Shown: one piece after another, positions 1 through 64,000 of the stretch
Numbering within the stretch: the first letter of the stretch is position 1
Layout: every line of letters starts with the position of its first letter
Assembly: GCA_965249455.1 (NCBI GenBank)
Contig: OZ252236.1
Coordinates: 102,161 to 166,160 of the forward strand
Source: Jiulongibacter sp.
GTDB taxonomy: Bacteria > Bacteroidota > Bacteroidia > Cytophagales > Spirosomataceae
Length of the DNA: 64,000 bases
Reading direction: 5' to 3'
The notes under the pieces: model-generated
What the model saw: only the letters and a program-made list of their open reading frames with translations
Told to the model about the DNA's origin: nothing
Databases searched by the model: none
Program-made: the position numbers and the translations under genes

Positions 1-910
1 ACTGGCGATTGAAATTTGAAAGGTTTCGATAACCTGATTGCAATGAAATTTCAATGATGCTCATATCAGTTTCTTGCAGGAGTTTGCTGGCATTTTCCAA
101 ACGCATTTCACTGATATATTCTACAATCGTCTTTTTAGTTTTGTTTTTGAAGTATCTGCACAATGCCGATTTTGACATTGCCACTTCTTTAGACAGCACA
201 TCCAACTGTATTTCCTCTCTGAAGTTCTTTGCTATGTAACCAATTATCAAATTAAGACGCTTAGAGTCTTTCTGATTATGACCTTTAATAGGCTCATTAG
301 ATAAAAACTCATATTCCTGACTTTTAGACATTAAGTGCAAAAGCTCTAACAGTCCTAAAAACCGATACATTGCATCATTCTCCAGCATCTGAAGCATTAT
401 CTTTCTTGCCTTTTCTCTGGTAGCCCCATGAAAAGTAATTCCTCTAGACGACTGAATTAATAAATTCTCAATACTTTCCATTTCTGCCAAAGAAAAAAGG
501 TTTTCACCAAAACCATCATGTAAGAAATGAATAACCACCGAAGAAGGCTTCTCTGTAGCATCGGGTTCATAGCATCGGTCATCTGCTCTAAACCAATGGG
601 GCAAATTCTTACCTATCAAGGCCACATCTCCCTTTTCGTAGGCCGAAAAATGATTACCAACAAACTTTTTACCATAGCCTCCGTCACACAGAACTATTTC
701 AATTTCTTCGTGATGATGCCAGGGTGACTCAAAATAAGGTGTGGTAAACCTATCGACTACAAAGGATGAGCCGGGCTTAAGTGGCAACTTCTGAAGTAAT
801 GGCTTTTTAATCAATATAGTATTGCTTTTATAGTCCACAGATGAAGAATATGTAAAATTACAAATAGATATTTGTAATATACTGACTATGAAAACGAAAT
901 AAATTGCCAT
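1..910 (-). CDS. AraC family transcriptional regulator (cupin sensor domain plus HTH), C-terminus runs off the window start
   Basis: I translated the minus strand by hand. It reads MAIYFVF...VVDRFTTPYFESPWHHHEEIEIVLCDGGYGKKFVGNHFSAYEKGDVALIGKNLPHWF (cupin), then ...LNLIIGYIAKNFREEIQLDVLSKEVAMSKSALCRYFKNKTKKTIVEYISEMRLENASKLLQETDMSIIEISLQSGYRNLSNFNRQ (AraC HTH_18). It is absent from the ORF track because it is truncated by the window edge. The start codon may lie internal to 910. Confidence 0.6.
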   Translation of the reverse strand, partial: MAIYFVFIVSILQISICNFTYSSSVDYKSNTILIKKPLLQKLPLKPGSSFVVDRFTTPYFESPWHHHEEIEIVLCDGGYGKKFVGNHFSAYEKGDVALIGKNLPHWFRADDRCYEPDATEKPSSVVIHFLHDGFGENLFSLAEMESIENLLIQSSRGITFHGATREKARKIMLQMLENDAMYRFLGLLELLHLMSKSQEYEFLSNEPIKGHNQKDSKRLNLIIGYIAKNFREEIQLDVLSKEVAMSKSALCRYFKNKTKKTIVEYISEMRLENASKLLQETDMSIIEISLQSGYRNLSNFNRQ

Positions 911-955
911 ATCAGTACTTTATTACCTAAACTATACCTTACAAACCCTATTAAT

Positions 956-1741
956 TTGAATTCTACAAAAGACAGAGTCGTGGTCATAGTAGGCGGTACC
1001 GCGGGTATTGGCCTTTCTGCTGCTTTGGCATTGAAAGAGCAAGGAGCCTCCCTGGCTATATTTGGCAGAGATGATGATTTCTTCACCCAAGCTACCGCTC
1101 TTTTGGGGCCAGAAACCCTATTGATAAAAGGTGACGCCTCTGCTCAAAATGAGATAGAAAGCTTCTTTAATAGTGTAATAAATCGCTTCGGCAAAATAAA
1201 CGCACTGTACCATGTAGCAGGGGGAAGTGGAAGGCGTTTTGGCGACGGCCCTCTTCATGAGTTAAGTCTGGAGGGCTGGAACAAAACCTTCGAAATGAAC
1301 CTGACCTCTCTTATGCTCTCAAATCAGATGGCTGTTAAACAATTTCTAAAGCAACAAAGCGGCGGACAAATTCTTAACCTTGCCTCTGTATTAGCTTATT
1401 CACCAAGTCCTCATTTTTTCTCGACACACGCCTATGCCGCTGCCAAATCTGCAGTTATAGGTTTTTCGAAATCTTTGGCTGCATATTATGCGAAAGACAA
1501 TATCACAATAAACGTCCTGGCACCCGGATTGGTAGAAACACCTATGGCTCAGCGTGCAGCACAAGACCCAACAATCATACGTTTCATCCAATCTAAACAA
1601 CCTCTTGATGGTGGCAGAATAGCTTATTCTGAAGACCTTAGCCAAGCGGCTATCTATTTTTTAACCTCTGCTTCTTCCTTTGTAACGGGTCAGGTTCTGG
1701 CTGTAGATGGAGGTTGGAGTGTCACCGAAGGACAACTATAA
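956..1741 (+). CDS. SDR family NAD(P)-dependent oxidoreductase
   Basis: It carries the GGTAGIGLSAA glycine-rich motif and a YAAAK catalytic dyad, with a length typical of the SDR fold. It uses a TTG start and is divergent from the AraC gene. Confidence 0.8.
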   Translation: MNSTKDRVVVIVGGTAGIGLSAALALKEQGASLAIFGRDDDFFTQATALLGPETLLIKGDASAQNEIESFFNSVINRFGKINALYHVAGGSGRRFGDGPLHELSLEGWNKTFEMNLTSLMLSNQMAVKQFLKQQSGGQILNLASVLAYSPSPHFFSTHAYAAAKSAVIGFSKSLAAYYAKDNITINVLAPGLVETPMAQRAAQDPTIIRFIQSKQPLDGGRIAYSEDLSQAAIYFLTSASSFVTGQVLAVDGGWSVTEGQL

Positions 1742-1746
1742 CAGCT

Positions 1747-2637
1747 ATGAGTGATTTTGCGATAGGCATAGATCTGGGGGGCACCAATATCAAAGGGGTG
1801 TTAATGAAAGATGATGGACATATCATTGAAAGTTATCAGCTCAAAACCTGTGAAGACCCTAATGGTGAATGGAAACAAAATGTGATTGGCGTGCTGGATC
1901 ATTTAAAATCAAAGTCGCCCGTGCTGATAAAAAGAGTAGGACTTTCTGCTCCAGGTTTGGCAAATTCTGACAATTCTAAAATAGCTCATTTACCAGACAG
2001 GTTACCGGGTCTCGAGAATTTTCTTTGGGCAGAATATCTGCAAACGCCAACACTTATAATAAACGACGCACATGCAGCTTTGATGGCTGAGCACCAGTTT
2101 GGCGTTTTACAAGACTTTCAGAATGCCTTATTAATCACCTTGGGTACTGGTGTAGGTGGTGGAATATTAATAAACGGACAGCTACATCAGGGAATGAGTC
2201 AAATGGCCGGTCATCTAGGTCATATGGGCTTAAGTATTCATGAAGACGAAACCAGTATTCTAGGTATGCCAGGAAGCCTTGAATATGCCATAGGCAATTA
2301 TTCGGTGCATAAGAGATCGCACGGGAGATTTAAAAACACCTATGAGCTGGTAGAGGCATTTGAAAGAGGCGAGCATTGGGCCACCCTACTCTGGCTGGAG
2401 TCTGTCAGAAAATTAAGCTTGGGCATGGTTTCTTTAATCAATATCCTCTCGCCGGAAGCCATTGCCCTCTCTGGTGGTATTACCATGGCTGGAAACGCAT
2501 TGCTAAAACCTTTGTCAGAATATCTTGAAATTTTTGAATTCAAACCAAAAGATAAAACCACTAAAGTATTCCTGGCTAAATACGGTGAAATGTCCGGAGC
2601 CATAGGTGCTGCCGCTTTTGCCATGAAAAACATTTAG
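1747..2637 (+). CDS. ROK family sugar kinase
   Basis: It has an IGIDLGGTNIKGVL N-terminal ATPase motif and ROK-like length. The ATG at 1747 overlaps the SDR stop. Confidence 0.75.
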   Translation: MSDFAIGIDLGGTNIKGVLMKDDGHIIESYQLKTCEDPNGEWKQNVIGVLDHLKSKSPVLIKRVGLSAPGLANSDNSKIAHLPDRLPGLENFLWAEYLQTPTLIINDAHAALMAEHQFGVLQDFQNALLITLGTGVGGGILINGQLHQGMSQMAGHLGHMGLSIHEDETSILGMPGSLEYAIGNYSVHKRSHGRFKNTYELVEAFERGEHWATLLWLESVRKLSLGMVSLINILSPEAIALSGGITMAGNALLKPLSEYLEIFEFKPKDKTTKVFLAKYGEMSGAIGAAAFAMKNI

Positions 2638-2648
2638 AACAAACTAAA

Positions 2649-3458
2649 ATGAGCTATACACAAACATATTTAAAAAAATGTGCAGAATTGATAGAAACGG
2701 TTTCTGCCCAGGAAAGTACGATAAAAGAGGTAGCCACACTATTTGCGAAGACCATCTTAAATAAAAGAATGGTACACGTTTTTGGCAGTGGACACAGCCG
2801 AATCATGGTTGAAGAAATGTGGCCGAGGTATGGCTCTTTCCCGGGCTTTAACCCAATTGTGGAGCTGTCTCTCACTTTTCATAATCTGGTAGTAGGTGCA
2901 AACGGACAAAGGCAAGCCATGTTTCTGGAAAATGTACCGGGACTCGCCGCTCAAATACAAAGGAACTTTGACCTTTCAGAATTAGACTCGGCCCTGATTA
3001 TCTCCTCTTCCGGTTGCAACATTGCTCCCATAGAAATGGCTGAGCTATTTCAAAAGAAAGGGATTAAAACCGTAGGGCTGATCTCAAAAAAACACTCTGA
3101 GGTTAGTGTCAGTAAAAAGTCAGACGGGAAAAAACTTCAGGATTTTTGCGATATCATTTTAGACTCAGGTGCTCCGGTAGGTGATGCCATGGTAAAAATT
3201 GAAGGCTTAGAAACCCCTGTATCTCCGGGTTCTACCATTGGCTCATGTATGATCATTAACAGCATAAAAGCCGAGCTCGCCGCACTACTGACAGAAGCCG
3301 GGCATCCACCTAAAGTACTCACAGCCGGGGTGGTGATAGGTACAGAAAAAGCTACAGAGTTATTCCAGTCAGCCTATGATGAGCATGCTCACAGGCTGGC
3401 TGGCCTTTATGGAAAAGTAGGAATTGAAAGTTATGTTTCACAAGAAATTATAGAATAG
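2649..3458 (+). CDS. SIS (sugar isomerase) domain protein, UPF0309-like
   Basis: It shows the VHVFGSGHS motif and a SIS-type phosphosugar-binding fold. It is tightly packed within the operon. Confidence 0.6.
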   Translation: MSYTQTYLKKCAELIETVSAQESTIKEVATLFAKTILNKRMVHVFGSGHSRIMVEEMWPRYGSFPGFNPIVELSLTFHNLVVGANGQRQAMFLENVPGLAAQIQRNFDLSELDSALIISSSGCNIAPIEMAELFQKKGIKTVGLISKKHSEVSVSKKSDGKKLQDFCDIILDSGAPVGDAMVKIEGLETPVSPGSTIGSCMIINSIKAELAALLTEAGHPPKVLTAGVVIGTEKATELFQSAYDEHAHRLAGLYGKVGIESYVSQEIIE

Positions 3459-3461
3459 ATT

Positions 3462-4655
3462 ATGGCTAATGTTTGCATATTAGGTGGAGGGTTTATCGGC
3501 CGGTTCTATGCAGAATCGTTAATTGGAAGAAGAAGCAAAGACTCTGTAACAGTGGTCTATTCACGAAGTGAGGACACTGTTAACAGATTCGCAAAAGACT
3601 ATAAAGTTGGAAACGTTTACACAGATATGGAGTCGGCGGTGCTTGATCCCGCGGCAGAAATAGTCATTATAGCCTTGCCAAATTATCTCCACGAAGAGGC
3701 CGTCATGCTATGTGTAAAACATAAAAAGGCCGTTCTATGTACCAAGCCTCTAGGCCGTACAGCCCAGGAAGCTCTAAGAATGATGGAAGCTTGTGAAAAA
3801 GCAGGTATTTTCTCCGGCTATCTTGAAGACCTCTGCTACACTCCCAAGTTCCTGAAGTCTTTAAAATCTGTCAAAGATGGGACCATTGGGCGAGTGCTTT
3901 GGGCAAAATCAAGAGAAACACATCCCGGTCCACACGCCGAGTGGTTTTGGGATTTAGAAGCTGCAGGAGGTGGAGCCATTGTTGACATGGGCTGTCACTG
4001 CATTGAAATCAGCAGAAATTTCATTGGAAAAGACATTAAGCCTATAGAGGTCATGTGCTGGGCAGATACACAGGTAAAACCCATTGAGGCTGAGGATCAT
4101 GCCATAGGCTTAGTCAAATATGAAAATGGGGCCATAGGGCAATTTGAAGTAAGCTGGACTTTTAGAGGTGGGATGGATTTGAGAGACGAAGTCATGGGTT
4201 CTGAAGGTACCATATGGGTCAACTCCTGGCTTAGAACTGGTTTTGAGATGTTTACCTCTGGTGAAGGTAATGGCGGATACCTTGTAGAAAAGTCTGAATC
4301 TGACAATGGCTGGCAGTTTCCTGTGGGTGACGAAGCTCATGAACTGGGCTATACCAATATGTTCATTGATATGTTCACAGCCTATGAAGAAGGCACCGCT
4401 CCTCAGGAAAGTTTTTACGACGGCTACGTAGTAAATGCCGTCATCGATGCTGCTTACAAATCAGCAAAAACCAAACAATGGGAGCCTATTGACCTGAAAG
4501 TTTGGAGAGGAAAAGAAGGGGTAACGAAACCCTCTGTTTTTCAGGAGTATGACGCTGACCATTGGTTCATAAAAAATGAAACTTTACCCAATGGAGATAA
4601 GGTCACCATTGTGAAAGACAAAGTAACTGGAAAGACGAAGAAAATTACCAATTGA
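3462..4655 (+). CDS. Gfo/Idh/MocA family oxidoreductase
   Basis: The N-terminal Rossmann motif CILGGGFIGRFYAESL and the 397-aa length fit this family. Confidence 0.8.
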   Translation: MANVCILGGGFIGRFYAESLIGRRSKDSVTVVYSRSEDTVNRFAKDYKVGNVYTDMESAVLDPAAEIVIIALPNYLHEEAVMLCVKHKKAVLCTKPLGRTAQEALRMMEACEKAGIFSGYLEDLCYTPKFLKSLKSVKDGTIGRVLWAKSRETHPGPHAEWFWDLEAAGGGAIVDMGCHCIEISRNFIGKDIKPIEVMCWADTQVKPIEAEDHAIGLVKYENGAIGQFEVSWTFRGGMDLRDEVMGSEGTIWVNSWLRTGFEMFTSGEGNGGYLVEKSESDNGWQFPVGDEAHELGYTNMFIDMFTAYEEGTAPQESFYDGYVVNAVIDAAYKSAKTKQWEPIDLKVWRGKEGVTKPSVFQEYDADHWFIKNETLPNGDKVTIVKDKVTGKTKKITN

Positions 4656-4659
4656 TATT

Positions 4660-5679
4660 ATGCATCAAATACCCATTAAAACCACAGTTGTCGGCTCCTA
4701 TCCCTTCCCGGGATGGCTGGAGTTCGGCTCCGCAAACCTAGATAAGTTTGGTCCCTCAGATATCAGCGAAATGATAGAGGACGCTGTAGTGTGTGCCATT
4801 CATGACCAAACAGAAGCCGGACTCGATGTGATCACTGATGGCGAACAAACCCGTCTGGACTTCAATCTTTCATTTTATGGCTATATCAAAGGTATACAGG
4901 CCAATCATGCGGAAACCCGTATTTTCGGCCCACCGGCTCATGATCAGCGTGGAAAGCATACCATAATTGAACCCCTAACCGCACCCAAGGGCCTGGGCGT
5001 TGTAGAGGAGTATAATCGACTGAAAAGGCTGGCCCCTAAGGGCAAAATCCTTAAGGCCTCCATACCTGGCCCCTATACCCTCTCTGGCAGAATGCTGCCT
5101 GGCGAAGTATATAAAGACCGATGGGATATTACCGAAGCTATCCTTCCCATGGTTAAAAAAGAACTTGAAGATCTGGTAGCTGCCGGGGCAGAAGAAATCT
5201 GTATAGATGAACCTTCTATGAGCTGCTACTCCTATAAAGAAGACACCAAAAGGTTCGTAGATATTTTCAATAGAACCGTGGAGAGCATTCAGGGCAAAAC
5301 CAGGATTGGAACTCATTTATGTTTTGGTAACTATAAAGGCCGTTCAGTTGGTAAAAAGACCATCGCTCCGATGCTTCCTGATTTTCTTGACATGCATGCT
5401 GATGAACTACACACCGAAATGTGCGTCTTAAATTTTGCTGAAGTACATCTATTAGAAAGGTTTGCGGAGAAAATGGACGTAACCGTAGGGGTAATTGATG
5501 TCAAAAGCTATTATATCGAGACCGTTGAAGATGTAAAAGAACGGATACAGCGATGCTTAAAATATGTTCCTAAAGATAAGTTGGCAGTAGCTCCTGATTG
5601 TGGTCTTTCTCAAACAGCCCGCTGGGCCAGCAAGAGGAAACTGAGTAATATGTGTACTGCCGCCAAAGAACTGAGATAA
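4660..5679 (+). CDS. cobalamin-independent methionine synthase (MetE C-terminal-like)/UROD-superfamily protein
   Basis: It has the TTVVGSYPFPGWLE N-terminal motif plus H/C/E/C residues (HLCFGNY, APDCGL) characteristic of the MetE-like zinc site. Confidence 0.6.
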   Translation: MHQIPIKTTVVGSYPFPGWLEFGSANLDKFGPSDISEMIEDAVVCAIHDQTEAGLDVITDGEQTRLDFNLSFYGYIKGIQANHAETRIFGPPAHDQRGKHTIIEPLTAPKGLGVVEEYNRLKRLAPKGKILKASIPGPYTLSGRMLPGEVYKDRWDITEAILPMVKKELEDLVAAGAEEICIDEPSMSCYSYKEDTKRFVDIFNRTVESIQGKTRIGTHLCFGNYKGRSVGKKTIAPMLPDFLDMHADELHTEMCVLNFAEVHLLERFAEKMDVTVGVIDVKSYYIETVEDVKERIQRCLKYVPKDKLAVAPDCGLSQTARWASKRKLSNMCTAAKELR

Positions 5680-5681
5680 TC

Positions 5682-6518
5682 ATGATAAAGGCAGTACAAA
5701 AAGATAAGGATCTCATAAAAGATATTGAGAATTTCTCTGACCACAACGGTTTTAAGGTTTGGTGGCTGGGCCAAAGTGGCTTTCTAATTAAATATCAGAA
5801 CGAGTGCCTTCTTTTTGACCCTTATTTGTCTGATTCATTAACCATCAAATACGCTTCTACAGAAAAACCTCATGTCAGAATGAGTGAGAAGGTTGTTGAC
5901 CCAAACTTACTAACCATGGTGGATGTGGTTACCTCCAGCCATAATCACACAGATCACCTCGACAAAGAGACACTCAATGCTCTTTTTGAGGCAAACCCTC
6001 AGGCCAAATTCATTATCCCGAGAGCAAACGCTCAGTTTGTTGTGGATAGGCTGGATTGTGCCCAGGAATTTCCCATAGGATTAGCTGATGGCGAATCCGT
6101 GAAACTGGGTAAGTTTAGAATTACAGGGCTTCCGGCAGCACACAACGAGCTGGCTGTAAACGATAGAGGCGAACACCATTTTATGAGTTATCTTGTCAGC
6201 TTTGGTAAATATACCGTTTACCATAGTGGTGATACCCTCTGGTATCACGATCTGGCCGAAAGGCTCTCGAAACAACAAATTGATATTGCCTTTCTTCCAA
6301 TAAATGGCAACAAACCAGAAAGAAAAGTTGCCGGGAATTTGTCTGCCGAAGAAGCCGCTAAACTAGGCAAAGAAGCAGGCATTAAGTGTGTGATCCCGCA
6401 TCATTACCACCTATTTGAGTTTAATACCGAAGACCCTGAGAACTTTGTTGATTTTTGTGAAATGTATAGCACACCGTATCAAATTTTAAAACTCGGAGAA
6501 GCTTATTTTTATCAATAA
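5682..6518 (+). CDS. MBL-fold metallo-hydrolase
   Basis: It carries the HNHTDHLD metal-binding motif. I chose the internal ATG at 5682, which lies just after the upstream stop. Confidence 0.7.
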   Translation: MIKAVQKDKDLIKDIENFSDHNGFKVWWLGQSGFLIKYQNECLLFDPYLSDSLTIKYASTEKPHVRMSEKVVDPNLLTMVDVVTSSHNHTDHLDKETLNALFEANPQAKFIIPRANAQFVVDRLDCAQEFPIGLADGESVKLGKFRITGLPAAHNELAVNDRGEHHFMSYLVSFGKYTVYHSGDTLWYHDLAERLSKQQIDIAFLPINGNKPERKVAGNLSAEEAAKLGKEAGIKCVIPHHYHLFEFNTEDPENFVDFCEMYSTPYQILKLGEAYFYQ

Positions 6519-6519
6519 T

Positions 6520-7422
6520 ATGGAAAGAAGAGATTTTTTAACCACCGTTCCTGCATTGGCAGCTCTGAGTTCTTTCAAAAGCTTGAGATCGGAGTTGCCT
6601 ATTTCATGCAATACCTACAATTGGGTAACCTTTTACAGAAGAGCAGGTATTGAATGGGGAAAAGACATTTCTTCAGACATTATTGAGTTTTCAAAATGCG
6701 GCATTTCGGCCATAGAGCCAAATATAGAGAGTGTAGCAATGGGTCGTGCTTTAATTCCCATTCTGAAAGCCAATAACATTCAGATGCCTTCGGTGTACGT
6801 CAATAGTGTGCTCCATGAAAAAGCAGAAGTGGAGAAATCGATTGATTTGATTTTGGATATAGCTAAACTAATTAAACCTTTTGGCACTAAAATTCTGGTA
6901 ACAAACCCCAGCCCAATTCAATGGGGAGGGAAAGAAATCAAGACTGATGCTCAATTAAGTATTCAGGCAGAGGCTCTTAACCGTCTTGGTGCAAAATTAA
7001 AAGAAATGGGTATTACACTTGCTTACCATACACACGATATGGAAATGCTGGCAGGAGCCAGAGAATTTCATCATATGCTTCAGAATACCGAGTCAAAAAA
7101 CATGTCATTTTGTTTTGACCTTCACTGGATATATCGTGGTTCTCAAAACTCCGAATTAGCTGTTTTTGATGTTTTAAAAATGTATGCCGACAGAATAGTA
7201 GAATTGCACTTGAGACAATCTAAACAGGGTGTTTGGCAGGAGACCTTTAGTGCCACCGGAGATATAGACTATACCCGGGTAGCGAATGAACTTGCAAAAA
7301 GAGATATTCATCCTCATTTGGTGATAGAGCAATGCATTGAGAAAGATACCCCTCAAAAACTGGATGTGATTTCTGCTCATAAAGAAGACCATCAAGAAGT
7401 AAAACGAATTTTTAATAACTAA
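6520..7422 (+). CDS. Tat-exported sugar phosphate isomerase/epimerase (xylose-isomerase-like TIM barrel)
   Basis: The N-terminus has a twin-arginine signal (RRDFLTTVPALAALSSF). The rest resembles the TIM-barrel AP-endonuclease 2/xylose isomerase family. Confidence 0.7.
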   Translation: MERRDFLTTVPALAALSSFKSLRSELPISCNTYNWVTFYRRAGIEWGKDISSDIIEFSKCGISAIEPNIESVAMGRALIPILKANNIQMPSVYVNSVLHEKAEVEKSIDLILDIAKLIKPFGTKILVTNPSPIQWGGKEIKTDAQLSIQAEALNRLGAKLKEMGITLAYHTHDMEMLAGAREFHHMLQNTESKNMSFCFDLHWIYRGSQNSELAVFDVLKMYADRIVELHLRQSKQGVWQETFSATGDIDYTRVANELAKRDIHPHLVIEQCIEKDTPQKLDVISAHKEDHQEVKRIFNN

Positions 7423-7466
7423 GATTTTCAACTCCGCTTTGCTGCGGCAATAAACCTGATACTCCT

Positions 7467-8219
7467 ATGAACTTTACTCTGAAAGACGTTTCCAAAATGA
7501 TAGATCACTCTTTGCTTCATCCTACCATGACCGATGATGATCTTAGAAAAGGCTGTGCAGACGCTATAAAATATGATGTGGCAGCCGTATGTATTAAACC
7601 CTATTTTGTAAAAGAAACAGCAGAAATTCTGGCTGGTACAGACGTAAAGGTATGTAGTGTCATTGGTTTCCCACATGGCAATGGAACCATCCAAGCCAAA
7701 GTCTACGAAACCCGACTGGCCTGTAAAGATGGAGCTACTGAAATAGATATGGTGGTTAATGCTGGTAAAGTATTAGGTGAAGATTGGCGTTATGTAAAAA
7801 AAGAAATAAATGCGATCAACAAAGAATGCCTAAAGCATGGAGCTATTTTAAAAGTGATTTTTGAAAATGATTTTATTACTCAGGATAAACACAAAATTAA
7901 GCTGTGTAAAATCTGCAGTATTGTAGGAGTAGCCTTCATAAAAACCTCCACTGGTTATGGGTATGTAAAACTTCCTTCAGGAGATTATAATTACAAAGGA
8001 GCTACAGAACACGATCTTATTTTAATGAGAAAACACGCTGCTCCCGAGGTTCAGATTAAAGCAGCCGGAGGAGTCAGAACCCTTGACGGCCTGTTGAGAG
8101 TCAAAGAGCTGGGTTGTACCAGACTGGGGGCGTCTGCCACAGCAAGCATTATGGCCGAAGCCCGAGAAAGATTAGGGCTGTCACACGAGAAAGTAACCTC
8201 AAAACCAGATGGATATTAA
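7467..8219 (+). CDS. deoC: deoxyribose-phosphate aldolase family (class I aldolase, DeoC-like)
   Basis: It contains the IKTSTGY Schiff-base lysine region and IKAAGGVRT, and its length is DeoC-like. Confidence 0.75.
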   Translation: MNFTLKDVSKMIDHSLLHPTMTDDDLRKGCADAIKYDVAAVCIKPYFVKETAEILAGTDVKVCSVIGFPHGNGTIQAKVYETRLACKDGATEIDMVVNAGKVLGEDWRYVKKEINAINKECLKHGAILKVIFENDFITQDKHKIKLCKICSIVGVAFIKTSTGYGYVKLPSGDYNYKGATEHDLILMRKHAAPEVQIKAAGGVRTLDGLLRVKELGCTRLGASATASIMAEARERLGLSHEKVTSKPDGY

Positions 8220-8279
8220 TACTTTCAGGCCTTAAAAAACTCTAGCTTTGCACTCTCGATAGTATTGCATATTAAATAG

Positions 8280-9419
8280 ATGTCAAAAAGCAGGTGGGCT
8301 GTTTCCTCTTATTTTTTTATCAATGGCCTTGTTTATGGAAACTGGACCTCCCGATTGCCTGAAATACAAGCATTTTTTGGTGTCAGCAACAAAATTTTAG
8401 GTACCATTCTCCTCTTTATTGCAGTGGGAGCCATTATTTCCATGCCATTTACAGGCTGGTTAAATCACAGGGTACCCGGCGATAAAATAACAAAGGTTAC
8501 CGGTTATGTTTTTTGCTTACTTATACCATTTCTGGTGCTAAGCAATAACACCATAGTTGTCATGTTGGTTTTCCTTCTATTCGGGGTGGTAAACGGAGCC
8601 ATGGATGTGGCCATGAATGGACAGGCTGTTTATGTAGAAAGAGCTTATAATAAACCAATCATGTCATCTTTCCATGCTTTGTTTAGTGTAGGTATGGCGG
8701 CAGGAGCCGGTGTCAGTGCTGTCTTAACCAAAACAGGCTTATCGCTCAATGTTCATTTCACTTTTTTAGCCTTATTCTCCTTTATGTTACTACTCTTTGC
8801 TTCGAGATATTTAGTGAAAGAAGAGATGGAGGCAGGCAGCACTGAAGAAACACATTTTAAATGGCCGACTAAAGCCATTTTACCGTTAGGGTTAATTGCT
8901 TTTTGTAGTATGACGGGCGAAGGCTCCATGGCTGACTGGTCAGCCATTTACATCACAAAAGAGCTAAAAGAATCTGAGTTTTTTGGTGCTTTGGCCATAG
9001 GCATTTTTAGTAGCACCATGACCATTGGAAGAATATTCGGAGACTACATAACCGCCAAAATAGGGAAGCAAACTCTTTTAATAGCAGACAGCCTTTTGGC
9101 CATTTTCGGGTTACTTCTTGTACTATTCTCCGGCCAAATCATCTTAACACTCATAGGTCTGGGCATAGTAGGATTAGGACTTTCTACTGTGGTACCCATC
9201 ATTTATGGCATGGCAGGCAATGCACCTGGAGTAAAACCTAGTGTGGGCATAGCAATGGCCACCACGGTAGGTTATGCCGGTTTTTTTGTGGGACCTCCGG
9301 TCATAGGGTTTCTTTCAGACAGCTTTAACCTTAAGGTAGGTCTGTCATTCAGTCTCTTTTTGTTTGTCTTAATGCTGGCCATCATTTTTAAGGCAAATCC
9401 AGGTAATAAACATGGATAA
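8280..9419 (+). CDS. MFS transporter
   Basis: It is a polytopic hydrophobic protein of 379 aa with 12 predicted TM segments and is the terminal gene of the operon. Confidence 0.75.
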   Translation: MSKSRWAVSSYFFINGLVYGNWTSRLPEIQAFFGVSNKILGTILLFIAVGAIISMPFTGWLNHRVPGDKITKVTGYVFCLLIPFLVLSNNTIVVMLVFLLFGVVNGAMDVAMNGQAVYVERAYNKPIMSSFHALFSVGMAAGAGVSAVLTKTGLSLNVHFTFLALFSFMLLLFASRYLVKEEMEAGSTEETHFKWPTKAILPLGLIAFCSMTGEGSMADWSAIYITKELKESEFFGALAIGIFSSTMTIGRIFGDYITAKIGKQTLLIADSLLAIFGLLLVLFSGQIILTLIGLGIVGLGLSTVVPIIYGMAGNAPGVKPSVGIAMATTVGYAGFFVGPPVIGFLSDSFNLKVGLSFSLFLFVLMLAIIFKANPGNKHG

Positions 9420-9575
9420 TCCAAATTCAATAAAGAACTGTAGGCATCCAAAACTATTTCAAGTGCTGACCGATTATGAAGAATTCTTTCAAATCGCCGA
9501 AATGAAGCTCAAAAATGATTTCTTTACCTATGTAAATGCATGTCTATCCTGCTTTGCCAAAATTGCAGAAAAAAC

Positions 9576-9905
9576 ATGTACACAATCATACTACTACTTC
9601 AGGCCCAACCTAACTGGCTAAAGCTCTCCAGAACTGAAAGAAATACTATAAGTGGGGAAAGCTTTCTAAGCCTTTTAGAAAAATTTAAGGAACACATGAG
9701 TTTTGAATATCATGATTCAGAAGCTTTTCATGCCACCTTTTCTGATTTTCTTCTGATAAAAGCTGCGGACTTACAGAAGTATTATTTCTTCATAGAGGCT
9801 TTGCGGGATTCCGCCCTGCTATCAGAACCTTATTTTGAATTAAAAGAAGTAGTTATTGGAATACCTGACGGATATAAAATATACGAAAACCATGCAGACT
9901 ACTAA
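9576..9905 (+). CDS. darcynin family protein (DUF of about 100 aa)
   Basis: MYTIILLLQAQPNWLKLSRTERN...FEYHDSEAFHATFSDFLLIKAADLQKYYFFIEALRDS...EPYFEL matches my recollection of the darcynin family signature. I chose the internal ATG at 9576. Confidence 0.55.
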   Translation: MYTIILLLQAQPNWLKLSRTERNTISGESFLSLLEKFKEHMSFEYHDSEAFHATFSDFLLIKAADLQKYYFFIEALRDSALLSEPYFELKEVVIGIPDGYKIYENHADY

Positions 9906-10620
9906 TCAAAAAGTCCTTATCACCGGTGCTACAGCCGGAATTGGCCTTGCTCTGACAAAACGTTTTTTATCTGAAGGCAATACAGTTATTGGCATAGGCA
10001 GAAACCCTGAAATACTAAAGGAGCTGAAAGGATCAATTCTCCCATTCCAAGCTGATTTATCCAAAATCTCTGATCGCTTTCGCTTACTTGACTATCTCAA
10101 CAACGAGCATGCAGACCTCTCTGTTCTTATTAACAATGCCGGAATACAATACAATTATAGTTTCCTGGAAGAAGGCTCAAAAATTGACAAAATAAATTAT
10201 GAACTTGAATTAAATTTGACTGCACCCCTGCATTTATGTGAAGCCATTGTTCCTTTGTTTTTACAAAGTGAAAGTGAGAAGGCCATCATCAATGTCACCT
10301 CTGGGCTCGCCGATGTGCCCAAATCCTCCGCCCCGGTTTACTGTGGTTCAAAAGCAGGTTTAAAGCAATTTACAAAAGCTCTTAAATGGCAATTAACAGA
10401 CTCCAATATCCGGGTGTTTGACCTCAGCCCTTCTTTGGTGGACACCGGTATGACTGCCGGCAGAGGAAAAGGTAAAATAACACCTGATAAGTTGGTTGAC
10501 GAATTCTGGAATAAGTACAAAAAAAACCGATATCATATCGATATCGGTAAAGTCAAGCTTTTAAAAGTGCTAAACAGGTTGAGTCCGTCTTTGGCAGAAT
10601 CTATTATGAAAAAGAATTAA
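9892..10620 (+). CDS. SDR family oxidoreductase
   Basis: It has the VLITGATAGIGLAL motif and a YCGSK catalytic YxxxK. Confidence 0.75.
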   Translation: MQTTNQKVLITGATAGIGLALTKRFLSEGNTVIGIGRNPEILKELKGSILPFQADLSKISDRFRLLDYLNNEHADLSVLINNAGIQYNYSFLEEGSKIDKINYELELNLTAPLHLCEAIVPLFLQSESEKAIINVTSGLADVPKSSAPVYCGSKAGLKQFTKALKWQLTDSNIRVFDLSPSLVDTGMTAGRGKGKITPDKLVDEFWNKYKKNRYHIDIGKVKLLKVLNRLSPSLAESIMKKN

Positions 10621-10621
10621 A

Positions 10622-13249
10622 CTACTTAAACATTTTGTTGTTCTCATCTCCACCTGCTATCAAATAGGCTAGTAGATCTTTCAGCTCTTCTTCGTTGAGA
10701 GAATTAACTAAACCCGGCAGCATGACCGAAACATCTGAATACTTTTTAGATACTACTGTATTCTTCTTGATTTCCATCAGGTAATCTGGTGCATATGGGT
10801 TTTGAGATACAACATAACTGTCCTCTTTCTCACTGATAATTTTCGCAATAATAGACTCCCCTGATTTCAACTGAAATTCAGTAGCTGCATACTGATCTGA
10901 AACCGTATTACTGGGTTCCAGAATGGCCTCCAATATGTCCGTTTTGCTAAATCTAGTACCTATTCTTGTTAAATCAGGCCCCACGTTTCCTCCTTGTCCA
11001 TTCATGCTATGGCATCTGTTACAGGTAGTGGCCACAAACATGTTTTTGCCCTTATTAAAGTCTCTGTTAACCAATGGGGCTTCCAAAGCTTTGCTTGCCT
11101 CATCCAGTTGCCAGTTTCTACCGGGCCCTTCAGGATATTCATCCATTTTCAGATCATTACCTGAGTCTGATAACATATCGCCTCCGGATACTTGATCGTA
11201 ATGTTCTCTTTTATTTTCAGGTACATTCTCCAAAGCCATTTTTCTGGCTTTATCAATAAAACCTACGTAACTGTTTCCACCACGATACTCAAAAGCCTTT
11301 TTGTACCATTTAAAGTATTTGTCTCGCAGAGCGGGTGTCCAGCCAGCTTTTGCCTCACTTAAAGCAACCGCATAATAGGTAGCATTTACCGGAGGTACTT
11401 TCTCTAACATTTTTGCTATGTCAAGTCCGTACTGCGGATTTCTCAATATCAGGTCTGCCGATGAAGTTGCCGTTTGACCTCCGGCCTGAACATCCTTTTG
11501 ACTACTTTCTATCAGCTTAATGGTCTTGGCCACTACAGTAGGGTCATCAAGAAAAACCAACAGCTTTACCAACTCCTTATCCAGAAGGTCTTTTCCAGTA
11601 GGGAACATCGGGCTTAGCTTTTTAGTCAATGTTTTCTTTTCTTCCTCCGTAAGACCAGAAATCCTACTGAAAAGAACTTCATACGTTCTTAAATAATCCA
11701 ATACGAACTGATCACCCAGGCCTTCCGTTTGAACCGTATTTAAGGCAGCAAGAACCGTATGAAGAGTTGTATTATCCTTAGTTGACCTGATTAATCCCAG
11801 TAAGGCCTGAGTCTTCTTTACAGGATTTTTTTCACTTAAGGCTTTTGCTTTCCACATTTCTAAAGGCTGATGCTCTAAGGCAATCCTTGAAGCGTAACGC
11901 ACATGTCTGTCCTGATAATTCAGGTAAGACCAAACTGCCTCAACAGCCCCTTCTTTTGGCATATGATAACCCTCTATTTCTCTTCTAAGTTTATTATCAG
12001 CTGTTAGTTCTGTGGTTTCTACCTCTGAAACACCAGGCCCTTCATAATACACTCTGTACAGGTCTGAAGACAGCCTTCTGCCACCTGTTAGGAAGTACAA
12101 GGCCCCGTCTGGGCCAATGGCTCCATCTGTAAGTGGAAGCGGTACACCCGATAGAAACTCCTCTCTTTTAGCCGAATAACTACTACCCTCAGGAAACAGG
12201 TGTATAGCATGCATAATGCCAAATGACCAGTCGAAAGCCAAAAGCGATTGTTTGTATTTAGCCGGAAATTTAGCCTCTTTAAGGTAAAGTAAATTGGTGG
12301 GCGAACCTTGACCAATATTTATTACCGCCGGAAGATTATCTGTAAAATCAGGTGACCATTTACCATCGCCCGTACGCCAGCCAAATTCACTTCCGCTGGT
12401 GGCATGGCAAATTCGTGTTGGTCTGTACCAAGGCAAACCAAAATCCCATTCCATGTCAGCATCATAAACAAAAAGGTCTCCTATGTCATTAAAAGCCAGA
12501 TCAAAAGGATTTCTGTATCCTGCACTTATGAGTTCCCATTCATTTGTTGCCGGGTCTACTTTGGCTACCCAGCCACCCGGCTGCATGCGGTCATTGGCAT
12601 GGCCTCTCGGATCCTTTATTTCAGGGAAAAGATTATCATAAGCCCAGGTAGGTGGCAGACGGTAAGCGTTTTGCTCCGGCAAATCTGTGTAGTTGCCGGC
12701 AATTACATAGAGAGACTTTCCATCAGGCGATAGTTTAATACTGTGCGGGCCATGTTCACCGTTTCCCTTCAATTGTTTCAGCAATTTTAACTGATCATAT
12801 TTATCATCGCCATCCGTATCTTTTAATTGGTAAAAGCCACTATGCTGGGGTAAACTTTCTGTTGATCGGTTATTAACCATCACAAACAGACTATTGAATG
12901 CATACAAAAGCCCGTGTCCGGTACCTATGGTTCCTTGAGTGCCAGGCAATTCAATTTTCTCAATTTCTGGTGTAAGATCAGAGGAACCAATGGCCGGAAT
13001 GGTAAGCCTGTAAAGGCCACCGTACTGGTCTGAGGCTATCATTCTGCCTTTATCATCAAAACACATAGAAACCCATGAACCCAAATCATGCTCTGAAGGC
13101 GAATAGATGTGTTCCGCCTTAAAGCCAGGCTGTAGTTTCAGTTTATCTGTTTTAGGGTTTTCAGCATTTTTTATTTTAAAGGCATAAAATGTGAGCCCAG
13201 CTAAACACGCCAAGGCAAATAAACTTACCTGTCTTCTTTTCAATTTCAT
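10622..13249 (-). CDS. c-type cytochrome dehydrogenase, PVC-type: beta-propeller 'membrane-bound dehydrogenase' domain, HEAT repeats and C-terminal heme-binding CxxCH domain
   Basis: It has a signal peptide, a PQQ-sugar-dehydrogenase-like propeller region, HEAT-like repeats, and a C-terminal NMFVATTCNRCHSMNGQGGNVGPDL (CxxCH). Confidence 0.7.
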   Translation of the reverse strand: MKLKRRQVSLFALACLAGLTFYAFKIKNAENPKTDKLKLQPGFKAEHIYSPSEHDLGSWVSMCFDDKGRMIASDQYGGLYRLTIPAIGSSDLTPEIEKIELPGTQGTIGTGHGLLYAFNSLFVMVNNRSTESLPQHSGFYQLKDTDGDDKYDQLKLLKQLKGNGEHGPHSIKLSPDGKSLYVIAGNYTDLPEQNAYRLPPTWAYDNLFPEIKDPRGHANDRMQPGGWVAKVDPATNEWELISAGYRNPFDLAFNDIGDLFVYDADMEWDFGLPWYRPTRICHATSGSEFGWRTGDGKWSPDFTDNLPAVINIGQGSPTNLLYLKEAKFPAKYKQSLLAFDWSFGIMHAIHLFPEGSSYSAKREEFLSGVPLPLTDGAIGPDGALYFLTGGRRLSSDLYRVYYEGPGVSEVETTELTADNKLRREIEGYHMPKEGAVEAVWSYLNYQDRHVRYASRIALEHQPLEMWKAKALSEKNPVKKTQALLGLIRSTKDNTTLHTVLAALNTVQTEGLGDQFVLDYLRTYEVLFSRISGLTEEEKKTLTKKLSPMFPTGKDLLDKELVKLLVFLDDPTVVAKTIKLIESSQKDVQAGGQTATSSADLILRNPQYGLDIAKMLEKVPPVNATYYAVALSEAKAGWTPALRDKYFKWYKKAFEYRGGNSYVGFIDKARKMALENVPENKREHYDQVSGGDMLSDSGNDLKMDEYPEGPGRNWQLDEASKALEAPLVNRDFNKGKNMFVATTCNRCHSMNGQGGNVGPDLTRIGTRFSKTDILEAILEPSNTVSDQYAATEFQLKSGESIIAKIISEKEDSYVVSQNPYAPDYLMEIKKNTVVSKKYSDVSVMLPGLVNSLNEEELKDLLAYLIAGGDENNKMFK

Positions 13250-14205
13250 GGGTTAAGTTCTTTTCTGTTAAAGATACTGTTTTCATCAGGTGACTCCTTC
13301 TTTAAAATGGCCAATACGTTGTTGACCACGTCTACGCACATTTTGGTGTAAGTACGGTCTGTGAGGCTTCCTACATGAGCCGTAATTAATGCATTTTCTA
13401 AATCGAGCAGAGGTTCTGTTTTTTCTGGTGGCTCTACGGCCAATACATCAGCTGCATAGCCTGCAATTACTCCATTTTTTAAAGCAGAGGCCAAAGCCTC
13501 CTGATCAATAATGCCACCACGGGCAGTATTGATGAGCAAACTGCTCTTTTTCATCAAAGCAAGTGACTTCTCATTGATCAGATTTTTTGTACTTTCTACC
13601 AATGGCAAATGCATACTTACTATGTCTGCTTCTGTCAATACTTCTTCCAGACTCTTGAAAGGGTATGCCACCTCCATTTTTTTGTCGTTCCAATAAATGA
13701 CTTCCATGCCGAAAGCCTCGGCCAACTTAGCCACTTTTTGGCCAATATTCCCTAAGCCCAGAATACCCAGCGTTTTACCAAAGATTTCATCCCCCTTAAA
13801 ATTTGCTCTTTTTTCCCAATCTCCGGCTTTTACCTGAGCTATGGAATGGTACAGATTTCTCTGTAAAATGAGCATTAAAGAAAGAGTGTGCTCTGCAATG
13901 GTTTGAGAATTGACACCCGGGGCATTCACCACTTTGATCTTTTTGCTGGTAGCAAAAGGCACATTCACATTATCTAAACCTACTCCACATCTGCCTACAA
14001 CTTCCAGTTGAGGCAACCGACTGATCAAAGCCTCATTCACCTGACCTTTACCTCGGGTTAAAATGCCATGCACCGGATACTTATCTAATTGGCTCTCGTC
14101 AAAATCCTCTGAATAGGCTTCAATGATGTCCGTTTCTGTATCTGCTTTGAGAATATCCAGAGCTTTTTCATCAATGGTTTCGAGCAGTAGAACCGTTTTT
14201 TTCAT
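13246..14205 (-). CDS. D-isomer-specific 2-hydroxyacid dehydrogenase (NAD-binding)
   Basis: It has GILGLGNIGQKVAKLAEAFGMEV and a catalytic R/E/H triad region. It overlaps the downstream gene by 4 nt. Confidence 0.75.
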   Translation of the reverse strand: MKKTVLLLETIDEKALDILKADTETDIIEAYSEDFDESQLDKYPVHGILTRGKGQVNEALISRLPQLEVVGRCGVGLDNVNVPFATSKKIKVVNAPGVNSQTIAEHTLSLMLILQRNLYHSIAQVKAGDWEKRANFKGDEIFGKTLGILGLGNIGQKVAKLAEAFGMEVIYWNDKKMEVAYPFKSLEEVLTEADIVSMHLPLVESTKNLINEKSLALMKKSSLLINTARGGIIDQEALASALKNGVIAGYAADVLAVEPPEKTEPLLDLENALITAHVGSLTDRTYTKMCVDVVNNVLAILKKESPDENSIFNRKELNP

Positions 14206-14208
14206 TCT

Positions 14209-14694
14209 TTAATTATGATATAACGTGGCGTCTTTTGATTTATACCCTCTAAAATCATTTCTACCTGAGACATAGATACCCTCCTGAAATAGTTCATCTT
14301 CAAAAATCTTGGGATCAATGGCCGAACCAGGGGCAGAAGAAAGCTCTACCAGATTTCCGGAAGGGTCTCTTACGAACATTTGTATAGGTCCGTCCGGCAG
14401 TTGACGCACTTTTCCCCAGGGTGAGGTGTCAATCACACCCAATTCTTTCATTCTCCAGAATATGGTACTGATATCGTCTACCTGCATACACACATGCCCT
14501 CTGAAAGAGTAAGTATCTTCCCATTCTGTCAAATGAAGCTGCTGCGTATCATTAATTTTAAAGAATGCTGTAGGGTAGTCAAAGAGAAAGGCTGGTATGA
14601 CTTCAAGGCCTAATTCTTTTTCATAAAACTCGCTGGTCTCTTCCAGATTATTGACAATTAATGCCACGTGATTTATTCCAATTGCTTTTGCCAT
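14209..14694 (-). CDS. VOC (glyoxalase/bleomycin resistance/dioxygenase) family protein
   Basis: It is 161 aa with an INHVALIVNNLEETSEFY N-terminal VOC fold. Confidence 0.65.
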   Translation of the reverse strand: MAKAIGINHVALIVNNLEETSEFYEKELGLEVIPAFLFDYPTAFFKINDTQQLHLTEWEDTYSFRGHVCMQVDDISTIFWRMKELGVIDTSPWGKVRQLPDGPIQMFVRDPSGNLVELSSAPGSAIDPKIFEDELFQEGIYVSGRNDFRGYKSKDATLYHN

Positions 14695-14695
14695 G

Positions 14696-15865
14696 TTATT
14701 TTATGTTTTGGTTGAATTCTTTCACAAAATCCCAGTTAGGACTTAAACCTAAACCAGGAGCAGAAGGAGCAGCTATCTGCCCGTCATGAGCTTCAATTTT
14801 CTCATTGACTAAATCATACATCATTGGGTTTCCTCCTAAAGAAAACTCGATGATTGTAGCTGCAGGCGAAGCAAATGCCACATTTACCCCAGCCATAAAA
14901 GAAAAGGCCGAACCCCAACAATGAGGTGCCAGCTCCAACTGATAAGCATGGGCCAGTTGTGAAACACGCATTGCCTCTGTGATCCCTCCAATAATGGCGG
15001 AATCTGGCTGCACTACATCTAAAGCTCTGACCTCTATGAGATCTCTGACATCAAAAGCTGTATACTCACTCTCTCCTGCTGCAATAGGTATACAGGTAGA
15101 AGCTCTCACCTCTGCTGTACCTTGCTTATTATCTGGGCTAAGAGGCTCCTCAAACCAGTACAAATCACAGTCTTCCAATTCACGACAGAACTTCTTGGCT
15201 TCAGGAATACTGAAGGTACCATGTGCATCAGTCATCAGTTTGATGTCGTCACCAATAGCCTCACGAGCAGCCTTCACTCTTTTGATACTTTCTTTGACCG
15301 TACCATCCATGCTACCTACCCGCATTTTAACGCCTTTAAATCCTTTGGAGATATAGCTGTTTAATTGCTCGCCAATTTTCTCGGCACCGGCCCAGCCACC
15401 ACTGGCATACGCAGGCATACTTTCGCGGCAGATGCCGCCCAGCAGATCAGCCACAGGAACACCTAACATTTTACCTTTCAAATCCCATAAAGCTGTATCT
15501 ACACCACTCATGGCCGAAACCGTCAGGCCTCTTCTGCCTAATATCGGAAATTTACGACCTCTATCCAAAGCATAATGATCTCGGGTTCCATTGTAAATAT
15601 GCTCCCATATTCTGGTAATGTGGCGGGCATCTTTGCCTACAAGAATAGGCTTAATTTCGTTTTCAATACAGCTGACTATGGAGGCACATGAGCCCGAAGA
15701 GCCTACGGCTGCCTTGGCTTCGCCAAAACCTTGTAATCCGGTATCGGTGGTTACTACCACCAATGTCATATCAAAACAAGTTAACAAACCATAATCTGAG
15801 GTATGTTGCTTTTCTTTAGGAATAGGACAGCTCAGCCAAAAGGCTTCTACATTTGTAATTTTCAT
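14696..15865 (-). CDS. enolase-superfamily (mandelate racemase/muconate lactonizing enzyme) sugar-acid dehydratase-like protein
   Basis: It has the KITNVEAF N-terminal capping domain and a barrel with KxK and D/E/D metal-ligand spacing, at 389 aa. Confidence 0.7.
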   Translation of the reverse strand: MKITNVEAFWLSCPIPKEKQHTSDYGLLTCFDMTLVVVTTDTGLQGFGEAKAAVGSSGSCASIVSCIENEIKPILVGKDARHITRIWEHIYNGTRDHYALDRGRKFPILGRRGLTVSAMSGVDTALWDLKGKMLGVPVADLLGGICRESMPAYASGGWAGAEKIGEQLNSYISKGFKGVKMRVGSMDGTVKESIKRVKAAREAIGDDIKLMTDAHGTFSIPEAKKFCRELEDCDLYWFEEPLSPDNKQGTAEVRASTCIPIAAGESEYTAFDVRDLIEVRALDVVQPDSAIIGGITEAMRVSQLAHAYQLELAPHCWGSAFSFMAGVNVAFASPAATIIEFSLGGNPMMYDLVNEKIEAHDGQIAAPSAPGLGLSPNWDFVKEFNQNIK

Positions 15866-16746
15866 AGGAGAGGTCTAAGAGTATCGATCGATTTTTTGGT
15901 TAGCATGGTATAAAACTCCTCGGTAACGGCGGAGCTCCCGTGATCTTCCAGAAATTTCTTCTGCTCGCTGCTGAGGCCTTCCGGCTCATGCTCTATTGAA
16001 TTCGGATACGGATTGGCGGGTGTTCTGTCTAATGGCGAACAGAATTCTACAGACAATACATCGTCATAGCCAATTTCGCCAAGGGTGCTGATGATTTTTT
16101 CCCATTGCAGCGTGCCCATGCCCGGAGCCATTCTGTTATTATCGGCCACATGAAAGCCTACCAAACGCCCCTTGGCTCTTCTGATAGCCTCAAACATATC
16201 GTCTTCCTCAATGTTCATGTGAAAAGTGTCAAGACACACTCCACACTTCTCGCCCGTAGCCTTTGCTAAGGCAAGTGCCTGATCTCCTCTGTTCACAAAA
16301 TAGGTTTCGAAACGATTAATGGGCTCAATGCCTATTAAAACGTTTTGAGCCGTGGCGTATTCATATATTTCCTGCATTCCGGCTACGGCCCAGTCCCACT
16401 CTTCTTCAGGACGGCCATCAGGGATAATCTTCCCAACAGTACCCGGCACTACAGAAACCATTTTTCCCTCTAACTCACTGACCATTCGTACTACGTCTTT
16501 GACATACTGTACTGATGCAGCACGTTGTTTTTTGTCTTTGGCCAGCAGGTTGCGTTGCTCCAGCATCAATGTCACAGAGCCCCAACAGCTCAGACCGGCA
16601 CTATCGAGCAACTTTTTAATTTTTTTGGTATCATACATTTCAGGACTTCCCTGAATTTCTAAACTGTCATAGCCTAATGCGGAAATTCTTTCCAAAGTCT
16701 GTTCTATTGACTCTGCCCGCATCCAATTATGAATGGAAATTTTCAT
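15862..16746 (-). CDS. sugar phosphate isomerase/epimerase (xylose-isomerase-like TIM barrel)
   Basis: It has a TIM-barrel AP-endo-2 fold. A 4-nt overlap with the downstream gene suggests translational coupling. Confidence 0.7.
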   Translation of the reverse strand: MKISIHNWMRAESIEQTLERISALGYDSLEIQGSPEMYDTKKIKKLLDSAGLSCWGSVTLMLEQRNLLAKDKKQRAASVQYVKDVVRMVSELEGKMVSVVPGTVGKIIPDGRPEEEWDWAVAGMQEIYEYATAQNVLIGIEPINRFETYFVNRGDQALALAKATGEKCGVCLDTFHMNIEEDDMFEAIRRAKGRLVGFHVADNNRMAPGMGTLQWEKIISTLGEIGYDDVLSVEFCSPLDRTPANPYPNSIEHEPEGLSSEQKKFLEDHGSSAVTEEFYTMLTKKSIDTLRPLL

Positions 16747-16788
16747 TGTGATTATGGTTGAATTTTTATTTCGAGCTTCTGCTCAAAT

Positions 16789-17781
16789 TTATTTAATAAT
16801 TATTGGCTTTAAGCCTGGTTTGAATTTGTCTCCAAAACCTGAATTATTCGGATCGTAAGATCCTTCAAAATCAACATTGACCCCCTCTTCAGGAATCTCC
16901 GATTCTTTCCCCAAAGCCCAATACATACCATTGATGGCAAGCTTACGCATGTTCTCATTTTTGAAATCGTAAGGATGCCCCAGAGTGGTAAAGAAAACTC
17001 TTGCCTTTTTACCTGAAGTACCGGTGTAGGACTTGGTCCATGCTACGGGGTTAGTCAAAGGAAACTTATCCAATTTACCGTTTTTCTCATGATTTGACCT
17101 CAATGACCTACCCTCTAAAAAAGGTTTAGAATCCCCTGATAATTTCCAGTCGCCACCATCTACATGATAGAGCCAGGAAAAAGCATCAAACGGCTCTACT
17201 CCGTTAAGAATAGGGGTCTCAGCCTCAGGCAAAATACTGACAGAGGTTAGCTCACCATGACCATCTGCAAAATGCCCGTGATGTGTGATCCACTGCTGAC
17301 CAAATACTTTGGCAGGCCATTCATTATTTAAATGCATCATACTTGAATCTTTATAGAAAAACGTATGCGTGGCAGTTCTGAAACCAACCATTGGTTTTCC
17401 TGATTCTGCATAATCTGTGATGTATTTTGCTTCATTTTCAGGTAAGGCCCTGAAACGGGCAAACATCACCATAAGATCAGCCGTTTGAAGTGCCTCAAGA
17501 CCTTGTATATGATCAAGCCTGTTAGGATCTATAGTGCCGGTACTGTCAACAGAGTAGCATAAACTGATATCAGCATCTAACTCCCGTTTCAGAATTTTTG
17601 CCAGCATGGGCATTGACTCTTCAGACCTGTACTCCTCATCGCCTATCACAAAAACTACATGAGGTTTTTTCACAGTTTCCTTAGTAGAGGAGCATGCACT
17701 CAAAAAAACAGCCGTCACCAGCAAACCAAGAAAGGTGCTTATCATCTTATTCTTTAAAAAAGTATTCGGTTTATTTTTCAT
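16789..17781 (-). CDS. ThuA domain protein (class I glutamine-amidotransferase-like), lipoprotein
   Basis: It has a lipobox (FLSACSS) and a ThuA-like core (MVMFARFRALP...GKPMVGFRTATH). I chose the start at the MKNKPNTF methionine. Confidence 0.65.
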   Translation of the reverse strand: MKNKPNTFLKNKMISTFLGLLVTAVFLSACSSTKETVKKPHVVFVIGDEEYRSEESMPMLAKILKRELDADISLCYSVDSTGTIDPNRLDHIQGLEALQTADLMVMFARFRALPENEAKYITDYAESGKPMVGFRTATHTFFYKDSSMMHLNNEWPAKVFGQQWITHHGHFADGHGELTSVSILPEAETPILNGVEPFDAFSWLYHVDGGDWKLSGDSKPFLEGRSLRSNHEKNGKLDKFPLTNPVAWTKSYTGTSGKKARVFFTTLGHPYDFKNENMRKLAINGMYWALGKESEIPEEGVNVDFEGSYDPNNSGFGDKFKPGLKPIIIK

Positions 17782-20700
17782 CATTCTCATGTGGGTGCAT
17801 TTTGAGTAATTCACTGGCAATGTAAAAGTCTTTTTTGTCTTTCGTATCCTGCCTTACCTGCTTGACTTTCTCCGGAGAGACGGCTTTAGCCAGATTTCCA
17901 AATGAATTACGGATATAGGTAAGTACAGAAGCAATTTCTTCATCATTCAGCATTCCGCCAAAAGGCGTCATCGGTACTTGTCCAGGATATGATTTACCAG
18001 CCACGTCAATAGGACCGTAAAGACCATTCAGGGTGATTTTTATTAACCTTTCTTCGCTGCCCTGCACCCATTCATTGCCAGATAAAGGAGGAAATCCTGA
18101 AGATTCTAAGCCTTTACCATCCGGCTGATGGCAAGTGCTACAGTACCCTTCTCGCTCATATATCTCTCTGCCTTTAAGATAAGATTGTTGTTCTTCTTTT
18201 GAGAGCATAGCAGGCAGGGGCACAGATTCTCCTTTCTCAGGTTTGTACGGCACCATATGTGATAAAATAGCTTCATATGGTTTTTGCATCCAGTCGTCCA
18301 AAGGCTTTTGAGCCACCAGGGTTAACACTTCCTTGGCTGTTTCGTTATCAAGCCACGAGGCTGCCACCATCGCCTCAAATCGTACTCTGCTGTTTCCGTC
18401 TTTGGCTGCTTTTTTTAATAAAGCTACCTGATCAGAAATTTGATGATCACTATAACGCAATACTTTAACTGCAGCCGTTCTGACTTTATAATTTTTCGCC
18501 TTCAATGAGGCCTCAAGAAGTTCTCTTGACACTGCATTCATTCCCCATGAAACCCAGAGACCTTCTAAAACAAATCGCTCATAATCGGGATGCTTTTTAT
18601 CTAATGACGCCGTCCATTTATTTAAGGCAGTCATTACTTCTTCTTTGTCTCTTGCTCTTAGTTCTCTTCTGCTTCGGTATCGTGTTCGGTACTCCGGAAG
18701 TTTCAGATTGTCTAATAATTCGGTTATGGACGCTCCATCTACTTTGGCCGGTTTCACCAAAGGCCTGGATGGATACGTAATACGATATATTCTGCCATGT
18801 ACATGATCTCTCAGCGGATCACGGGCATTATGCTGCATGTGACCTACCAGTACATTGTGCCAGTCTACCAGATACAAGGAACCGTCCGGAGCAAACTCCA
18901 TGTCTACCGGTCTGAAGTTCGGATCATCACTGGTGACTAAGTCTAATCTGTGCTTAGTCTTATAGCCTGTTCCGTCATCAATCACCTGATGCATTTTGGT
19001 ACCCAGGAAGCCAATGGTGTTATTAATCATCATATCGCCCTGAACTTCCTCAGGGAAATGTCTGCTATGAACAAACTCTAAGCCTGAGGTAGGCCGCACT
19101 CTGTGTTTCTCTTCTATCAGATCTTTTGAGCCAGGATTAGACAAGCCGTATTTAGATTTAATGGTACCGGGCATCATCCACTCTACATTGGGGCCTGAAG
19201 TATGAGCAAAAAAGTTTTGGCCCCATTGATCAAAGGCAATACCCCATGGATTAGGAATAGGCAACTGAGCCGTACGCTCTAATTTTTTTCGTTGCGGGCT
19301 GTATCTGTAAAAACCACCATTAGTCGCTCTTACGGTTCCATAAGGAGTTTCTACATTGGTATGAAGGAAAACACCCTCTCCCATATAAATTGCCCCGGAA
19401 GGGTCGGCACAAAAAGCACTGATCACATGGTGTGTATCATGGTCATCAAAACCACTTAAAATAATCTCTACCTTATCAGCATGATCGTCTCCATCTGTAT
19501 CGGTATAAAGTTTCAGGTTGGTACCCTGCGAAATGTACACACCCTCGGTAGCAAACTCGAAACCTGCCGGAATGTGCAAATTATCTGCAAACACCGTTGA
19601 TTTGTCTGCTTTATAATCTCCGTCTGTGTCTTCCAGAATGATAATTTTATCGTTGGGTTTAGGATCACCCGGCCTGTAATGTGGGTAGGTAGGCATAACC
19701 GCCACCCAAAGTCTTCCTTTACTATCAAAAGAAATCTGAGAGGGGTTAGCTAACTCAGGAAAGTCTTCTTCTGAAGCAAATAGCTCAATTTTATAACCGG
19801 GAGCCATATGAAATTTGCTCATGGCCTTATCACCATAAAGGTATTCTACCTTATCTGTCAATTTAAAATTGGTCTCAATGGGCGATAACTTTTTCGTTTT
19901 GGAATCAGCCAGAGCAAGGTCATAACTTTCTCCCTGTAGGGTTTTCCAGATCAAGGTATCTCTGTTGGCCGTCATTTGATGAACTTTGACGAGCTCTTCA
20001 GGATAATTTTCATTACCAAAAGGTCTGTATCGTCTTCCGAAAACATGGACACCATTCGGGATTTTATAATCATTGTGCCACATCCAGTTCTTTTCCAGCA
20101 CTGCCGCTTTCACTTTATCCTTCAGAGAGCTGTTAACAAACATTTTCTTTCCAAAGACGCCATCTGCCAGCAATGTAGAGAACTGTTTATAGCCATCATC
20201 ATTAAGCTGAAGGCCGTCAATTGTGTATTCTTTGCCTTTTTCAAACCACTCTTTTGAAGGATTAAAGGCATCCACAAACAATACATCATATTTGCCGGCT
20301 ATTTCCTCAATTGCCTTTGCATATAGTTTAAGATTTTCATTCTCTTTCTTACCATCAGGAAGGTCATACTTTGAAGATAAATCCTGAAAGGCTATGGGCG
20401 AAACCAAAGCCAATTGCGGAGCAGAGGTTTCATTGTATTGCTGGGCTCTGGTATGTTCAATAAACGCAGAAAGCTCTCCCTTAAAGTTCTCTACACCCGC
20501 TTCTCCTTCGTAAGACTCTGAAAAGCCAAAACAAGCAATGATAATATCCGTTTTATTTTTTGCTAACCATTGATCGGGAGTTTCAAAATGCCCCTTACTT
20601 CCGGAGTTTTGTGCCAGATCTGTCTGAAACATTTCTGCTCCCGGAAAAGCCCATGGCGAATCCCGGCCCGAGTGTGGTCTGAAACCCGGCGTATCTCCTC

Positions 20701-20935
20701 CATCACACATATTTCGGATATAAAGGTTATGCTCCGGATACCTCATATGCAGCTCGGTCTCAAAATAACCGTAGTTCATCATTCGGGAACAAAGGTTATT
20801 TCCAATGAGACTAATATGAGCCCCTTTAGAGACACTTAAATAGTTCTTATTTGTGGCAAAACGACTAAGCACCAAAATGGCACAAACCGCCAGCACTAAA
20901 GACCAGACGGTTCTATAGCGTAATTTAGAAGACAT
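17771..20935 (-). CDS. giant PVC-type c-type cytochrome dehydrogenase: SGNH/GDSL-hydrolase-like N-domain, beta-propeller dehydrogenase domain, HEAT repeats and CxxCH heme domain
   Basis: It is 1054 aa with an N-terminal signal anchor. It contains a GDSL-like region, a propeller (DSKGRLWVAVMPTYPHYRPGD...), HEAT repeats, and a C-terminal GYCSTCHQPDGKG heme site. Confidence 0.7.
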   Translation of the reverse strand: MSSKLRYRTVWSLVLAVCAILVLSRFATNKNYLSVSKGAHISLIGNNLCSRMMNYGYFETELHMRYPEHNLYIRNMCDGGDTPGFRPHSGRDSPWAFPGAEMFQTDLAQNSGSKGHFETPDQWLAKNKTDIIIACFGFSESYEGEAGVENFKGELSAFIEHTRAQQYNETSAPQLALVSPIAFQDLSSKYDLPDGKKENENLKLYAKAIEEIAGKYDVLFVDAFNPSKEWFEKGKEYTIDGLQLNDDGYKQFSTLLADGVFGKKMFVNSSLKDKVKAAVLEKNWMWHNDYKIPNGVHVFGRRYRPFGNENYPEELVKVHQMTANRDTLIWKTLQGESYDLALADSKTKKLSPIETNFKLTDKVEYLYGDKAMSKFHMAPGYKIELFASEEDFPELANPSQISFDSKGRLWVAVMPTYPHYRPGDPKPNDKIIILEDTDGDYKADKSTVFADNLHIPAGFEFATEGVYISQGTNLKLYTDTDGDDHADKVEIILSGFDDHDTHHVISAFCADPSGAIYMGEGVFLHTNVETPYGTVRATNGGFYRYSPQRKKLERTAQLPIPNPWGIAFDQWGQNFFAHTSGPNVEWMMPGTIKSKYGLSNPGSKDLIEEKHRVRPTSGLEFVHSRHFPEEVQGDMMINNTIGFLGTKMHQVIDDGTGYKTKHRLDLVTSDDPNFRPVDMEFAPDGSLYLVDWHNVLVGHMQHNARDPLRDHVHGRIYRITYPSRPLVKPAKVDGASITELLDNLKLPEYRTRYRSRRELRARDKEEVMTALNKWTASLDKKHPDYERFVLEGLWVSWGMNAVSRELLEASLKAKNYKVRTAAVKVLRYSDHQISDQVALLKKAAKDGNSRVRFEAMVAASWLDNETAKEVLTLVAQKPLDDWMQKPYEAILSHMVPYKPEKGESVPLPAMLSKEEQQSYLKGREIYEREGYCSTCHQPDGKGLESSGFPPLSGNEWVQGSEERLIKITLNGLYGPIDVAGKSYPGQVPMTPFGGMLNDEEIASVLTYIRNSFGNLAKAVSPEKVKQVRQDTKDKKDFYIASELLKMHPHENDEK

Positions 20936-21042
20936 AATTTCTTTTATAGGGTTGTAATTATCAAGTTGACAAGAATATCTAAAAATATAAACTTATTCTC
21001 AATATCGTTGTACGAAAGTCCCACACTTGCACGAAAAGCTCT

Positions 21043-21083
21043 TTTTTGAGCAAATAGAGTACACTTTTTGAGACAAATAGTAC
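21043..21083. promoter_or_regulatory. tandem direct repeat TTTTTGAG(C)AAATAG(AG)TAC x2 in the divergent promoter region
   Basis: TTTTTGAGCAAATAGAGTAC (21043-21062) is immediately followed by TTTTTGAGACAAATAGTAC (21065-21083). The pair lies between the start of the 1054-aa dehydrogenase operon (20935, minus) and the GT2 start (21162, plus). Confidence 0.4.
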
Positions 21084-21161
21084 CATCAGAATCCTTCAAG
21101 GAATTCGGTTAAATGTCAGACTCCGGAATTTTATCATCCATCCATCATTTTTATCCGTAGA

Positions 21162-21893
21162 TTGAACCTAAAAAGTAAGCCCCATAACCTAGCCTCAAAC
21201 CCCACAGTTTTGATAAGTATAATTATCCCTACATACAATGAAGCTGCTACTATTCGACCTTGTTTGGAGAAGCTTAGTGGTGCGAATATTGAGGTAATCC
21301 TTTCTGATTCACCTCATTCTACGGACAATTTGCAGTCGGTAGTTGAGGAGTTTGGTTTCACTTATAATCAATCAGATAAAGCGGGCAGGAATCATCAGAT
21401 GAATGCCGGAGCAAAACTTGCCAAAGGAAGCATCCTGTATTTTGTTCATGCTGATACGCTGATACATGAGGATTTTGAACAAGATATTCTTCAGGAAATA
21501 AGTAAAGGAACCGACCTGGGATGCTATCGATATAAGTTTGACAAATACCATCATCCTTTGATGCATATCAATTCATTTTTTACGCGTTTCCCAATGATAT
21601 GGTGCAGAGGCGGAGATCAAACTCTTTTTATCAAGAAACGGGTTTTCGAGGAATTAGGTGGCTTTTGTGCTGAGCACCTGATTATGGAGGATTATGATAT
21701 CCTCATCAGAAGTAAGGGAAAATACACCTTCTCAATTGTCCCGAAAAACGTGATTGTCTCTTCAAGAAAATATGAAAAGAACAGTTATTGGGGCGTTTTG
21801 CGAGCAAACTATATTGTAATGAATAAGTGGCTCAAGAAAAAAGCGAGTCCCGAAGAACTACAAAACACTTATAAAGAACTCTTAAACAACTAA
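21162..21893 (+). CDS. family 2 glycosyltransferase of the arsenosugar-biosynthesis-associated type (TIGR04283-like)
   Basis: It has IIIPTYNEAATI (DXD-type GT-A N-terminus) and forms a conserved trio with the next two genes. Confidence 0.65.
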   Translation: MNLKSKPHNLASNPTVLISIIIPTYNEAATIRPCLEKLSGANIEVILSDSPHSTDNLQSVVEEFGFTYNQSDKAGRNHQMNAGAKLAKGSILYFVHADTLIHEDFEQDILQEISKGTDLGCYRYKFDKYHHPLMHINSFFTRFPMIWCRGGDQTLFIKKRVFEELGGFCAEHLIMEDYDILIRSKGKYTFSIVPKNVIVSSRKYEKNSYWGVLRANYIVMNKWLKKKASPEELQNTYKELLNN

Positions 21894-21896
21894 ATT

Positions 21897-22229
21897 ATGG
21901 AACAGTATTATGATCCTAAGGATCTGAAGAAATTTGGAAACATCAGTGAATATGGAAAAGAACTAAGCGATAAGTTTTTTGCTTACTATGGCGAAGTTTT
22001 CAAAGAAGGGGCTTTAACAGCCCGAGAAAAAGGCTTGATAGCCCTGGCCGTAGCTCATGCCATTCAATGCCCTTATTGCATAGATGCATACACTACAGAC
22101 TCTATAGAAAAAGGTTGCTCTGAGGAAGAATTGATGGAAGCCGTGCATGTAGCTGCCGCGATCAGAGGAGGAGCCTCTCTTGTCCATGGGGTTCAGATGA
22201 TGAATAAATCTAAAGAGCTGCTAATGTAA
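21897..22229 (+). CDS. AhpD-like/carboxymuconolactone decarboxylase family 'arsenosugar biosynthesis-associated peroxidase-like' protein
   Basis: It is 110 aa with a CPYC redox motif (AHAIQCPYCIDAY). Its stop overlaps the next start (TAATG). Confidence 0.65.
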   Translation: MEQYYDPKDLKKFGNISEYGKELSDKFFAYYGEVFKEGALTAREKGLIALAVAHAIQCPYCIDAYTTDSIEKGCSEEELMEAVHVAAAIRGGASLVHGVQMMNKSKELLM

Positions 22230-23296
22230 TGGTTAAAAATCCTGTAAAATCTTTAAAAGCCCAGAAACACGAGTTGGGCGATACCGCTTTTCAGCTCAAA
22301 GTTCTCAACGATACCGACTGCCTTGGTTTCTCAATGCCAAAGTTTAAGGAAAAGCTTGAAGAGAGTGATCTCTTCCCTCTAAAACCTACTTCACTGGAGG
22401 TATTGCAGATTAATATGGGCAAAATGTGCAATCAGGTATGTAATCATTGTCATGTTGATGCGGGGCCAGACCGTAAAGAAATTATGACCCGAGAGACCAT
22501 GCTGCTTTGTCTGGATGTGATCAAAAAAAATAATTTCACCACTGTAGACCTTACAGGCGGTGCACCGGAAATGAACCCTGATTTCAGATGGTTTATTGAA
22601 GAAATCAGAGCCATTTCTCTGGATATCAAAATAATAGTACGCTGCAATCTGACCATAATCAGAGCCAATCCGAAATATTACGATTTACCACACTTCTATA
22701 AAATTCATCGATTAGATGTGGTAAGCTCTTTACCTGCATACACAGAATCCAGAACAGACGCTCAGCGTGGAAATGGCGTTTTCAAAGACTCTATTAAGGC
22801 ATTGCAAATGCTCAATGAAGTAGGCTACGGAATAGAAGGAACGGGCCTAACGCTTGATTTGGTCTATAACCCTTCAGGGGCGTTTTTACCGAGCGGACAG
22901 TCCGGGCTGGAAATGAACTTTAAACGTAAACTCAAAGCTGATTTTGATATAGAATTTAATCATATTTTTGCTATTACTAATATACCCATCAGCCGGTATT
23001 TAGACTACCTTATTGTATCCGGAAATTACGGAGCATATATGGAGAAACTGGTGAATGCCTATAACCCTGCTGCCGCTAAAAATGTGATGTGTCGAAACAC
23101 TCTTTCCATTGGCTGGGATGGTTACATTTTTGATTGTGATTTTAATCAAATGTTGGATTTAAAAGTGGCTTGTTCTTCTAAACATCTGAAAGACTTTAAC
23201 TCTGAAGAATTAATTAACAGATCTGTCATTGTGAACCAGCATTGTTATGGCTGCACCGCTGGTGCGGGAAGTAGCTGCGGGGGTGAGGTGGCTTGA
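22229..23296 (+). CDS. arsS: radical SAM protein with Cys-rich C-terminal tail (ArsS-type, arsenosugar biosynthesis radical SAM protein)
   Basis: It has the CNQVCNHCH radical-SAM CX3CX2C cluster and a C-terminal CYGCTAGAGSSCGG motif, at 355 aa. Confidence 0.7.
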   Translation: MVKNPVKSLKAQKHELGDTAFQLKVLNDTDCLGFSMPKFKEKLEESDLFPLKPTSLEVLQINMGKMCNQVCNHCHVDAGPDRKEIMTRETMLLCLDVIKKNNFTTVDLTGGAPEMNPDFRWFIEEIRAISLDIKIIVRCNLTIIRANPKYYDLPHFYKIHRLDVVSSLPAYTESRTDAQRGNGVFKDSIKALQMLNEVGYGIEGTGLTLDLVYNPSGAFLPSGQSGLEMNFKRKLKADFDIEFNHIFAITNIPISRYLDYLIVSGNYGAYMEKLVNAYNPAAAKNVMCRNTLSIGWDGYIFDCDFNQMLDLKVACSSKHLKDFNSEELINRSVIVNQHCYGCTAGAGSSCGGEVA

Positions 23297-23341
23297 TATT
23301 ACAATCAGCTTAAAGCCAGCACATTGCGGTGATGAAATAGC

Positions 23342-23380
23342 AACCCCTGACACAGATCAGGGGTTATTTTCATCTTTTTT
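23342..23380 (+). terminator. rho-independent terminator after arsS
   Basis: The hairpin AACCCCTGA-cacaga-TCAGGGGTT is followed by ATTTTCATCTTTTTT. Confidence 0.6.
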
Positions 23381-23414
23381 AGATACAAATCAGGGGTTAT
23401 TTTTTCAAAATACG

Positions 23415-23528
23415 ACACAAATCAGGGCTTATATGATAAGAAAAAATCCTATCACCTCTCTTCAATCCTCAAAACCCGCTCTGCGAAGGCTCTGCCTTCG
23501 TTTTTGCGAATTACGGCCTCTGGCCGAT
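23415..23528. repeat. about 115-nt intergenic repeat element, copy A
   Basis: It reads ACACAAATCAGGGCTTAT...CCGCTCTGCGAAGGCTCTGCCTTCG...GGCCTCTGGCCGAT and is about 80% identical to copy B over its full length. Confidence 0.7.
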
Positions 23529-23714
23529 GCTAGGAGAAAATCGACTATTTTTTTGAACTTACAAATGGTTTCAAAAGAGCCAAAAATCTGTTACTCAAAC
23601 CAGAGTTTTGAGATCACCCGAAGCTATAAGCTTTGGAGAGCGGGGTGGTGAGGTGGCGTAGAGACTATATAATTCTATTATGCCCTCTTTAAGTAAATTG
23701 GCGGGAGATATTCA

Positions 23715-23829
23715 ACACAGATCAGGGGTTATTTGATAGAAAAAATTCTATTACCTCACTTCAGTCCACAAAACCAAGTCGCCGCGAAGTCTCCGCCTTT
23801 GCTGAATTGAATATAGGCCTCTGGCCGAT
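23715..23829. repeat. about 115-nt intergenic repeat element, copy B
   Basis: It reads ACACAGATCAGGGGTTATTTGATAGAAAAAAT...GCGAAGTCTCCGCCTTTGC...GGCCTCTGGCCGAT. Confidence 0.7.
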
Positions 23830-24346
23830 ATTTTATACATTTTTAAGTTTGATTATGCCATACTCAAACAAGCGTTTTGAAATCACTTTGGCCATACTGC
23901 CGCACCGCTGAAACTTGTCTGTATAATTGTTATTTCGGGGAGCAAGAGAAACCAACATGCAGCGAATAATTGCGATATTTGATGCAGAAATTGCAACGAT
24001 TATTTTCAAGTTGCTTTATCCAACTTTTTAAATCACACAAATTAATCTACAGTTTTAGTAGAATAGGTCTTATTGGTTATCTCGATGGAGGCTTTTGTCC
24101 TTCTATTCAAGTTTAGTAATGATTGATTGCTTTTTTGCCTTGATCACGCCTTAACCAGTTCTCTATAATTGACTACAATCTGAGTTATAAAAACCCTTAT
24201 TTCACTTTAAGGAATGTATCCTGAGATATAAATTATCATATTGTACTTTTAGTGAATAAAATGAAATATAAAACTCCTAATCTGGAATTTAGATCAGAGG
24301 TTGTTTTTTGGTATTTAACTCAAATCACAGTTTACTCGCTCTGCGA

Positions 24347-24373
24347 GGGTCAGGCGTTCTGACATTAATTCCG
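24347..24373. repeat. partial copy C of the same repeat family
   Basis: TCGCTCTGCGAGGGTCAGGCGTTCTGAC matches the CGCTCTGCGAAGGC core. Confidence 0.5.
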
Positions 24374-24544
24374 TTTAGAAATGGTAAAAAATAACAAACT
24401 GCAAAAAGCTAACTTGACTATTAGAAAATTTAGATAGTTTTAATAAAAATAGATGAAACACAGCTTACTAAATAGTCACTGACCACATGGAATTGGCTAC
24501 TGCATGGCTGAGCTTCTTCTTCACCAACATTATAGTTAAGCAAA

Positions 24545-25045
24545 ATGATAATTCGAATGACGAATCTCCTCTTTGTATTATACCTCTTCGGCTGCGGAGA
24601 AATCTCTTCAACTGACCTTAAAACTGAGTCAACCAACCAAGTTGAACAAACCCAGCCTTCAGACGACTTAGTAACAGGTTGGTACTACTTGACAGATGAA
24701 GAAAATGGAATTAAAAAAAACTTGTATGGTTCAGACGAAATGTATTTTATTAGCCCAATACCAATTGTTACAATTGACAATTTTACTGACCTTGAAATTT
24801 ATCAAAGTGACTTTGGTGACTATGGCTTGACAATTCGACTTGACGAAAAAGGAAGAAAAGAATGGAGTGAAGCAACAGGAAAATCGACAGGCCAGAAATT
24901 AGCCCTGATAATCAATAACGAACTCTACTTTACGCCAATTGTGAATTCCCAAATTGACTTTGGAATAACAGCTCTAAATCGTGGTGACTTGACAGAAGAT
25001 GAATTGAAAGAGATTAAAATGAAAATAGAACAAGAAAAGAAATGA
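24545..25045 (+). CDS. hypothetical lipoprotein
   Basis: It has a lipobox (LFGCG) after a hydrophobic N-terminus. It sits in low-GC, repeat-flanked DNA and has no recognisable domain. Confidence 0.5.
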   Translation: MIIRMTNLLFVLYLFGCGEISSTDLKTESTNQVEQTQPSDDLVTGWYYLTDEENGIKKNLYGSDEMYFISPIPIVTIDNFTDLEIYQSDFGDYGLTIRLDEKGRKEWSEATGKSTGQKLALIINNELYFTPIVNSQIDFGITALNRGDLTEDELKEIKMKIEQEKK

Positions 25046-25158
25046 AAAAACCCTCTTGACCATTAAAAATAAAATATATTGAATTGACTTAGTGAAAACT
25101 TGCAAGTTGATTGCAATTACAGTCCTACTTGCAAAATACTAGACTTAGCTTCGATAGA

Positions 25159-25749
25159 ATGAGCTCCGAGAAGATTGAAAAATATATAAAAAAGGCATTT
25201 CCAGAGCACTGGTTTGATTATGCACGCGAATTAAAGGACGCCTCAATGGAATTATGGCAAAGTCATAAAAATGTATATATCGCATATTCGACTTATGAAG
25301 AGGGAGATTTTTTTCGAAAACTATATTCGAGGACTTATTTTCTTTTAATGGGGTTAGCAATAGAGAATTTGCTTAAAGGTATATTAATTTCAGAAAATCC
25401 AGAATATATTCTAGATGGTAAAATAGATAAGGAAATTTCAAGTGGGCACAACTTAGAGGCTTTATTAAAAAAGGTAGGGTCAATAAATTTCATGGATAGA
25501 GAAATTGAAATTTGCAGAACCCTAAGTCAAGTAATTCCCTATTGGGGGAAATATCCAATCCCAAAAAACTTCAGTATGCTTAAAAATGAATTATTTATGA
25601 CAGAAGAATGGTTTGAAGAATTATTGAAACTGTATACAAAACTGGAATTTAAATTATGCGAATTAAACATCAATGGAATTAAAGGCCCAAACAACATAGA
25701 TTTCCCAAGACTTTTTGTTGAAGGAGTATCTGACAAAGTAAAAATTTAA
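25159..25749 (+). CDS. hypothetical protein (orphan, low GC)
   Basis: The ORF runs 25111-25749 and I chose the internal ATG at 25159. I recognise no family. Confidence 0.4.
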   Translation: MSSEKIEKYIKKAFPEHWFDYARELKDASMELWQSHKNVYIAYSTYEEGDFFRKLYSRTYFLLMGLAIENLLKGILISENPEYILDGKIDKEISSGHNLEALLKKVGSINFMDREIEICRTLSQVIPYWGKYPIPKNFSMLKNELFMTEEWFEELLKLYTKLEFKLCELNINGIKGPNNIDFPRLFVEGVSDKVKI

Positions 25750-25845
25750 CTAACACGGAATGTAAAATAGGCCATACAGCTACCTACAAACTTTAAGAAA
25801 TATTCAAAAAGCTGATTTGGCTTCTAAAGCGAAACATCATAAGAC

Positions 25846-25903
25846 TCTCGCTCTGCAAAGGCTAAGCCCATTGTTTTTGTCATAAGCGGCCTCTGGCCAA
25901 TAT
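25846..25903. repeat. partial copy D of the same repeat family
   Basis: CTCGCTCTGCAAAGGCTAAGCC...TTGTTTTTGTCATAAGCGGCCTCTGGCCAATATTT aligns with the 3' half of copy A. Confidence 0.6.
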
Positions 25904-26057
25904 TTGACTCAAAAAGTTAATCTTAAATTCTTGAATCTAAAATAACAACCTCTCAAACCAAGAAATTAGAATTCTTTCACTGAAACAAGATTCCAAATAG
26001 TGCAGGCTTTTGACCGGCTCATTGAATTATCTGCAATTCGAATATTGAATTTCTATC

Positions 26058-26825
26058 TCAATATTTCAAAGAGTAAGTAAGAATTGCAGAACCTATTGTT
26101 CCGTTTCTATCTATTAAAACTTCTGATACTCTGCCGTGTTCATCAAAGGTGTAACTGAAGCTAAGTGTTGTAGTCTCTCCCTGTTCTTCAAAAGTGGCCG
26201 TTTTAATCAGGTGGCTACTGTAATGCCCTAGGAAAGAATCTCTGAAGGTCCAATGAACAGCTGAAGGACTAAGCACCTCTTGTCTTATGTTATTTTCATA
26301 ATCAGTATAAGTGTAGGTCGCTTTTGTGCCAAGAGTTTCAACCATAGATTGTAGATCGCCCTCAGGGCTATAACTGAAAGTCCTTGTTGTATTTGCATAC
26401 ATGAAAACCAGAAAATCATTTTTGTAATAATAGCCAGCCGTACGGTTATCAGATATTGCCAGTCCGTTTTTATCTAACTGATAAATTAATGGTTCTGTGG
26501 AAGCATTCACTATCAGTTTATTCCCATTGTATTCGTAGTCATAAAGGTTCATTTCAGCTACGGTTACATTCTTTATTTTACCATCCTGAGAATAGCTCAA
26601 TTTAATGGGAATATTTGAGGAGCCTTCAGCATCCTTAAATTCTAGTTTCAGGTCGATATGGCTTATGGCCAATTGCTCAGTACCTGACGACTTAATTTCC
26701 GGCAGTTCACTGAGTTGTTCTTCAATTGATTTTCCCTGTGGGAACACTTCGTTTTCAGGGGTATCATCTTTACAAGAAAGGAAAGAAGTGGTTAATAAAA
26801 CCAAGAGATAGATGTTCGTTTTCAT
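26058..26825 (-). CDS. hypothetical lipoprotein
   Basis: It has a signal peptide with a lipobox (SFLSCKDD). I chose the start at MKTNIYLL. Confidence 0.5.
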   Translation of the reverse strand: MKTNIYLLVLLTTSFLSCKDDTPENEVFPQGKSIEEQLSELPEIKSSGTEQLAISHIDLKLEFKDAEGSSNIPIKLSYSQDGKIKNVTVAEMNLYDYEYNGNKLIVNASTEPLIYQLDKNGLAISDNRTAGYYYKNDFLVFMYANTTRTFSYSPEGDLQSMVETLGTKATYTYTDYENNIRQEVLSPSAVHWTFRDSFLGHYSSHLIKTATFEEQGETTTLSFSYTFDEHGRVSEVLIDRNGTIGSAILTYSLKY

Positions 26826-26891
26826 AGGGCTAATTGTGTTTGTATGAATCGTAACGATAACTGTCAAAGCTTATTACTCTAAAGAAACCAT

Positions 26892-28655
26892 TTAATTCTG
26901 CAACCTTTCCATTTCCACATAAAAGGGGAAAATGCGTTTCCCGGCCGAAACATAAAACGGAATAAGGTCACAAGTACCCTGAGAGAGTTTAATACTATTC
27001 ATCTCGACCCTCTCCAGATTTTCTCCCTCGAATACCTTCTTAAACACTTTTGAACCCACTTCTAAATACATTGTTCCGGAGCTTACAGGCTTGATAAATT
27101 TGAAGACTGCCTTATATTTCCCCTCATTTACGGAGACTCTCCATTTGCCATAGACCTCCTCCTGAGCCCAAATTCCCCTTTCTCCTCCGGCATCATTTCT
27201 GTTTAATATTATTGGATTTTCCTGCTCAGCTCCCACAACTATTGGTGGTTGATTCACTAAATGTACAGAGCTTATTAAACTATGATATTGTTTGTCGAAC
27301 TCTTTTTTAAGAGTTCTGGCTACCTCTTTCTGCTCTACATTAAGATTGACTTCCTCTCCGGGATCTGAGTTAATATTATATAATTCGAAGTCTGTCATTT
27401 CTGCATCAAAATCTGTCATACCAACTAACCGGTAATCACCCATTTGTAAAGCAACGTTATTATATAACTCCGGGTACCGTCTGGCCCATGAAAAGAACAA
27501 GGGTCTGTCTGCCCAGCTTACTTCTTTTCCTTCCAATAAGGGTAGTAAGCTGTGCCCATCTAATTCACGATCCTTAGGCAATTCTAAATTACATATTGCT
27601 GCCAGCGTGGGAAGTATGTCCATATGGGTGGCTGTTACATTAATGCTTTTTGCTTCGGGGTATTTCTGAGGATACCTTAGCATCATTGGCACACGAACGC
27701 CTCCTCGGTACACCATCGTCTTACGCCCCCGCATACCTCCGGTAAATCTTTTTTGTTGCGGCCCATTATCAGTCATAAAAATAAGGATCGTATTCTCAGC
27801 AATTCCCAGTTCCTCAAGTTGAGTCAAAAGCTTTCCGATATTATCATCAATATTGCTGACCATTCCATAGACCTTTCGGGCATCTTCCTTATCCCTTTCT
27901 GTCATTTCAGGCAGATTGTCTACATCTTTAAAACCTTCAGACGGATCAATATCTTTATACATATCGTAATACTTCTGAGGCAATTGTAAAGGCGTATGTG
28001 GAGCATTGAAAGCCAGATAACAAAAGAAAGGATTCGCCTTGTTTTGCTTAATAAAATTCATGGCTTCCGTTACGAATATATCTGAGCAATATCCTTCAAA
28101 GGCTTTCTGTTTTCCATTTTGCCATAATATAGGGTTGAAATAGCTACTGTCTCCTTTAAAATATGTAGTTATGTCTCCTACCTGACCCATCCCGCCGGAG
28201 AGATGTATTAAGGATTCATCAAAACCCTGATCCATAGGTCGGGAAGGATAATTATCGCCCAAATGCCATTTGCCAAAAATCCCTGTGGTGTAATTAGCCT
28301 TTTTCAGAAATTCGGCAATCGTTACTTCATCTGTATGCATGATAGCTCCGCCGTTATAGGTATCTCTAATTCCGGTCCTAAGCGACTGCCTCCCAGTCAT
28401 TAAACTGGCACGTGTAGGGGCACAAACAGGTGATACGTAAAAGCTATTGAATAGAATACTGTTTGCCGCCAATTCATCAAGTACAGGTGTTTTCACATGC
28501 CGATTTCCTGTAAATCCAAAATCACCATAACCCTGGTCATCTGTCATGATGAGGATGATATTGGGCTTGTCTGGAGTTTCAGATTTCTCTGGTTTTGAAC
28601 AGGCTAAAAAAACAGAACATACAGACAGACTAAGCAGCAGAGAGAATTTTTCCAT
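26892..28655 (-). CDS. sulfatase (formylglycine-dependent arylsulfatase family), lipoprotein
   Basis: It has the PVCAPTRASLMTGR CxPxR formylglycine motif, a signal peptide with a lipobox (FLACS), and 587 aa. Confidence 0.85.
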   Translation of the reverse strand: MEKFSLLLSLSVCSVFLACSKPEKSETPDKPNIILIMTDDQGYGDFGFTGNRHVKTPVLDELAANSILFNSFYVSPVCAPTRASLMTGRQSLRTGIRDTYNGGAIMHTDEVTIAEFLKKANYTTGIFGKWHLGDNYPSRPMDQGFDESLIHLSGGMGQVGDITTYFKGDSSYFNPILWQNGKQKAFEGYCSDIFVTEAMNFIKQNKANPFFCYLAFNAPHTPLQLPQKYYDMYKDIDPSEGFKDVDNLPEMTERDKEDARKVYGMVSNIDDNIGKLLTQLEELGIAENTILIFMTDNGPQQKRFTGGMRGRKTMVYRGGVRVPMMLRYPQKYPEAKSINVTATHMDILPTLAAICNLELPKDRELDGHSLLPLLEGKEVSWADRPLFFSWARRYPELYNNVALQMGDYRLVGMTDFDAEMTDFELYNINSDPGEEVNLNVEQKEVARTLKKEFDKQYHSLISSVHLVNQPPIVVGAEQENPIILNRNDAGGERGIWAQEEVYGKWRVSVNEGKYKAVFKFIKPVSSGTMYLEVGSKVFKKVFEGENLERVEMNSIKLSQGTCDLIPFYVSAGKRIFPFYVEMERLQN

Positions 28656-28808
28656 AAAAGGCTTCGATAGGGTGTTTCAGACCGAATTTACGGAATAATT
28701 GAGATATCGGTAATATCGCTCCAGATATTCCAGATCTTTATGAAAGGGCTTTATACAACAGCTTAAAAAAGAAGAAACGAGCTATCAGTATACTAATAGC
28801 TCGTTTCT

Positions 28809-30317
28809 TTAATCTTCTCTTGGTTCTTTTCGTCTTGCATCTGCCATTCGAACTATCCTCGGGTGAAAAGAAGCAATTGGTTTGACTAATTCAGTTTGTG
28901 CATCAATAACTTCATGAATATTCTTGTACACCATTGGAGCTTCATCCAGATCGCTTCCAATCAATTCAATTCCCTGATCTCTCAGGATTTTTCTGACCTC
29001 AGATTCATCAACATTTTTAAATGCAGCTGTTCTACTCATTACCCGGCCCGCACCGTGTGAAGCCGAATTGATGGAAGCCTCATTTCCTAGTCCTTTCACA
29101 AGAAAACCCGGCGTTGCCATTGATCCTGGAATTATCCCCAATTCATCTTTGGAGGCAGGTGTAGCACCTTTTCTGTGAACCAAAACATCTTTACCCATAT
29201 ACTTTTCCCGCCAAGCAAAATTATGGTGATTCTCCACCATAAGAATCGGTTTCAAATTCAGATCACTGGCCATTTTGTTATGGATTTCGTGGTGATTCGC
29301 TGAAGCATATTCGCCTGCTAAATTCATAGCTATCCAATATTCCTGCCCTTCCTCTTTATTAAGGTCTAGCCAAGCAAGATGTGAAGCCTCACCGGGCAAC
29401 TTAGTTACCTGCCGTGCAATTCTTGTGTAATAACTAGCAATGGTTCCACCAAAGCCACGTGACCCAGAATGCGATAGCAAAGTCAAATACTGACCCATAG
29501 GTAAACCAATGGCTTCATCAAACTCTTCTATCTCTAAAACTCCCCATTCTACGAAATGGTTACCAGTGCCTGAGGTCCCCAATTGTTTGTAGGCCTTATC
29601 CTTCAAATCATTAATTACTTTTGTGGCATTCCATTCAGCCTTGTCCATAATTGAGGCATCATACTTATGCCTTATCTCTCCGCCTATTCCGAACTGGGCA
29701 TTCTTGCCCAGAAGCGTTTTAAGCATATCAGACTCCTTTTGTAAAACACTTGAAGGCAAATCAAAAACAGACATGCACATTCTGCAAGCAATATCAACGC
29801 CTACGGCATAAGGGATGACCTTATCAGGCTCTGTGGCCAAAACACCTCCAATGGGCAAGCCGTATCCCTGATGAGCATCAGGCATAAGAGCACCACCTAT
29901 AGCTATAGGCAATTGCATGGCAACATTCATCTGGTTAAAAGCTCCTTCTTCAATATACTCACCTCCATAGACAGGGAAATCCAGTATTTCAGGTTTTAAT
30001 TCAAATTTACTGGAATCCAACTCCCTTTGAGTTTTAACCGGAAATTCAGAAATGGTTTGCTCCAGAAGAGCCTGCCCTGCTTTAGTAAGTTTTATGGATA
30101 TTCCATTGTCAGACTCTTTGACTAGCAAGCGAGCCAGCTTAGTCAGCTTATTTTTCCTTTTAGCAGCAGCTTTGGGGTGGTCAAAAAGCTTTACAAGTGC
30201 TTTGAGAATGTCTTCTTCTCCCCACCCTGCTTTGGTTAATAGCCCTTCTGTTACCCGGGTAACTCTAGGTATAATTTCGGCGGGGATTTCCGCAATCATT
30301 TTTATGCTGTTTTCCAT
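28809..30317 (-). CDS. rtcB: RtcB family RNA 3'-phosphate/5'-OH ligase with N-terminal extension of about 80 aa
   Basis: It carries the RtcB signature motifs MPDAHQGYGLPIGG, HSGSRGFG, ENHHNF and SASHGAGR, and a C-terminal ...KPIASFHPRIVRM. Confidence 0.85.
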   Translation of the reverse strand: MENSIKMIAEIPAEIIPRVTRVTEGLLTKAGWGEEDILKALVKLFDHPKAAAKRKNKLTKLARLLVKESDNGISIKLTKAGQALLEQTISEFPVKTQRELDSSKFELKPEILDFPVYGGEYIEEGAFNQMNVAMQLPIAIGGALMPDAHQGYGLPIGGVLATEPDKVIPYAVGVDIACRMCMSVFDLPSSVLQKESDMLKTLLGKNAQFGIGGEIRHKYDASIMDKAEWNATKVINDLKDKAYKQLGTSGTGNHFVEWGVLEIEEFDEAIGLPMGQYLTLLSHSGSRGFGGTIASYYTRIARQVTKLPGEASHLAWLDLNKEEGQEYWIAMNLAGEYASANHHEIHNKMASDLNLKPILMVENHHNFAWREKYMGKDVLVHRKGATPASKDELGIIPGSMATPGFLVKGLGNEASINSASHGAGRVMSRTAAFKNVDESEVRKILRDQGIELIGSDLDEAPMVYKNIHEVIDAQTELVKPIASFHPRIVRMADARRKEPRED

Positions 30318-30351
30318 TTTTTTCTATTTGATACTACAAAGCTGGCAATCG

Positions 30352-30374
30352 TCTACGCAATCTTTTTGCGTAGA
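30352..30374. promoter_or_regulatory. perfect palindrome TCTACGCAA-tcttt-TTGCGTAGA (candidate operator) in the rtcB/regulator divergent promoter
   Basis: It has 9-bp perfect inverted arms with a 5-bp spacer and lies between the rtcB start (30317, minus) and the WYL regulator start (30420, plus). A half-site, TTTACGCAAA, overlaps the regulator ATG (30411-30420). Confidence 0.65.
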
Positions 30375-30419
30375 TAGCAGAAAGTTCTAATTTGCTAAAA
30401 ATAAGTACAGTTTACGCAA

Positions 30420-31457
30420 ATGCCCGTTAACAGAAACGCCCTGATCCGCTACAAAGTAATTGACAGCTGCCTGCAAAGGAGACAACGAAAATGGACACTT
30501 GATGATTTAATTGATGCCGTTTCTGATGCCTTGTATGAGTTTGATGGCAACGATAAGGGTATAAGTAAGCGAACGATCCAGTCAGATATTCAAATGATGA
30601 GGAGTGATAAACTAGGTTATTATGCTCCCATTGTGGTTGAAGACAAGAAATATTATACCTATTCAGAACCAGGGTACAGCATCACGAATATTCCACTATC
30701 CGAAACTGATTTAGGAAAGATGAACGAAGCCGTAGAAATGCTGAAACAGTTCAAAGGCTTTACGCATTTTAATCAGCTGAATGAGGTGGTTCAAAAACTG
30801 GAAGATCATGTTTACTCGTCTCGTGTCAAATCGTTTCCTGTTATAGATTTTGAGAAAAATGATAATCTGAAAGGTCTAAATCATCTTGATATTCTGTATC
30901 AATCGGTTATTCATAAAAAGCCCGTTTCATTGACTTATCAATCATTCAAAGCCCGAAAGGCGAGTACTTTTGCCTTTAACGTCTGGTGGCTAAAGGAATT
31001 TAAGAACAGGTGGTTTGCCGTTGGCGTCAAAGATCAGAAGAAGTTTCTTCTAACACTGGCTTTGGATCGAATTGAGGATGTTAATATTTCAGAAGAAAGT
31101 TATGTAGAAAATGACAAGTTCAATCCTGAATTATACTACAAACATGTAATTGGGGTAACTGTGAGCAATCATCTAAGACCTCTTAAAGTTGGTTTGTTTG
31201 TTTCCAATCTGCATGCCCCGTATGTCATTACAAAGCCTTTACATAGCTCTCAAGAATTACTGGAAACACGGGAAGATGGTATGGTAATTCAATTGAAAGT
31301 ACAGCATAATTTTGAGCTGGAAAAAGAAATTCTTGGCTTTGGGGAAGGAGTGCAAGTTTTGTGGCCGCCAAGGCTTCAAAAGAAAATTAAAGAAAGATTG
31401 CAGAACGCCTATAAAAGCTATGACTCATCAGATATTCCCGACGAGTCACTAGCTTAA
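30420..31457 (+). CDS. WYL domain-containing transcriptional regulator (wHTH plus WYL plus C-terminal WCX-like domain; PafBC/DriD-like)
   Basis: It has an N-terminal HTH (GISKRTIQSDIQMMRSD). The WYL core is PVSLTYQSFKARKASTFAFNVWWLKEFKNRWFAVGVKDQKKFLLTLALDRIEDV. It is divergent from rtcB. Confidence 0.7.
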   Translation: MPVNRNALIRYKVIDSCLQRRQRKWTLDDLIDAVSDALYEFDGNDKGISKRTIQSDIQMMRSDKLGYYAPIVVEDKKYYTYSEPGYSITNIPLSETDLGKMNEAVEMLKQFKGFTHFNQLNEVVQKLEDHVYSSRVKSFPVIDFEKNDNLKGLNHLDILYQSVIHKKPVSLTYQSFKARKASTFAFNVWWLKEFKNRWFAVGVKDQKKFLLTLALDRIEDVNISEESYVENDKFNPELYYKHVIGVTVSNHLRPLKVGLFVSNLHAPYVITKPLHSSQELLETREDGMVIQLKVQHNFELEKEILGFGEGVQVLWPPRLQKKIKERLQNAYKSYDSSDIPDESLA

Positions 31458-32548
31458 TTTTTCATGAAGATTTGCTTCAATTGATCCAGAATTTGTCCGT
31501 TTCCTGAAACAGAAATTGTGTTGATTTTCTCTGCGATCTTCTCCACGTATTCCATCTCCTTCAGTTTCCAGAGCATCTGGTTTTCTTCCATCAGTTTAGC
31601 CGTATTCAGCAAGCTTCTGGTAGAAGCCGTTTCCTGTCTTTGCGTAATCATATTGGCCTGAGCTGTTTTTTCGGCAATCAAGACTTTGTTCATAATCGTT
31701 TTGATTTCGCCCGGCAAAATGATATCCCGAATACCGCAGGTTTTTAATTCCACCCCTAAAGTAAGGCCCTCTTTGGCCACATCCTGAAGTATGTAATCAG
31801 AGACTCTTTCTTTTTTGGCCACCAGTTCATCCAATGTCATTTCACCAATGTACTCTCTCAATGAAATCTGAAGCATCACATACAACTGCTTTTCAAACTC
31901 CTTGTTATTAAAGAGAGCTTTCTTGAGGTCAACAACCTGATAATGAGCAAAAAAGCTGATCCGAACATTAGCCTTGTCCTTGGTCAGAATTTCCTGGCCG
32001 GAAACCTCCAACTGCTGCTGACGAATATCCAGTTTGGCGACATCTATTTTTGTGGCGTTTTTCCACCAATAGTAGGTACCGCTCTCAAGCTCTTTCTCAA
32101 ATTTTCCGTCAATCAAAAGCAAGCCTCGCTCGTAAGATTCCAAGGTATACCTTCTTATCCATGGCAAAAGAGCGGTGTCCAGCAATTGCCTTTCAATATC
32201 CTCTGTAATCTCAATTTTGGAGGTGTCCACTTTAACAAATGTTTGCTCTTTGATGCCTTTCCATACACCGTATTCGCCTTTTAACAATACTTTTGAGAAT
32301 CGTTTGTTTTCGAATTGGAGGGCAATTTGATTGTCTCCAACCTCAATCAAGTGTAGCTCGCTGGCTACTTCTGGTTTCAGATGCAAAGTATCTTCAAGTA
32401 AGGGAGGATTATATACCTCATCTCTGTTAAAAACAAATACCTGTTCACCTTGAATGAACCAATAAATGCCTTCCTGAAGCACCTTTTGGAATTTCTTCCT
32501 TTTGAAAACCAAACCAATCTGGTTTTCCAATACCTGTACTCTTTTCAT
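31454..32548 (-). CDS. SPFH/band-7 (slipin-like) domain protein with an extra N-terminal half
   Basis: The C-terminal half has the stomatin/HflC-like motifs (VRISFFAHYQVVD..., GIRDIILPGEIKTIMNKVLIAEKTAQAN). The first 150 aa or so are unassigned. Confidence 0.65.
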   Translation of the reverse strand: MKRVQVLENQIGLVFKRKKFQKVLQEGIYWFIQGEQVFVFNRDEVYNPPLLEDTLHLKPEVASELHLIEVGDNQIALQFENKRFSKVLLKGEYGVWKGIKEQTFVKVDTSKIEITEDIERQLLDTALLPWIRRYTLESYERGLLLIDGKFEKELESGTYYWWKNATKIDVAKLDIRQQQLEVSGQEILTKDKANVRISFFAHYQVVDLKKALFNNKEFEKQLYVMLQISLREYIGEMTLDELVAKKERVSDYILQDVAKEGLTLGVELKTCGIRDIILPGEIKTIMNKVLIAEKTAQANMITQRQETASTRSLLNTAKLMEENQMLWKLKEMEYVEKIAEKINTISVSGNGQILDQLKQIFMKN

Positions 32549-32559
32549 TTGGGTACGTG

Positions 32560-32884
32560 TTTAAGTTAAAAAATAATAAAGCCGCTTAACCCGGGTTATC
32601 CGCAGAAAACTGCTGACGGGGTCCCCCTTAAGAACAGCTGGGGGTGGAACGTTCCAGTAGATCCTTGTGAACTCCATTTAGTATCAGATGTACTTTTTGG
32701 TGAAAACAAGTATCGACCAGAAGGTTTCACTCTTCGTCATTCGGTATCCGGGCGGCCCGGCCGAGCTCCTGTGATCACTAAGACCTGGGCAAGCCGGGTT
32801 AAACGGTGAGTTTTGCCATTTTTGGGCTGACAGCCCTTTACAGATTAACGGTCTGTTGCATTAACCAATATGCTTCAGGTAACT
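32560..32884 (-). other. GC-rich, hairpin-dense non-coding segment between the tRNA-like array and the SPFH gene (structured leader or unknown ncRNA)
   Basis: There is no ORF of 60 aa or more. Local GC is well above the flanks, with many strong hairpins (GGGGTCCCCC, GGAACGTTCC, CCGGGCGGCCCGGCCGAGCTCC) and two AACCCGG(C/G)TT motifs. Confidence 0.35.
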
Positions 32885-33160
32885 AAAACCTAGCGGGATT
32901 CGAACCCACATATTGCTGCTGCTCTAACCTAGCTGAGCTACTCCGTCAAAGACAGAGGAAGGAATCGAACCTTCGACCTGCAAGGTGATATAGAGATTAA
33001 AGTTCTGACGGCATATTCATCCCAATTAGTAGAATACCACGAGGCAATACGGAAACCTTCGTCAGGTTCAAAACAGTAATCAAAAATCGAGGTGAATATG
33101 AGGATCGAACTCATGTCTTTACCCTAGTGGGCATTGTCCTTTCCACTGGACCAAAACACC
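32885..33160 (-). ncRNA. tandem array of about three tRNA-like elements lacking canonical anticodon arms (Y-RNA/YrlA-like tRNA mimics or degenerate tRNAs)
   Basis: On the minus strand, elements 1 and 3 have canonical T-arms and D-arms with a U8-A9 junction, and element 2 has a canonical T-arm. The T-arms are ATGAG-TTCGATC-CTCAT, GAAGG-TTCGATT-CCTTC and GTGGG-TTCGAAT-CCCGC. The D-arms are GTCC-AGTGGAAA-GGAC and GCTC-AGCTAGGTTA-GAGC. Only 11-21 nt sit where a 17-nt anticodon arm plus variable loop should be. In element 1 this region is a 5-bp stem with a 4-nt loop. The acceptor-stem pairing is imperfect in all three. Confidence 0.5.
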
Positions 33161-33194
33161 TTTGTTGTCAATTGACTGTACAAAGGTTTTGCAG

Positions 33195-33215
33195 TAGTAC
33201 GCAGCCTTTTTGCGT
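33195..33215. promoter_or_regulatory. second copy of the TACGCA-N7-TGCGTA palindrome, upstream of the tRNA-like array on the minus strand
   Basis: GTACGCAGCCTTTTTGCGTAG matches CTACGCAATCTTTTTGCGTAG at 30353-30373 in 17 of 21 positions, with identical spacing. Confidence 0.6.
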
Positions 33216-33295
33216 AGGTGAAAAATTTCTTACTTTTTATTATTGTGGCAATTGGGTAGATTTTACTAATAATAGTACATAACTATTCTATGAAA

Positions 33296-33706
33296 TCATC
33301 GAAGAAGAGTTTTTTTGACTAAGCTAAAATTGTGCACGCGAGGTGAAATGAAGTTCATATCGGTTAACTGTTTTTTAAATTCCCGAATATCCTTTTCGCT
33401 AAGGATTATTCGTGCGTTTTCTGGATTTAAACTATCAAAAAAGACAAAGAAATTTTTAGCATAATAACCTTGATTATAATCAGGAATGGATTGGAGGATT
33501 TTATAATATTGTCCTTTATACGAAAACTTATATTCTACAAATGCACGACTGTTACGACTAGACGGAGATCCTCCTGTTACATATGCCATTTCAACTAAGC
33601 CTGTTTTTTTTAATTGCTCAAGCTCGTTTTCCTGATTATTTAAAGAATAAAGGGCAAAAAGTAAAACCAAAATATAAGGCCAAAACTGTTTTATTAATTT
33701 TCTCAT
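33296..33706 (-). CDS. hypothetical membrane-anchored protein
   Basis: It has an N-terminal TM helix and no recognised domain. The flanking DNA is AT-rich. Confidence 0.4.
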   Translation of the reverse strand: MRKLIKQFWPYILVLLFALYSLNNQENELEQLKKTGLVEMAYVTGGSPSSRNSRAFVEYKFSYKGQYYKILQSIPDYNQGYYAKNFFVFFDSLNPENARIILSEKDIREFKKQLTDMNFISPRVHNFSLVKKTLLR

Positions 33707-33790
33707 TAATGTTGTAATGGGAATTTGTTATTAAGTCTGTAATGTTATAATAAGTTAATTACTCAAATATGCTTCCATTTAAGAAAACCC

Positions 33791-35005
33791 TCACTCCAGA
33801 TAATCCAAATCCTTATGAAAGGTTTCGGGGAGTTTGTAGTTGGCATACATGGCTATGGCAAAACAACTGACACCTGTGATGAGTGCTGCCTGAATGATGG
33901 TGAATTGCTCCATAGACCCCAGAAAACCATAAAGCATACTTATAGGAATGGCCGCCCCCCGTACAAAATTGGGAATGGTGGTAGCTACTGTGGCTCTGAT
34001 ATTGGTACCAAACTGCTCTGCCCCCATGGTGATCATCACAATCCAGTATCCTGTGGAGATACCCATAATGACACAAACGGTATAAAACGTGAAGGCAGTT
34101 TGATTATGAAGATTTAGGTAAACCAAAGAAATAGCAAGACTAAAAACCTGAAAAATACCAATGGCTTTTTTCCTGCTTTTAAGCTTTTGACTAACCACTC
34201 CACACAGCACATCTCCACAGGCGAGGCCTGTATAAATAAAGGCCACCGCTTTCCCGGTGGTAATTTCTCCTTGAATATTAAGCTCAGTAGCTAGTGTAGG
34301 GGCCATTTGCATTAAAATGGTGACCACAAAAAACACTGGAATACCTACTAGTAAACTAAGAATATAAATTCTCCTACTCTTTGGGTTTGTTATCAGCTTC
34401 CAGATATTTCCTCTTTCGTGTTTCTGATCTGACTTGGCATGTAAAAACATTTCTGACTCAAAAGTGCCAATTCTCATTAATAACAAAAGAATTCCGAGGC
34501 CGCCACCTACAAAAAAGGCGTGTCGCCAATACAAAGAATCACCAATGAGACCGGCTACTACCGCCCCCAAAACACCTGTGGCGGCTAAAATTGAGGTTCC
34601 ATAACCTCGTATCCTCTGCGGCATGGTTTCGGCCACGATGGTAACACCTACACCAAGCTCACCCGCAAGACCTACACCAGCCAGAAAACGCAGGGCTGTA
34701 TACGAGTAAATATCGTTGATAAAGCCATTGATAATATTACAAACTGAGTACAAAAGAATGGACCCAAACAGTACCGAAAGACGACCCTTTTTATCTCCCA
34801 GAACGCCAAAGAATATACCGCCAAGCAGTAAACCCACCATCTGGATATCAAACAGAAACAGCCGCATATTGTCGAGATTTTGACCCGCGTAACCCATTTC
34901 TGCCAGACTGCTTTTGCCAATAACCACAAAAAGGATTAAATCAAAAGTATCAACAAAATAGCCTAATGAAGCTACCAGTAATAAGAGTAAGGTTGACTTT
35001 TTCAA
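33791..35005 (-). CDS. MFS transporter
   Basis: It is a 404-aa polytopic membrane protein. Confidence 0.7.
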   Translation of the reverse strand: MKKSTLLLLLVASLGYFVDTFDLILFVVIGKSSLAEMGYAGQNLDNMRLFLFDIQMVGLLLGGIFFGVLGDKKGRLSVLFGSILLYSVCNIINGFINDIYSYTALRFLAGVGLAGELGVGVTIVAETMPQRIRGYGTSILAATGVLGAVVAGLIGDSLYWRHAFFVGGGLGILLLLMRIGTFESEMFLHAKSDQKHERGNIWKLITNPKSRRIYILSLLVGIPVFFVVTILMQMAPTLATELNIQGEITTGKAVAFIYTGLACGDVLCGVVSQKLKSRKKAIGIFQVFSLAISLVYLNLHNQTAFTFYTVCVIMGISTGYWIVMITMGAEQFGTNIRATVATTIPNFVRGAAIPISMLYGFLGSMEQFTIIQAALITGVSCFAIAMYANYKLPETFHKDLDYLE

Positions 35006-35084
35006 GGAATAGGGGTTTTGGCTGGCAAATTACTGAAATTGAACCAATGACCTATAAAAAACATTATGCTCTCAAAGAAAAGGT

Positions 35085-35738
35085 ATGATACCCAAAGAGG
35101 TTCCTGAAGAATTAAAACCCCTCATCAAAAGTATTCCTGAAGAGATAGCCAATATGATCTCTCATGGGCTTGGTGTTTTGTTTTTTCTGATAGGTATACC
35201 GCTTCTGTTACTAAGAGTACAGACAGATGGATGGCTTACTTTAGGCAGCGTAATTTTCAGTATTTCGCTTCTAATGGTTTACTTTTCTTCCACTATTTAC
35301 CACAGCGTATACAAACTCTATTTAAAAAGAAGACTTAGAGTTTTTGATCACATCAGTATATACTTCTTGATTGCTGGCAGTTTTACGCCATTTGTACTTA
35401 AACATGTACAAACTACTTTAGGTTGGAGCATTTTGGGCCTAATCTGGCTCATGGTATTAATAGGAGGCATTTTCAAATATTTTTTCACTCATAAGTTTAA
35501 TGTTGTTTCTACGCTGGCTTATGTAGGTATGGGAGGCATGGCCATTTTTATCATTACTCCGCTTTCTGAAAATCTTACAGACAGTAGTCTGCATTGGCTG
35601 GCTTTAGGAGGTATCTCCTATTTAGCAGGAGTTCCTTTCTACCTCTGGAAACGACTGTATATGAATCATTTCATCTGGCATGTTTTTGTTTTGATAGGTA
35701 GTGTATCTCATTTTATGGCGGTTTGGCATTTAGTATAA
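35085..35738 (+). CDS. hemolysin III family channel protein (PAQR/YqfA-like)
   Basis: It has 7 TM segments with conserved YHSVYK and HxxxH (FIWHVFVLIGSVSHF) motifs. Confidence 0.7.
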   Translation: MIPKEVPEELKPLIKSIPEEIANMISHGLGVLFFLIGIPLLLLRVQTDGWLTLGSVIFSISLLMVYFSSTIYHSVYKLYLKRRLRVFDHISIYFLIAGSFTPFVLKHVQTTLGWSILGLIWLMVLIGGIFKYFFTHKFNVVSTLAYVGMGGMAIFIITPLSENLTDSSLHWLALGGISYLAGVPFYLWKRLYMNHFIWHVFVLIGSVSHFMAVWHLV

Positions 35739-35850
35739 ATACCACCAAAAACTCAGGTTTCAGCCACCTTCCCTCTCCTTTTAGCCACTTGTCTTAATGC
35801 TTGTAGACAGATGCATAAGATTTATCTAACTTTGATAAAACCCTAATCTT

Positions 35851-37044
35851 ATGAATAAAATAATTTCCCTTGTCATCCTGAGTATTCTTACTCTGCAAAT
35901 TCAAGCCCAGGAAGTGGGCATTATTATGGGTACCGCCCGCGACTACATGCGTGAAGGAACCGTAGAAGAAGCCCTGATAAAACTAAAAAGTATGGGCATT
36001 AAATACCTGGAAGGTGCCGGTGCCAGAGGTATGAGTAATGAAGAATACAAGGCTTTGCTTGATAAACATGGTATGAGGGTAATTGCCGGAGGTACTTCAT
36101 TTGAGAAACTGCAAAGCAGAGAGGGCGTTCAGGAATATATTGATCAGTTAAAGTTCTTTGGTGCCGAATATGCCACATGCTATTGGATTCCTCACAAGGG
36201 AGATGACTTCACATTTGCAGATATGCAAAAAGGAATTGACGTTTTTAATACTGCCGGAAAGCAATTTGCAGAAGCAGGCATCTCTTTCCTCTATCATGCA
36301 CATGGTTATGAGTTCAGACCTTATGATGGGCCGGGCACCCTATTTGACTATATGATGGAAAAGCTTGACCCACGTTATGTAAATCTGGAACTGGACGTTT
36401 TCTGGATGAGAAACCCGGGACAAGACCCAGCGGCATTAATGCGTAAATATCCGGGGCGAGTTCCTGTCACTCATTTAAAAGACAGGATGAAAGGCTCAGT
36501 GGATAACCTGAATGGCAGGCAGGATAAAGAGAGAAACGTAGTGCTGGGCACAGGAGATGTGAGCATAGCAGAAGTAATGAAAGCAGCGAAAGAAACCGGA
36601 GTAAAATATCACTTTATTGAAGATGAATCCTCTAGAGCCGGGGTACAGCTGCCCTTGCATTTGGCCTATCTAAGATCCTTAGAATCAAATATAAAAGCGG
36701 TGCAGTTTTCAGTAGACAGGCTACATAAAGCCATGGTAGATGCTGATTCGCTTACGCTAAGTACCATCACTGCAGAAGAACTTACCTATGGGCACTCAAG
36801 TGGCACAATTGAGAACAAAACTGTCTTCATGGAAAGTCTGCTGAGCGGTAAGTCTGATTTCGCTAAAATAGATTTTCCTAATTCTGACATTACAGTCAAA
36901 GGGGATGTAGCCTGGGTAAGAAATGTAATGAATGCTGATGTATTGGATGGTGGCAAAGCCAATAAGATTTCCTTAAAAATTCTTTACGTTTGGGTCAAAG
37001 AAGACGGCAACTGGAAACTACTGGCACGGCAGGCAGTTAAGTAG
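35851..37044 (+). CDS. secreted xylose-isomerase-like TIM-barrel protein fused to a C-terminal NTF2-like (DUF4440/SnoaL-like) domain
   Basis: It has a signal peptide and a TIM barrel (YHAHGYEF..., LELDVFW). The C-terminal domain ends ...VWVKEDGNWKLLARQ. Confidence 0.55.
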   Translation: MNKIISLVILSILTLQIQAQEVGIIMGTARDYMREGTVEEALIKLKSMGIKYLEGAGARGMSNEEYKALLDKHGMRVIAGGTSFEKLQSREGVQEYIDQLKFFGAEYATCYWIPHKGDDFTFADMQKGIDVFNTAGKQFAEAGISFLYHAHGYEFRPYDGPGTLFDYMMEKLDPRYVNLELDVFWMRNPGQDPAALMRKYPGRVPVTHLKDRMKGSVDNLNGRQDKERNVVLGTGDVSIAEVMKAAKETGVKYHFIEDESSRAGVQLPLHLAYLRSLESNIKAVQFSVDRLHKAMVDADSLTLSTITAEELTYGHSSGTIENKTVFMESLLSGKSDFAKIDFPNSDITVKGDVAWVRNVMNADVLDGGKANKISLKILYVWVKEDGNWKLLARQAVK

Positions 37045-37067
37045 TTCACTCTTGCATGGGCGTTCGA

Positions 37068-37799
37068 TCACTTCCTTAAAACGTTGTTTTTCAGCACCTT
37101 TGCAAGAGTTTCATCCTTGTAGCTTCTTCCTATTGGTATCTTGTTTCCTTTAATGAGTAATTCATGACTCTCTATGCTTTCAATTTTGCTGATGGGAACA
37201 ATATAGGATTTATGCACCTTCAAAAACTTATCTGAATTTAGGTTTTCTTCGACTGTTTTTAAGGGGAGCAAGGTCATATAATTGCCTTCAGTGGTATGAA
37301 TAACCACATAATTCTGAAGCGACTTTATAAAGAGAATTTTATCAATATATATCTTCTCATATTTGCTTTCGCATTTAATAAAAAAGTAGGCCTCATCAGG
37401 TTCTTTAGAGGGCTTGGAGCCCAGATTAAACTTTAACTCATGCATCTTCCTTACCTTTTCTGCAGCCTTAAAAAAGCGGTTAAAGGTTATTGGCTTTAGC
37501 AGATAGTCTGTGACATCTTGCTGGAATCCATCTAAAGCATATTGCGAAAATGCAGTAGTCAGAATTACATGGGGCCGCTCTGCCCGCATTTGAAGAAAAT
37601 CCAGGCCCGTCATCATGGGCATCTGAATATCAAGAAAAATCAGGTCAATCGTATGAGAATCCAGGCATTGATTTAATTCTAAAGCATTTTCACAAACATG
37701 GGTGAGCTCCAGGTAGTCCACTACTTCAATGTATTTAGTCAAAACATCTCTGGCTAATGGCTCGTCATCTACTACAACACATCTTAACTTATTTACCAT
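37068..37799 (-). CDS. LytTR family two-component response regulator
   Basis: It has a REC domain (VVVDDEPLARDVL, phospho-acceptor Asp) and a C-terminal LytTR domain (FLKVHKSYIVPISKIESI). Confidence 0.8.
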   Translation of the reverse strand: MVNKLRCVVVDDEPLARDVLTKYIEVVDYLELTHVCENALELNQCLDSHTIDLIFLDIQMPMMTGLDFLQMRAERPHVILTTAFSQYALDGFQQDVTDYLLKPITFNRFFKAAEKVRKMHELKFNLGSKPSKEPDEAYFFIKCESKYEKIYIDKILFIKSLQNYVVIHTTEGNYMTLLPLKTVEENLNSDKFLKVHKSYIVPISKIESIESHELLIKGNKIPIGRSYKDETLAKVLKNNVLRK

Positions 37800-38872
37800 G
37801 CAATTCGAAGTTTAACGTCAAAGACAGTTGAGCTACTTGAAATTTCCAAATCATACTTGTCATGATAAATTAAGTCAAGCCTTCTTTGTACATTTTTCAG
37901 GCCTATTCCACTGCATTCAGACTTCGGTTTATTGATTACAGAATCTGGAGCTTTGCTGTTTTCTAAACTCATGAAGAGTCCGGCATTATCTGTCAGAAGT
38001 TTCATCCTTATAAAATTTGATTGTGATTTGCCTTTTGATACATATTTAAAGGCATTTTCAACAAACGGGATCAAAATAAATGGAGCAATTCGCTGACCAT
38101 TTTTCACTTTATTCTCTATTTCAAAAACCAATTCTGTTTGCTTCTCATCTAATCGTAACTTTTCTAAATCTATGAAGTTTTCTAAAAAAGTTAGCTCTTT
38201 TGAGAGTTCAGTTTCTTCTTCATCACACTCATAAAGCTGATACCTCAACATTCCTGAAAAATTAGCTAAAGACTCTGAGGCCAGGTCTGGATTTTTGTGA
38301 ATTAAAGCAAAAATGGAGTTAATGGTATTGAATAGAAAGTGAGGGTTAATTTGTGATTTCAAATACTTGAGTTCAGTCTCTAACTTCTCCTTTTCAAGGG
38401 TTAATTGCCTTTTCTCTGCTCTAAGCCAGTTTTTCCCAAGTTTTATACTCATCGCTAAAGTCATACTGGCTAAAGTAGATGGCAGGGCATTGGTCAAAAA
38501 AATGTTTACAAACTCGTTGGGCTGCCTCTTAAATATTTCAAAAAAAGTCTTTTCAGAAAAATACGCAGCTACATAGTACCCACTGGTTATTAGCATAGTA
38601 CATAAAATAATAAGTGCTATCAGAGCAATAATGTAAGTACCGTACGCCCGCCTGTACAATAACCTTGGGATCAGATAATACAGATTAAAATAGACTCCTA
38701 TAATCTGAAAAACTACATAGGAGTACGTTTTGATTGACTCCGTAGAGCTTAAGTATGAAAAAGCACCATAGAAGTCTCCCACATAAATGGTGGTCCATAT
38801 AAAATGGTATACCAACCAAAAAGGGATATGGTAGAGCTTATACTTGATTAACCAGGAGTTGCCAGATATCAT
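37793..38872 (-). CDS. LytS-type sensor histidine kinase (membrane, His_kinase PF06580-like)
   Basis: It has 5-6 N-terminal TM helices. The LKSQINPHFLFNTINSIFALIH H-box and an HATPase region are present. It overlaps the regulator gene. Confidence 0.75.
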   Translation of the reverse strand: MISGNSWLIKYKLYHIPFWLVYHFIWTTIYVGDFYGAFSYLSSTESIKTYSYVVFQIIGVYFNLYYLIPRLLYRRAYGTYIIALIALIILCTMLITSGYYVAAYFSEKTFFEIFKRQPNEFVNIFLTNALPSTLASMTLAMSIKLGKNWLRAEKRQLTLEKEKLETELKYLKSQINPHFLFNTINSIFALIHKNPDLASESLANFSGMLRYQLYECDEEETELSKELTFLENFIDLEKLRLDEKQTELVFEIENKVKNGQRIAPFILIPFVENAFKYVSKGKSQSNFIRMKLLTDNAGLFMSLENSKAPDSVINKPKSECSGIGLKNVQRRLDLIYHDKYDLEISSSSTVFDVKLRIAW

Positions 38873-39057
38873 AAAGAGTGAAATTAAGAATTTTCGTCAT
38901 TCAAATGAGGGCTTGATTGATCAATGGTCAATGATTATTGACAAATAACATTCTAGCTGCAATCCTGCGTTTGTCAACCCATGTAAACCTCTGATCAACT
39001 CCAATTTAACAGGAGTCCGAAGTCTCTTTTCTTTGAGCCTTATTCAACATACTCATA

Positions 39058-41490
39058 ATGAAGAGAACACTAATATTCCTGTTGCTGCTTTCTCAAGGCA
39101 CCAATGCACAGATTTCAGGTAAACTGGAAAATCCGGATCATGAGGTCATTCCATATGCTACCGTTTCGCTCTATCAATTGCCAGACAGTACTTTTATTCT
39201 GGGTACCAATAGTGATGATATTGGAGAGTTTTTTATTCCAACACAACGGCCTTCATCGTATTATATCAAGATCAGCAGTGTAGGGTTTGCAGATACTTTC
39301 ACCTCAGCTATTATGATTGAAAATGAAACCCCCATCCGCTTAGGCCTATTGAAAATGACTGCTGATCTTACAGCCTTAAATGAGGTGGTTATAAGGACAA
39401 AAAAGGATATAGTACAGCAAACCGAAATGGGTCAGGTAATTAACGTTCAAAACAGTCTAATGACTCAGGGTAGCTCAGCTATGCAGGTTATTGAAAGATT
39501 ACCAGGCGTTTTGGTTGACAAGAGAAATAACCAATTTGGCCTTAACGGACAAAGCGGAGTCACCGTACTTTTTAATGGGCGGCGTGTTCAGCTTTCAATG
39601 CCTGATTTAATGGCATTGTTGGAAAGTACCGATGCCAACAATATTGAAAAAATCGAACTCCTAACGTCTCCATCGGCCAAATATGATGCAGATGGAGGGG
39701 CAGGCCTCATCAATATTGTGTTCAAAAAAAATGAGAATGAAGGTCAGCAGCTAAGCCTCAATACTTCTGTGGGCTACGGTTATAAAGAAAAAGCAAATGG
39801 GTCAATGGCCTATTCCAATGGCACAAAGAAAGTGTTTATTAATACAGGCTATTCTTATTTTCATGATAATAGCAAGAGAGGTTTTGAGGGAGAAGGTTTC
39901 GGCAATCAGCCCATTGTAGGCGGGCCAGGATATACTTTTTTCTCCACCTATTTTCACAACAATCTGTCAACTCACAATACCAATTTCTCACTGCTTTATA
40001 CTCCATTGAAGAGAACAGAAATAGGCGGAGATGTGTCGTTTTTAATGAGTAGTACAATCGGTAAATCTGTCATCAATAATGCAAGAGATAATGAGGATAA
40101 ATCATTCATTCGGTCAGATATCCTTTCCGAATCTTTAACACGCAAAAAGAACCTTATCTCATCTGTGTATTGGTCTCAGAAAGTCAATGACCAGAATCAC
40201 TTGAATTTAGATTTCAGTTATTTAAGCTACTCAAATGACAGTCCCAGTCTGGTAAAGAGTAAATACTTTAATCGCGAGGGCGAAGCCTTAAACCCTGAAA
40301 ACGCTGTTTACACAGATGGCAACAGGGGTACAAGTATATCCTCCATAGATCTAACCGTTTTAAAAGCCGATTATCAGTTAAAGATTGGCTCTGTATCAGA
40401 AGGTGAATTTGGCATAAAAGGGAGTTATTCAATCAATAGAAACGACAGTAAAATAGAAACAAACACAGGAGAAAATTGGGAGGTAGACCCAAGATCTCAA
40501 AGCCTGATTCATAGTGATGAAAAGTTACTGGCAGCGTATTCTCAGTTTAAGATTGGGCTTTCAGAGAAATCAACTATTCATGCCGGACTTCGTTATGAAT
40601 ATTGGAAAAGAAAAATTAGCAACAACCCTGAGCCCTTCATCATAAGTCAATTATTCCCAACTTTTTTATTCCAACATTACTTGACAAACCAAACTGTTTT
40701 CAGAGTTAACTACAACAGAAGAATAAGCCGACCTACCTATGATGATCTGATTTCAAACCTGTACTACAATGACCCTACAGCCGTTTTTACAGGCAATCCA
40801 CTTTTAAAGCCGACCATTTCAGATGGTCTCAAATTAGAGTTTTCAATTCATGGATTCAATATTGGCCTCACGGCTCAAAAAGAGCTTAATCCAATCATCA
40901 GATACCAGATAACCTCAACGGCTGCCAAAGATATTCTGATTCTTTCTCCACAAAATGCCGACTACCAAAACAGCCTGACTATGGCTCTCAATTTTCCTTG
41001 GCAATGGGCATCCTGGGCAAAGCTTAGTCTGTCAAGTGCTACTTCATTAAGGAAATTTCAGATTAGTTATACCCCTGAGGTGGCAACTAAAAAATACCTT
41101 TTTCAATCACTGAATTTTAATCAAACGTTTAACCTTCCGGCAGACTTCACAACAGAGATTTCAGGTTGGTGGAATTTCGCAGGTTACCTTGGTCACACTG
41201 CACAGGATGGCTTCGGTGTAATCAATCTCGGGATTTCTAAAAAACTGAAAAATGATAGGGGCACTGTACAATTTGGCATTTCTGATCTATTCAAATCATT
41301 TGACATTGAGAATCACATTGGTGCCACAGGACCTATTATTTTTGATATAGATACGCATTCGCGGTACCGTGATGAATCAGGTATCAGCAGAATCTTCAGG
41401 CTAAGTTATTCACGAAATTTTGGCAGTTCCTCAAAAAGAAAAAGAAGAAACACGGGTGCGGAAGAAGAAAAAAGTAGGGTGAATAAGTAA
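39058..41490 (+). CDS. outer membrane beta-barrel protein/TonB-dependent receptor-like with carboxypeptidase-regulatory-like N-domain
   Basis: It has a signal peptide, a CarbopepD_reg-like N-terminus (ISGKLENPDHEVIPYATVSL), a plug-like region, and 810 aa. Confidence 0.65.
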   Translation: MKRTLIFLLLLSQGTNAQISGKLENPDHEVIPYATVSLYQLPDSTFILGTNSDDIGEFFIPTQRPSSYYIKISSVGFADTFTSAIMIENETPIRLGLLKMTADLTALNEVVIRTKKDIVQQTEMGQVINVQNSLMTQGSSAMQVIERLPGVLVDKRNNQFGLNGQSGVTVLFNGRRVQLSMPDLMALLESTDANNIEKIELLTSPSAKYDADGGAGLINIVFKKNENEGQQLSLNTSVGYGYKEKANGSMAYSNGTKKVFINTGYSYFHDNSKRGFEGEGFGNQPIVGGPGYTFFSTYFHNNLSTHNTNFSLLYTPLKRTEIGGDVSFLMSSTIGKSVINNARDNEDKSFIRSDILSESLTRKKNLISSVYWSQKVNDQNHLNLDFSYLSYSNDSPSLVKSKYFNREGEALNPENAVYTDGNRGTSISSIDLTVLKADYQLKIGSVSEGEFGIKGSYSINRNDSKIETNTGENWEVDPRSQSLIHSDEKLLAAYSQFKIGLSEKSTIHAGLRYEYWKRKISNNPEPFIISQLFPTFLFQHYLTNQTVFRVNYNRRISRPTYDDLISNLYYNDPTAVFTGNPLLKPTISDGLKLEFSIHGFNIGLTAQKELNPIIRYQITSTAAKDILILSPQNADYQNSLTMALNFPWQWASWAKLSLSSATSLRKFQISYTPEVATKKYLFQSLNFNQTFNLPADFTTEISGWWNFAGYLGHTAQDGFGVINLGISKKLKNDRGTVQFGISDLFKSFDIENHIGATGPIIFDIDTHSRYRDESGISRIFRLSYSRNFGSSSKRKRRNTGAEEEKSRVNK

Positions 41491-41550
41491 AATCGAGTTA
41501 ACTAAATTATTTAAGGTGAAAAAAGTTATATTCGGGTTGAAAAAAGACCA

Positions 41551-42399
41551 ATGAAAAGCTATTTAATTCTGGCCAAAAACCTACTGGTACTTCTTATTCT
41601 CATAAACTGTCAAAGTAAGAAGGAGGATACCACAAATGAAACTGATGAACGTGTAGTTATAGCACCCACTTATCAGGACATTCTTGATTCGGCAAAACTG
41701 AATGGAGCCGTTCTTATTTACGACAGCCAACAAGAAACCTTCTACACAAACGACTCCGTTTGGATGAAAACGGGTTTTCTTCCGGCGTCTACTTTTAAAA
41801 TAGCTAACTCCATTAATGCCTTAGAAAATGGAATAGCAAAAGATACCAATACTATGTTCTTTTGGGATGGGAAACCGAAGTTTTTGAAATCTTGGGAAGA
41901 AGATATGAATTTCTTTCAAGCATACCAGAGATCATGCGTGCCTTGTTATCAGCATATTGCCAGGCAAACCGGGGTTAATAAAATGAGAGAAACGCTGGAT
42001 AAAATTGATTATCCGGGAATGGTCTTTGACAGTACCAGTATTGATAATTTCTGGCTGGAAGGAGCCTCACGTATTTCACAAATTGAACAAATAGCCTTTC
42101 TAAAACGATTGTTCAACAAGAAGCTTCCTCTCAAAGAAAATACGTATGCCGTTATGGAGCAAATAATGCTTCTCAAAGAAACGCCAAATTATAAGCTTTA
42201 CGGTAAAACAGGATGGGCACAGCCAGACGACGTTACAAACATTGGGTGGTTTGTGGGTTATGCAAAAACGGCAGACAATGTTTTTTTCATTGCCACAAAT
42301 GTTCAGCCGGGTCAAGGTTTTGATATGCAAGATTTTGGGAAAGTCAGAATGGGCGTTAGCTTGGATGCATTGCAGCACCATATTGAGAAGACCCTTTAA
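41551..42399 (+). CDS. class D (OXA-type) beta-lactamase
   Basis: It carries the class D active-site motifs STFK (PASTFKIANS), KTG (YGKTGWAQ) and FWLEG (WxxG), with a signal peptide and 282 aa. Confidence 0.8.
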   Translation: MKSYLILAKNLLVLLILINCQSKKEDTTNETDERVVIAPTYQDILDSAKLNGAVLIYDSQQETFYTNDSVWMKTGFLPASTFKIANSINALENGIAKDTNTMFFWDGKPKFLKSWEEDMNFFQAYQRSCVPCYQHIARQTGVNKMRETLDKIDYPGMVFDSTSIDNFWLEGASRISQIEQIAFLKRLFNKKLPLKENTYAVMEQIMLLKETPNYKLYGKTGWAQPDDVTNIGWFVGYAKTADNVFFIATNVQPGQGFDMQDFGKVRMGVSLDALQHHIEKTL

Positions 42400-42457
42400 T
42401 TCATTATTTCTCAGGCTTCTTTGTATCCCTAAGTTTCGCCCAGGTGATTTAACTGGT

Positions 42458-43624
42458 TTAAAATGCTTCTCCGGTATAGATATAAAACGCTTGCCCTTCC
42501 CGAGTGAAGCCAACATCCAATCTGATAAAAATATCCTTTTTAGGGAAAATCAGGTATCTAAGACCAACTCCACCTGCTGGTAGAATATCCTTAAAGCTGA
42601 ATTGTCTTAACTCGGGCTGTACAGAACCAACAGAAAGAAAAGCCGCCCCGCCAATTCGCTTACTAAAACCGAAAGGAAGAAAGCGGTATTCGGCCTGAGC
42701 AGCCAGATAATGATTGTCCCTAAATCTGCCATAATAGTAGCCTCTCATAATACTTTCACTGCCCAGAAGTGCCATCATGTTAAAAGGTGCAGCCCCGTTA
42801 ACAAACTGCCCGTAGAGTTGAGCAGCCAAGACCTGATTCTTACGGACCGATTTGAAATATCGCAGATCGAGGTTTGTACTGGCAAAGTCAAAACTGCCGC
42901 CACCACTCTTGCCATAATGAAGGTAGGCCAGCTCGGCAAAAAGGCCGTTGCGAACATTGAGGGCATTGTGCCGGTTATCATAAACTAAGCCAAGACCCAA
43001 ACCCAAACTGGAGGAGCCTTCAATTCCCGGAATAATTAACTCGTTTTCACCCGGGTGTTCTATTCTGGTTCTTGAAACCCTTTGATAATCCAATTCAATC
43101 CCCCCAAAAAAATTGTCTGCAATGCGGTGTAATACCCTTTCTTTTACCGCAATATAGTCTGCCCCAATCAACAGCTCGTCGGCTTTTTGGGCACCCATAC
43201 CAATGCCGTAGTATTGAAGAGGAAATCGCTGTGCTTTGAGTTTACCCAGAAAAAACCACTTGTCTTTATCTGTATAAATAAAATGTTCAAGGAAGCCTCC
43301 ATACTGTTTATTGAGCGTGAAGAAACCGAAAGATTGAACCTCGCTCAGCCTGTTAGAACTGTCACTTTTTGAATAAAACAATCGCAAGGCCGATACACCG
43401 ATTTCAAAACTCGTTTCAGGAGTATAGGCTAAACTGGGGTAAAAGAAATATTTTGACCCCGTCTCTTCGGAGTTAAACAGCTGATTATAAATTTTGCTTG
43501 GCAAACCCTTCTTTTTATCCAGAGTGTCTGATTGTGAATAAGCAGTAAAACCAGTCATAACCATGACCAAACAAATAATTTGTCTGAAAGAGTGGTGAAG
43601 TTTCGTAGAAGTATTCTTATTCAA
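42458..43624 (-). CDS. Omp85/BamA-like outer-membrane beta-barrel protein (surface antigen family, no POTRA)
   Basis: It has a signal peptide and beta-barrel signature with a terminal aromatic residue (...YIYTGEAF). Confidence 0.5.
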   Translation of the reverse strand: MNKNTSTKLHHSFRQIICLVMVMTGFTAYSQSDTLDKKKGLPSKIYNQLFNSEETGSKYFFYPSLAYTPETSFEIGVSALRLFYSKSDSSNRLSEVQSFGFFTLNKQYGGFLEHFIYTDKDKWFFLGKLKAQRFPLQYYGIGMGAQKADELLIGADYIAVKERVLHRIADNFFGGIELDYQRVSRTRIEHPGENELIIPGIEGSSSLGLGLGLVYDNRHNALNVRNGLFAELAYLHYGKSGGGSFDFASTNLDLRYFKSVRKNQVLAAQLYGQFVNGAAPFNMMALLGSESIMRGYYYGRFRDNHYLAAQAEYRFLPFGFSKRIGGAAFLSVGSVQPELRQFSFKDILPAGGVGLRYLIFPKKDIFIRLDVGFTREGQAFYIYTGEAF

Positions 43625-44051
43625 TTCTCTGGCTACTTAGAGCTTGTAATAGTGCCAAATAAAGCTATTCTATCAAATGCTCAAAAAAGTTATTCTTTAA
43701 TAATCTGAGCTTCTTTGAAAAAGGCGATTCAGACATCTAAATATCATAACTAAGCAAAGACATAAAAAATTTAAGCCATTTAAATTATTTAAACAGACCC
43801 TTCAAGTCATCTCAATCCTGGCCTTTGAATCTGAGGTATAAAATATAATTAATCCAATAAGCTACGCATTAGAGGCTAATAACTAGTGTTATCATCGGGT
43901 GTGCCTTCCAAATTAGTCCAAGAAAATTGAATTCATTGTTTAGTTAAGCCACTGAATACTATACTAAGCAAACACCTGTTTTTAAGCGTTGCCTTGGTTC
44001 TTAGATGGTAGAATACGATTATAAGGCTATATAGGAGTAAACGAAGATGGC

Positions 44052-44080
44052 CTTTGAAGAGACTCTTCAAAGACCAAGAT
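44052..44080. terminator. near-perfect palindrome CCTTTGAAGAG-a-CTCTTCAAAGACC just past the stop of the 44091-45035 gene
   Basis: It has a 10-bp inverted repeat. It lacks a clean T-tract, so it may be a bidirectional terminator or a protein-binding site. Confidence 0.4.
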
Positions 44081-44090
44081 CCTATTTAGT

Positions 44091-45035
44091 TTATTTCAAT
44101 AATGTCCCGTTGTAATAGGAAATCACATTGCTGAATTTGCCTTCGTCATTTACATTGTGTTGATAATGAATAGGAAGCTCAATTTCCTTTTTATCAGATT
44201 TTCTAATCAAATGAATGTTCCACCAAGAATACAACACGCCTGAATTTCCCATTTCATAATGCATATAATCCGGGTAACCCACTTGCTCAAAATCTACCAG
44301 TTCAAAATTCTCTAAGAAGGCCGTTTTATGTGCCTTATCTTCTGCTAAAGAGATTGACTTAAAAATATCACCATTGATATCGTTAAAAGTAGCTTTATCT
44401 GAGAAATAGCTGTAATACTTTTCAAACGCACCGTTTTCAGCAGCAGCTAACATTAAACGTAGGTTATTAATGTTTTGGTGTTGACTATAAATAGTGCCGT
44501 TTTTTCTTTCAGAAAACGCATCTCGAACCTCATTACCAAACTCAGGATTCATATAATTCATGATTCTCCTGATTTTATTGTCCTTCGTCAAAGTAAATGA
44601 ACGATGTAAAAGCATATCTGCCTTAACTCCCGTTTTTTTGTGAACTCCTTTTAAGATATCCCAACTTTCAACGGTGACAGCATTATTATCACTCGGGTCT
44701 TTGGCATACTCAAATGCATCCGGATAGGACCCTTCCATTGTTTTAATAGAATAGAAATCCAAATTGTCTTTCCAGAAAGTAGCATTCCTTAAATAGGCTC
44801 CCTTGTCAGACCCTTTCGAATAAGCAGAAGAAGTTACCGCATTATAGGCCTTAAAATCTGCTGTCATCAGTTTTGACATGGCTGTCGTATCGCCTTTTAC
44901 CATGGCCTTCGTGAAAGCATCTACCACATTTATGGCAGGATGCTCAATGTAGATTTTACCGTTTTCCTTCTTTTGACCGAAGCCAATGAAAGGAATCATC
45001 ATCAATAAGAATACAATTGTTTTTTTCATGGTCAT
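44091..45035 (-). CDS. secreted hypothetical protein, possibly tandem NTF2-like folds
   Basis: It has a signal peptide and 314 aa, with two internally similar halves. Confidence 0.4.
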   Translation of the reverse strand: MTMKKTIVFLLMMIPFIGFGQKKENGKIYIEHPAINVVDAFTKAMVKGDTTAMSKLMTADFKAYNAVTSSAYSKGSDKGAYLRNATFWKDNLDFYSIKTMEGSYPDAFEYAKDPSDNNAVTVESWDILKGVHKKTGVKADMLLHRSFTLTKDNKIRRIMNYMNPEFGNEVRDAFSERKNGTIYSQHQNINNLRLMLAAAENGAFEKYYSYFSDKATFNDINGDIFKSISLAEDKAHKTAFLENFELVDFEQVGYPDYMHYEMGNSGVLYSWWNIHLIRKSDKKEIELPIHYQHNVNDEGKFSNVISYYNGTLLK

Positions 45036-45319
45036 TTATCTGTTTTTATAGTGCTGAAGCCGCACTAGTTTAGGTTAAATTATAATTATAAAAGGCTTTA
45101 GTTTGTGTGTGTTAAAAACAGATATGTACTTGTCTTCAGAACCCGAATAAGAAGATCATTCTACTTTGAATGCAGTCCATAATAGATACTCTAAAATGAA
45201 GAGGTAAGAGAGAAACAAGAAGCAAAGGACATACATCTTCATCAAGCTACTCATAATCAAACACTTATTCAAATAATTTTAGCGAGCGGTTATTTATTAG
45301 GATAATTCCGGTCTCACCA

Positions 45320-46495
45320 TTATAAATTGGTGATCATAGCTTCTAATTTTTCCAATCTTTCCAGAATACCTTCTGTTTTAGAAAGCTCCTCCTTTAGGGA
45401 TTCTATTTCCTTCTGCTGCTCCTGAATAGCATTGACCAGTGGCATTACAAAATCAGAATAAGCAAGCGAGAGCATGCCATCGTCAGACTTTTTCAAACCA
45501 CTAAACGGGATGTTCAAATCTGTCATTAATTTCTCAATATCCTGAGCTATGAAACCGTCGTAACGGGTTTTGTTTTTGTCTGCGATGTAGTTGTAAGAGA
45601 CAGTTTTCAAGCCATTAATAAAATCTAAACCTAAGCGACTGGTATAAACAATACTTTCTTTCAATCTCCGGTCTGATGGGTTACTCCAGGCTACTTGACC
45701 TTCTATGACCGAGACATTTACATCGCCTATTCGTACTTTATTGCTTGCATTTACTATGGCATTATTGCCTAAGCTTGTAGCATTATATAGGTTCTCACTA
45801 CTGGCGTTAGTTCCATGCCCCACGAATGTATTGTTATTGCCAGTCTTGATAGAAAATCCAGCACCATAGCCGATGGCTGTGTTGCTTGAACCAGTAGAGT
45901 CATTTTCTAAGGAATTTGAACCAATAGAAGTGTTGCGTTCTCCGAGAGAGCTTACTAGAGCATAGTTTCCAACGGCAGTATTGTAACTTGCTTCTTTGTT
46001 AGAAAAAAGAGCCCAGTTGCCCACGGCGGTATTAAAATTTGCCGTGGTGTTATTGAAAAGCGAAGAATTTCCGAGAGCTGTGTTTCTAAGACCTGAAGTA
46101 TTATAATAAAGTGCCAAATTTCCTGTTCCTGTATTGTGTGTTCCGTTTTCATTTAAACGTAAGACAAAATTTCCTATCGCTGTATTTGTAACACCGGTTG
46201 TGTTATTTTGAAGTGTTAACGACCCCAAGGCGGTATTCTGGAAACCTGAAGTATTTGAAAAAAGTGAAGAATCTCCTACCGCAGTGTTGTGAGTTCCATT
46301 GGGAGCACTAACAATATTGTTCTTTAGTGCATTTGAGCCAAGTGCTAGGTTGTTGCCGCCAGCCGTCGAGTTTGAACTTCCTTGCAAACCTTTTGGCGTG
46401 ATGGTGATGGAGCCGTCGGTTGTGCCATTGCTTGAGATTTGGGCAGCAGCGGATATGGAGATTAATGAAATAAGAAATATGTATAGTTTTTTCAT
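45320..46495 (-). CDS. tail-fibre-like repeat protein with C-terminal peptidase-S74 intramolecular chaperone domain
   Basis: It has a signal peptide and GxxNTAxGxxAL-type repeats. The C-terminus reads SDRRLKESIVYTSRLGLDFINGLKTVSYNY...DGFIAQDIEKL...LAYSDFVMPLVNAIQEQQKEIESLKEEL. Confidence 0.7.
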   Translation of the reverse strand: MKKLYIFLISLISISAAAQISSNGTTDGSITITPKGLQGSSNSTAGGNNLALGSNALKNNIVSAPNGTHNTAVGDSSLFSNTSGFQNTALGSLTLQNNTTGVTNTAIGNFVLRLNENGTHNTGTGNLALYYNTSGLRNTALGNSSLFNNTTANFNTAVGNWALFSNKEASYNTAVGNYALVSSLGERNTSIGSNSLENDSTGSSNTAIGYGAGFSIKTGNNNTFVGHGTNASSENLYNATSLGNNAIVNASNKVRIGDVNVSVIEGQVAWSNPSDRRLKESIVYTSRLGLDFINGLKTVSYNYIADKNKTRYDGFIAQDIEKLMTDLNIPFSGLKKSDDGMLSLAYSDFVMPLVNAIQEQQKEIESLKEELSKTEGILERLEKLEAMITNL

Positions 46496-46538
46496 AGCAA
46501 AATTGAGTTTAAAGTAATCATGGAGCCGTAATGTAAGC

Positions 46539-49088
46539 TTAATTGGCACAGCCTCCGATCTCCGCCTCAAAAGTACTCCCATCTTTAGCCTCAAAACCTG
46601 GGTTAAAGGTTAAGGAATTACCTGCTTTATACTTTACCCTTGCCGGGTCAATAATTTTATTATTTGCCGTGAGGGTAGTGTTGGCGATTTGCAAGGCATT
46701 GAAACTTAAATCAGACGTAAGATTTAATGTAGGGAATGGTGTTGTGACAAATATTTCACCAGTGCCAACACGGTCGCGATTGTAAAAGTTAGCTACGCAG
46801 CCAAGGTAGTAATTGGTATTGGCAGCAGGTGTTACACTTAGAGTTGCACCCGTTCCAAGTTCGAGACCGCCCGTGGGGTCATCGTACCATGTAGGAACCC
46901 CAACAGGGCAATTACCAGTCAATTGAATTGGAGTTCCAGCACATATTTCTTTGGCACTTGCCCCTACGTTGGTGGGTGGGGGCGGAGTGGCAAAATTAAT
47001 AGTAGCAAAAATACTTGATCTGATTTCTGGCTCACATTCGGCAAATGCAACGAACTCAATGTTTTCATAAGACATTGGGCTATTGGCAAATCTGCGTGCC
47101 ACATTGACATCATAGACTGTGGTTTTGCACCCCCCATTAGGCGGTATTCCGGTTATTAAACCTAGTTTCGTAATATTATCACCAAAAGGCGAAGACCCGG
47201 TACTTGCAGAACTAGATATAAATACATCGTTCATAATGGACTCATTCACAAAACCCAAACTATAGTCTCTTGTCTCAACTGAATTATTACAAACCTTTAC
47301 TTTGAAGTTTCCCGCATTTCCCAATGAAATATTTGATACTGTAATATTTGGTAGTGCACTACCATTTATTTCCAATTTTGGCTTATCTCTTTGTACCCCA
47401 CCTTCATACGGACAGGAAGTTCTGGAAGCTGCGGAATCCAAGATGAAAATCGGAGTACCGTAAACCGGGTCTTCAACTATCCTGACATCAAAAAAGTCAC
47501 CTGAATCATCGTCATACCTTGTTACCGACACATCACTGACCTGCCCACCGGTTTTTGTTTGGGTTTGCCCAAAGGTTTTATTTGTGGTAAACTTGGCCCC
47601 TACCTTGAACCCTGAACCCCCAAAATAAACCCCTGTCTCAATACCAAATTGCGTGTCAACATAATGCTCAACTTCGATACTTTGAGAACTGTTATAGGCT
47701 ACGGAAGAATTGTAACCTTGACTGGATCCGCCACTAAAATTTATTGGGGTTCCTGTTTGCAGAGCAGCGGCAGCAATATTTGCATCGTTTTTATCCAAAA
47801 CCTGCCGCCAAACATTGATTTGATATTGGGCATTTGCCCTTTGCGGAACTGTATTGTTCACAGAGTCATTTACTATGGTCTGCTTCAATGCTATATCTTC
47901 TAAAATGCCCTGTTTTGTCAGAAAGAAGTCTTTCTTGGTTTCAAGCAAAGGTCTATAGACTATACCCGTATCTACACTTACTTGTCCGTTCTCAATACTG
48001 ACTCGTCGTGAAAACCCATAGGCTAAATCAATGCCATAGCCCACAAAAAGGTCATTGTTTTGGGCTCCTTTCCCATTGCTTAAAGCGGTCAAGCTCTCAC
48101 TGACGGTTACACAGTGTTCTTTTGAATTATATTTAGTCTCAAAGCTACCCTCTGTACCGCTGGCTGAGAATTCCACATAGGTCTCCAACTCTAAAGCGAC
48201 AATAAAACCTACTGAGCCTTTGTAGCCTAATTTGTACGCTCCGGCAAATTCTTTAGACTCGCTTACAGAAAGCTTTTCGTCAAAACTTCGGCACTGCGTA
48301 CCCGTATTTGTTATGGTGGTAGAACTATTATCACCAGGAGGATTGTGGATAATCATGGTAGGAATTTGGGGCTGCGTAGTTACACCAACCGAATCTATCT
48401 GAGCTACTGTAGGGCCTTCTACCACAAAAGGCAGAATAATAAAATTATTAAAACTATTTTGGTTATAGACGGTGTAACTTTTTTCCCTGAAACCGATTAC
48501 GATCCACCCCTGAGTGCGGCCTACCGGAAAGGTGTATGTGCCAGAAAACTTAATGCTTCTGGCAAGTCCATAATTTGGATCATAGAAGAAAACATAGTTC
48601 GTGTTTCTGGTGAGGTTAATATTCTGGTCATAGAGGTAGGGCTGTTCATTTTTGCCGATGGAGCTTTTGAATGTACCCGTGTACCAATCATAAGGCCCTC
48701 CCCAGTTATCATCCGTAAAGAATTCAAAAAAAACCTGATGTGTGGTAGGTATGTTATTTACATAATCATCAAAAATATGCTTGTGAACCACTTCCAGGTC
48801 AATAGTGAACGGAACCCCTGCCTGTGCTTTGAATAAGTTAGCTTCGGGAACGGTATTAAACGCCTGTTGAATGAGTGAACTGGCAGTATAAAAGTTATTG
48901 TGATTGACGATAAGACCTTGGTAGTTATTATTACCTCCTACACTGCCCCCGCTACTGGTAACTTTTATGTGGCCATTAACCCCATAGCTTCCTGCACTGG
49001 TACCAACGGTATTGGCTTGCCATTGGGCGTGACTTTGCAAGCAGAAAACATAACAAGCAATTAATAAGAATGTAAAATGTCTTTTCAT
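46539..49088 (-). CDS. large secreted protein of unknown function (849 aa) with Cys-bracketed Ig-like C-terminal modules
   Basis: It has a signal peptide (MKRHFTFLLIACYVFCLQSHAQ). The C-terminus is ...CAGTPIQLTGNCPVGVPTWYDD...YYLGCV...FNPGFEAKDGSTFEAEIGGCAN. Confidence 0.5.
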   Translation of the reverse strand: MKRHFTFLLIACYVFCLQSHAQWQANTVGTSAGSYGVNGHIKVTSSGGSVGGNNNYQGLIVNHNNFYTASSLIQQAFNTVPEANLFKAQAGVPFTIDLEVVHKHIFDDYVNNIPTTHQVFFEFFTDDNWGGPYDWYTGTFKSSIGKNEQPYLYDQNINLTRNTNYVFFYDPNYGLARSIKFSGTYTFPVGRTQGWIVIGFREKSYTVYNQNSFNNFIILPFVVEGPTVAQIDSVGVTTQPQIPTMIIHNPPGDNSSTTITNTGTQCRSFDEKLSVSESKEFAGAYKLGYKGSVGFIVALELETYVEFSASGTEGSFETKYNSKEHCVTVSESLTALSNGKGAQNNDLFVGYGIDLAYGFSRRVSIENGQVSVDTGIVYRPLLETKKDFFLTKQGILEDIALKQTIVNDSVNNTVPQRANAQYQINVWRQVLDKNDANIAAAALQTGTPINFSGGSSQGYNSSVAYNSSQSIEVEHYVDTQFGIETGVYFGGSGFKVGAKFTTNKTFGQTQTKTGGQVSDVSVTRYDDDSGDFFDVRIVEDPVYGTPIFILDSAASRTSCPYEGGVQRDKPKLEINGSALPNITVSNISLGNAGNFKVKVCNNSVETRDYSLGFVNESIMNDVFISSSASTGSSPFGDNITKLGLITGIPPNGGCKTTVYDVNVARRFANSPMSYENIEFVAFAECEPEIRSSIFATINFATPPPPTNVGASAKEICAGTPIQLTGNCPVGVPTWYDDPTGGLELGTGATLSVTPAANTNYYLGCVANFYNRDRVGTGEIFVTTPFPTLNLTSDLSFNALQIANTTLTANNKIIDPARVKYKAGNSLTFNPGFEAKDGSTFEAEIGGCAN

Positions 49089-49121
49089 ATTCGTAAGATT
49101 AAGAGGTTCCAATTGTTAAAA

Positions 49122-49454
49122 TCAAGCATTTACACAGGCCATAAATGCTGCTGCCCTCCGCCTGGAAAGGAATATATCTTTGCTGCTGTTTGATCTTGAA
49201 AATTGAGCCTTTGCTTTCTCTGGTGTGACTATCCTAAACCTGTTCAGATAATTTAAATTGATAATTACTGACCGATTAACTCTAAAAAAGCGAAATGGAG
49301 ATAACCTGTCTTCTAATACCCCCAAAGTAGTGGATGACAAGAGCTGGGAGCCGTCATCAAAATAAATCAGCGTGTAGTTTCCTTGAGCTTCGAGACGTGA
49401 GATTTCGTTAGGACTCACCATACAGCGAGAGCCCAGATGAATGACATTTTTCAT
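49122..49454 (-). CDS. stand-alone LytTR DNA-binding domain protein
   Basis: It is 110 aa with a LytTR core (FFRVNRSVIINLNYLNRF). Confidence 0.65.
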   Translation of the reverse strand: MKNVIHLGSRCMVSPNEISRLEAQGNYTLIYFDDGSQLLSSTTLGVLEDRLSPFRFFRVNRSVIINLNYLNRFRIVTPEKAKAQFSRSNSSKDIFLSRRRAAAFMACVNA

Positions 49455-49597
49455 GGTTTATATCGTTTAGATAGCATAATTTGTATCTAAACCTTCCAGA
49501 TGTCAATCAAAACTATCCCAAAGGGGCTTATTTTCTTCCGAAGATCGCTTTTCTTTTTCCCTGATTTTCTAAGTTTTTTGAGAATTAACCTTTTTTC

Positions 49598-50350
49598 TTA
49601 GACTCTTTGCAGACGTTTTAACAGGTCTTCTTTGGCCGAAGAGTTTATAGGAATTGGCTTAGAGGCTATATAAACATGGTGATCAGTCATTTCGTCGATG
49701 GCCTTTATATTAACCAGGTATGAACGGTGTATTCTCATGAAAAGAGATTTAGAAAGTTTGTCTTCCACGTTCTTAAGCGGAACAGAAAGGGTAAACTCGT
49801 CTTCTTTTGTGACTATTTGGCAGTAGCTTCTATCTGCCTCTAGATACAAAATATCACTCACAAAAATCTTGACCATTCTATTTTTGTGCTTCACAAATAT
49901 CCGATCGTTCAGGAAATCGGCTTGCGACTCGATTGCAACATTCGCATCCGATTCTTCAATTTCTCTTTCTTTAAGAATTTGCTCCACTGTCAGCTCCAGG
50001 GTTCTTTGAAGTTCTAGGGCTTGAACTGGCTTAGATAAAAAAGCAAAGGGGCGGGTAGTCTTGGCTTTATTGAAAGTGACCTCATCAGCATTAGCTGTTA
50101 GGTAAATAATCACACACTTTCTTCCAGATGCATTAATTGCTTCAGCTGTTTGTATACCGTCTATATCTCCCTTTAAATTGATATCAAGTAAGACTATATC
50201 GGGTGCGTTTTGTTCTATGTGCATTAAGGCCTCCTCTCCTCTGGGCACTAAGCCCGTCACTTCATAACCTAAATTTGTAAGCCTTAAAGAGATTTTGGCT
50301 GCAATAATCATCTCATCCTCAACTACTAATACTGTTATCGGATTTTTCAT
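49598..50350 (-). CDS. LytTR family response regulator
   Basis: It has a REC domain (LVVEDEMIIAAKI) and a LytTR domain (FMRIHRSYLVNIKAI). Confidence 0.8.
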   Translation of the reverse strand: MKNPITVLVVEDEMIIAAKISLRLTNLGYEVTGLVPRGEEALMHIEQNAPDIVLLDINLKGDIDGIQTAEAINASGRKCVIIYLTANADEVTFNKAKTTRPFAFLSKPVQALELQRTLELTVEQILKEREIEESDANVAIESQADFLNDRIFVKHKNRMVKIFVSDILYLEADRSYCQIVTKEDEFTLSVPLKNVEDKLSKSLFMRIHRSYLVNIKAIDEMTDHHVYIASKPIPINSSAKEDLLKRLQRV

Positions 50351-52347
50351 GCCAAACTACGCGTTTTGCTAAAAATTAAAATAGCCTTTGTACCGTTTTC
50401 ATTTTTATAAGAAATAGTACCATTAATCTGTTTTGTAAGTAGCTCAATTAACTTAGTACCAAAACCTGTTCCTTTTGCCAAACCATCTTCTTTCTTGCCA
50501 ATGCCGTCATCGGTGATATTCAATTCCAGACTATCTTCATTGAGCCCTCCTGACTTTAAATTTATTTCAATTTTACCACTTTCTCTACCTTCAAAAGCAT
50601 ATTTAAAAGCATTGGTAAGGAGCTCATTAGCAATCAGTCCCACAGAGATGGCCGTATCTATATCGAGCACCAGCTCGGGCATATTGCACTCTACCTTCAC
50701 TTTGCCATCCGGACTGAAAGAGTTACTGATATTCTCTCCTAAATTCAAGAAATAATCTCTCATTTCTATGGAAGTGAGGTGATCGCTCTGATACAATTTC
50801 TGGTGTATAATACCCATCGAATTCACCCTGTTTTGGCTCGATAGCATAGCGGCCTGAACCGAAGGATCTTCAATTTGGGAAGATTGTAATTCTAAAAGAC
50901 CCGAAACTATTTCCAGATTATTTTTGACACGATGATGAATTTCTTTGAGCAATAGCTCATTTTCTCTGTGACGTTTGTCTAACTGAATATTGGAGGCTTC
51001 CAGATCAATGTTTAACTTCTCTAGCTGTAAATTCTTTTTCTTGTTTTTGCGATAGGTATAAAACAAACCAGCAAGCAGCAAAAGCAATAATCCACCTATT
51101 ATGTAACTCAAAAGCTGAATCTTTTCCTGTTGTTTAATCAAATCTGTTTGAGAGGCAATAGTCTGGTCTTTTTGCTCAGATTCATACTTAATTCGCAGCT
51201 CGCTTCTTAAAGCTTCTGCTTCCTGCTGTAAGGCATTAATGGCAATATCTTTCCCTTCTGATAGGTACTTATAGGCCATTTCTGGCTGATTTATCTTTTT
51301 GTAAGACTCTGCCAGCCAAAGGTAATGATCTTTTAATTCGTCTGAATTATATACTTTTTTATCATAGAAATGCTCAACATAATCTTTTAAATAAGGTATG
51401 GCTTCGGCATATTTTTTTTGCAAAAAATAAATGCTTCCGATATCCCCTTTCCAGCCATTGGCGTTTTCATCACCATATTTTTCTTGCATTCCTTTCCATG
51501 AAAACCGGAAATCTCGAAGTGCGTCATCATAACGCCCTAATTTTCGATAAACTTTTCCTCTCCATGCTCTTACATTAATGGTTTCAGAGGATCTGTATTC
51601 TTCCGGTAATTCAGGAACTAAAGTCAGGGCCTTATTGACGGTTTCCAGGGCCTTCTCTGGCCGGCCTGTTTTTACATAAGTATCATTTAAACGAAGCATT
51701 GCCCGTATTAATGGATGCGTATTGCCTTCCTCCTTATAGGCGGCCACCACCATTTCACTGTATTTTAAGGCCGACTCATAATCTTTTGTACTTGAATACA
51801 GCCCTGCTAAAGAAGCGTGAATTGAATTAATTCCTTGTTGATATTTTATGGACTGGGCTATTTCTAAACCTTTAAAATATTCAACTTCAGCCTCGGCATA
51901 ACGCTGCATAAACTGTAAGTCAAAACCCACAGTTTTGTAAGCATCTGCTATAAGTTCTTTGTCGTCTGTTTGTAAAAAGTACTTCAGTGCTTCATTATCA
52001 TAGTAATAGATAGAGTCTTTGTTTTCAGATGTAATACTTAGGTAATGCCAATTAGCCAGCTGTTCATAGGTTTTTCCTAAAGCTAAAGCTTCTTTGGTAG
52101 CCCTGGCTCTGCTTAGTGTTTTCCATAAATCCTGTTTAATTCTGGCATCAGTTTCTCCATCCATCTTATTGATGGCTCTATCTATCTTTACTAAGACCGT
52201 ATCTAAAGGTAGCGTCTGAAGTGATTCTCCTTTAGATAAGCCATATACCTCCAGTTCCCTATTCTGTGCTTTTAGTTCGAGTGAACACAGAACTGATAAA
52301 AGAATAAGCAACGTTCTTTTACCTATCTTAATTGATTGACTTCTCAT
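50347..52347 (-). CDS. TPR-repeat sensor histidine kinase (HisKA_2-type H-box plus HATPase)
   Basis: It has a signal peptide, TPR repeats, one TM helix, an EIHHRVKNNLEIVSGLL H-box and a C-terminal ATPase. It overlaps the regulator gene by 4 nt. Confidence 0.75.
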   Translation of the reverse strand: MRSQSIKIGKRTLLILLSVLCSLELKAQNRELEVYGLSKGESLQTLPLDTVLVKIDRAINKMDGETDARIKQDLWKTLSRARATKEALALGKTYEQLANWHYLSITSENKDSIYYYDNEALKYFLQTDDKELIADAYKTVGFDLQFMQRYAEAEVEYFKGLEIAQSIKYQQGINSIHASLAGLYSSTKDYESALKYSEMVVAAYKEEGNTHPLIRAMLRLNDTYVKTGRPEKALETVNKALTLVPELPEEYRSSETINVRAWRGKVYRKLGRYDDALRDFRFSWKGMQEKYGDENANGWKGDIGSIYFLQKKYAEAIPYLKDYVEHFYDKKVYNSDELKDHYLWLAESYKKINQPEMAYKYLSEGKDIAINALQQEAEALRSELRIKYESEQKDQTIASQTDLIKQQEKIQLLSYIIGGLLLLLLAGLFYTYRKNKKKNLQLEKLNIDLEASNIQLDKRHRENELLLKEIHHRVKNNLEIVSGLLELQSSQIEDPSVQAAMLSSQNRVNSMGIIHQKLYQSDHLTSIEMRDYFLNLGENISNSFSPDGKVKVECNMPELVLDIDTAISVGLIANELLTNAFKYAFEGRESGKIEINLKSGGLNEDSLELNITDDGIGKKEDGLAKGTGFGTKLIELLTKQINGTISYKNENGTKAILIFSKTRSLA

Positions 52348-52682
52348 TGAAAAAACAGTGGCTTTAAAATAGTAAAAGCAATGTACCCCATTTTAATGAA
52401 GACAAAAAATTACTAATTAGTCTTACGACTAGCAGAAGTCAAGGTTTTACAGTGATTGGCTAGTTGTCTATGCTTTCAGAATAGCCACTTTAACCAAAGA
52501 AAAACGTAAAGCTGTGCTTTTGACAACCATAGGATGAAAGCAAAGAATATTGTTGTTTACATCTTAAAGACTACAATAAATTATCTCTCTGGTTTTGAGA
52601 ATTAATGTAGAGTATGTCAAAACTAAGCAGGCACTTATAAGTGTAACAGACGTTGTTATCTCTCCAAATTTATAGCAATGAA

Positions 52683-54104
52683 TTAATCATAGCTAAAATC
52701 GTCATCATTTAATTGATGCTCATCGTCAATTTTTACGGGTAATTTAGCACCGGAATCCTTCATCCACTTTAGAAGGTCTTTTAGCAGCTTATCTCTTATT
52801 TCTTTTTCAGTTATAGACAAATCCTTTCTTTCACCAATATCCTCCGAAAGATTGTAGAGCTCCACCCCTTCTTTCTTCCTCTTCCCTTTATTTAAAACCC
52901 ATTCCTCATGATGAAGAAGGATTTTCCAATCACCTTGTCTCATCAGCGTTACGGGTCTGCTTCTGAAATCCTGATCGCGGCCTCTGATGACCGGTCTGTC
53001 AAGATAGCCTGGAAAATGCCAGAATATGCCTTCTCTTTCTACAGAAGCTTGCTCTCCAAAAAGAACAGGCTTTATGCTGACTCCATCTAAATACGCATCT
53101 GGACTGGCTCCGGCTAAATCCACGAAAGTAGGATACAAATCCACATTTATGATGGGCATAGTGTTTATCCCGGGAGTTATTTTGCCCGGCATACAGGCAA
53201 TAAACGGTTCTCTGATGCCACCCTCATAATAGCTGCCCTTATTGCCTCTCAGGGGTTCTTGTGGAGATTCATTGGTAGCTCCATTATCCGAAGTAAAAAT
53301 GATGAGCGTATTTTCTTCAAGCCCCAGTTTTCGTAAATGATTTCTTACCAAAGCCACACTGGCATCCAAGTCAAAAGTGCAAGCAGCATAAAGTGCTTGT
53401 TTATCTGATAAACCTTTGTCCTTAAAATGTTCAAAACTGGAAGGACGAGCCTCTAAACTACTGTGAATAGCGTGGTGAGAAAGAAAAGCAAAGAATGGCT
53501 TCTGTTTGTTTTCTGTGATAAAATCGCATGCCGCATTCGTTAGAGAAAATATCCCTTTGGGATCTTCCGGCTCATCTCTTTTTTTGTTCGGGTTCCCTTG
53601 TCTTGAGTCAAAATAGGTGTCAAATCCTTGTGCCAGAGGCTTTGTTTCAGAAGTTTTACCCAGATGCCATTTCCCGAACAGGCCGGTACTGTAACCTTGA
53701 CTTTTCAATGCTTCTGCCACGGTGACAAACTTTCCCTCCAGGTGATTAGTGTTGGGAACAGGAACTACCTTCATTTTCGACTTGTCGCCTCGAGTGGTTC
53801 CCCAAACGGCATACACCCCGTGAGCCGGTGAGTACTTTCCACTTACCAGACAAGCCCTGCTCGGGGCACAGTTTCCTGCACTGGCATAGGCATTAGGAAA
53901 CACCAGACCTTCTTTTGCCAAAGCATCTATATTGGGTGTCTCAAATTCAGGGTGGCCATTATAAGCCACATCCATATAACCCAAATCATCGGCAAAAATT
54001 AAGACAATGTTTGGCTTCTGTGCTCGTAGATCTAAGGTGCTTAAAGCCACAAAAAATAAAGTCAGTATAACCTGATAGATGTTATCATTCGATTTCATAG
54101 TCAA
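52683..54104 (-). CDS. sulfatase
   Basis: It has the AGNCAPSRACLVSGK CxPxR motif and a signal peptide. Confidence 0.85.
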   Translation of the reverse strand: MTMKSNDNIYQVILTLFFVALSTLDLRAQKPNIVLIFADDLGYMDVAYNGHPEFETPNIDALAKEGLVFPNAYASAGNCAPSRACLVSGKYSPAHGVYAVWGTTRGDKSKMKVVPVPNTNHLEGKFVTVAEALKSQGYSTGLFGKWHLGKTSETKPLAQGFDTYFDSRQGNPNKKRDEPEDPKGIFSLTNAACDFITENKQKPFFAFLSHHAIHSSLEARPSSFEHFKDKGLSDKQALYAACTFDLDASVALVRNHLRKLGLEENTLIIFTSDNGATNESPQEPLRGNKGSYYEGGIREPFIACMPGKITPGINTMPIINVDLYPTFVDLAGASPDAYLDGVSIKPVLFGEQASVEREGIFWHFPGYLDRPVIRGRDQDFRSRPVTLMRQGDWKILLHHEEWVLNKGKRKKEGVELYNLSEDIGERKDLSITEKEIRDKLLKDLLKWMKDSGAKLPVKIDDEHQLNDDDFSYD

Positions 54105-54131
54105 ATAGGATTGGGTTTTAATACACTTGTC

Positions 54132-56006
54132 TTAAGGAATAGCCGCTGGCTGAAGGCCTTCCAGATAAAAAAGCATATTAGCTGAGAGCGAAAACTGTTC
54201 AAATGCCTTATCACTTTTTCTTATTTCATCTATTTCTTTGACAAAGTGTACTAAGTCAGCCCTGTTTTTTTGATAAAGTAGCATTTGTACAGCCATCCAA
54301 CTTAAAATGGGGTCATTACTTTCCAATACTTTTTTCAATGCCTTATGATCGCTGGTTTGTTCACTGACAATGGAGGCCAATACTACCTGAGCAGCATCCG
54401 GGTCTTGTTCCGCTAAATTTTTAATTGTGCCTAAATAGGGTTGAATGTTTTGAGTAGGCTGACATTTTAATCCGATAGCGGCCCAAAACCTGAGTACTTG
54501 ATTCTCAGATAGCAAGGCCTTTTTTTGTTTATTAATAGAGCCTTGTGAATCTTGACCTACTAAAAAAGCCATATCCACAATCTCTTTGACAGGGTATAAT
54601 TTGTTATCTAAGCGATAGTGATACATTGGGCCGGTTTTTGATATCCTGATCATTTCTGTTTCCGGCAAAAACATGACATCCCGTTCATTGATCAAATGCT
54701 CCTTTAATTTCTGACGGTACGTACTCAAGACCGCGTTATACTCTTTTGACAAAGCCAGATTATTGGTTTGCCATCGGTCATTTTTTATATCATAAAGGAA
54801 CTCAACAGGTCTTGGCTCCAGCATTTGAGACTCTACCGAGCTAAGCTTGCCCCCGGCATAATCCTTTCTAATGGTGGAAGTAATATCGCCCCTATCCATA
54901 TAAGAGAGGAAACGAAGCTCCTGAATGTAAGGTCTGAACACCCGGGTGTAAGCAAATTGATCGTCGATGACCGTACGCGTCATATCAAAGCTTTCATCTG
55001 AGCGATCTGAAGACAAAAAGAGGTTCTGATGTTCTGCTTTAAACAGGCTCTGCCCTTGAAAGTGTTCGGGTACGGGCACCTTAGCTATATCTAAAACCGT
55101 AGGTGGCAAATCACAAAAGTCCAGAAGTTGGGTATTCACAGTCCCATTTGTGACCGAAAACTCTTTCTGATACTTTTCAGGAACGTACATGATAAATGGA
55201 ACCTGATGTCCAAGTGCCACACCATTTGTTTTTGCACGGGGCATTCCTTCTCCATGATCTGCAAAACAAAACACAATTGTATTTTCCAGAAGTCCTTCAG
55301 ATTGTAGCCTGTCAAAAAGATTTCGCATTTCCATATCAGCCAAAGAAATGGAATTGTAGATTCTGGCGGTATGTTTTCTCATCGCCGGGCTGTCCTTATA
55401 AAATTCAGGTAACAGCACTTCATCTGCTGAGGTCTTCAACTCTTTTGGCAATTTGCTCAGAACCATTTGCTCGTATTCTTCATATGAGTTCGTCATGGTT
55501 CTGGACTGATGACTACTCATGAAATTAAATACAGCAAAAAACGGCTGTCCCTCTTCTCTGTTCCACCATCCAGCTTTGTTAGAACTCTCGTGCCATGCTT
55601 CTGCAATAAAGGCTTTAGTCTCTGCTACGTTATAGTCAGTTTTTGCATTATTCGTGCAGTAGTATCCAGCTTGTTTCAGATAATATGGAAAGCCCTTCAC
55701 AAACTCCGGTATGGGATAATTACTTCTGTGATTACCTGTACCTAAAGTGTAGGTTTTCATGCCCGTTATAAGAGCCGTTCTGCTTGGGGAGCATACGCTT
55801 CCGGTGGAAAACACCTGTGTAAATCTGGACCCGACCTTTGCCAGAGAGTCCATGAATGGAGTTTTGGCCGCCGTATTTCCATAACTTCCCAAAAATTGCG
55901 GAGAAGTATCTTCATACGTAAGCCAAAGAATATTGGGACGATCCTGAGCCTTTGCCCAGGAAGCACCCAATAAAATCCAGATTACGGCCAAACCTAGTTT
56001 CTTCAT
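54132..56006 (-). CDS. sulfatase with C-terminal extension
   Basis: It has the GSVCSPSRTALITG CxPxR motif. At 624 aa it has about 150 extra C-terminal residues. Confidence 0.8.
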   Translation of the reverse strand: MKKLGLAVIWILLGASWAKAQDRPNILWLTYEDTSPQFLGSYGNTAAKTPFMDSLAKVGSRFTQVFSTGSVCSPSRTALITGMKTYTLGTGNHRSNYPIPEFVKGFPYYLKQAGYYCTNNAKTDYNVAETKAFIAEAWHESSNKAGWWNREEGQPFFAVFNFMSSHQSRTMTNSYEEYEQMVLSKLPKELKTSADEVLLPEFYKDSPAMRKHTARIYNSISLADMEMRNLFDRLQSEGLLENTIVFCFADHGEGMPRAKTNGVALGHQVPFIMYVPEKYQKEFSVTNGTVNTQLLDFCDLPPTVLDIAKVPVPEHFQGQSLFKAEHQNLFLSSDRSDESFDMTRTVIDDQFAYTRVFRPYIQELRFLSYMDRGDITSTIRKDYAGGKLSSVESQMLEPRPVEFLYDIKNDRWQTNNLALSKEYNAVLSTYRQKLKEHLINERDVMFLPETEMIRISKTGPMYHYRLDNKLYPVKEIVDMAFLVGQDSQGSINKQKKALLSENQVLRFWAAIGLKCQPTQNIQPYLGTIKNLAEQDPDAAQVVLASIVSEQTSDHKALKKVLESNDPILSWMAVQMLLYQKNRADLVHFVKEIDEIRKSDKAFEQFSLSANMLFYLEGLQPAAIP

Positions 56007-57413
56007 TTACTTTTTGATTTTGATCAACTCATAATTCGGATCATCAGTACGAGCAGTACTTAGCAATCCTTCTAACTCTTTGAGCTTATCAGGGTATACT
56101 AAAGCCAAATCATTTTCTTCGCTTATATCTTCTTTCAAATTATACAATTCAATTGGCTGTTGGTAATATTTTACAATTTTCCAGTCGCCTTGTCTTAAGG
56201 CCTGGCGTGGACCTTTAGCCTCATTAAATTCCCAATACAAATACTTATGGCTTTGCTGCTTTCTCCCCTTTAAGGCATTAACATACGATAGGCCATTTAC
56301 TTCGGGATCTGTAGGTGTTAAGCCGGCAATTTCACAGGCTGTAGGAAGAAAATCCCAAAATGCCGAGATGTGATCTGTGGTACTGCCTGGTTTAATCTGA
56401 GAAGGCCATCTGGCCGCAAATGGCACATGAATTCCGCCCTCGTAAGTATCTCTTTTTCTTCCTTTGAATTTCCAGTTGCTATCAAAGAACCCGTTATCAT
56501 ACTCATGCCCATTGTCGCTGGTAAAAATGATCAGGGTATTGTCATCAATTCCCAGCCTTTTCAGCTTTTGCATAAGTAATCCAATATCTTTATCCATACG
56601 GGCTATCATACCTGCATAAGTGGTATTGCCTTCGGGATCATTGTAATAATGACCTTTTTTCATGGGTCTTTCTTCCCAACCCAGATTCAAAAAAGGTTCT
56701 TTAGAATCTTCAGGTACAGTTAACTCATAGTGAGGAATAGTAAATGCCAGATAAAGAAAGAATGGATTCCCTTCTGCGGCTTGGTTATCTACAAATTGTA
56801 GTGCCTCAGAGGCAATTAAGTCATGCGAAAACTGACCAGTGGTTTCCTCCGGAATATTGTTCTCCAGTTTTACCTCCTCTGTGTTTCTCCAAAGACGAAG
56901 AGGATAATAATGATGGGCAGCCCCATGTCTTCGATACCCAAAGAAATGGTCAAATCCCTGCTTATTGGCTTGAGCAGAAGTGCCGGCTTCATCCATACCC
57001 CACTTTCCGAAAATGGCTGTACTGTAACCAGCTCTCTTTAACTCCTCAGCCACAGTAACGTCCTCATCCAGCAAAACCACATCTTTACCGGAAGTAGTCC
57101 AGTTTGGGTTTCCTCTCACTCTTGTGTGTCCGGTATCTTTACCTGTAAGTAAACAAGATCTGGAGGGCCCGCAAACAGGCGAGCCAGAGTAGTGATTGGT
57201 AAAAACTATGCCCTCACGGGCTATTTTATCTATGTTAGGCGTTTTGATTTTCTCTTGACCATTAAACCCTACATCGCCATAGCCCAGATCATCGGCCATG
57301 ATATAAATGATGTTTGGTTTTGTCTTTGCCGAGCCTTTGTTGACCTGTTTAAGACAAGCACTGGCCGTGACTAATAATCCTGTGGCGAGTGTAAGTAGAC
57401 TTTTATAAAACAT
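56007..57413 (-). CDS. sulfatase
   Basis: It has the GSPVCGPSRSCLLTG CxPxR motif. Its stop abuts the start of the next sulfatase (TAA then ATG). Confidence 0.85.
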   Translation of the reverse strand: MFYKSLLTLATGLLVTASACLKQVNKGSAKTKPNIIYIMADDLGYGDVGFNGQEKIKTPNIDKIAREGIVFTNHYSGSPVCGPSRSCLLTGKDTGHTRVRGNPNWTTSGKDVVLLDEDVTVAEELKRAGYSTAIFGKWGMDEAGTSAQANKQGFDHFFGYRRHGAAHHYYPLRLWRNTEEVKLENNIPEETTGQFSHDLIASEALQFVDNQAAEGNPFFLYLAFTIPHYELTVPEDSKEPFLNLGWEERPMKKGHYYNDPEGNTTYAGMIARMDKDIGLLMQKLKRLGIDDNTLIIFTSDNGHEYDNGFFDSNWKFKGRKRDTYEGGIHVPFAARWPSQIKPGSTTDHISAFWDFLPTACEIAGLTPTDPEVNGLSYVNALKGRKQQSHKYLYWEFNEAKGPRQALRQGDWKIVKYYQQPIELYNLKEDISEENDLALVYPDKLKELEGLLSTARTDDPNYELIKIKK

Positions 57414-57483
57414 AGTTTCAGTTTATGAAATGAATAACAAAGCACAGGCTCAAAGAGCCTGCACTTTCGTCCCTTAACCCAGT

Positions 57484-58980
57484 TTATCTATAACCATTAT
57501 TAGTGGGGTCTGAATCAAGCAAAGCCGGATTCAACACTATTTCTTCTGCGGGGATTGGAAGTTTAACCATATGAGGTTTTATGTTTTCATTTCCTTTAAA
57601 GATTCCGTAGTCTGCATTCTGAACAGTTTCTACTAAAATCCCCCATCTTATCAAATCATATCTTCTTTCAGACTCGCCTGCCAGCTCCCATTTGTATTCA
57701 TCTCTGATGGCTTGTCTAAGCTCTGTCTGGCTTAAGCCTGATAGTGGCTGAGCCGGAGAAAAGGCACGCTCTCTCACTTGATTAATATAGGTTGCAGCGT
57801 TAGAGTCGTTAAGCTCGTTGGCCGCTTCAGCCGCCATAAGATAAACATGAGCCAAACGCATGGTGATCCACCATTCACCGTGATTACCACGTGGAGAAGC
57901 TACAAAGTCGAAATTGGTTCTTTTCTTCAGGTACGAATATCTTAAAGGGTATCCTAAATACTCGTTCATGATGTTCATAGGCCTTCTGAGGTCTTCCTGA
58001 GGATACGTATTCACCAAGTCATTTAAAGGTACCGCAAGCCCGTAACCATTAAACTCTTCTCCTCTTGAAGTAAGCAATGCGGCAAATTCATTTCTTTGAG
58101 CCGACTCCAAAGGCTCATCACGAAGTCTTGGATTAAATGAATCTGTAATTACCTGTGCGTTTCCGCTTACATCCTTCGTAAAATCGAAGCCAAAAATGGC
58201 TTCATCGTTGTATTGATTATCAATATCAAACACTTCTTCATACGTAGGAAGTAGTCTGTGAGGTGAATTATCAATGATATCCTTCGAAGCTTCTAAAGCT
58301 CCGGCCCAGTCTTCTTGCCACAGGTTAACTCTGGCTCTAAGAAATTTAGCGGCCCATTTTGTGGCTCTGCCCAGGTCTCCTCCTGAATGAGAAGAAGGTA
58401 GAAGATTCTCTGCAGCCTTTAAATCGGCCACCAGCGATGTTCTTATTTGAGCAGCATCTGTTCTTCCTAAAACGGATACTTCGTCAAGCGGTAGTTCTTC
58501 AGTAAAAAACGGAACATCTCCCCATAAAGCCGTCAGATGATAATAAGCCAAAGCTCTTAAAAAGTAAGCTTCGCCTACGGTTTGATTTCTGATGGCCTCA
58601 GACAGTTTCTCGTTTGACTCTACATTGGCAATTACCGAATTGGCATCTCCAACGATAGCAAAAAGGTCACGCCAAACGATATAAGCGTTTCCGTAGTTTG
58701 TTTCGGTCAGGTTGTAATCCATGATTGGAGCTAAACCACCGAAAATCCTACTTGGCATCATCTCGTCGCTACCAAAGAAAGTCCAGGCAGAAATGCCCTG
58801 CCAGCCACCATAAAGGTTTTCAGCTCTAAAGCCTTGATAGAGTCCGTTAGCAGCCTGAATTGCCTCCTGATCGGAGTTGTAAAAATTTGCCGGAGAGATT
58901 ACTCCACGTACGTTTTCTGCCAGAAAGTCGTCACAACTTGACAAACTTAATGCAGCTAGTAATATGAATATTTTCTTCAT
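57484..58980 (-). CDS. susD: SusD/RagB family nutrient-binding outer-membrane lipoprotein
   Basis: It has a lipobox (LSLSSCDDF) and the TPR-like SusD fold length. It lies immediately downstream of the SusC-like gene. Confidence 0.85.
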   Translation of the reverse strand: MKKIFILLAALSLSSCDDFLAENVRGVISPANFYNSDQEAIQAANGLYQGFRAENLYGGWQGISAWTFFGSDEMMPSRIFGGLAPIMDYNLTETNYGNAYIVWRDLFAIVGDANSVIANVESNEKLSEAIRNQTVGEAYFLRALAYYHLTALWGDVPFFTEELPLDEVSVLGRTDAAQIRTSLVADLKAAENLLPSSHSGGDLGRATKWAAKFLRARVNLWQEDWAGALEASKDIIDNSPHRLLPTYEEVFDIDNQYNDEAIFGFDFTKDVSGNAQVITDSFNPRLRDEPLESAQRNEFAALLTSRGEEFNGYGLAVPLNDLVNTYPQEDLRRPMNIMNEYLGYPLRYSYLKKRTNFDFVASPRGNHGEWWITMRLAHVYLMAAEAANELNDSNAATYINQVRERAFSPAQPLSGLSQTELRQAIRDEYKWELAGESERRYDLIRWGILVETVQNADYGIFKGNENIKPHMVKLPIPAEEIVLNPALLDSDPTNNGYR

Positions 58981-58991
58981 TTTTGATTGGA

Positions 58992-61900
58992 TTAAAAGTT
59001 AGCTTTTACACCAAAAGTGATTGTTTTTGCATTCGGATACTCGGCTCTTACTATACCTCTTACCGTAGAGTTTGAGCTCAGGCGATTGGCCTCCGGATCG
59101 TATCCCCTGAAACTTGAAGCCAGGAAAAGGTTATTACCTACGCCATAGACATTCAGGCTTTTAATGGTTGAAGACTTAACTGGAATGTCATAGGCCAGCT
59201 TAATGGTTTTTACTCTCAGATGAGAGCCATCTTCAAGAAGTGCTGTGTTAGATCTTACATCTGCAATACTGATCATACTTCCTGCACGTGGAATGTCCGA
59301 AGTATTGTTGGTAGGTGTCCATCTGTCGTTTAGCTCAGCATAGAAGTTCGCGGTACTTCTTCCAAAGAAGCCACGCTGATTGTATTCGTTATAAATGTCG
59401 TTACCGTAGGTTCCCTGAAGGAATACATCCAAAGTGAAATTTTTATAGGAAACCGAGTTATTGATACCTCCAAAGAAAAGTGGCTCAGGATTCCCCATTA
59501 CCACATGATCATCATTATTGATTTTCCCATCTCCGTTTTCGTCCTTAAATCTTGGGCCACCTACTACTTGTCTGATACCTAAATTTCCATCGGCGTCTAT
59601 TTCTTCCTGCGACTTGTAGGTACCTAAATACTCTACCCCAGTAAATACACCTACCGGCTGTCCTACTATTAATTTAGCACCCGGACCTCCCTGCTCCAGG
59701 GTATATATGATGATTTCATCTACGCCAGCAATGTTTAACACTTTTGATCTGTTACCTGAAAGTGTCAAAGTAGACTCCCAACGAAAATCGTTTTTATTGA
59801 CATTCACAGTGTTTAGCATGAACTCTAGCCCCTGGTTTTGTATTGACCCAATGTTCTCAAGCTTTGTATCAAAACCTGTTACTTTCGGAATCTGACGAGC
59901 CAATAAAAGATCTTTTGTTCTCTTATAATAGTAGTCTATTTCACCAGTGATTCTATTGTTCAGAAAGCCAAACTCAAGTCCTACATCCACCTGATTAGTG
60001 GTTTCCCACTTCAATTCCGGATTGGCCGGACGGCCACGCTGTATACCCACGGCTTGTACGTCATTGAATACTAAAATGCTGTTATTTAGCACTGCTAAAG
60101 TGTTGTAAGGATTGATAGACTCCTTTCCTGCACTACCTAAGCTGGTTCTCAATTTTAGGTTGCTGAATAGGTTTTGATTCTGCATAAATGGCTCATCAAT
60201 AATTCTCCAGGCAAAAGCCGCCGAAGGGAAAAACGCATACGCATTGTTTGAACCGGAATAAACAGATGCACCATCCACTCTACCTACAACGGTAAGCAAG
60301 TATTTATCTTTGAAGGAATAATTGGCACGACCTAACCAGGATACCAACTGACGTGAGTCACTGTATCCTGAACCCACACGGTATGTCAATGGATCACCCA
60401 GACTTAAGTCATCATAGCCAATAGCGTCAATTGAGATTCCTTGAGTTTGTGCCCAGAAAGACTCCTGACTTCCTTTTTGCCAGGTAAATCCACCTAGTAA
60501 ATCAAAGCGATTGTTGTCGTTGATTTTCTTTGTCCAGGTAACGGTATTCTCCTGAAGTATATCAAAACTAAAGTAGGTATTGACGTCACCAAAACCACCT
60601 GTCTGAGCTACTGCTCTTTGAGGAAGTAGGCCTGAGTCGTACTGATTTCTCTTTGACCAGTTAATCTTTGGTCCAATGGAAGATCGAATCGTGATGTTTT
60701 TAGCAGGTTTGTACTCCACATAAGCGGTGGTTAGTAAGTTGGTACCGTAAGTAAAATCTGTACGCTGCTCTATATCAGCAATAGGGTTTCTCAGAACACC
60801 ACCTGTTACAGTATTGGCATCCCAATAAGAACCATCCGGATAGTACGCCGGAAATGCCGTAAGCACTTCACGCATACTCCAAAGGTCTACCTTATTGTTA
60901 TTGGTGTTTGTAAACGAGCCATTTAAACGAAGGCCAGCAGTTACTTTAGGAGTGATTTTGAAATCAAAGTTTGTTCTCAAATTGTAACGCTCCAGTCCGG
61001 TGTTTTTTATAATCCCTTCCTGATTAAAGTAATTGGCAGAGATGTAATAGTTAAGATCATCATTCTGACCCGCTATGGAGATATCTCCATTATAGATAGC
61101 CCCGGTTTGAGTTATTAAATCTTGCCAATCTGTATTACCGGCTTCAGCAGGGTTTGTGAAGGGATCTGCCTCTCCGGAAAACTCTGATAACTCTTTACCA
61201 TAGGCAATTCTATCCGGGCCGTTCAGGTAATCAATCTTGCGAGCAATATTCTGTACACCTGAGTAAATGTTCGCTGTTACTGTTGGTTTTCCGCTTCCGG
61301 CTCCTTTACCGCTTTTAGTGGTAATCAGAATTACACCATTGGCTCCTCTAGTACCGTAAATAGAGATGGCCGTAGCGTCTTTCAGAATATCAATAGATTC
61401 AATATCATTGGTATTCAGATTATTAAGATTAAAGTCTGTACCTACAATAAATCCATCGATTACGTATAAAGGCTCATTGTCAGCATTTACCGAGTTTCCT
61501 CCTCTGATTCTAATGGAGCTCCTTGCTCCGGGTGAACCGTTAGATGAGGTTACCATTACACCTGCAGCTCTTCCCTGAAGCATCTGATCTACTCTGGAAC
61601 CAGGAGCATTCTCGAGGCTCTCGGCATCTACCTGAGCCACTGAACCCGTAAGGTCACGTTTTTGAGTAACACCGTAACCCACTACAACTACTTCATCAAG
61701 CAAGGCGTCAGATTGATTAAGGGTTACATTAATTATGGTCTGATTACCCACAATTACACTCTCACTTGTGTAACCAATAAATGAGAAAATAAGCTCTTCG
61801 CCAGGCGAAGCCTGAATGGAGTATTTGCCGTCAATATCAGAATTTACCCCCCGGGTAGTTCCCTTGACAATCACACTCACTCCCACTAAATCTTCGGAGT

Positions 61901-62006
61901 CCTGATCTATAATTTTTCCTGTAATTAGGCTTTGGGCCTGAAGGCCAAAAGTTAGAAAAAGTAAGAACAGTACTGCGATACTTTTTGACTGTAAATTTCT
62001 AAACAT
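58992..62006 (-). CDS. susC: SusC/RagA family TonB-dependent transporter
   Basis: It has a carboxypeptidase-regulatory N-domain, a plug, a 22-strand barrel, 1004 aa and a C-terminal F. Confidence 0.85.
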   Translation of the reverse strand: MFRNLQSKSIAVLFLLFLTFGLQAQSLITGKIIDQDSEDLVGVSVIVKGTTRGVNSDIDGKYSIQASPGEELIFSFIGYTSESVIVGNQTIINVTLNQSDALLDEVVVVGYGVTQKRDLTGSVAQVDAESLENAPGSRVDQMLQGRAAGVMVTSSNGSPGARSSIRIRGGNSVNADNEPLYVIDGFIVGTDFNLNNLNTNDIESIDILKDATAISIYGTRGANGVILITTKSGKGAGSGKPTVTANIYSGVQNIARKIDYLNGPDRIAYGKELSEFSGEADPFTNPAEAGNTDWQDLITQTGAIYNGDISIAGQNDDLNYYISANYFNQEGIIKNTGLERYNLRTNFDFKITPKVTAGLRLNGSFTNTNNNKVDLWSMREVLTAFPAYYPDGSYWDANTVTGGVLRNPIADIEQRTDFTYGTNLLTTAYVEYKPAKNITIRSSIGPKINWSKRNQYDSGLLPQRAVAQTGGFGDVNTYFSFDILQENTVTWTKKINDNNRFDLLGGFTWQKGSQESFWAQTQGISIDAIGYDDLSLGDPLTYRVGSGYSDSRQLVSWLGRANYSFKDKYLLTVVGRVDGASVYSGSNNAYAFFPSAAFAWRIIDEPFMQNQNLFSNLKLRTSLGSAGKESINPYNTLAVLNNSILVFNDVQAVGIQRGRPANPELKWETTNQVDVGLEFGFLNNRITGEIDYYYKRTKDLLLARQIPKVTGFDTKLENIGSIQNQGLEFMLNTVNVNKNDFRWESTLTLSGNRSKVLNIAGVDEIIIYTLEQGGPGAKLIVGQPVGVFTGVEYLGTYKSQEEIDADGNLGIRQVVGGPRFKDENGDGKINNDDHVVMGNPEPLFFGGINNSVSYKNFTLDVFLQGTYGNDIYNEYNQRGFFGRSTANFYAELNDRWTPTNNTSDIPRAGSMISIADVRSNTALLEDGSHLRVKTIKLAYDIPVKSSTIKSLNVYGVGNNLFLASSFRGYDPEANRLSSNSTVRGIVRAEYPNAKTITFGVKANF

Positions 62007-62175
62007 AAGTTCGCGATAGGTTTGGTTAATATTTCTTTTAAGAATCGTTAAGCAAACCTAATCCATTATATATGGCCAAATGTCTCAAAAGAGGGGCACA
62101 AATGAATCATAGCCAATAATCCCCTTATTATAAATTATTTATAATCACTTCGGGACTTAGAAAGATGGAAAAAAA

Positions 62176-64000
62176 TTAGTTTGAAGAAATGCTCGCTAAA
62201 GTTTTTACGTATTCTTTGGGCGAGCAGCCAAACTCTTTTTGGAAACATTTGGCAAAATATTTCGGGTTATTGAAGCCTGTTTGATAGGCTATTTCGGAGA
62301 TATAATAATTCCCTGCTTTTAACAGTTTAGCGGCCTTTTTTAGTCTGTATGATCTGATGAAAACTGAAGGTGGCTCACCCAGTAAGCTTTCCATTTTTCT
62401 ATAGAAAGTGGCTCTGCTCATAGAACACTCTTCTGCCAAAAACTCCACACTTAGGCTATTGTCCTGAATGTGTTTTTCAATCAAACCAATTACCTGTTTT
62501 ATAAACAACTCGTTTGGCGATTCTTCCTCATCAATTTTGGGGTCAATCTCAAAGGATTTGGAGTACTTTGACTTTAAAATGTTTCTGTTTTCAATCAGAT
62601 TTTTTGCTCGCCACTTTACCAGATCAGGGCTAAAAGGTTTATCGATGAAATCATCAACTCCGCTCTGAAGGCAGGTCAATTTTTGAGACTCTGCATTTAA
62701 ACCTGTGAGAATAATAAACGGAATATGGCAGAGAGCCGCATCTCTTTTAACATTTTGAAGCAGCGTAAGTCCATTCATACGCGGCATTGATAAATCACTA
62801 ATTACCAAGTCAAACTCCTGATTGAGCAAAAGCTCAAAAGCTCCCTCACCATCTGAGGCCTTGGTAATGTCAAAATCACTAATCAATGTCTGTTCTAAAA
62901 GGCCCAGTATTTCTGCCTCATCATCTACTAATAGCAGTTTAGGCTTAAGTTTATTACCCTTGGTAAGCGTGCCGTTTCGGTCTTCCAGAATGACCATACT
63001 ATGGGTAGATAATTTAAGCTCACTGGTCAAAAAGTGGCTCTTCTCAATTGGCAGATAAAATAAAACGTGCGTATAAACACCTTCCTGACTCTGAATATCA
63101 ATAAACCCTCGGTGTTTTTTAATCAAACGAGTCACCAGTTCCAATCCAATACCGGCTCCTTTTCGCTTGGTTTCAGAAACATTATTGCTGGCCTGATAAA
63201 AGCGGTTAAACAAGTTTTTAATTTCATTAGAAGGTATACCTATTCCGGTATCTTCCACTACACATTTAAGGTAGGTTCCGGGTTTAGGGGCAGAATCAGG
63301 CAAATCTGACTTTTCAAGTTCTACCACCTCACTTCTTACTAAAACCTCCCCACCAGAAGGGGTATATTTAAGGGCATTGTTTAACAAATTCAGAAGAATG
63401 ATTTCCAGCAACTCCTCATCAATCCAGGCCTCTTTAGGCTCAGTGCCTAAGCTGTAATTAAGGTTAATATCTCTTACTACCGCAAAAGCTTCTGTTTCTT
63501 TGCATATTTTTTCAATAGAGTCGAAAAGCTTATTCTGGCCCACCTGAAGAACAAACTCCCCCGCCTCACTGTTTCGGATATTCATAATCTGATCAGTCAT
63601 TTTCTTTAACCTCATGGTCTGCTGATACAGGTTATTTAAAACCGCCTGATTCACTTTTTTCCCGGACAGTGCATTTTCTAAAGGCCCTAGCAGCAAACTA
63701 AGCCTGTTTTTAATCTCATGCGAAAGATCAGAAAAGTAGATCATCTGCTGATCATGCAACGCTCCCAGCTCTCTCTCCTCTTTTAGCTTATGCTGAAGGT
63801 TATTCCACCTTCTGAATAAATAGTACGCCAGATACAGTAAACTTACTGCTACAAGAAAATAGATTACGAAGGCCGTGGTAGTCTGCCAAAAAGGTTTGCC
63901 CACATAAATACTCACTCTTTTAATGTCTGTACTCCAGATTCCGTAACCATTGGCCGCTTTTAACTCAAACACATAATGCCCAGGCGGAACATCAAGAAAC
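62176..64000 (-). CDS. hybrid two-component system regulator (Y_Y_Y/periplasmic sensor, HisKA, HATPase, REC, AraC HTH), N-terminus beyond window end
   Basis: The C-terminal AraC HTH, the REC domain (LLVDDEAEILGLL) and the kinase core are all visible. The reading frame stays open to position 64000. Confidence 0.8.
   Translation of the reverse strand, partial: FLDVPPGHYVFELKAANGYGIWSTDIKRVSIYVGKPFWQTTTAFVIYFLVAVSLLYLAYYLFRRWNNLQHKLKEERELGALHDQQMIYFSDLSHEIKNRLSLLLGPLENALSGKKVNQAVLNNLYQQTMRLKKMTDQIMNIRNSEAGEFVLQVGQNKLFDSIEKICKETEAFAVVRDINLNYSLGTEPKEAWIDEELLEIILLNLLNNALKYTPSGGEVLVRSEVVELEKSDLPDSAPKPGTYLKCVVEDTGIGIPSNEIKNLFNRFYQASNNVSETKRKGAGIGLELVTRLIKKHRGFIDIQSQEGVYTHVLFYLPIEKSHFLTSELKLSTHSMVILEDRNGTLTKGNKLKPKLLLVDDEAEILGLLEQTLISDFDITKASDGEGAFELLLNQEFDLVISDLSMPRMNGLTLLQNVKRDAALCHIPFIILTGLNAESQKLTCLQSGVDDFIDKPFSPDLVKWRAKNLIENRNILKSKYSKSFEIDPKIDEEESPNELFIKQVIGLIEKHIQDNSLSVEFLAEECSMSRATFYRKMESLLGEPPSVFIRSYRLKKAAKLLKAGNYYISEIAYQTGFNNPKYFAKCFQKEFGCSPKEYVKTLASISSN

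Follow-up and report, generated by a model that had tools for sequence, protein, structure and literature searches.

tRNA-like RNAs of bacterial RNA-repair loci

A tRNA-like noncoding RNA termed b7a-tRNA was reportedly proposed by Burroughs and Aravind (NAR, 2016), as a prediction, to be the cognate RNA of a Band-7 scaffold. In the second-hand account given in bioRxiv 10.1101/312249, their 2016 prediction places b7a-tRNA beside Band-7 and RtcB, and the RNA is described as strongly resembling authentic tRNA; the Band-7 protein of such loci is called slipin family in the literature. YrlA RNAs (Rfam RF02553) are encoded within ~4 kb of the gene for Ro60 (TROVE), on the same strand (Chen et al. 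2014, PMC4201824), and the YrlA of M. smegmatis is cleaved by RNase P and has CCA added (PMC4201824).

The window analysed here is the whole 64-kb stretch of Jiulongibacter sp. DNA, and the tRNA-like pieces on its minus strand are parts of one conserved ~600-nt noncoding RNA made up of rearranged tRNA mimics. This RNA matches the predicted Band-7-associated tRNA-like RNA, the comparison being with the second-hand description of the latter, and it is very likely a slipin-associated tRNA-mimic RNA. It is also probable, at a lower level of confidence, that the intergenic region 33217-32568 is one transcription unit for this RNA, that the unit is part of an RNA-repair locus with slipin (Band-7) and RtcB under WYL control, and that the RNA belongs to the b7a class and is built of YrlA-type mimics. 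What is new here is the detailed architecture of the kind of RNA predicted in 2016.

As in YrlA (RF02553; PMC4201824), a T-arm, a closed acceptor-like stem-loop and a D-arm follow each other in the same permuted order, the nucleotides of the tRNA tertiary contacts are retained (including a covarying 15:48 Levitt pair), the flanking strands form an anticodon-like stem, and the RNA is encoded in RtcB repair loci. Unlike YrlA, it is found without a Ro60 gene, without the Ro-binding bulged helix or the GNCGAAN0-1G end motif, and with slipin as the neighbouring gene; it has two tandem modules, the second with a complete anticodon arm, embedded in a ~600-nt RNA that also includes a pseudoknot and a 3′ domain. 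With b7a-tRNA, as described second-hand, it shares the nature of a tRNA-like noncoding RNA beside an SPFH/Band-7 gene in an RtcB-type operon, but differs from that description in that only element 1 and a Burkholderia unit are ordinary-order, whereas in Bacteroidota the conserved core is a pair of permuted modules with closed acceptors, joined by further domains. Rfam contains no Band-7-associated tRNA-like RNA, and a keyword search of the main text of Weinberg et al. 2017 gave no match for tRNA-like RNAs, Y RNAs or RNA repair. The Pedo-repair motif, merely listed in a 2010 paper and suspected from its Pedobacter and repair context, gave no match in three Pedobacter loci even at E ≤ 0.5.

Gene context and conservation of the RNA

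The locus comprises the following genes and control sites.

33217-32568, minus strand: structured noncoding RNA unit, intergenic, about 600 nt, probably one transcription unit
33197-33217, minus strand: operator palindrome CTACGCAAAAAGGCTGCGTAC at the putative RNA promoter, with TTTG 12 nt downstream (33184-33181)
31454-32548, minus strand: soluble slipin/SPFH (Band-7) protein, 364 aa (Pfam Band_7, 1.3e-27)
30420-31457, plus strand: WYL/WCX-domain transcription regulator (Pfam WYL and WCX; PADLOC WYL)
30353-30373, minus strand: second operator copy, 5′ of rtcB, 12 nt upstream of TTTG (30340-30337), same geometry
28809-30317, minus strand: RtcB RNA ligase (3′-phosphate/5′-OH; Pfam RtcB, 1.7e-83)

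The closest solved structures to the slipin are the ring- or cage-forming stomatin, QmcA and HflK. PADLOC does not list the slipin and RtcB as defence genes, and a search of the literature on SPFH/stomatin proteins combined with RtcB returned nothing further. The coding potential of the intergenic region is limited to short ORFs.

Eighty related Bacteroidota loci were gathered via the slipin gene, so that the linkage of RNA and slipin is seen from the slipin side and covered in this one direction; the RNA might also occur away from slipin. A covariance model built from relatives (CM R1) matched the window at 32838-32987 with 121.9 bits and found the RNA in 63 of the 80 loci, directly upstream of slipin, at 89-142 bits; on this basis the tRNA-like feature in the window far exceeds chance. 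The RNA-positive loci span Cytophagales, Chitinophagaceae, Pedobacter, Flavobacterium and Bacteroidales. Slipin is the gene that the RNA always precedes in them, and their other gene partners are RtcB (48 of 63), the WYL regulator (33 of 63, divergent beside the RNA), RlaP (15) and TROVE (3). The elements are kept beside rtcB loci across Bacteroidota, in agreement with the initial annotation, which had proposed conservation and compensatory base changes in orthologous loci as a check; both were found. In Burkholderia, tandem T-arms and a D-arm lie just 5′ of slipin-RtcB-RlaP, and the equivalent unit there has an ordinary 7-bp acceptor stem; in E. coli, a T-arm and a closed hairpin lie 5′ of slipin-RlaP.

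The palindrome on the RNA side is likely a WYL-regulator site, to which the regulator would bind, overlapping a Bacteroidota-type promoter with a predicted transcript start at ~33175-33170. The palindrome pattern has only two copies in the window (0.12 expected), one at the RNA and one in the divergent region common to rtcB and the WYL gene, and both stand at an identical distance from TTTG. Palindrome and TTTG occur together in 46 upstream regions out of 81 searched, a set that includes the window, and the palindrome is kept in nhmmer alignments.

Two tandem permuted tRNA-like modules

From 5′ to 3′, the RNA contains the following parts.

33090-33160, minus strand: element 1, ordinary-order tRNA-like cloverleaf (Rfam tRNA match, MFE fold)
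33013-33069, minus strand: 5′ conserved motif AACCUGAYGA..GUUUCYGUAUGGC..CCAUAGU (nhmmer conservation)
32916-32983, minus strand: module A, permuted tRNA-like domain T_A-hairpin-D_A (YrlA match, MFE fold, covariation)
32840-32909, minus strand: module B, T_B-hairpin-D_B-anticodon arm (CM R1 match, covariation)
32814-32836, minus strand: H-type pseudoknot, in which hairpin GGGC-UGUCA-GCCC (32836-32824) is followed by an AAAAA linker and UGGCA (32818-32814) pairs with the loop
32568-32806, minus strand: 3′ domain of ~215 nt, with a 13-bp long-range helix (32806-32794 with 32594-32582) and then a U tract (32580-32568)

A search for GKTCGAWYCY on both strands of the 64 kb gave three sites, all of them T-arms on the minus strand (0.8 expected). 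The three minus-strand T-arms of the initial annotation, with 5-bp stems and TTCGAWY loops, were recovered at 33114-33098, 32974-32958 and 32909-32893. Its imperfect acceptor pairing in all three elements held for element 1 (5/7 pairs), whereas in elements 2 and 3 the strands concerned pair locally as closed hairpins, so that the units are T_A-hairpin-D_A (32983-32916) and T_B-hairpin-D_B-anticodon arm (32909-32840). Comparison with the 63 related loci establishes two tandem permuted modules, each with a T-arm, a closed 7-bp acceptor hairpin and a D-arm.

In module A, a 4-bp anticodon-like stem (32983-32980 with 32919-32916) and a 5-nt variable loop accompany the T-arm (32974-32958), the closed 7-bp acceptor hairpin (32957-32941) and a canonical U8-A9 plus D-arm (32940-32921, the D-arm at 32938-32921); there is no anticodon arm of its own, and the MFE fold equals the consensus fold. 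Module B consists of the T-arm (32909-32893), a closed acceptor hairpin (32892-32876) whose 5 bp in the window compare with a consensus of 7 bp, the D-arm (32873-32858) and an anticodon-like arm (32856-32840) with 5 bp and the 7-nt loop CCGUUAA; its single-sequence MFE fold in the window deviates from the consensus fold. Across 54 sequences this loop has U33 in 51 and R37 in 51, yet 24 different triplets; the window's own loop carries C33. The feature had been taken to end at 32885, a boundary that halves the second unit and leaves its D-arm, its anticodon arm and the pseudoknot (32836-32814) outside. The shortest acceptor hairpin loops measure 3 nt, and since the acceptor stems of both modules are closed hairpins, the modules have no aminoacylatable end.

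When 61 sequences were aligned with MAFFT, 91.3% of cells were paired in this architecture vs 37-47% in slid controls, with double changes at 37 of 41 pairs, and the observed value was reached by none of 500 shuffles. A covariance-model alignment of 64 sequences gave 94.6% paired, compensatory changes at 36 of 40 pairs and a covariation value of 0.697 vs 0.07-0.15. The Levitt pair of module A (G15:C48 / A15:U48) covaries in 61 of the 64 sequences.

Pseudoknot, 3′ domain and a possible leader function

The loop-to-downstream pairing of the pseudoknot averages 4.30 nt vs 3.20 nt in permuted controls (highest value among 200 controls, 3.52), its offset is steady at 5-8 nt, and many of its pairs covary. 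The 3′ domain ends 20 nt upstream of the slipin ATG. Its closing helix and U-rich tail are present in the MFE folds of the window and of all 16 relatives folded, and the motifs GGAUACCG and CUUCCGY..GAUG were recognized by eye as common to the 3′ domains. Permutation controls on duplex energy and on longest helix discriminated weakly for the closing helix because the related sequences share it, and its support therefore comes mainly from fold inspection. The 3′ domain looks like a terminator or attenuator, and, given the U tract, the RNA could be just a terminated sRNA, or an attenuator, rather than a protein partner.

In a related reading, which we consider unlikely but would place first among the alternatives, the slipin(-rtcB) mRNA has the RNA as its 5′ leader, which acts in cis as a regulator or sensor. 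The closing helix and U tract would form a conditional terminator and the anticodon arm of module B would serve as bait, so that nuclease cleavage or a tRNA-binding factor would refold the RNA and allow read-through. In its favour, the closing helix and U-rich tail lie 20-50 nt upstream of the slipin ATG in nearly all loci, the module B loop keeps U33 and R37 but no fixed triplet, a ligand-sensing WYL regulator belongs to the repair operon, and a simple promoter scan found no separate slipin promoter. No alternative anti-terminator pairing was identified, however, cleavage in module B would cut the leader off the mRNA rather than switch its fold, and the structure is far bigger than known attenuators. 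A leader function is compatible with a ribonucleoprotein (RNP) model of the RNA.

Closed acceptor hairpins and the relation to Y RNAs

The initial annotation had described three tandem ordinary-order units from which the anticodon arms had been excised. The corresponding explanation, three independent ordinary-order tRNA-like RNAs that lack anticodon arms and act as Ro60-bound Y RNAs, is improbable. It can draw on the ordinary order of element 1, on the ordinary 7-bp acceptor of the Burkholderia unit, on weak end-to-end alignments of Rfam tRNA from D_A to T_B in relatives (30-35 bits), and on cross-pairing of the hairpin strands of 59% vs 30-47% in slid controls. Against this 59% for an ordinary acceptor (that of element 3), the closed hairpins are 86-89% paired with double changes in all 14 pairs, the other helices reach about 100%, and 99.6% pairing is seen in the 4-bp stem between the flanks of module A; the closed-acceptor modules fit better.

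The design of YrlA-type tRNA mimics, put forward earlier in place of functional tRNAs or random pseudogenes, was borne out: positions 23-85 of the Rfam YrlA model align to module A with 37.2 bits and E = 7.5e-6 (gathering score 69), and sub-threshold YrlA matches of 32-47 bits fall on module A in all five relatives tested and on module B in one locus (L006). Membership of the family of Ro60-bound Y RNAs did not hold up. No TROVE (Ro60) domain occurs among window ORFs of at least 150 aa in the 64 kb, model positions 1-22 and 86-114, the Ro-binding part of YrlA, are unmatched in the window, and the score stands at 37 bits vs 69. TROVE is encoded in three of the 80 related loci, and in those three a separate full-length YrlA-like RNA adjoins Ro60. 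The string GACGAAG (33063-33057) was considered as a Ro-binding motif and fits GNCGAAN0-1G, but is not kept in relatives.

Element 1 and the origin of the modules

Element 1 was the only part of the window to match Rfam at gathering thresholds, as tRNA (RF00005; 36.8 bits, gathering score 29); the other two Rfam tRNA alignments in the window are sub-threshold (22.4 and 21.9 bits), Rfam tmRNA matches cover the T-arm only, and ARAGORN called no tRNA genes in the whole 64-kb window. The MFE fold of element 1 is a cloverleaf with an acceptor of 5/7 pairs, a D-arm and the T-arm at 33114-33098, without CCA. This fold bears out the 5-bp stem with a 4-nt loop that had been noted in the position of the anticodon arm. 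Canonical D-arms preceded by U8-A9 had been assigned to elements 1 and 3; two clear D-arms are present, but element 1 reads U8-G9. In an Emticicia relative (L002), an intact tRNA-Asp(GUC) occupies the position of element 1 and the sequences align, the slot also holds real tRNAs in L005, L021, L022, L031, L035, L067, L070 and L072, and the counterpart in L001 is without an anticodon arm. Element 1 derives from a promoter-proximal tRNA-Asp, has a shortened anticodon loop and probably serves as a 5′ processing handle; that element 1 taken by itself is a decaying tRNA pseudogene is plausible but less likely. The conserved motif downstream of it, present in only ~20 loci, forms two hairpins (33062-33039 and 33037-33013), for which RNAalifold on 11 sequences gave 15 pairs with compensatory changes in 8. 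A hammerhead ribozyme was considered for its CUGAYGA..GUUUC part and rejected, as the core boxes misfit in order and polarity and folding gives two simple hairpins.

Cross-matches of the covariance model to adjacent real tRNAs (20-63 bits) suggest that the modules derive from tandem tRNAs. These cross-matches would also suit a functionless, decaying remnant (pseudogenes) of a tRNA gene array, as would the arrays of 8-15 tRNA genes just upstream in many relatives and the resemblance of element 1 to a damaged tRNA-Asp whose arm is wholly gone in L001. This explanation is nevertheless very improbable for the RNA, since the position and structure of the modules are kept across several Bacteroidota orders and 36-37 of 40-41 pairs show compensatory substitutions, the mark of a permuted fold under purifying selection rather than of decay.

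Element 1 and modules A and B resemble canonical tRNA in their T-loop, D-loop, U8 and variable-loop geometry, the 7-nt loop of module B with U33 and R37 is likewise tRNA-like, and genuine tRNA arrays adjoin the locus in relatives. They are unlike canonical tRNA in the 4-nt loop of element 1, the closed acceptors of A and B, the lack of a tRNA-finder call and of CCA/discriminator context, and the triplet that is not conserved. An arm order rearranged relative to tRNA and L-shape mimicry for tRNA enzymes are shared with the circularly permuted tRNA genes of Cyanidioschyzon merolae and with other tRNA mimics (the tRNA-like domain of tmRNA, viral tRNA-like structures and mascRNA); the RNA differs from these in showing no sign of processing to a decoding tRNA and in having no mRNA-like or aminoacylatable part. 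That the modules are genuine circularly permuted tRNA genes as in C. merolae, with halves processed and joined, e.g. by RtcB, into decoding tRNAs, would fit the T-acceptor-D-anticodon order, the RNA ligase encoded in the locus and the RNase P cleavage and CCA addition of M. smegmatis YrlA (PMC4201824), but is extremely improbable given the freely varying triplet (24 among 54 sequences), a module A without an anticodon arm, acceptor loops down to 3 nt, and the lack of discriminator/CCA context or a bulge-helix-bulge motif in a search that was not systematic.

Proposed role in RNA repair

For the slipin-associated tRNA-mimic RNA, cleavage of the RNase P and RNase Z type would cut off element 1 and set the 5′ end, and the mature RNA may then bind the oligomeric soluble slipin as a Y RNA binds the Ro60 ring. 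The bound RNA would display tRNA-shaped surfaces (elbow, acceptor-T minihelix and anticodon loop), and these might recruit or compete for tRNA-recognising proteins such as RtcB or the anticodon nucleases that inflict the damage mended by RtcB. A scaffold or cofactor role of the RNA is suggested tentatively, and a role as decoy or sensor for anticodon nucleases is doubtful, though conceivable. More speculatively, the large ornate Bacteroidota RNA could serve as RNA subunit in a cage of soluble slipin, a Ro60/Y-RNA- or vault-like RNP, in which the hypervariable anticodon loop would bait anticodon nucleases and so couple an attack on tRNA to WYL-controlled RtcB repair, the modules having arisen from re-paired acceptor strands of tRNA-array neighbours.

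The architecture of the RNA, backed by covariation, and a working covariance model make the role of tRNA-like RNAs in bacterial repair operons testable. Two closed-acceptor mimics (one with a varying anticodon loop), a pseudoknot and a 3′ domain closed by a terminator are now defined, the partner set of slipin, RtcB, WYL regulator and common operator is clear, and the RNA occurs in the culturable genera Pedobacter, Emticicia, Chryseolinea and Flavobacterium. The locus also ties repair operons to adjoining arrays of spare tRNAs, of the kinds attacked by anticodon nucleases, and suggests a route by which permuted tRNA mimics evolve from tandem tRNA genes.

Locus and neighbouring genes

The tRNA-like feature is housed in a gene-free stretch of 747 nt (33295-32549, minus strand) of a Cytophagales MAG, flanked by a 136-aa ORF of unknown function and by an SPFH/Band-7 'slipin' gene. 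ARAGORN called no tRNA gene across the 64-kb window, and hence none of the three tandem elements of the initial annotation (elements 1 to 3, 33160-32885, minus strand), and the sole Rfam match at gathering thresholds was to tRNA at element 1 (33160-33090, 36.8 bits), with an anticodon loop of only 4-5 nt. The window contains three copies of the T-loop motif GKTCGAWYCY, which fall inside 215 nt on one strand. The motif scan and Rfam bear out the three T-arms, the D-arms and the 5-bp stem with 4-nt loop read by hand in element 1; the U8-A9 claimed there is U8-G9 in the sequence. The neighbouring genes are:

31454-32548: slipin, SPFH/Band-7 protein, bordering the RNA stretch
30420-31457, plus strand: WYL/WCX regulator, after slipin
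28809-30317: RtcB, after the WYL/WCX regulator

The WYL gene here separates slipin from rtcB and is encoded on the other strand, and in most relatives it is divergent from the RNA promoter; its position in the window is a local rearrangement splitting the usual operon. By tblastn coverage, RtcB carries an N-terminal extension of ~110 aa in the window, Emticicia and Larkinella, and most relatives are without it. The window also contains a polysaccharide-utilisation locus (a SusC/SusD pair and three sulfatases, 52683-62006) and another sulfatase adjoining rtcB (26892-28655), which are ordinary Bacteroidota content unrelated to the RNA.

Two permuted tRNA-like modules

In E-value mode, the Rfam model of YrlA, the bacterial Y RNA-like family, aligned to 32982-32917 (37.2 bits, E = 7.5e-6) over model positions 23-85 only, running from the T-arm of element 2 through a hairpin to the D-arm of element 3 (module A, 32983-32916). 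The order T-arm, closed acceptor-like stem, D-arm defines YrlA (Chen et al. 2014, PMC4201824). T-arm, hairpin and D-arm recur in this order downstream of the reported end of element 3, in module B (32909-32840), which is followed by a pseudoknot:

32909-32893, minus strand: module B T-arm
32892-32876, minus strand: module B hairpin
32873-32858, minus strand: module B D-arm
32856-32840, minus strand: complete anticodon-type arm of module B, 7-nt loop CCGUUAA
32836-32814, minus strand: pseudoknot, formed between the loop of a small hairpin and sequence beyond an A5 linker

The proposed Y-RNA-type design is borne out in part, whereas its unit boundaries and protein partner were wrong. The module B loop is 7 nt long in 54 of 64 sequences; these carry U33 in 51, a pyrimidine at position 32 in 53 and a purine at 37 in 51, and positions 34-36 hold 24 different triplets. 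Module B resembles the anticodon arm of a tRNA but has no fixed anticodon: selection acts on the shape of its loop, not on triplet identity.

Comparative analysis of the permuted structure

Alignment of slipin homologues yielded 80 loci, one genome per species, and in more than 50 of these nhmmer found the window intergenic sequence conserved right upstream of slipin. Anchoring on paired T-loops recovered the same layout in 62 upstream regions (61 loci and the window), 61 of which were aligned; locus L045 was left out because it starts too near a contig end. On the MAFFT alignment A2, the permuted structure (41 pairs, 8 helices) had 91.3% of cells paired, against 37-47% with the 3' partners slid and just 59% for the ordinary-order acceptor claimed for element 3, tested as the 3' strand of hairpin A with the 5' strand of hairpin B; this residual signal arises because some lineages share UUCC…GGAA ends in both hairpins. 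Both sides had changed at 37 of 41 pairs, and the covariation score of 0.618, against 0.08-0.13, was matched by none of 500 shuffles. A covariance model built from the relatives (CM R1; 150 positions, 40 pairs) gave a single match in the window (32838-32987, 121.9 bits) and matched 63/80 related loci at 89-142 bits. In the CM-fitted alignment 94.6% of cells pair, with double changes at 36/40 pairs; being model-fitted, it leans towards the structure, and independent evidence comes from the MAFFT alignment. As in YrlA, the covariation extends to the tertiary Levitt pair (51 sequences with G15:C48, 10 with A15:U48). Support for the pseudoknot comes from pairing of its loop with downstream sequence, which is consistent and covaries (for example CACC/GGUG, CAUC/GAUG, GCAUCC/GGAUGC; UGUCA/UGGCA in the window), with a mean of 4.30 nt where permuted controls gave 3.20. 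The feature is genuine and its conservation strong, and a decaying pseudogene array is rejected, since compensatory evolution spans several orders.

Element 1 folds as an ordinary-order cloverleaf, placed ~10 nt past the predicted transcript start. Its place is taken by an intact tRNA-Asp(GUC) in Emticicia sp. BO119, by a counterpart with acceptor, D- and T-arms but without an anticodon arm in an Emticicia MAG, and by one to six real tRNAs in other relatives; element 1 is therefore a tRNA derivative. It may simply be decaying; we favour a role as a processing handle, at which RNase P and RNase Z would act.

Ro60 is not the partner

None of the window ORFs of 150 aa or more carries a TROVE (Ro60) domain, and TROVE genes occurred in only 3/80 loci (the third is L002, 3676-5193). 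In L008, the TROVE gene (7330-8841) is directly followed by a separate full-length YrlA-like RNA (9266-9375; model positions 1-114, 49.5 bits, under the Rfam gathering score of 69), and in L025 (1737-3545) by a shorter module-A-like CM match (3740-3808); in both, the dual-module RNA is still upstream of slipin. The rarity of TROVE and this separation rule out the dual-module RNA as the Ro60 partner. Module A shares with YrlA its arm order and covarying Levitt pair but never matches the Ro-binding part of the model. The present Rfam model may miss part of the Bacteroidota YrlA RNAs.

A probable shared operator

Among 81 upstream regions searched, that of the window being one, 46 conserve a palindrome, CTRCGCAA-N6-TGCGYAG with TTTG 12 nt later, which occurs exactly twice in the window (chance expectation 0.12):

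33217-33197: 21-nt palindrome CTACGCAA-N6-TGCGTAG before the RNA, TTTG 12 nt downstream on the transcribed strand
30353-30373: 21-nt palindrome CTACGCAA-N6-TGCGTAG before rtcB, in the divergent region common to the WYL gene, same TTTG spacing

The two copies with identical spacing argue for a shared regulator of the RNA and rtcB, most likely the WYL protein, so that the palindrome is likely its operator, defining a small regulon. Pedobacter loci also have two copies. Three slipin loci without the dual-module RNA (L004, L029, L039) have the palindrome only ~170 nt upstream of slipin, followed by a common GGGGGUGCGCUAACGCUGGA sequence, and may possess a different, shorter leader.

tRNA arrays in relatives

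Real tRNA gene arrays closely precede the RNA–slipin–RtcB unit, on the slipin strand (roughly 400-5400), in L002, L008, L015, L023, L036, L050, L061, L064, L074 and other loci; the window itself has none. Altogether 209 tRNAs were found over 40/80 loci, with at least five in 15. Composition is strongly biased, from Asn (18), Lys and Phe (17 each), Arg(ACG), Asp and His (14 each), Tyr (12) and Gln (11) down to Ala and Thr (1 each) and Gly (0). The commonest are largely known anticodon-nuclease targets, which suggests 'spare tRNA' islands tied to repair. The anticodon loop is odd in some array tRNAs (2-nt or 4-nt 'anticodons' in ARAGORN), and others carry the unusual A34 anticodons Cys-ACA, His-AUG and Tyr-AUA; such tRNAs (L002 2888-2977; L015 1481-1575 and 2355-2428; L003 4667-4755; L010 5532-5604; L011 3264-3337) may be nuclease-evading variants or pseudogenes. 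CM cross-matches to the adjacent real tRNAs (20-63 bits) suggest a possible origin of the modules.

Class membership and possible function

Burroughs and Aravind (NAR 2016) predicted a class that is summarised in Wang et al. (bioRxiv 10.1101/312249), where YrlA is also noted as now and then adjoining Band-7. By genomic definition, as given in that summary, the locus is their system and belongs to the predicted class, the RNA corresponding to b7a-tRNA. As far as checked, the present architecture is undescribed, and Rfam does not contain it. Partners among the 63 RNA-positive loci include RtcB (48/63), the WYL regulator (33/63) and RlaP (15/63). In L025 (Taibaiella, 7489-11636), the genes after slipin encode an RNase T-like exonuclease, two RlaP nucleotidyltransferases and a T4 Rnl1-type ligase, RtcB being displaced by RlaP and the T4-type ligase with RNA and slipin kept. 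The slipin association reaches Proteobacteria: in Burkholderia cenocepacia, slipin–RtcB–RlaP is preceded at ~230 nt by a T-arm minihelix together with a tRNA-like of ordinary order (7-bp acceptor, D-arm, 6-bp stem with GAAA loop, T-arm), and in one E. coli strain a T-arm with closed hairpin is found upstream of slipin–RlaP. Both arm orders, ordinary and permuted, thus occur in the class, and Bacteroidota have the permuted tandem form.

Two further features complete the RNA:

33069-33013, minus strand: 5' motif of two hairpins, in ~20 loci
32806-32794 with 32594-32582, minus strand: 13-bp helix closing a ~215-nt 3' domain, after the pseudoknot

The 3' domain, for which Rfam gave no match, is followed by UUUAUUAUUUUUU, which stops 20 nt short of the slipin ATG. 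The closing helix and U-tail, with motifs GGAUACCG and CUUCCGY..GAUG, were present in 16/16 relatives folded, the permutation controls for this helix being weak. The main rival to a slipin-bound RNA is a cis-acting attenuator operating through this terminator-like 3' helix; the two roles are compatible.

The closest solved relatives of slipin are the ring- or cage-forming stomatin, QmcA and HflK/C, and no obvious hydrophobic segment was noticed by eye in its sequence. By analogy with Ro60–Y RNA, the processed RNA would bind the slipin oligomer and display tRNA-shaped surfaces, non-aminoacylatable and without free ends, which would recruit RtcB or other tRNA enzymes or, alternatively, would act as a decoy or bait for anticodon nucleases.
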